In this document: positions 1 to 24,000 of the stretch, piece by piece
How positions within the stretch are numbered: position 1 is the first letter of the stretch
Layout: each line of letters starts with the position of its first letter
Assembly (NCBI GenBank): GCA_000719025.1
Contig: JODP01000006.1
Span: 984,430 to 1,008,429 of the forward strand
Reading direction: 5' to 3'
Length of the DNA: 24,000 nt
Source of the DNA: Kineosporia aurantiaca JCM 3230
GTDB taxonomy: Bacteria; Actinomycetota; Actinomycetes; Actinomycetales; Kineosporiaceae
Translations under genes and position numbers: made by a program
The notes under the pieces: generated by a model
Seen by the model: the letters and a program-made list of their open reading frames with translations, nothing else
What the model was told of the DNA's origin: nothing
The model's database searches: none

Positions 1-912
1 CAGGACAACGATGTACCGGTGCCCCTGATAAGTGGCGGCGGAGACGTTCGTACCGAGAGCGTGCGTGGTGTAGCCGTTCTTGACCCCGATCATGCCCGGG
101 AGGTAGCCGAGCAGCCGGTTGTGGTTCTGTGTCTGGTAGTGCTTCCGCTTGGCGCCTAGGGTCTTTCCCCGGGAGGGGAACGAATAGGTCGGTGTGACCA
201 TGATTTTCGCCAGCTCCGGGTTCTTCAGTGCCTCGGACCCGGCCAGCGCGAGGTCATAGGCGCTGCTCACCTGGCCCTTGGCGTCGAGCCCACTGGTGTT
301 ACGGACGACGGTGTCGAAAGCTCCCAGTTTCTGGGCTTCCTGACGCATCATCGCGATCGCGGCGGTCTGCCCGCCGGCCAGGTTACCCAGGGCGTTGGCC
401 GTGTCGTTGCCGCTGACCATGATCAGGCCGTGCAGCAGGTCGTTCACCGTGTACTTGGAGCCCGCGACGATGCCCACCCGGGTGCCGTCGATGTTCTCGT
501 CGGCCGTGGTGCCGGTGTAGACCTGCTTCGGGTCGAGGGTGGGGGCGATCGCCAGCGCGGTGAACAGCTTCAGCGTGGAGGCCGGCAGAAGCGGAGAGTG
601 CACGTTCTTCGCGGCCAGGATCTCTCGCGAGTCCAGGTCGGCGACCAGCCAGGACGCGGACTTGGGGGCGGGTGGCAGGGGGACCCCGGCCGGGAGATCG
701 GTGAGCTCCCTGGCGCTGATCAGGTTCTGCCCGCCTACCCAGGACTTGGCCGGAGGTACGACGAATTTCTTCTTCTTAACCGGATTGACCGTTGCGGAGG
801 TGGAGGCCTGCGCGGGGTAGGCCAAAGCACCTGTGCCCAGGGTCAAACCGGTGACGACAGCGGCGGCGCTGAGCAGCCGGAACACGCGCCGGCCGGGGTG
901 GTAACTGGGCAT
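1..912 (-). CDS. Serine-type D-alanyl-D-alanine carboxypeptidase (low-MW PBP); N-terminal part only, 3' end lies beyond window start
   Basis: Absent from the ORF track because it runs off the edge. Own reverse-strand translation from ATG (cat at 910-912): MPSYHPGRRVFRLLSAAAVVTGLTLGTGALAYPAQA (signal peptide). It then shows LLPASTLKLFTAL (SxxK), MVSGNDTAN (SxN) and GVKNGYT (KxG-like), the three PBP/beta-lactamase-fold motifs in the correct order. Confidence 0.85.
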   Translation of the reverse strand, partial: MPSYHPGRRVFRLLSAAAVVTGLTLGTGALAYPAQASTSATVNPVKKKKFVVPPAKSWVGGQNLISARELTDLPAGVPLPPAPKSASWLVADLDSREILAAKNVHSPLLPASTLKLFTALAIAPTLDPKQVYTGTTADENIDGTRVGIVAGSKYTVNDLLHGLIMVSGNDTANALGNLAGGQTAAIAMMRQEAQKLGAFDTVVRNTSGLDAKGQVSSAYDLALAGSEALKNPELAKIMVTPTYSFPSRGKTLGAKRKHYQTQNHNRLLGYLPGMIGVKNGYTTHALGTNVSAATYQGHRYIVVL

Positions 913-982
913 CGTGCTTCCGACCATACCTGCCGCCCCTGAGGGGCAGAAGGCAAACCGACTGCACTTGTCCAGCCGGGCC

Positions 983-2218
983 CTACCCCAGCTGGGCGAC
1001 CGCGGCCCGGCTCTCCAGCACACCGCGGTAGTGACCGAGGAGTTCGTCCCCGAGCAGCTCCCAGGTGTTCTGCTGCACCCCGATCCGCCCGGCCGCCCCC
1101 ATCCAGCGCCGCTGTTCCGGGTCAGCAGCCAGCGTCTCCACACAGCGGCGCAGGTCAGCATCGTCTTCAGGGGCGTAGAGCATTCCGTTCGTGCCCGGCG
1201 TCACCAGGTCGAGCGGCCCGCCCGCGGCCGGCGCGATCACCGGGACCCCACTGGCCATCGCTTCCTGCAGGGTCTGGCCGAAGGTCTCAGCGGTGCCGGT
1301 GTGCACGAACAGGTCGAGCGCCGCGAACACGTCGGCCAGGCTCTCGCCGTCCTGCCAGCCGAGGAAGGTGGCGTTCTTCAGCGTGCGCTCCAGCGTCTTG
1401 CGGTGCGGACCGTCGCCCGCGATCACCAGACGCAGGTTCTCCAGCCCGTGCAGGGCGGCCAGCCGCTGCACCCGCTTCTCGGTCGCCAGCCGGCCCACGT
1501 AGCCGACCAGCACCTCGCCGTTCGGGGCGAGCCGGGCGCGCAGTTCCTCGACCGCGGGGGTGGCCCGCCGGTCCGGATGGAACCGCTCGCTGTCCACCCC
1601 ACGCTGCCACAGCGCCAGCCGGGGCACCGCATGGTCACGCAGCTCCTGCAGGGCCGGGCTGGAGGGGGCCAGGGTCAGATCGGCCTGCGAGTGGATCCGG
1701 CGCACCCAGCGCCAGGCCGTGCTGGCCAGCATGCCCATGTGGTGCCGGGCCGCGAAGGCCGGGACATCGGTCTGGAACACCGCCACGGTGGGTACCCCGA
1801 GCTGCCCGGCGGCGGTCACTCCGACGGCGCCGAGGATGAAGGGGGAGGCCAGGTGGACGATGTCCGGCTGGAACGAGGCCAGCGTGCGCAGCACCTTGGA
1901 GCTGGGCATGCCGACCGGGAACTGCCGGTAGTTGAACGAGGGGACGCCGATCACCGGGAAACCGGCGAAGCTCGCGGGAGCCGGGCCGGGACAGATGACG
2001 ACGGCGTCGTGGCCGCGCGCGGCCAGGTGCTCCAGCACCCGGCAGACGCTGTTGGTGACGCCGTTGCCCGTGGGCAGGAACGATTCGGCGACGATGGCGA
2101 CCCGCAGCCGGCGCGGAGCGCTCGCGCCGGCGACCGGGGACGGGGTCAGAGGGACCACCACACTGCTGGCACGCAACCGGCCCAGTTCGTCGGGCCGCGC
2201 CACAGACTCTCGCTGCAT
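983..2218 (-). CDS. GT4-family glycosyltransferase, probably a GDP-mannose-dependent mannosyltransferase
   Basis: ORF 983..2380. N-terminal motif RVAIVAESFLPTGNGVTNSV..LEHLAARGHDAVVICPGP and C-terminal ETFGQTLQEAMASGVPVIA (EX7E-type) are typical of GT-B/GT4 enzymes. I place the start at the internal ATG (cat 2216-2218, MQRESV...) because the first 54 codons look non-coding. The mannose assignment rests only on the divergent manC neighbour. Confidence 0.75.
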   Translation of the reverse strand: MQRESVARPDELGRLRASSVVVPLTPSPVAGASAPRRLRVAIVAESFLPTGNGVTNSVCRVLEHLAARGHDAVVICPGPAPASFAGFPVIGVPSFNYRQFPVGMPSSKVLRTLASFQPDIVHLASPFILGAVGVTAAGQLGVPTVAVFQTDVPAFAARHHMGMLASTAWRWVRRIHSQADLTLAPSSPALQELRDHAVPRLALWQRGVDSERFHPDRRATPAVEELRARLAPNGEVLVGYVGRLATEKRVQRLAALHGLENLRLVIAGDGPHRKTLERTLKNATFLGWQDGESLADVFAALDLFVHTGTAETFGQTLQEAMASGVPVIAPAAGGPLDLVTPGTNGMLYAPEDDADLRRCVETLAADPEQRRWMGAAGRIGVQQNTWELLGDELLGHYRGVLESRAAVAQLG

Positions 2219-2439
2219 GAGCCACAGCTTCGGCCGGACGGGTGATCGGCAGGGAAGCGATGGTGGTGACCCAGGTGAACAGCTACCGGCGAGGCGTTTT
2301 CCCGGCCACGACCAGCGGTCGTAGCATTGCGTGGGCGAGCCGGAGCCGCTGGTGACCGCCATGGGTGAAGTCGGGCTCATCGGTGGCTATTCCCGCGACT
2401 TCGCCCCGGGCACCTCGACGGTGGCCCTACGTTTGTGCG

Positions 2440-3567
2440 GTGACTGACCAAGCGCGTGAATCGTCTGCCGCCCTGCCCGGCTTCTGGGCCATCGTGCCCG
2501 CCGGTGGAGCGGGCACCCGGTTATGGCCGCTGTCCCGCCAGGCCCGGCCGAAGTTCCTGCTGGACCTCACCGGGTCCGGCCGCACGCTGCTGCAGCAGAC
2601 CTGGGACCGGCTGGTGCCGCTGGCCGGGCCGGAGGGCATCATCGTGGTCACCGGCACCGCGCACGCCGAGGCGGTCACCGGCCAGCTGCCCGGACTGACC
2701 GAGGCCAACCTGCTGACCGAGCCCACCCCGCGGGACTCCGCCGCGGCCATCTGCCTGGCCGCGGCCGTGATCGCCGAGCGCGACCCGGAGGCGGTGATCG
2801 GCTCGTTCGCGGCCGACCACGTGATCCGCAACGCCCCCGGCTTCGAGGCGGCGGTGGCCGAGGCGGTGACCGCGGCCCGGCTCGGCGAGATCGTCACCCT
2901 CGGGATCGAGCCGGACCACGCCTCCACCGCGTTCGGGTACATCCAGGTCGGTGAGTCGCTCGGGCTGGCAGGGGCGCCGTCCGCGCACCGGGTCGAGTGC
3001 TTCGTGGAGAAGCCGGACGCCGAGACCGCGGCCCGCTACCTGGAGGAGGGCGGCTACCGCTGGAACGCGGGGATGTTCGTCGCCCGGACCGACGTGCTGC
3101 TGGCCGAGCTGGAGCGCAACCGGCCCGAGCTGCACGCCGGGGTGCTGCGGATCGCCAAGGCCTGGGACACCGAGGAGCGCGACGCGGTGGTCGCGGAGTT
3201 CTGGCCGCAGCTGGAGAAGGTGGCGATCGACTACGCCATCGCCGAGCCCGCCGCCGAGGCCGGCCGGGTCGCGGTCGTGCCCGCGGCGCTGGGCTGGGAC
3301 GACATCGGCGACTGGGCCTCGCTGGCCGCGCTGCTGCCGGGCGACGCGGCGCTCAAGGTGGTCGGCGACGCCGCCCAGGTGCTGGACGTGGACTCGTCCG
3401 GGATCGCCGTGCCGGCCGGTGAGCGGCTGGTCGCGGTGCTCGGGCTGAAGGACGTGGTGGTGATCGACACCCCCTCGGCCGTGCTGGTCACCACCCGGGA
3501 GTGGGCCCAGGACGTGAAGAAGGTCGTGGAGACGCTGACCGAACTCGGAAGGCACGACCTGCGCTAA
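2440..3567 (+). CDS. manC: Mannose-1-phosphate guanylyltransferase (GDP-mannose pyrophosphorylase)
   Basis: ORF 2365..3567. The nucleotidyltransferase signature is FWAIVPAGGAGTRLWPLSRQARPKFL, followed by GYI..G and WNAGMF motifs. The likely start is GTG 2440 (VTDQARE...); the ATG at 2365 is the alternative. Confidence 0.85.
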   Translation: MTDQARESSAALPGFWAIVPAGGAGTRLWPLSRQARPKFLLDLTGSGRTLLQQTWDRLVPLAGPEGIIVVTGTAHAEAVTGQLPGLTEANLLTEPTPRDSAAAICLAAAVIAERDPEAVIGSFAADHVIRNAPGFEAAVAEAVTAARLGEIVTLGIEPDHASTAFGYIQVGESLGLAGAPSAHRVECFVEKPDAETAARYLEEGGYRWNAGMFVARTDVLLAELERNRPELHAGVLRIAKAWDTEERDAVVAEFWPQLEKVAIDYAIAEPAAEAGRVAVVPAALGWDDIGDWASLAALLPGDAALKVVGDAAQVLDVDSSGIAVPAGERLVAVLGLKDVVVIDTPSAVLVTTREWAQDVKKVVETLTELGRHDLR

Positions 3568-3623
3568 TCGTCCCGGCGTGAGCTAATCGTCGATGACGGG
3601 GTATTTCCGGCATCGGGAGTGGC

Positions 3624-4340
3624 ATGTCTCCACGCGTCCGCAACGACCCGGCTCAGTACGACCTTTTGACGGACGAATGGTGGCAGCCGCACGGTGAGTT
3701 CGCCGCCCTGCACTGGCTGGCCCGGGCCCGGGCGGGACTGATCCCGGACCCGCCCTGCCCAGGGGCCCCGCTGCTGGACGTGGCCTGCGGGGCCGGGCTG
3801 ATGCAGCCCTACCTGACCGGCCGGCTGTCCGGCTGGGCCCACACCGGCATCGACATCTCCCTGCTGTCGCTGCGCCAGGCCCGGGAGCACGGCGTCCGGG
3901 TGCTGGCCGCCGACGCCACCCGGCTGCCGTTCGCCGACGCGTCCTTCAGCTGTGTGGTGGCCGGCGAGTGCCTGGAGCATCTGCCCGATCTCCCGCGGGC
4001 CGCCCAGGAGATCTGCCGGGTGCTCGCCCCCGGCGGCACGCTGGTGATCGACACCCTGAACGACACTCTGCTCTGCCGGATCGCCCTGATCCGGCTGGCC
4101 GAGTACGCACCTGGTGGGCCCCCGCGGGGCATCCACGATCCGGACCTCCTGGTCTCCCCGGACGTCCTCACCGGCCTGCTGGCCGGGCACGGAGTGCGGC
4201 TGGGCCGGCCGATCGGCCTGCGCCCGGCGATCGGGCAGTACCTGGCCTGGCTGCTGCGCCGTCGCAACGACGTGACGATGCTGCCCACGGGGTCATCGGC
4301 GTTGGTCTATCAGGCCGTCGGAACGAAGGACGCTGCGTGA
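3624..4340 (+). CDS. Class I SAM-dependent O-methyltransferase, UbiG-like
   Basis: WWQPHGEFAALHWLARAR resembles the UbiG WWD..G.F..LH.iNP.R block. LLDVACGAGLM is SAM motif I. The LEHLPD, LAPGGTLVIDTLN and GIHDPDLLVSPDVL blocks are colinear with UbiG. GGGAG-like RBS before the ATG. Confidence 0.8.
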   Translation: MSPRVRNDPAQYDLLTDEWWQPHGEFAALHWLARARAGLIPDPPCPGAPLLDVACGAGLMQPYLTGRLSGWAHTGIDISLLSLRQAREHGVRVLAADATRLPFADASFSCVVAGECLEHLPDLPRAAQEICRVLAPGGTLVIDTLNDTLLCRIALIRLAEYAPGGPPRGIHDPDLLVSPDVLTGLLAGHGVRLGRPIGLRPAIGQYLAWLLRRRNDVTMLPTGSSALVYQAVGTKDAA

Positions 4341-5401
4341 GACTGAGTGGGCATCGGGCCGTTCTTACTGGTCAGGGCCGGGCGGTGCCGAAACCGGTGC
4401 CTCAGGAGGAGATCTGGGAGGAGGTGTTCGCCCCCCGGCTGAACTCGGACCGGATCGCCCGGCACATCTTCCGGCACGCGGGCATCACCACCCGGCACGC
4501 CGCTGTCGACCCGCGCGACACCGATGTCAGCGGCTGGAGCACGGGCGACCGGATGCGGCGCTACGTTACGGAGGCCCGTTCGCTCGGGGGTAAAGCGGTA
4601 GCCGAGGCGCTCTCGGAAGCCGGGCTCACGGCGTCCCAAATCGGGCTCTTCGTAGTGGTCTCCTGCACCGGTTACGCGACTCCGGGGCTGGACATCCTGA
4701 TCGCCGACGAGTTGGGCATGGCTCCTGACGTGCGCCGCCTGCTGGTGGGTCACATGGGTTGCTATGCCGCAATTCCCGGGCTCAACGCGGCGGCCGACTT
4801 CGTCCGGGCCCAGGGCCGGCCCGCGGTGCTGCTCTGCGTGGAACTGACCAGCCTGCACATGCAGCGCTCGGATGATCCGACGGACCTGCAGACCGTGGTC
4901 TCGCACGCGCTGTTCGCCGACGCGGCGGCCGCGGTGGTGGTGGAACCCGATGCCCCCGTCGGGCTGGAGCTGCTGCACACCACGGCGGCCACCGTCCCGG
5001 GAACCCAGCCGCTGATGACCTGGGACGTCACCGCGCACGGGTTCCGGATGGGACTTTCGCCCAAGGTGCCGGACGTCCTGGCCGGTGAGGTGGGGGAGGC
5101 GATGCGGGGACTGCTGACCCCCTTTGGTCACGGAGTGGACGAAGTGGCCGGGTGGGCGGTGCATCCCGGAGGACGCCGGATCGTCGACGTCGTCGCGGAA
5201 CGGCTACGACTCGGCGACGAAAAGGTCGCGGAGAGCCGGGCGGTCCTGGACGCCTACGGCAACTGCTCCTCGGCCACGGTGCTGATGGTGCTGGACGAGA
5301 TCCGCCGTAAACGCCCGCTCCGCGCCGATGATCCGGTGGTGGCGATGGCTTTCGGCCCCGGCTTGACGCTCTGCAGCGCGCTTTTGAGAACGGTGTGTTA
5401 A
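4337..5401 (+). CDS. Type III polyketide synthase (chalcone/stilbene-synthase superfamily)
   Basis: In the frame of ORF 3968..5401. Catalytic Cys in VVSCTGYATPG, His in WAVHPGGRRI, Asn in YGNCSSATVL, and terminal AFGPGLT. Start assigned to GTG 4337, which overlaps the methyltransferase stop (GTGA, 4337-4340). The upstream 123 codons overlap the methyltransferase and look non-coding. Confidence 0.9.
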   Translation: MRLSGHRAVLTGQGRAVPKPVPQEEIWEEVFAPRLNSDRIARHIFRHAGITTRHAAVDPRDTDVSGWSTGDRMRRYVTEARSLGGKAVAEALSEAGLTASQIGLFVVVSCTGYATPGLDILIADELGMAPDVRRLLVGHMGCYAAIPGLNAAADFVRAQGRPAVLLCVELTSLHMQRSDDPTDLQTVVSHALFADAAAAVVVEPDAPVGLELLHTTAATVPGTQPLMTWDVTAHGFRMGLSPKVPDVLAGEVGEAMRGLLTPFGHGVDEVAGWAVHPGGRRIVDVVAERLRLGDEKVAESRAVLDAYGNCSSATVLMVLDEIRRKRPLRADDPVVAMAFGPGLTLCSALLRTVC

Positions 5402-5410
5402 ATCATCCGC

Positions 5411-6646
5411 GTGCCCCGTCCGGGTGCGTGGAATCACACCGGTCAGGACTATGCTCAACCGATCGTGAACATTCCCGCTCTCGCCCCGCTGGTAGCGGCG
5501 TACGCCGATGAACTGATCGACACGCGCCGGGATCTTCACGCGCATCCGGAACTCGGTTTCCAGGAGGTGCGTACCACCGCGCTGCTGATCGAGAGGCTGG
5601 CCAAGGCCGGGCTCGACCCGCAGCGGATGGCCGGGGGTACCGGGCTGTGGTGCGACATCGGGCCGGCCGGCGGGCGCACGGTCGTCCTGCGCGCCGACCT
5701 GGACGCCCTGCCGATGGCCGACACGTGCGGCCGCCCGTGGGCCTCGACCACCGAGAACGCCACGCACGCCTGTGGTCACGACGTGCACACCACCGGCCTG
5801 CTGGGCGCCGCCCTGGCCCTGGCCGACCTGCACGAGCGCACCCCGCTGCCGGGCCGGGTCCGCCTGCTCTTCCAGCCCGCCGAGGAGAAGATGCCCGGCG
5901 GCGCGCTGCGGGTGCTCGGCGACGGGCTGCTCGACGGGGTCGAACGTGCCTACGCACTGCACTGCGATCCGCACACCGAGGTCGGCTACATCGGCTCCCG
6001 GGTCGGCGCGATCACCGCCGCCGCGGACTACGTCCGGGTCCGGCTGAACGGGCACGGCGGCCACACCTCCCGCCCGCACCTCACCGAAGACGTGATCTTC
6101 GCGCTCGCCTCGGTGGTCACCGGGGTGCCGGCGGCGCTGTCCCGCCGGGTCGACCCCCGCTCCGGCGCCTCGATGGTCTGGGGCCAGATCAACGCCGGGG
6201 TCGCGATGAACGCGATCCCCAGCGCCGGCGAGGTGGCCGGTACCTTCCGCTGCCTGGACGGCGCGGTCTGGACCATCGCCAGCTCGATCATCACCGACAG
6301 CATCCAGCAGATCGTGCAGCCCTACGGCGTCCGGGCCGACGTGGACTACCAGCGAGGGGTGCCGCCCACGGTGAACGACGCGTCGGCCGTGGCGGTGGCC
6401 GAGGCCGCGGTCCGGGCCGAGTTCGGCGCCGACGCCCTGCAGCTCACCCCGCAGAGCCTGGGCGGCGAGGACTTCGCCTGGATCCTGGAGAAGGTCCCCG
6501 GCGCCATGGTCCGGCTCGGTACCCGTACGCCGGGCGGGCCGATGTACGACCTGCACCGGCCCGACTTCGACGTCGACGAGCGGGCGATCTCGATCGCGGC
6601 CACGTTCCTGGCCTCCACCGCGGTGCGGGACCTGTACGCCGGCTGA
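5411..6646 (+). CDS. M20-family amidohydrolase (N-acyl-amino-acid amidohydrolase / hippurate hydrolase type)
   Basis: RRDLHAHPELGFQE, HACGHDVHT, FQPAEE and GGEDFA blocks are characteristic of peptidase M20D. GTG start lies 9 nt after the PKS stop; GTG 5465 is an alternative start. Confidence 0.85.
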   Translation: MPRPGAWNHTGQDYAQPIVNIPALAPLVAAYADELIDTRRDLHAHPELGFQEVRTTALLIERLAKAGLDPQRMAGGTGLWCDIGPAGGRTVVLRADLDALPMADTCGRPWASTTENATHACGHDVHTTGLLGAALALADLHERTPLPGRVRLLFQPAEEKMPGGALRVLGDGLLDGVERAYALHCDPHTEVGYIGSRVGAITAAADYVRVRLNGHGGHTSRPHLTEDVIFALASVVTGVPAALSRRVDPRSGASMVWGQINAGVAMNAIPSAGEVAGTFRCLDGAVWTIASSIITDSIQQIVQPYGVRADVDYQRGVPPTVNDASAVAVAEAAVRAEFGADALQLTPQSLGGEDFAWILEKVPGAMVRLGTRTPGGPMYDLHRPDFDVDERAISIAATFLASTAVRDLYAG

Positions 6647-6648
6647 GG

Positions 6649-7398
6649 TCAGGGCTCGGTCCGCTCCCACGCGGTTCGGTACGACTTCGGTTCCGCGCCC
6701 GGGATCCCGGGCCGGCGCTGCGGTTCGGTCAGGGCCCAGGCCGAGCGGGTGAGCAGGAAGACGGTCACGGCCAGCATCAGTCCGGCGAAGAGCAGAGCGG
6801 GCGCGAGAAGGCCGAACAGCAGCAGGAACACCACCCCCGGCCCGGCCGCGACGGCAGTTGCGGCGCCCGCTGCGAACAGCAGGCCCGGGCTGCTCAGGAA
6901 GGGCCGGCTCGAAACCTCGCCGGGCCGGCGGCGCCCAACCGTGGCGACGGCCAGCACCACGACCACGGTGACGGCGATCGAGCCGAACAGGATGCCGTTG
7001 TACGTCCAGTACGGGATCAGGCTCTTCGAGGTGCCGTCGGCGAAGTTGCACTGGTTCTGCAGAGGGAAAGCGCTGTACGTGTAGTAAGCCCGAGGGTCCA
7101 GGGGCTTCTCCGGGCACAACTCGGAGGTGCCCCGGAGACCGCCGGCGAAGCTGGTGGCGACCAAGAGGATCAGGTAGAGCACGGACGTGACGAGAACGGC
7201 CAGCAGCCCGGCCGCGACCCGGCCGGCGATGCCACTGAGCCTCGAGCTGATCACGCCCGGACGATAACCCGGCCTGTCGGGGTCCGGACCCTTTTCGGGG
7301 GATTCGGCCCTGACCTCGATCATCTCTTCGGCGGTGGGAGCCAGTGACGAACAGATTTCCACGGTTACGGTTCGGCCACCGAATGGTTCCGGCTCCAA
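6649..7398 (-). CDS. Hypothetical integral membrane protein (about 4 predicted TM segments)
   Basis: ORF 249 aa with hydrophobic runs (AAGLLAVLVTSVLYLILLVA; ILFGSIAVTVVVVLAVA; LLFAAGAATAVAAGPGVVFLLLFGLLAPALLFAGLMLAVTVFLL). No family recognised. Start uncertain (an internal Met, MIEVRAE, is possible). Confidence 0.5.
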   Translation of the reverse strand: MEPEPFGGRTVTVEICSSLAPTAEEMIEVRAESPEKGPDPDRPGYRPGVISSRLSGIAGRVAAGLLAVLVTSVLYLILLVATSFAGGLRGTSELCPEKPLDPRAYYTYSAFPLQNQCNFADGTSKSLIPYWTYNGILFGSIAVTVVVVLAVATVGRRRPGEVSSRPFLSSPGLLFAAGAATAVAAGPGVVFLLLFGLLAPALLFAGLMLAVTVFLLTRSAWALTEPQRRPGIPGAEPKSYRTAWERTEP

Positions 7399-7527
7399 AC
7401 GCGCTGTGAATAGCAGCTATCGTCGCCCTGAAACCGGCCCCACCAGGGCCGGGACCGAGGCGTTGGCCCGTGCTTCACGTGGCGTCAACCCCGGTTCGTC
7501 CTAGATGTAACGAAGAAGGAGGCACCT

Positions 7528-8589
7528 GTGCGCCGGGTCCCCAGTCTGGTTGCGGTGCTGGCCGCTGCGACCCTCGCCCTCTCCGCCTGCGGTGGCGGGA
7601 GCAGCGACGACACGAGCACGGGCGGCAGTACCGGCTCGTCGTCCGCCAAGTCCGACGTCAAGGTCGGCATGGCCTACGACGTCGGCGGCCGGGGTGACCT
7701 GTCCTTCAACGACGCCGCCGCGGCCGGTCTGGACAAGTCCAAGACCGAGTTCGGCGTGGACGTCAAGGAGCTCGAGGCCAGCGCCGGCGAGACGGACAGC
7801 CAGCGCGAAGAGCGGCTGCGGCTGCTCGCCGACGGCGGCTACAACCCGATCATCGCGGTCGGTTACGCGTACGCCCCCGCGCTGGGCAAGGTAGCCGCGG
7901 ACTACCCGGACACCCAGTTCGGCATCATCGACGACTCCAGCCTGAGCTCGACCAAGAACGTCACCTCGCTGGTCTTCGCCGAGCAGGAGGGTTCGTTCCT
8001 GGTCGGCGCGATCGCCGCGCAGGCCTCCAAGAACGGCAACGTCGGCTATATCGGCGCCAGCCCGTCCCCGCTGCTGCAGAAGTTCGAGGCCGGCTTCACC
8101 CAGGGCGCCAAGGCGGTCAAGCCCGACATCAAGGTCCAGGTCAAGTACCTCGGCCCGACGACGGACAACTCCGTGTTCAATGTGCCGGACAAGGCCGAGA
8201 CTGCGGCCCAGGGCATGATCGACGGCGGCACCGACGTGATCTACACCGCTGCGGGCGGTTCCGGCGCCGGTACGTTCAAGGCGATCGCCGCCGCGGGCGC
8301 CGGGCACTGGGCGATCGGGGTCGACTCCGACCAGTACAAGACGGCCGACGCCTCGGTCCAGAAGTACATCCTCACCTCGATGCTCAAGCGGGTGGACACG
8401 GCGGTCTACGACTTCGTCAAGTCCTCGGTGGATGGCAAGGTGCTGACCGGCGTGCAGACCTTCGACCTGTCGACCGACGGCGTCGGGTACGCCACCTCGA
8501 ACTCCGCGGTGGAGCCCTACGAGGCCAAGACCGACGACCTGAAGAAGCAGATCATCAGCGGCGACATCAAGGTCTCGGCCACGCCGTGA
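7528..8589 (+). CDS. BMP-family (PnrA/Med-like) ABC substrate-binding lipoprotein, probable nucleoside receptor
   Basis: Lipobox LALSACGG after a signal peptide. Conserved blocks are DVGGRGDLSFND, PIIAVGYAY, F..IDD, F.EQEGSFLVG, G.IGA and GVDSDQ. AAGGAGG RBS at 7514-7520 before GTG 7528. Confidence 0.9.
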   Translation: MRRVPSLVAVLAAATLALSACGGGSSDDTSTGGSTGSSSAKSDVKVGMAYDVGGRGDLSFNDAAAAGLDKSKTEFGVDVKELEASAGETDSQREERLRLLADGGYNPIIAVGYAYAPALGKVAADYPDTQFGIIDDSSLSSTKNVTSLVFAEQEGSFLVGAIAAQASKNGNVGYIGASPSPLLQKFEAGFTQGAKAVKPDIKVQVKYLGPTTDNSVFNVPDKAETAAQGMIDGGTDVIYTAAGGSGAGTFKAIAAAGAGHWAIGVDSDQYKTADASVQKYILTSMLKRVDTAVYDFVKSSVDGKVLTGVQTFDLSTDGVGYATSNSAVEPYEAKTDDLKKQIISGDIKVSATP

Positions 8590-8653
8590 TCTGAACCGGT
8601 GGTTCTGAGCCGGACGGGCCCGGAAGCACCGGCATCGCGCACTACCCTGGCCG

Positions 8654-8683
8654 CCGTTCCCCTCGCAGGCGCGAGAGGAACGG
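8654..8683 (+). promoter_or_regulatory. Intercistronic stem-loop between the binding-protein gene and the ATPase gene
   Basis: ccgttcccctcgc / aggc / gcgagaggaacgg: 13-bp stem with one mismatch and a 4-nt loop. No following T-run. Confidence 0.35.
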
Positions 8684-8743
8684 CTGTCCAGCGTCTGTAC
8701 TGGAAACGGATGTCCCGTCAGCGGTGAAGAAGGTGTTCCTCTC

Positions 8744-10285
8744 ATGCCCGAGCCGAGCGAGGGTGGTGCGGTCCCGGCGGTCGAACTGACCGGGATCACC
8801 AAACGGTTCCCCGGCGTCGTGGCCAACCACGACGTCAATCTCCGGGTCCTGCCCGGCACGGTGCACGCCGTGGTCGGGGAGAACGGCGCGGGCAAGTCCA
8901 CGCTGATGAAGACCCTGTACGGCATGCACAAGCCGGACGAGGGCACGATCGCGATCAACGGCGAGCAGGTGGTCCTGCACAGCCCGTCGGACGCGATCGC
9001 CCGCGGCGTGGGCATGGTGCACCAGCACTTCATGCTGGCCGACAACCTGACCGTGCTGGAGAACGTGGTGCTCGGGGCCGAGCCCCGGCGCTGGGGCGGG
9101 TTCGGGCTGAATCGCGGGGCCGCTCGGGCAAAGATTCGCGAGATCGGTCAGCAGTACGGCCTCGAGGTCGACCCCGATACGATGGTCGAGCGCCTCGGTG
9201 TGGGCGACCGGCAGCGAGTCGAGATCATCAAGGTGCTTTATCGCGGCGCTCGCATCCTGGTGCTCGACGAGCCCACTGCTGTGCTGGTGCCGCAGGAGGT
9301 GGACGCGCTCTTCGAGGCCCTGAACGTGCTGAAGGGTCAGGGCCTGTCGATCATCTTCATCTCGCACAAGCTCGACGAGGTCCGCGCCGTCGCCGACGAG
9401 ATCACCGTCATGCGGCGCGGCACCACCGTAGCCACCGCCGACCCGAAGACGGTCAGCTCCCGTCAGCTGGCCGAGCTGATGGTCGGAAGCGAACTGCCCT
9501 CGCCCCAGACCAGCGATTCCACGGTCACCGATCGCGCGGTGCTGGAGCTCTCCGGTATCAATCTGCTGGACGACACTCGGCACCTGCTGCGCGACGTGAC
9601 CCTGACCATCCGGGCCGGCGAAGTGCTTGGGCTGGCCGGGGTCGAGGGCAACGGCCAGGCGGAACTGGTCGAGGCAATCATGGGCATGCGGACCGTCGAA
9701 AGTGGCTCGATCCGGCTCGCCGGTGAGGAGATCACCACCTGGAGCACCCGACGCCGTCGGGAGGCCGGTTTCGGCTACATCCCGGAGGACCGCCATCGGC
9801 ACGGTCTTCTCCTTGACGCCCCACTCTGGGAAAACCGCGTCCTCGGTCACCAGACCCGTTCGCCGAACGTCCGTGGACCTCTGATCAACCGATCCGGGGC
9901 GCGGGCGGACACCGAGCGCATCGTTCGCGAGTACGACGTCCGAACGCCCTCAATTGACGTCGTGGCCTCGTCCCTCTCCGGCGGTAACCAGCAGAAGCTG
10001 ATCGTCGGCCGGGAGATGAGCGGAAATCCCAAGCTGCTGATCGCCGCCCACCCGACCCGAGGCGTGGATGTCGGCGCCCAGGCCGCGATCTGGGACCTAC
10101 TGCGCAATGCCCGGGCCGAGGGCTTGGCCGTGCTGCTGATCAGTGCTGACCTTGATGAGCTGATTGGCCTGTCGGACAGCCTGACCGTGATCCTGCGCGG
10201 CGAACTGGTCGCTGAGGTCGACCCCTCGACCGTCACCCCCGAACAACTCGGCTCCGCGATGACGGGTGCCGGTGAGGCCGCGTGA
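8744..10285 (+). CDS. ABC transporter ATP-binding protein with duplicated ATPase domains (sugar/nucleoside importer type)
   Basis: Walker A GENGAGKST, signature-like LGVGDRQRVEI, Walker B ILVLDEPTA. The second domain has LSGGNQQK and LLIAAHPTRGVDVGA. Confidence 0.9.
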   Translation: MPEPSEGGAVPAVELTGITKRFPGVVANHDVNLRVLPGTVHAVVGENGAGKSTLMKTLYGMHKPDEGTIAINGEQVVLHSPSDAIARGVGMVHQHFMLADNLTVLENVVLGAEPRRWGGFGLNRGAARAKIREIGQQYGLEVDPDTMVERLGVGDRQRVEIIKVLYRGARILVLDEPTAVLVPQEVDALFEALNVLKGQGLSIIFISHKLDEVRAVADEITVMRRGTTVATADPKTVSSRQLAELMVGSELPSPQTSDSTVTDRAVLELSGINLLDDTRHLLRDVTLTIRAGEVLGLAGVEGNGQAELVEAIMGMRTVESGSIRLAGEEITTWSTRRRREAGFGYIPEDRHRHGLLLDAPLWENRVLGHQTRSPNVRGPLINRSGARADTERIVREYDVRTPSIDVVASSLSGGNQQKLIVGREMSGNPKLLIAAHPTRGVDVGAQAAIWDLLRNARAEGLAVLLISADLDELIGLSDSLTVILRGELVAEVDPSTVTPEQLGSAMTGAGEAA

Positions 10286-11433
10286 ACAAGATGAATGCGG
10301 ACACCGTCCGTCGGGTCGGCCTGTCCGTGGCCGCTCCCCTGCTCGCCGTCGTCCTCTCGGTACTGATCACCTCGGTCGTGCTCGCCGTGGCCGGGCACGA
10401 CCCGGTAGACACCGTGCAGCAGATGATCGACTACGCCAAGAAGCCGCGAACCCAGGCCTTGATCCTGAACTCGGCGGTTACGTACTACTTCGCGGCGCTG
10501 GCGGTCGCTTTCGGCTTCCGAATGAACCTGTTCAACATCGGGGTGGACGGTCAGTACCGGCTGGCCGCCCTGCTGGCCGCTGCGGTCGGCGGCGCCGTGG
10601 ACCTGCCCCCGGTTCTCGATGTCACCCTGCTCCTGGTGGTCGCCGTACTGGTCGGCGGGCTCTGGGCGGCGGTGGCTGGGCTGCTCAAGGTGTACCGCGG
10701 GATCAGTGAGGTGATCTCGACGATCATGCTTAACTCGATCACCACAGCGCTGATCGCCTACCTGCTCACCACCGACAAACTCGGCGAGCAGGCGCCCGGC
10801 TCCAACAACGTCGGCACTCCCACTATCCCGGCTGCCGGCCGGGTGCCGGGCATCGACCTGATCCCGGACTCCTCGCTTCAGGTCTACGGCTTGATCGTGC
10901 TTGCGGTGGTGGTCGGCTTCCTATTCTGGTTCGTGATGGAGCGCAGCCGGTTCGGCTTCGAATTGCGCGCCACCGGCCGCAACGAAGAGGCGGCGGTGGC
11001 CAGCGGGGTCAACGTCAAGCGGATGGTGCTGATCAGCATGGCCATCTCCGGCGGCCTGGCTGGCTTGGTCGGGATGCCCCAGCTACTCGGTTCCTCGTAC
11101 ACGTACTCCCTGGACTTCCCCGCCGGCCTCGGCTTCACCGGTATCGCGATCGCCCTGCTCGGCCGCAACACCGCGCTCGGCGTGGCAATCGGCTCCCTGC
11201 TGTTCGGCTTCCTCGACAACTCCTCGCAGATCCTCGACTTGCAGGGGGTGCCCAAGGAGATCGTGATGATCACCCAGGGCGTGATCGTTCTGTCCGTGGT
11301 GATCGCCTACGAACTGGTCCGCCGCTACCGGATCGTCGCGCAGCAGCGCGAGGTGGGCCGGCGACTCAGCGAACCGACCGACCCGGCCGGCCCCACCAGC
11401 ACCGACTCAACGCCGCAGGGAGCGCAGGCATGA
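10282..11433 (+). CDS. ABC transporter permease (BPD_transp_2-type)
   Basis: Multi-TM protein with FNIGVDGQ and R..G.NEEAA..SG. motifs. GTG start overlaps the ATPase stop (GTGA 10282-10285). Confidence 0.9.
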   Translation: MNKMNADTVRRVGLSVAAPLLAVVLSVLITSVVLAVAGHDPVDTVQQMIDYAKKPRTQALILNSAVTYYFAALAVAFGFRMNLFNIGVDGQYRLAALLAAAVGGAVDLPPVLDVTLLLVVAVLVGGLWAAVAGLLKVYRGISEVISTIMLNSITTALIAYLLTTDKLGEQAPGSNNVGTPTIPAAGRVPGIDLIPDSSLQVYGLIVLAVVVGFLFWFVMERSRFGFELRATGRNEEAAVASGVNVKRMVLISMAISGGLAGLVGMPQLLGSSYTYSLDFPAGLGFTGIAIALLGRNTALGVAIGSLLFGFLDNSSQILDLQGVPKEIVMITQGVIVLSVVIAYELVRRYRIVAQQREVGRRLSEPTDPAGPTSTDSTPQGAQA

Positions 11434-12686
11434 CCGCCACGCTGGAGACCACTACCCCGCCGCCCGCGGACGGCCCGGTCGTCACCTCGCGCCGGAGCTT
11501 GTCGCCCCGGCTGCCGCTATACCTCCTGGGCGGTCTGGTACTGCTCAGCCTAATCCGGGTGATCGCCGACGCGGACGACCTGACCTCGGCCGGGACCATC
11601 GGGGCGGCCCTCACTCTGGCCGTGCCGATCGGCCTGGCCGGGCTGGGCGGCCTGTGGTCGGAGCGGGCCGGCGTGGTCAACATCGGCCTCGAGGGCATGA
11701 TGATCCTCGGCACCTTCGGGGCCGGCTGGATCGGCTGGCAGCACGGTCCCTGGGCGGGCCTGATCACCGCGATCGCGTTCGGGGTGCTCGGCGGTCTGAT
11801 CCACGCCGTCGCCACCGTCACCTTCGGCGTCGACCACGTGGTCTCGGGCGTCGCGATCAACATCCTCGGCCTCGGCGCCACCCAGTACCTGGCCGGCGAG
11901 TTGCTCACCGGCACCCCGGGCGGCGGCGAGACCCAGTCCCCGCGGATCTCCGCGCTGCCCGAGGTCTCGGTGCCCGGCGTCTCGAGCCTGAAGTCGCTGG
12001 AGAACCACCACTGGTTCCTGATCTCCGATATCGCCGGCATCCTGCGCGGCCTGCTGGTCAACGTCTCGATCCTGACCGTGATCGCGGTTGTGCTGGTGAT
12101 CCTCAGCTATCTGATCCTCTGGCAGACCCCGTTCGGCCTGCGCCTGCGCTCGGTCGGGGAGGACCCGCACGCGGCCGAGTCCCTCGGCGTGAAGGTGCGC
12201 AGCTACAAGTACGCGGCGGTCGCGGTTTCCGGTGGTCTGGCCGGCCTGGCCGGTGGCTTCCTGGCCATTGTCGCCTCCGGCTTCTACCGGGAAGGTCAGA
12301 CCGGCGGCCGTGGTTACATCGGCCTGGCCGCCATGATCTTCGGCAACTGGCGCCCGGGCGGCCTGGTCGCCGGTGCGGGCCTGTTCGGCTACACCGACGC
12401 GATGCAGCTGCGCAACTCCACCGCTGTCCACGCCCTGCTGCTAGTCATCTTCGTCCTGCTACTCTTCGTGGCCGGGCTGAACATCTACCGCCGCAAGTTC
12501 GTCCCGGCCGGGATCGCCGTGGTCGTCGCCGTGCTAGCGCTGATCTGGTACCTGAACACCGACGAACTGCCGGGCCCGATCACCACCATGACGCCGTACG
12601 TCACCACGCTCTTGGTGCTCGCCCTTTCGGCACAGCGCCTGAGAATGCCGAAGGCCGACGGTCTGGTCTACCGCCCAGGAGAATAG
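11430..12686 (+). CDS. ABC transporter permease (second membrane subunit)
   Basis: SERAGVVNIGLEGMM and RSVGEDPHAAESLGV motifs; multi-TM. ATG overlaps the preceding stop (ATGA 11430-11433). Confidence 0.9.
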   Translation: MTATLETTTPPPADGPVVTSRRSLSPRLPLYLLGGLVLLSLIRVIADADDLTSAGTIGAALTLAVPIGLAGLGGLWSERAGVVNIGLEGMMILGTFGAGWIGWQHGPWAGLITAIAFGVLGGLIHAVATVTFGVDHVVSGVAINILGLGATQYLAGELLTGTPGGGETQSPRISALPEVSVPGVSSLKSLENHHWFLISDIAGILRGLLVNVSILTVIAVVLVILSYLILWQTPFGLRLRSVGEDPHAAESLGVKVRSYKYAAVAVSGGLAGLAGGFLAIVASGFYREGQTGGRGYIGLAAMIFGNWRPGGLVAGAGLFGYTDAMQLRNSTAVHALLLVIFVLLLFVAGLNIYRRKFVPAGIAVVVAVLALIWYLNTDELPGPITTMTPYVTTLLVLALSAQRLRMPKADGLVYRPGE

Positions 12687-12691
12687 ACGTG

Positions 12692-13180
12692 ATGTCAGAT
12701 GCCCAGCAGGCCGCGGCCGACGCGGATCCGGAGTTCTACCCGGGCCGGGTGGCGGGCGACGCAAGTCCTGGCGAGATCGACTGGACGGCCCTTCGGGCGG
12801 CCGCCCGCCTGATCATGCAGAAGGCCTACGCCCCCTACTCCGGCTTCCCGGTGGGGGCGGCGGCTCTCGTCGAGGACGGTCGCATCGTCACCGGCTGCAA
12901 TGTTGAGAACGCATCGTACGGCGTCGGTCTCTGCGCCGAGTGCGGCTTGGTCTCCTCGCTCAATGCCACCGGTGGTGGGCGGCTGATCGCCTTCACCTGT
13001 GTGGGGCCGGACGGCGAGTCGCTGATGCCGTGCGGACGCTGCCGTCAATTGTTGTACGAATTCGGCGGCCCGGAACTGCTGGTCGACACTTCGCACGGGG
13101 TCGTAACGATGACGCAGGTGCTGCCAAATGCGTTCGGCCCAGCGGATCTGTCGCGGGCAACGAGGCCGGCGCACCCATAA
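12692..13180 (+). CDS. cdd: Cytidine deaminase
   Basis: C-terminal part of track ORF 11654..13180. AYAPYSGFPVGAA, zinc ligands in GLCAECG and PCGRCRQ. ATG 12692 (or GTG 12689) lies just after the permease stop at 12684-12686. Confidence 0.9.
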   Translation: MSDAQQAAADADPEFYPGRVAGDASPGEIDWTALRAAARLIMQKAYAPYSGFPVGAAALVEDGRIVTGCNVENASYGVGLCAECGLVSSLNATGGGRLIAFTCVGPDGESLMPCGRCRQLLYEFGGPELLVDTSHGVVTMTQVLPNAFGPADLSRATRPAHP

Positions 13181-13625
13181 CGCCCTCGATTCAACTTTTG
13201 ATTCTTCGACAGGTGCTTTACAGGGCGGGCGGGGCTTTCCCGGCGCCAAGGCTTGCAGTGACCATGGCGAAGAATTCGGTGATTCTGGCAAGCCTTAGTC
13301 TTGGCCGACTGGCCCAATCCGCGCGGGGCGAAGCCGTCCGAGCGAGACTTGCTTCGGCTCAGGGCCGTCAGTACGCGATCGCTGAAAAGCTTGGGGCCCT
13401 CCCCACGGTGACTTCAAAGTAATCTTGGGTGTCTGTTCAGGACGAACGGTCGCTAAGCGGACGAAGAGACTCTGGATGCGAGGAGCGCGACCCTAGTCGA
13501 TCATGGAACTGTCTTAGAGACCGTGATCGCAAAGGCTGTGCCCGTGGATCTTCCCAACATCATCCTGCATACTTCGACCAGTCGGGCCCAGGGAAAACTG
13601 GGGTCGCAGTCTGCCGGATGTCACT

Positions 13626-14100
13626 ATGGGTGAGATTAAGAGCGGCGCGTCCGTGCTGTCCGGGAACGCAGACCCGCGCAAGGCCCGCGGCATTCGCCAC
13701 AGTGCCTTCGGCTTGCTGACGGGCGTGATGCTCGCAGTCCTGGCCGGAGGCTGGACCACGGTCGAGATAGCCGAGCGCGCCCGGGACCTCAGCGCCGGCC
13801 AGCGGGAGCAGGTGGGGCTGACATGGGCAACGGCGCCGAGTCTGTCCACGATCCGCAGGTTCCTGCTGGTCCTGGAGCAGGTGGTCCTGCAGGAACCCTC
13901 AACGTGTGGGCGCAGTCGCATGCGGCACAAGATCCGCACCGAAGGCCGCTGATTCTGGAAGAAACTCGAAACGGGCTACTACCTGTGCACTCTCGACCAA
14001 GTCGCTCTCCCCGTCAGCCGGTTCGCCCAAGCCGTACGGGAACACTGGTCCATCGAGTCCTGGCACTGGATCTCGTGTTTTGACAGTCTTGAGGGCGGCG
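13626..14100 (+). pseudogene. ISAs1-family transposase remnant (N-terminal domain fused to a C-terminal stub; large internal deletion and frameshifts)
   Basis: ADPRKARGIRHSAFGLL..AVLAGGWTTVEIAERARDLS...PSLSTIRRFL matches the ISAs1 N-terminal (DDE_Tnp_1_assoc) pattern. At about 13960-14050, another frame reads ETGYYLCTLDQVALPVSRFAQAVREHWSIES, the ISAs1 C-terminal block. The DDE core between the two is missing. Confidence 0.55.
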
Positions 14101-14258
14101 ACAGTGAACGAGATTCGGAATCGGTTAAGGGTTGATACATCGAGTCTGCATCATGGCTTCCGGCCCGGCGACGCGGGTTTGGGTGTGAAGGCGGCGATCA
14201 TCGGGTCAAGCCCATGGAGGTTGTGTAAAGGCCGTGTCGCGTGATTCTTCGTTACTGG

Positions 14259-14426
14259 TCAGGCGGTGATTGCCTGGACATCGGGTGTCCTCCTTCGTGG
14301 GTGGGGTGGCGGTGCGGGCCTGGGCGAGGATTTCGGGCCGAGGTAGCGGCGTCCTTCGATCCATTCGTCGTGTTGCTCGGCCAGGACGGCGCTGGCTAGC
14401 CGGATCAGCGCGGCGCGGTTGGGGAC
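14259..14426 (-). pseudogene. C-terminal stub of a second IS256-family (IS1081-like) transposase
   Basis: Reverse translation PNRAALIRLASAVLAEQHDEWIEGRRYLG is the conserved extreme C-terminus of Mutator/IS256 transposases. Nothing upstream of it survives. Confidence 0.55.
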
Positions 14427-14449
14427 TGTCCAAAACTGATGTAACGCAG

Positions 14450-15757
14450 TCCAGCAGGGGTCATCAACGGTGCTGGGTGTGAGGCGGCCTTCGAAGGTAT
14501 TGGCGAAAGCGTTGAGGGCGAGTTTCCACCTGACTAACCACTTTGCCCGACCTCGCCCGGTGGGGTCCAGGGAACGGGGCACGAGATACAGGCACTTCAT
14601 CGCTGATTGCTCGGTCGGGAAGTGCCCACGGGCGTTCGCTGCCCGCCGGTAGCGGGAGTTGAGGACTCGATCGCGTTGGTCGTGCAGATGATCTACCGGA
14701 TCTCGATGTCGAACTGCAGGAACGGCACGAACTCGGCCCAGGCGCTGCGCCAGAGCTTGATGATGGCCGGGCAACGGTGCCCCCAGGCCTCGTCGAACTC
14801 CTCTAGCCGTTCGGGTGCCGCGGCCTCGGTCGAGGCCGTGTAGACGGGTTTGAGGTCCTTGGCGAGCTTGGCCCAGTGCTGACGCGGTGCATAGCGGAAG
14901 CTGTTGCTCAGCAGATGAACGACAAGCGTCTGGACAAAAGTGTTCGGCCAGACGGTGCTGATGCTGACCGGTAGGCCCTTCAGCCCGTCGCAGACGAGCA
15001 TGAGGACGTCCTCGACGCCCCGGTTCTTGATCTCGGTCAGGACCTGCTGCCAGAACTTGGCTCCTTGGCCGGCCTGGGAGTCCTTGCCGGCCCACAGGCC
15101 CAGGATGTCCCGGTCACCGTTGGTCGTCACGCCGATCGCGACGTAAACGGGCCGGTTGGTGACTTTGCCGTCGCGGATCTTGACCATGATCGCGTCCACG
15201 AACACGACCGGGTAAACGCGGTCCAGGGGCCGGTTCTGCCGTTCGACCATCTCGGCGCTCACGGCATCCGTGATTCTCGGGACCTGGTCTTTCCCAACGC
15301 TGGCGCCGTAGATCTCGGCGAAGTGCGCCGAGATCTCGCCGGTCGTCAAACCCTTCGCCGTCAGCGACAAGACGATCTCATCGACCGAGTCCAGACGTCG
15401 CAGGCACTTCTTCACGATCACCGGCTCGAACGATCCGTCGCGGTCGCGGGGAACAGCCACTTCAACCAGCCCGACGCCGGTCAGGACCGTCTTGGAGCGC
15501 CGGCCGTTGCGCGAGCTGCGCCCATTGCGGCCCTTGGGGCCGTGGGCCTCGCAACCGAGGTGCTCGGCCATCTCCGTCTCGAGCGCGACCTCCAGGATCC
15601 GCTTGGTCACCTGAGCCATCAGCCCGTCCGGGCCGGCCAGATCTGCGCCAGCGGCTTTGGCCTGAGCGACCAGATCCACAGCCGGCCGCTATTGATCCCC
15701 ACCCGTCACGAGCGTCCCGATGATCTCACCCTCATTACCCAAAACATGCTTCTGCAT
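14450..15757 (-). pseudogene. IS256-family (Mutator-type) transposase, inactivated
   Basis: Own translation from ATG (cat 15755-15757): MQKHVLGNEGEIIGTLVTGGDQ*RPAVDLVAQAKAAGADLAGPDGL..., colinear with IS256 transposases (track ORF 14693..15679). There are in-frame TAG codons at 15689-15691 and 14693-15695-type position 14693-14695. A 1-nt deletion near 14661-14664 follows, after which IICTTNAIES continues in another frame as LNSRYRRAANARGHFPTEQSAMKCLYL...FEGRL. Confidence 0.8.
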
Positions 15758-15794
15758 CTTATTATTCGTTGAATCCGGGGCCCCGTCACGGGCT

Positions 15795-16010
15795 CGATGG
15801 CGTCGGACATCCCCTGCTCCTGTCCGCCGAACCTTCATCCGCCCTCACCTGGGCACCGAGGGGCCGGTAGGCGTCCCGGCCACCGTTACGGGCGACCTCC
15901 CGCGAGATGACCGAGGCACCCCGGCCCAGCCGGGCCCCGATCACCCGTCACGTCCGGCCCGCCGCCAGACCCGCCAAGATCTCTTCCCGCTTTTCCTGAC
16001 ACAACTCCAT
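15795..16010 (-). pseudogene. IS30-family transposase N-terminal (HTH) fragment
   Basis: Own reverse translation from cat 16008-16010: MELCQEKREEILAGLAAGRT*RVIGARLGRGASVISREVARNGGRDAYRP. This matches the IS30 HTH region (..ISREIxRNGG..YRA). It has an in-frame TGA (15948-15950) and no catalytic domain; the 3' limit is approximate. Confidence 0.5.
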
Positions 16011-16122
16011 GCCCTGCAAGTACTTCCAGCTCCATCACATCAAGATCACCCAGTCAAAGACCGGCAATCATGCCACGTGATGCACTGAGCTTGTCCGAGT
16101 AACCGCCTCAAACAGAACGTGA

Positions 16123-16944
16123 TCATGTGGTGCGGGCGTGTTCGTGGTGGAGAAGGACCAGGGCGGCGGCGATATGGCCGATGCGCCAGGGGCATCCGCG
16201 CCAGGGGCGCAGGGCTTTGAATGTGGTCTTCAGGATCGAGTTGGCCCGTTCGCCCAGGGCTCGCACAGCGCTGTGGAGACTGTTGTGGGCCTTCCGGTTC
16301 ACGGTCAGACTCGCGCCGGCGGGTTTCTTGAACGGCACGTATAGAACGTTGGTTTCGCCTTCGTAGCCCAGGTCGGCCAGGGCCTTGTGCTCGTCGTCGA
16401 GCCAGGCCCGCAGGTCATCGAGCAGGTGCGGGTCGGTGCGGGCGGCGGTGGTGTCGTGCTCACGGCCCGAGCGCACGTTTGAGGTCCACAACGGCCAGTC
16501 GTCCGGGGCCGAGACGACCTGGATGTTCCCGCCATGGCGCTGGTGCTTGCCCGACCACCACAGGTCCACCCCGGGCGTGGGCCCGCGTGTATGGATCCGG
16601 TCGGTCTCGATCAGGGTGCCGTCCAGGATGACATGCGTGTGACCGGCAGCCCGGGCGGCCAGGAGCCCCCCGCGCGGGCCGGGCCGGCGCTCTGCTAGCA
16701 CCCTGATGGCCTCGTCCCGGTAGGCGTAGGCGGTCGAGTCCGAGATCTTGTTGTCCCTGGCCAGGCGGGACATCCGGGTGTCATCCACCAGCCACCGCAA
16801 CACCAGAACGGCCTGCCGGTACGTTGTCAAAGCCTTTTTGCTCGAACGCGTCTCACGCCGGGCGCGCTCGTTCGCCAGCAGGGCGGACAAGAACGGCACA
16901 AGGTCCTCGGATCCTTCCAGGACCCCTTGATGTGAGACGCTCAT
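16123..16944 (-). CDS. DDE_Tnp_4 (PIF/Harbinger-like, IS5-superfamily) transposase; ORF intact
   Basis: 273-aa ORF. HVILDGTLIETDR, WWSGKHQRHGGNIQVVSAPDDWPLWTSNVRSGREHDTTAAR and ALADLGYEGE form the D-D-E blocks in the usual order and spacing for DDE_Tnp_4. Confidence 0.8.
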   Translation of the reverse strand: MSVSHQGVLEGSEDLVPFLSALLANERARRETRSSKKALTTYRQAVLVLRWLVDDTRMSRLARDNKISDSTAYAYRDEAIRVLAERRPGPRGGLLAARAAGHTHVILDGTLIETDRIHTRGPTPGVDLWWSGKHQRHGGNIQVVSAPDDWPLWTSNVRSGREHDTTAARTDPHLLDDLRAWLDDEHKALADLGYEGETNVLYVPFKKPAGASLTVNRKAHNSLHSAVRALGERANSILKTTFKALRPWRGCPWRIGHIAAALVLLHHEHARTT

Positions 16945-16948
16945 GAAC

Positions 16949-17005
16949 GCGCGGAACCTCTGGGGTGATGACTGTGAGAGGTTTCGTCCTATCGAGGTTC
17001 CGCGC
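16949..17005 (-). promoter_or_regulatory. Perfect 12-bp stem hairpin in the transposase leader
   Basis: gcgcggaacctc (16949-16960) and gaggttccgcgc (16994-17005) are exact reverse complements separated by 33 nt. The proximal arm ends 4 nt from the ATG at 16944 (minus sense: ...GAGGTTCCGCGCGTTCATG). Confidence 0.35.
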
Positions 17006-17159
17006 TCTCGATCTCCCCGCCACGCCGCACCCGCCGCAGAGTCACTGCCCGCTCATCGCCATCACATTCGTAGCTACGCTACGACGCGATCGGGACTGCC
17101 CCCAGCTTGGTTGACTCCTGACTGTCAAGGACTGCGGTCCTTGCTGAGAGGATGTCAAC

Positions 17160-17444
17160 GTGCCCACACCGTTCCCCGAGGAGTTCCGCCGCGACGTGAT
17201 CGCTGTCGCCCGTAAGGGCGATGCCACGATCGAGCAGGTCGCGAAGGACTTCGGCGTCTCCGCATCGACCCTGCACCGCTGGCTGAAGATTGCTGACGAT
17301 CAGGACACCACCCAACCAGGCGGTGCCCAGGGCGACTCCGCGGAGCTCAAGGAACTGCGTAAGCGCAACCGGCTGCTGGAGCAGGAGAACGAGATCCTGC
17401 GGAGAGCAGCGGCCTACCTGGCCAGGGACATCAACCCAAAATGA
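17160..17444 (+). CDS. IS3-family transposase OrfA (HTH plus leucine-zipper)
   Basis: FPEEFRRDVIAVARKGDATIEQVAKDFGVSASTLHRWLK followed by LKELRKRNRLLEQENEILRRAAAYLA; classic IS3/IS911 OrfA. Confidence 0.85.
   Translation: MPTPFPEEFRRDVIAVARKGDATIEQVAKDFGVSASTLHRWLKIADDQDTTQPGGAQGDSAELKELRKRNRLLEQENEILRRAAAYLARDINPK
17435..17441 (+). other. Candidate programmed -1 ribosomal frameshift heptamer C CCA AAA
   Basis: X XXY YYZ heptamer in the orfA frame (CCA 17436-17438, AAA 17439-17441), immediately before the orfA stop TGA 17442-17444. orfB (17441..) is in the -1 frame. Confidence 0.5.
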
Positions 17445-18313
17445 TCTACCCGCTGGTCCGTGAACTGGCCGCCGACAAGGACAATCCGATTCCTGTCGCG
17501 GTGACCTGCCGGGTGCTGGGCTTCTCCAAGCAGACCTACTACAAGTGGCTGAAGAATCCCATCTCACAGCGCGACTGGGACCAGGCGCACCTGATCAACG
17601 CCGCCCTCGACGTCCACCGCGACGACCCGGAGTTCGGCTACCGGTTCATCGCCGACGAACTCAAGGAGGCCGGCTGGAAGGCCAGCCCGAACCGCGTCGC
17701 CAGACTCTGCTCGGCGCAACAAATCTGGTCGGTGTTCTCAAAGAAACGCGGCCTGAATCGCAAGGCCGGCCCGCCCGTTCACGACGATCTCGTGCGACGG
17801 AACTTCACCGCCGATCGACCGGATCAGGTGTGGCTCACGGACATCACCGAACATGCCACGAGCGAAGGCAAGATCTACCTGTGCGCCATCAAGGACGTCT
17901 TCTCCAACCGGATCGTGGGCTACTCCATCGACTCCCGAATGAAGGCCTCACTAGCCGTCAGGGCCCTCAAAAACGCTGTCTCCCTGAGAAAACCGTCCAA
18001 GACAATAGTCCACTCGGACAGGGGAAGTCAGTTTCGTTCCCGGAAGTTCGTCAAGGCGCTCAAGGACGCGGACCTACGTGGATCGATGGGCAGAGTCGGC
18101 GCCTGCGGCGATAACGCAGCCATGGAATCGTTCTTCGCCCTGCTGCAGAAGAACGTCCTGGACCGCCGGATCTGGAAGACCCGCCAAGACCTACGCCTGG
18201 CGATGATCACCTGGATCGAACGGACCTACCACCGCCGACGACGGCAAGCCGCCCTCGGCCGGCTCACCCCGATCGAGTACGAGACCGTTCGCGGTCATAC
18301 ACTGGCTGCCTGA
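17441..18313 (+). CDS. IS3-family transposase OrfB (DDE integrase core)
   Basis: VWLTDITEH (D), HSDRGSQFRS (D), DNAAMESFFALLQKNV (E); rve-type catalytic core. Confidence 0.85.
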   Translation: MIYPLVRELAADKDNPIPVAVTCRVLGFSKQTYYKWLKNPISQRDWDQAHLINAALDVHRDDPEFGYRFIADELKEAGWKASPNRVARLCSAQQIWSVFSKKRGLNRKAGPPVHDDLVRRNFTADRPDQVWLTDITEHATSEGKIYLCAIKDVFSNRIVGYSIDSRMKASLAVRALKNAVSLRKPSKTIVHSDRGSQFRSRKFVKALKDADLRGSMGRVGACGDNAAMESFFALLQKNVLDRRIWKTRQDLRLAMITWIERTYHRRRRQAALGRLTPIEYETVRGHTLAA

Positions 18314-18651
18314 TCACCCAAACCGTGAGTCAACCGGCTTGGGGGCAGTCCCATCTATTGCTCGGGATGGCTCACTGACCGCTTGAGACCGCCTATTGCT
18401 TCTCATCGATTGGGGCCGCTGCCGTAGATCTAACGACGTCGTAAATGTCATGCGACCTTCCGCCGGAAAGTTGAGTTCGGTTGGTTCGGGGCACATTACG
18501 CCGTTCCCTGGCAGCCTCCCGCGTGAGTTTTGGGTGGCATACCGGAAAATGGACAATGAATCAAGAGGTTGACTCTTGCATGCCATCGTGTCACTGTCTG
18601 TGCGTGCTGCAAAGCTCGCAAATGGGGCAGTTTCTTGGGAGGGAAAAGAGC

Positions 18652-18978
18652 ATGATGCTTCGTCGCAGGATGGGAATCGCTGCAGCAGTTGCGATGGCTG
18701 GGTTGACGGGGGTTCTGATGCCGACCGTGGCACATGCTTCGGCATCGACTCTTTGGAACTGCACTACAGACTACGACACAGTGGATTATGCCTGGGGTGG
18801 GGCAAGGTGCAGTAACGGCACGGGCCAATTCCGTGTCGTTATCACTTGTTACAACGGGTCGGGGAGTAAGGCCACAACGGGGGGGCCGTGGAGATCTGCA
18901 GGCAAGGTCTGGTCGGACGCCTTCTGCCCAGGATCATCGAATATTGTTCCGCGCGAAACTATCATCCAGTATCGGTAA
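18652..18978 (+). CDS. Small secreted protein, 108 aa, four Cys in the mature part; no family recognised
   Basis: Internal start in track ORF 18481..18978: GGGAGGG (18638-18644) then ATGATG at 18652. Signal peptide MMLRRRMGIAAAVAMAGLTGVLMPTVAHA/SA. The mature region of about 79 aa has Cys in NCTTD, ARCSNG, ITCYNG and AFCPG. Many A/T-ending codons, unlike the core genes. Confidence 0.5.
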   Translation: MMLRRRMGIAAAVAMAGLTGVLMPTVAHASASTLWNCTTDYDTVDYAWGGARCSNGTGQFRVVITCYNGSGSKATTGGPWRSAGKVWSDAFCPGSSNIVPRETIIQYR

Positions 18979-19127
18979 TTACGACACTGTAGCTTCGCCT
19001 GGTTTGCGATGGAAATCGTGACTAGTGGATAGGAACGGTTCAAGATCTCTACCATCCGGCGATGCGAGCGGCCGTGATAGTGAGGGCGCCGGGCTGCTGG
19101 TAGCCCCAGCAGTTCGGCCCCCTTTGG

Positions 19128-19407
19128 CTATCGAAACTTGTCATATTCGAAAGGTTCTCGGCCAAGGTGCTGGCTCGGGTGGGGCAACGTCGGGTACGCC
19201 GGTACCTGCAGGGTGACCGGCTCGCCGATCTTCAGGGTGAGAAGCTCACCGTGGTGGATGATCTCGAGCTCGTCCGCGGGGTTGCGCTCGTGATCGGTGA
19301 GCAGGTACGTGGCCTGCTTGCCGTCCGTCTCCACCCGCAGGCGCAGGCCCTTGTGGGTGATCGTGAAGGCGAGCCGGTCCAGCCCCTCCGGAAGGCGCGG
19401 GGCGAAG
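19128..19407 (-). pseudogene. Orphan 3' fragment (last 92 codons) of a GH65 glycoside phosphorylase gene
   Basis: Reverse translation ...HFAPRLPEGLDRLAFTITHKGLRLRVETDGKQATYLLTDHERNPADELEIIHHGELLTLKIGEPVTLQVPAYPTLPHPSQHLGREPFEYDKFR* parallels the C-terminus of the GH65 gene at 21610-21877. It is abutted at 19407/19408 by IS66-derived sequence. Confidence 0.7.
19209..19407. repeat. Copy 1 of a 199-bp direct repeat (partner 21679-21877)
   Basis: Manual alignment at a constant offset of 2470 nt gives 197/199 identical (differences at 19275 C/T and 19308 C/G). Identity falls to roughly 5-9 of 10 per 10-nt block immediately left of 19209, and homology stops abruptly after 19407. Confidence 0.9.
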
Positions 19408-19925
19408 TGGCTCGTCCAGGTCGGTGAGCTGACCACGCAGCTCCAGGCGCTCATCCTGCGGATGGACAAGGATTCCTCGACCTCCTCGAAACCGCCGTCC
19501 TCCGACCGGCCGTAAACCTGGGAAGCAGGCCGGTTCGGACGGGACAACGCTGCGGCAGGTCGAGATCCCGGACGAGCGGGTCGCCACTCCCGCCCCGGCT
19601 GTGTGCGGCCGCGGAACGGGCCTGGCCGAGCCTTCCGTAGGCGTGGTGCGTCGCCGACAGGTGTTCGACCTGCCACCGGAACCGGAGATGATCGTGACCG
19701 AGTACACCGCCAATCTCAAGGACTGCCCCGGCTGCGGGAAAACCTGTGCTGGGACCGTTTCCGTGGCCGTGAAAGCGCCCACGCAGTACGGCCGGGGGTG
19801 GCCACCGCGGTTGCGGACGTGGTCTTGGGCCATCACGTCCCCATCCACCGCTCCACCCTGCTGATCATGGAACTGCTCGGTGTGCAGGTCTCCACCGGCT
19901 ACGCCGCCGCGATCAGTGGCGTTCT
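19408..19925 (+). pseudogene. IS66-family transposase fragment (N-terminal third only, frameshifted)
   Basis: Spread over three frames: ELTTQLQALILRMDKDSSTSSKPPSSD (IS66 hallmark ..SSKPPSSD); RRRQVFDLPPEPEMIVTEYTANLKDCPGCGKT (zinc-finger region); LLIMELLGVQVSTGYAAAISG. No start region and no DDE domain. Confidence 0.7.
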
Positions 19926-20024
19926 CAAATCTCCTGAGACAATTTCTGCCCGGAGTGTGGTGGGGGCCTCGGAGGTTCGATTGCCGTCGAAAACTGATGG
20001 GCGGCGGGGCGATTTTCGCCTGAC

Positions 20025-20030
20025 TAGTCT
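20025..20030 (+). promoter_or_regulatory. Possible -10 hexamer (TAGTCT) for a leaderless deoA transcript
   Basis: TANNNT-type hexamer ending 6 nt before the A of ATG 20037. No purine-rich SD lies between it and the ATG (agtgcc). Confidence 0.25.
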
Positions 20031-20036
20031 AGTGCC

Positions 20037-21338
20037 ATGACCGAACCCTTCTCCGCCGTCGAAGTCATCGCCGCTAAACGTGACCGCAACCGGCTGACCG
20101 ATGCGCAGATCGACTGGGTGGTGGACGCGTACACCCGCGGCGCGGTGGCCGATGAGCAGATGTCCGCCCTCCTCATGGCGATCCTGCTGAACGGCATGTC
20201 CAGCGCCGAGATCTCGCGCTGGACCGCCGCGATGATCGCCTCGGGTGAGCGGCTGGACTTCAGCGGCCTGTCCCGTCCGACCACCGACAAGCACTCCACC
20301 GGCGGCGTCGGGGACAAGATCACCCTGCCGCTGACCCCGCTGGTCGCGGCCTGTGGGGCGGCGGTGCCGCAGTTGTCCGGGCGGGGGCTGGGGCACACCG
20401 GGGGCACGCTGGACAAGCTGGAGTCGATCCCGGGGTGGCGGGCGGCGCTGAGCAACGATGAGATGACGCGGCAGCTGGCCGAGGTCGGTGGGGTCATCTG
20501 TGCCGCGGGGGAAGGGTTGGCTCCGGCCGACCGGAAAATGTATGCGCTGCGTGATGTTACGGGCACGGTCGAGGCGGTTCCGTTGATTGCCTCCTCGATC
20601 ATGAGCAAGAAGATCGCGGAGGGCACCGGGGCGCTGGTGCTGGACGTGAAGGTCGGTAGCGGCGCGTTCATGAAGACCGAGGAGCAGGCCCGGGTCCTGG
20701 CCCAGACCATGGTTCAGCTCGGGGTGGACGCCGGGGTGAACACGGTGGCCCTGCTGACCGACATGTCCACGCCGCTCGGCCTGACCGCCGGCAACGCCCT
20801 GGAAGTACGCGAGTCGCTGGAGGTGCTGGCCGGGGGAGGCCCGCCGGACGTGGTCGAGCTGACCCTCAACCTGGCCCAGGAGATGCTCGAGGCGGCCGGG
20901 ATTTCCGCGGATCCGGAGCAGGTGCTGAAGGACGGCCGGGCGATGGACTCCTGGCGCCGGATGATCGCTGCGCAGGGCGGTGACCCTTCGGCGGAGTTGC
21001 CGACGGCAAAGCACACGCAACACGTGCTGGCCCCGGCCGACGGAGTGCTGGTGAGCCTGGACGCGATGGCCGTGGGGGTCAGCGCTTGGCGGCTCGGGGC
21101 CGGGCGCTCGCGGAAGGAAGACCCGGTTCAGGCTGCGGCGGGGGTCGAGATGCACGTCAAGCCGGGTGGCGAGGTGCGCGCCGGCGAGCCACTTTTCACG
21201 CTGCACACCGATACCCCGGAGCGCTTCGAATCGGCGGAGGCGGCGCTCGAAGGTGGCTACCAGATCGCCCCCTACGGCGACCGACCCGTGCACAACCCGC
21301 TCATCATCGACCGCATCACCGCCACCCCCTCCTCCTGA
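20037..21338 (+). CDS. deoA: Thymidine / pyrimidine-nucleoside phosphorylase
   Basis: 433 aa. KRDRNRLTDAQIDWVV, LLMAILLNGM, TTDKHSTGGVGDKITLPL, LSGRGLGHTGGTLDKLESIPG and SSIMSKK are hallmark blocks of the family. Confidence 0.95.
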   Translation: MTEPFSAVEVIAAKRDRNRLTDAQIDWVVDAYTRGAVADEQMSALLMAILLNGMSSAEISRWTAAMIASGERLDFSGLSRPTTDKHSTGGVGDKITLPLTPLVAACGAAVPQLSGRGLGHTGGTLDKLESIPGWRAALSNDEMTRQLAEVGGVICAAGEGLAPADRKMYALRDVTGTVEAVPLIASSIMSKKIAEGTGALVLDVKVGSGAFMKTEEQARVLAQTMVQLGVDAGVNTVALLTDMSTPLGLTAGNALEVRESLEVLAGGGPPDVVELTLNLAQEMLEAAGISADPEQVLKDGRAMDSWRRMIAAQGGDPSAELPTAKHTQHVLAPADGVLVSLDAMAVGVSAWRLGAGRSRKEDPVQAAAGVEMHVKPGGEVRAGEPLFTLHTDTPERFESAEAALEGGYQIAPYGDRPVHNPLIIDRITATPSS

Positions 21339-21361
21339 CCCCGCACCCCCACCCCCTCGTC

Positions 21362-21522
21362 GTGATCATGCACTTCCGCCCTCGTGATCATGCACTTTCA
21401 TCTTCGCGATCATGGAGTTTTACCCCCGTGATCATGGAGTAAAACTCCATGATCACCGGGAAAGAAGTCCATGATCACCGGGAAAGAAGTCCATGATCAC
21501 GGGGGAAGAAGTCCATGATCAC
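21362..21522. repeat. Array of eight 9-bp TGATCA-core motifs with 22-bp phasing, four in each orientation, around a perfect 29-bp palindrome
   Basis: GTGATCATG at 21362, 21384 and 21428; GCGATCATG at 21406. The reverse complement CATGATCAC is at 21448, 21470, 21492 and 21514. Start-to-start spacings are 22, 22, 22, 20, 22, 22, 22. Centre gtgatcatggagt-aaa-actccatgatcac (21428-21456) has perfect 13-bp arms. The 22-mers at 21448-21469 and 21470-21491 are identical. Confidence 0.85.
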
Positions 21523-21557
21523 GAAGGTGTGGGGGGTTGAAAAGCTCTTGAAACAAC

Positions 21558-21596
21558 GGACGCCCGCCGGCCCCGAAAAGGGGCTGACGGGCGTCC
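21558..21596. terminator. GC-rich hairpin between convergent deoA and GH65 genes; probable bidirectional terminator
   Basis: ggacgcccgccggcccc / gaaaa / ggggctgacgggcgtcc: 9 bp plus 5 bp of stem around a 3-nt internal mismatch. It ends 13 nt before the GH65 stop codon complement (21610-21612). Confidence 0.55.
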
Positions 21597-21609
21597 ATCA
21601 TTGGAAGAA

Positions 21610-23761
21610 CTAGCGGCGCAACGGCTCCCGGCCGAACGGCTGGCTCGGGCGCGGCAGCGTCGGCGTGGTCGGCACCGCCAGGGTGACCGGCTCGCCGATC
21701 TTCAGGGTGAGAAGCTCACCGTGGTGGATGATCTCGAGCTCGTCTGCGGGGTTGCGCTCGTGATCGGTGAGCAGGTAGGTGGCCTGCTTGCCGTCCGTCT
21801 CCACCCGCAGGCGCAGGCCCTTGTGGGTGATCGTGAAGGCGAGCCGGTCCAGCCCCTCCGGAAGGCGCGGGGCGAAGCCGGACCGTGAGCTTCTCGTAGT
21901 ACGCGAAGTTCGCGGCCTTCTGCTCCGGGGTGAACGCGTCCCCCCGCAGCTGCATGGCCAGCACCAGGTCGGCCTGCTTGACCACCTGCAGCCGGTAGAG
22001 CTGCACGTAGGGCATGGTCAGCAGGAGCGGGTAGTCGGCCTCGGTGAGCGACTCGAAGTCCATCACCGCGTGCCGGGTGAAGCCCTCGGCCTGCGGGTGC
22101 ACGCCCAGCGCCTCGTCGAACGGGATGAACATCGAGTCGGCGCACTGCCGCCAGGCGCTGATCTCCTCCGAGTCCACCCCGAGCTCCTCGGCCTCGGTCT
22201 GGTAGGAGACCGCCGCGGTGGCCGCGGCCCGCAGGTTCCGCTGGGCCATCAGGTTGGTGTAGACGTTGTTGTCGGTGATCGCGCTGTACTCGTCCGGCCC
22301 GGTGACCCCGTCGATCCGGAACCAGCCGTCCCGGTCGAACTGGCCGTAAGAGCGCCACAGGCGGGCGGTCTCGACCAGCAGCGGCAGGCCGATCTCCCGG
22401 TCGAACTCGTCGTCCTCGGTGGCTCCGTGGTAGCGGATCACGGCGTCGGCGATGTCGGCGTTGATGTGGAACGCCGCGGTGCCGGCCGGCCAGTAGCCCG
22501 AGCACTCGTCCCCGTTGATCGTCCGCCACGGGAACGCCGCGCCCTTCAGACCCAGCGTCGCCGCCCGGTCCTTGGCCTTCTGCAGCGTGCTGTGCCGCCA
22601 GCGCAACGCGTCGGCCGCGGCCCGCGGCGCCGTGTGGATCAGCACCGGCAGCACGAAGGTCTCGGTGTCCCAGAAGCAGTGGCCGTCGTAGCCCGGGCCG
22701 GTCAGGCCCTTGGCCGGCACCGGCCGCTGCTCGGCGCGGGCGCCGGCCTGGATGATGTGGAAGAGCGAGAAGCGCACCGCCTGCTGGAGCTCCTCGTCGC
22801 CGTCGACCTCGACGTCGGCGCGGGCCCAGAACTCGTCCAGGTACTGCCGCTGCTCGGCCAGCAGGTCGTCGAAGCCGGTGTGGATGGCCCCGGTCAGCCC
22901 GGCCGCCACCTGGTCGCGCAGGGCGGGCAGGGAGCGCTGCGAGGACCAGCCGTAACTGACGAACTTGATCAGCCGCAGCTTCTGGCCCGGGCGCAGGGTG
23001 GCGGTGACGGTGAGCCGGCCCCAGTCCGGCCGGACGCCCCAGTTGGTGGAGACCTTGACGCCCTCCGGCACCTCGATCACGTGCTCAGCGGCCGCGGCGA
23101 CCCGTCGCCCGCTGTGCCGGGTCTCGTGGACCAGCGTGATCCGGTTGCCGTTGCAGTCGTGCTCCAGGGCCTGCAGCGGATTGTGCATCGCCGCGGCCAC
23201 CCGGGGGTCGACCGAACCGCCTTCGGGTAGCTGCTCGTTGGCGACCAGCTCGGACTGCAGCACCACGCGCGCGGTCTCGTGCACCGGCTCGACCTCGTAG
23301 GCGATCGCCATCACCGAACGGTGGGTGAACGAGACCAGCCGGGTCGAGGTGACGCGCACCGCCTGGTCGGCGGGGGAACGCCACTCCACCTCCCGGCGCA
23401 GCGTGCCCGCCCGCATGTCCAGCACCCGCTCGTGCTTGTCCAGGTGGCCGTAGCGCAGGTCGAAGGGCTCGTCGTCGACCAGCAGGCGGATCAGCTTGCC
23501 GTTGGTGACGTTGATGATGGTCTGGCCCGACTCCGGGTAGCCGTACCCGGCCTCCGCGTAGGGCAGCGGCCGGCGTTCGTACACCGAGTTCAGGTAGGTG
23601 CCCGGAAGACCGTGGGGCTCGCCCTCGTCCAGGTTGCCGCGGATCCCGATGTGCCCGTTGGACAGGGCGAAGACGGACTCGGTGGAGCCCAGGTCGTCCA
23701 GGTTCAGTTCGGTCTCCCGAATGCACCACGGCTCGACGGTGAATGCCGCTCGACGGTTCAT
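21610..23761 (-). pseudogene. GH65-family glycoside hydrolase/phosphorylase (maltose/trehalose/kojibiose-phosphorylase-like) with an internal out-of-frame deletion
   Basis: Track ORF 21716..23761 is GH65-like for 628 codons (ESVFALSNGHIGIRGNLDEGE..., GYDGHCFWDTETFVLP, ...ANFAYYEKLTVR). At about 21877 the expected DSSLS-containing segment is missing. The GH65 C-terminal domain (SGFAPRLPEGLDRLAFTITHKG...PLRR*, to stop 21610-21612) continues in a different frame. The break coincides with the end of the 199-bp repeat. Confidence 0.75.
21679..21877. repeat. Copy 2 of the 199-bp direct repeat (partner 19209-19407)
   Basis: See copy 1. It lies inside the C-terminal-domain coding part of the GH65 pseudogene. 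Confidence 0.9.
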
Positions 23762-24000
23762 GCGCGGGTTCCTATCAGCTCGGCGAGGCCGGTCACCACG
23801 ACGTCCGCCCCGTGGTCCTTCAGGGCGGCCGCGTGGCCCACCCGGTCGACCCCGACAACGATGCCAAAATGCCCGGAACGACCGGCTTCGACGCCGGCGA
23901 TCGCGTCCTCGAACACCGCGGCCTGGGCGGCCTCGACGCCGAGCAGACGGGCTCCCTCGAGGAACGTGTCCGGGGCCGGCTTGCCGTGCAGCCCGGCGGC
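23758..24000 (-). CDS. HAD-superfamily beta-phosphoglucomutase-like hydrolase; C-terminal 80 codons only, 5' part outside window
   Basis: Own reverse translation: [86 protein letters not shown] and FEDAxAGVEAG are HAD motifs III/IV as found in PgmB. The stop overlaps the GH65 start (ATGA, 23758-23761). Confidence 0.8.

Follow-up and report, generated by a model that had tools for sequence, protein, structure and literature searches.

A 214-bp foldback insertion at the 3′ end of deoA in Kineosporia aurantiaca, probably one copy of a mobile repeat family

Introduction

Downstream of deoA in Kineosporia aurantiaca lies an array of eight short motifs, evenly phased and arranged in two inverted sets. 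The question it raises is whether such a structure serves the gene beside which it stands. The initial annotation thought mainly of a cooperative protein-binding array acting at the deoA locus (iterons, a par site, an operator or a cluster of GATC sites), and named a MITE-like foldback element as an alternative. We have analyzed the array in its window (the whole stretch of 24,000 nucleotides that contains it), the orthologous site in relatives and related copies at other loci.

Results

Layout of the array

The array holds eight 9-bp cores that span 21362-21522. Four are read on the plus strand (starts at 21362, 21384, 21406 and 21428) and four on the minus strand (21448, 21470, 21492 and 21514), with start-to-start steps of 22, 22, 22, 20, 22, 22 and 22 bp; the coordinates confirm the number, orientation and spacing given in the initial annotation. 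The four 22-bp units of the left arm (21362-21436, plus strand) are 78% alike and carry the cores GTGATCATG, GTGATCATG, GCGATCATG and GTGATCATG. The four inverted units of the right arm (21448-21522, minus strand; cores CATGATCAC on the plus strand) are 96% alike, and two of them are identical. TRF reported the same 22-bp tandem arrays at 21360-21436 (78% matches) and 21446-21522 (96% matches). At the array center is the perfect 13+3+13 palindrome described earlier, which is read directly from the sequence at 21428-21456 (GTGATCATGGAGT-AAA-ACTCCATGATCAC); it is made of the innermost cores, GAG/CTC and an AAA loop, and forms the predicted hairpin tip. Every copy had been said to contain both TGATCA and GATC. 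This is true of GATC (8/8), whereas TGATCA is found in seven of the eight, the third core being GCGATCATG. The first base, previously given as G or C, is G in every core when read on its own strand.

Chance is excluded as the origin of the core cluster, because SYGATCATG was observed 14 times in the window versus 0.98 expected, with eight of the 14 inside 161 bp. Outside the array, TGATCA occurs 16 times in the window (about 3.8 expected from dinucleotide shuffles), nearly always as CTGATCA at Leu-Ile codons, and this surplus is probably a codon-usage effect that carries no signal. Two resemblances to nearby insertion sequences (IS) look coincidental and were rejected: a single GTGATCATG at 16119, beside the stop codon of an IS5-like transposase, and GATCATC in the ends of an IS256-like element.

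The initial annotation had described an imperfect hairpin of about 190 bp, of which the foldback holds and the extent does not. A repeat finder identified inverted arms of 93 nt at 21348-21440 and 21444-21536 that are 76% complementary. Folding the RNA of both strands, a check proposed in that annotation, gave long hairpins of -124 and -127 kcal/mol with z values near -12 (-12.3 and -11.7), and the DNA fold gave z = -11.6. Either strand is predicted to form a single long hairpin with only the central AAA unpaired at its tip. The whole element measures 214 bp (21324-21537), beginning with ACCCCC and ending with GGGGGT. Its left terminal C-rich block (21324-21361, plus strand) has an inverted counterpart in the right terminal G-rich block GAAGGTGTGGGGGGT (21523-21537, plus strand). 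The left block holds the current deoA stop codon and a fifth, degenerate left unit, CTGACCCCG (21335-21343), which lies 27 bp ahead of the first core; this unit at the element's left end explains a 27-bp repeat of 78% identity linking 21317-21343 and 21344-21370. As for coding capacity, the TGA in the core closes all frames within three units, and the overlapping ORFs are spurious only. Automatic gene calls nevertheless open ORFs at the core ATG ('MITGEV...'), which distorts the annotation.

Insertion at the 3′ end of deoA

The gene next to the array, deoA (20037-21338, plus strand), encodes a thymidine phosphorylase with the Pfam domains Glycos_trans_3N, Glycos_transf_3 and PYNP_C. Its sequence is 90-91% identical to the thymidine phosphorylases of Kineosporia babensis and Kineosporia sp. 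NBRC 101731, and one NCBI entry matches at 100%. The initial annotation had suggested looking for the array at the orthologous deoA 3′ region, and we found it missing from the deoA/GH65 site in three of three relatives: K. babensis (L115) and two lineages (L116/L245 and L117/L118) whose deoA genes are each 95% identical to that of the window. By BLAST, window 20036-21323 corresponds to L245 10000-11287 and window 21538-21880 to L245 11288-11628, so that L245 is contiguous at 11287|11288 where the window has 214 extra bases (21324-21537). A MAFFT alignment with L116, L117 and L118 agrees with these limits. Judged by alignment, the array at this site is a clean 214-bp insertion that is absent from close relatives.

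The insert lies between the final ancestral sense codon of deoA, GCC (21321-21323), and the ancestral TGA (21538-21540, plus strand), which the empty-site alignment identifies and which is now 214 bp downstream of that codon. In the two close relatives the empty site reads ...ATTAC(T/C) G(C/T)C TGA AAAC... and runs into the hairpin AAAACCCT(G/T)GTAACAATGGACGCCCGCC.... The insertion has rebuilt the 3′ end of the gene: the current stop codon, TGA at 21336-21338, is inside the insert, and the DeoA C-terminus is ...ITATPSS* in the window versus ...ITA* or ...ITV* in relatives, the insert having added TPSS*. The mapped ends form terminal inverted repeats (ACCCCC...GGGGGT). No target-site duplication was found at the deoA insertion; the flanks are ...CACCGCC| and |TGAAAAG, and target bases were neither duplicated nor lost. 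We considered whether the two TGA triplets (21336-21338 and 21538-21540) could be a 3-bp target duplication. This is less parsimonious, as it requires an extra 12-bp insertion, ACCCCCTCCTCC, that is missing in relatives.

Beyond the element, between deoA and GH65, the initial annotation had placed a separate hairpin at 21558-21596. This hairpin is real and is also present in L115, L116 and L117, all of which lack the array. It is kept across four lineages with varying loops, and its stem is preserved by paired substitutions (GGACGCCCGCC...GGCGGGCGTCC versus GGACGTCCGCC...GGCGGACGTCC; GCC/GGC versus GTC/GAC). It is likely a candidate ancestral bidirectional terminator, without a U tract. No terminator-like sites were called in 21000-22000, and the element itself, a 214-nt hairpin without a T run, does not have the form of an intrinsic terminator.

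Several other features of the region are recorded here. In K. babensis (L115), a 136-residue minus-strand ORF without a recorded Pfam match lies at 5280-5690, between deoA and the conserved hairpin, where the two closer relatives have about 20 bp; the gap between deoA and the hairpin has thus been remodeled repeatedly. Between cdd and deoA, about 6 kb of the window (13159-19149) has no counterpart in the syntenic L245 and forms an IS-rich plastic zone. It contains an IS256-like element (terminal inverted repeats 14178-14205 and 15716-15743, with a Transposase_mut ORF), an IS5-like DDE_Tnp_4 ORF (16123-16944) and an IS3-like element (26-bp terminal inverted repeats 17092-17117 and 18327-18352, with an rve ORF). 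A 258-bp direct repeat of 92% identity (19150-19407 and 21620-21877), derived from the GH65 3′ end, brackets deoA and the array. The main GH65 gene (21716-23761) lacks 212 bp found in L245 at 11629-11840 (junction 21877/21878), which explains its frameshift, and it is probably a pseudogene.

Related copies at other loci

Pattern scans built on the core and its period retrieved related arrays elsewhere. Scanning genomes with the pattern ATGATCA N13-17, taken three times, gave at least 113 matches, and one relevant locus (L049) was among the matches listed. A tighter pattern gave at least 120 matches in metagenomes, with L151, L159 and L192 among the matches listed; the other metagenome matches listed fell mostly among unrelated coding repeats rich in His, Val and Met or among other minisatellites. 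Since these four loci were retrieved by core and period, their likeness in those two features comes partly from the retrieval. Independent evidence comes from features that the pattern did not specify, namely foldback layout, C run, terminal blocks, taxonomy and empty sites. A sixth copy, in L244, is independent of the search pattern as a whole, its contig having been obtained for another purpose.

With the window copy (five left units, one of them degenerate, and four right units; period 22 bp), the family comprises L049 from a Kineosporiaceae metagenome-assembled genome (3 + 3 units, 21 bp), three loci of metagenome Ga0190273, namely L151 (3 + 2), L159 (2 + 5) and L192 (4 + ≥5, the contig ending there), each with a 22-bp period, and L244 of ENA ERZ24825749 (1 + 1, to which a period does not apply). 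The minimal copy in L244, at 3305-3371, reads ACCCCCAACCCGATC-GTGATCATG-cgaaagttccg-CATGATCAC-GACAGGTTGGGGGG; its termini are ACCCCCAACC and GGTTGGGGGG, and it comes directly after the TGA of a rhodanese gene. Best protein matches assign L159 and L192 to Kineosporia, with 77-79% and 87-89% identity, respectively, to named Kineosporia proteins. Dispersal is known from six loci in at least four lineages, of which L159 and L192 share a metagenome and are both assigned to Kineosporia, and L151, from that same metagenome, is not placed.

The genes that flank these copies are unrelated: deoA/GH65 in the window, PanE/rhodanese in L159, a sugar ABC permease in L192, rhodanese/acyltransferase in L244 and, for L049 and L151 in list order, ArsR-like/CysS-like and HAD/rhomboid. 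Empty sites were found here too. The L159 locus is empty in L244, where the PanE-rhodanese gap is 39 bp, and Kineosporia sp. NBRC 101677 (L241) has no array there. The 1 + 1 copy of L244 is missing from L159, L241 and L242, and L241 has an ordinary G+C-rich hairpin in its place. Together with the window, this makes three loci at which the insertion is polymorphic. No further copies were found in about 52 kb of other Kineosporia DNA (about 21 kb each for L241 and L242 and about 9 kb for L115) or in the 21 kb around deoA of the close relative L245. At several loci, ORFs run into the element and stop at a TGA that it supplies (L049 at 6733-6735 and 6861-6863, L151 at 926-928, L159 at about 3759); in L049, both convergent genes end at the TGA of the outermost cores.

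An array of another kind lies in L014 at 5378-5897 (OW818657.1, a metagenome-assembled chromosome of 59% G+C). It consists of 23 tandem 22-bp units (CATGATCATG + TTCCCC.GCAC.) in one orientation, with a single inverted unit at the far end and terminal inverted repeats ACTCATGAYCRTG. A 7-bp direct repeat, TGCCCTC, stands on both sides, and a host hairpin (GAAAGCTC/GAGCTTTC) carries the element in its loop. This looks like a true MITE with target duplication, and its core likeness to the Kineosporia family may be a product of the search pattern only.

Constant and variable parts

All copies share one build. A terminal C-rich block is followed by n units, each made of GTGATCATG and a spacer of 12-13 nt, and by a loop; m units in inverted orientation come next, and a terminal G-rich block closes the element. 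Aligning the units of all six loci showed the core GTGATCATG unchanged in 35 of 36. The four to five bases 5′ of the core are mostly C and the three bases 3′ of it are (C/G)A(C/G), the 'SAS' triplet. The spacer ends in a C run, and most of its positions carry less than 1 bit of information across the 36 units; outside the C run and the triplet it is almost uninformative. Spacers differ strongly between loci and are near-identical within an arm, where units are up to 100% identical (three are identical in L159). The copies as wholes are not near-identical, the core and the C-rich blocks being their only common parts; their ends share inverted blocks of the type ACCCC(C)A(A/C)CC. Arm sizes (left + right) are 1+1, 3+2, 3+3, 2+5, 5+4 and 4+≥5, often unequal, and the gap between the innermost cores ranges from 11 to 49 nt. 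The period is 21-22 bp in every array-bearing locus. A long hairpin is predicted for all copies (z = -6.5 to -13), with spacer pairing between the two arms at about 6-9 of 13 positions.

Discussion

Does the array serve the locus or the chromosome?

One explanation of the array is that it is a host cis-acting site, for the deoA locus or for the chromosome, on which a protein polymerizes along cores two helical turns apart, in the manner of iterons, centromere-like sites, nucleoid-protein arrays or GATC clusters that sense methylation. The near-invariant 9-bp core does argue for sequence-specific recognition by a protein, and its constancy in 35 of 36 units, against drifting spacers, is what such a site would show. 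So is the 21-22-bp period held at every array-bearing locus; judging from the period alone, the cores would lie on one face of the helix, which fits cooperative binding. It also agrees with this explanation that termination does not require the array, as the conserved hairpin comes after it. However, the orthologous site is empty in three relatives, two of which have a 95% identical deoA. The copies elsewhere have unrelated neighbors, with no rep, par or regulator gene nearby, and their arm sizes (1+1 to 4+≥5) and loops (3-49 nt) are unconstrained. Flanking ORFs that enter the element also suggest an insertion and not a designed site. Because the site is empty in the nearest relatives and the same element stands beside unrelated genes, the locus-specific operator, iteron or partition reading favored in the initial annotation was dropped, and the array does not seem to regulate nucleoside catabolism. 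In its wider form, with a role for the chromosome included, we consider a host binding array quite improbable.

Does the element act at the RNA level?

A second explanation is an RNA-level element, a REP- or BIME-like stem-loop of 3′-UTRs or intercistronic regions that stabilizes the mRNA upstream, blocks read-through between convergent genes or is a target of RNase III, and that might be mobile as well. The very stable hairpins predicted for both strands speak for it. So do the positions of the copies, at gene 3′ ends and in intercistronic gaps (between PanE and rhodanese in L159, upstream of the ABC permease in L192), a placement that resembles the classic REP position between malE and malF. 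Against it, the spacers of the two arms pair poorly and the arms can differ in size, as in L159 with 2 units against 5. Nor are compensatory changes seen in the core, which is simply invariant, and structure alone does not explain this. A U tract and a terminator-like call are both lacking, and an ancestral terminator, its stem kept by paired changes, has been retained beside the element. Rfam gave no family match at the gathering threshold, and at E ≤ 1 there were only sub-threshold, generic hairpins resembling microRNA precursors. We regard an RNA element as an unlikely explanation, and any RNA-level role would more probably be a side effect of the element than its main function.

A probable mobile foldback repeat

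Based on these observations, we think it likely that the array represents a family of non-autonomous foldback elements resembling MITEs and REPINs, in which a putative trans-acting protein would recognize the core and the arms would grow by slippage. The MITE-like alternative of the initial annotation is thus largely supported by the empty sites and the dispersed build, and at the same time it is qualified, as the copies are not near-identical and no target duplication is seen. Under this proposal, a putative recombinase or transposase acting in trans would move the element through the invariant 9-bp core. The inverted cores of the two arms would be comparable to the sets of binding sites that transposon ends carry or, alternatively, to hairpins recognized on single-stranded DNA. 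Selection for mobility would preserve the core while the spacers drift, and arm length would shift locally through replication slippage or unequal exchange, which is the proposed reason for near-identical units within an arm and for unequal arms.

Slippage might be thought to suffice without mobility. A palindromic minisatellite could arise locally through slippage and hairpin-templated inverted duplication, being neither mobile nor functional; near-identical units in each arm and a variable unit number are what slippage predicts, and the absence of a target duplication is in keeping with it. Yet six unrelated loci from several lineages have the core, C run, 'SAS' triplet and terminal blocks in common, and in the window one clean insertion of 214 bp interrupts an otherwise collinear site. 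A purely local origin is therefore highly improbable.

The lack of a target duplication is unlike a textbook MITE. It points toward REPIN- or IS200-IS605-like mechanisms or site-specific ones, although insertion junctions have been mapped to the base at one copy, that at deoA. For the mobile foldback element we would thus favor a duplication-free mechanism, either single-strand 'peel and paste' or site-specific recombination, over the staggered cut of a classical DDE transposase. In the DNA covered here, neither an autonomous partner nor an associated protein came to light; the window's three IS elements have unrelated terminal repeats, and there is no RAYT gene within its 24 kb. A more specific possibility is a RAYT-like or FB-like system in Actinobacteria, in which a dedicated, probably vertically inherited GTGATCATG-binding protein would assemble on the arrays, phased at two helical turns, and would not only disseminate them but also lend them a function for the host, such as insulating convergent transcription or organizing the nucleoid. 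We keep this idea open as a long shot because core conservation is near-absolute despite diverged spacers and because there is no target duplication. In the preferred reading, the effects on deoA and GH65 (a long 3′ untranslated RNA hairpin and a four-residue tail) would be by-products and not the array's raison d'être.

If this proposal is correct, Kineosporia has an interspersed repeat family that is apparently undescribed. Searching the literature with the 9-mer core matched primers only, and we found no description of such a Kineosporia repeat. Plasmid and phage collections searched by BLAST with the 214-bp element gave no match, and of two pattern scans of viral contigs, one gave no matches and the other chance pairs only. 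The family would offer a simple natural system for studying the upkeep of a recognition site in a mobile element whose other parts drift, the evolution of array length, and the agents that mobilize foldback elements without target duplication in high-G+C Gram-positive bacteria. The element also rewrites gene ends, as seen in the TPSS* tail of deoA and in several flanking ORFs that end at a core TGA, and it causes gene callers to extend ORFs wrongly into the arrays.

Comparison with known systems

Among known classes, the element has the size of a MITE (214 bp, below about 500 bp), is non-coding and has terminal inverted repeats; target-site duplication is a MITE feature that it lacks at its mapped insertion. 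Some transposons have multi-site ends, among them Mu with its MuA sites and Tn7 with its TnsB sites, both about 22 bp, and also IS21 and Tn402. The Kineosporia element resembles them in having several sites of about 22 bp in one orientation at one end and inverted at the other. It differs in that their target duplications of 4-8 bp, 5′-TG...CA-3′ tips, uneven phasing and own transposase were not found in it. Iteron and centromere-like arrays (R1 parC, F sopC, plasmid iterons) also have evenly phased core repeats, sometimes in two inverted sets, as are seen here. They differ from this dispersed array in their linkage to rep or par genes, in numbering one or a few per replicon and in keeping a conserved position; the Kineosporia array lies beside deoA and a probable GH65 pseudogene, and three relatives lack it at that site.

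REP, REPIN and BIME sequences, mobilized by RAYT transposases, are reportedly short extragenic inverted doublets that form hairpins and cause no target duplication. Such REP/RAYT systems have been described mainly in Proteobacteria and are, to our knowledge, little documented in high-G+C Gram-positive bacteria. The Kineosporia element agrees with them in its inverted doublets that form a hairpin, its extragenic and duplication-free insertion, its higher-order clusters and its location at gene 3′ ends or between cistrons. Its sequence is also lineage-specific and conserved inside the lineage. However, a REP unit is an imperfect palindrome of 20-40 nt, whereas the 22-bp unit of Kineosporia is palindromic only in the 6-bp TGATCA, and each Kineosporia arm consists of as many as 5 units in tandem. 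In form only, the element may be likened to the Foldback (FB) transposons of Drosophila and other eukaryotes, which have long inverted arms of short tandem repeats, varying in number by copy and by arm, and a variable center. FB elements are kilobase-sized, with 9-bp target duplications, and some carry coding DNA.

The BOX elements of Streptococcus pneumoniae, small dispersed intergenic repeats with a variable number of units, are a further comparator. BrickBuilt, a MITE of Porphyromonas gingivalis, is the closest described bacterial element found in our literature search; it has 23-nt tandem units, is present in 19 copies and is always intergenic, with 'leader' and 'tail' subunits that carry small inverted-repeat ends and a minisatellite body of variable length (PMC4596501). 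BrickBuilt and BOX share with the Kineosporia element small size, non-coding and dispersed intergenic nature, units of about 22-23 nt in variable number, short inverted-repeat ends and a limited host range. Their units form one head-to-tail run, whereas those of Kineosporia form two inverted arms that turn the whole element into a hairpin. In the Kineosporia element, moreover, only the 9-bp core is kept between copies and target duplication is not seen. Hairpin arms that are tandem arrays of a phased unit, in which the 9-bp core alone is constant, are an unusual build for bacteria.
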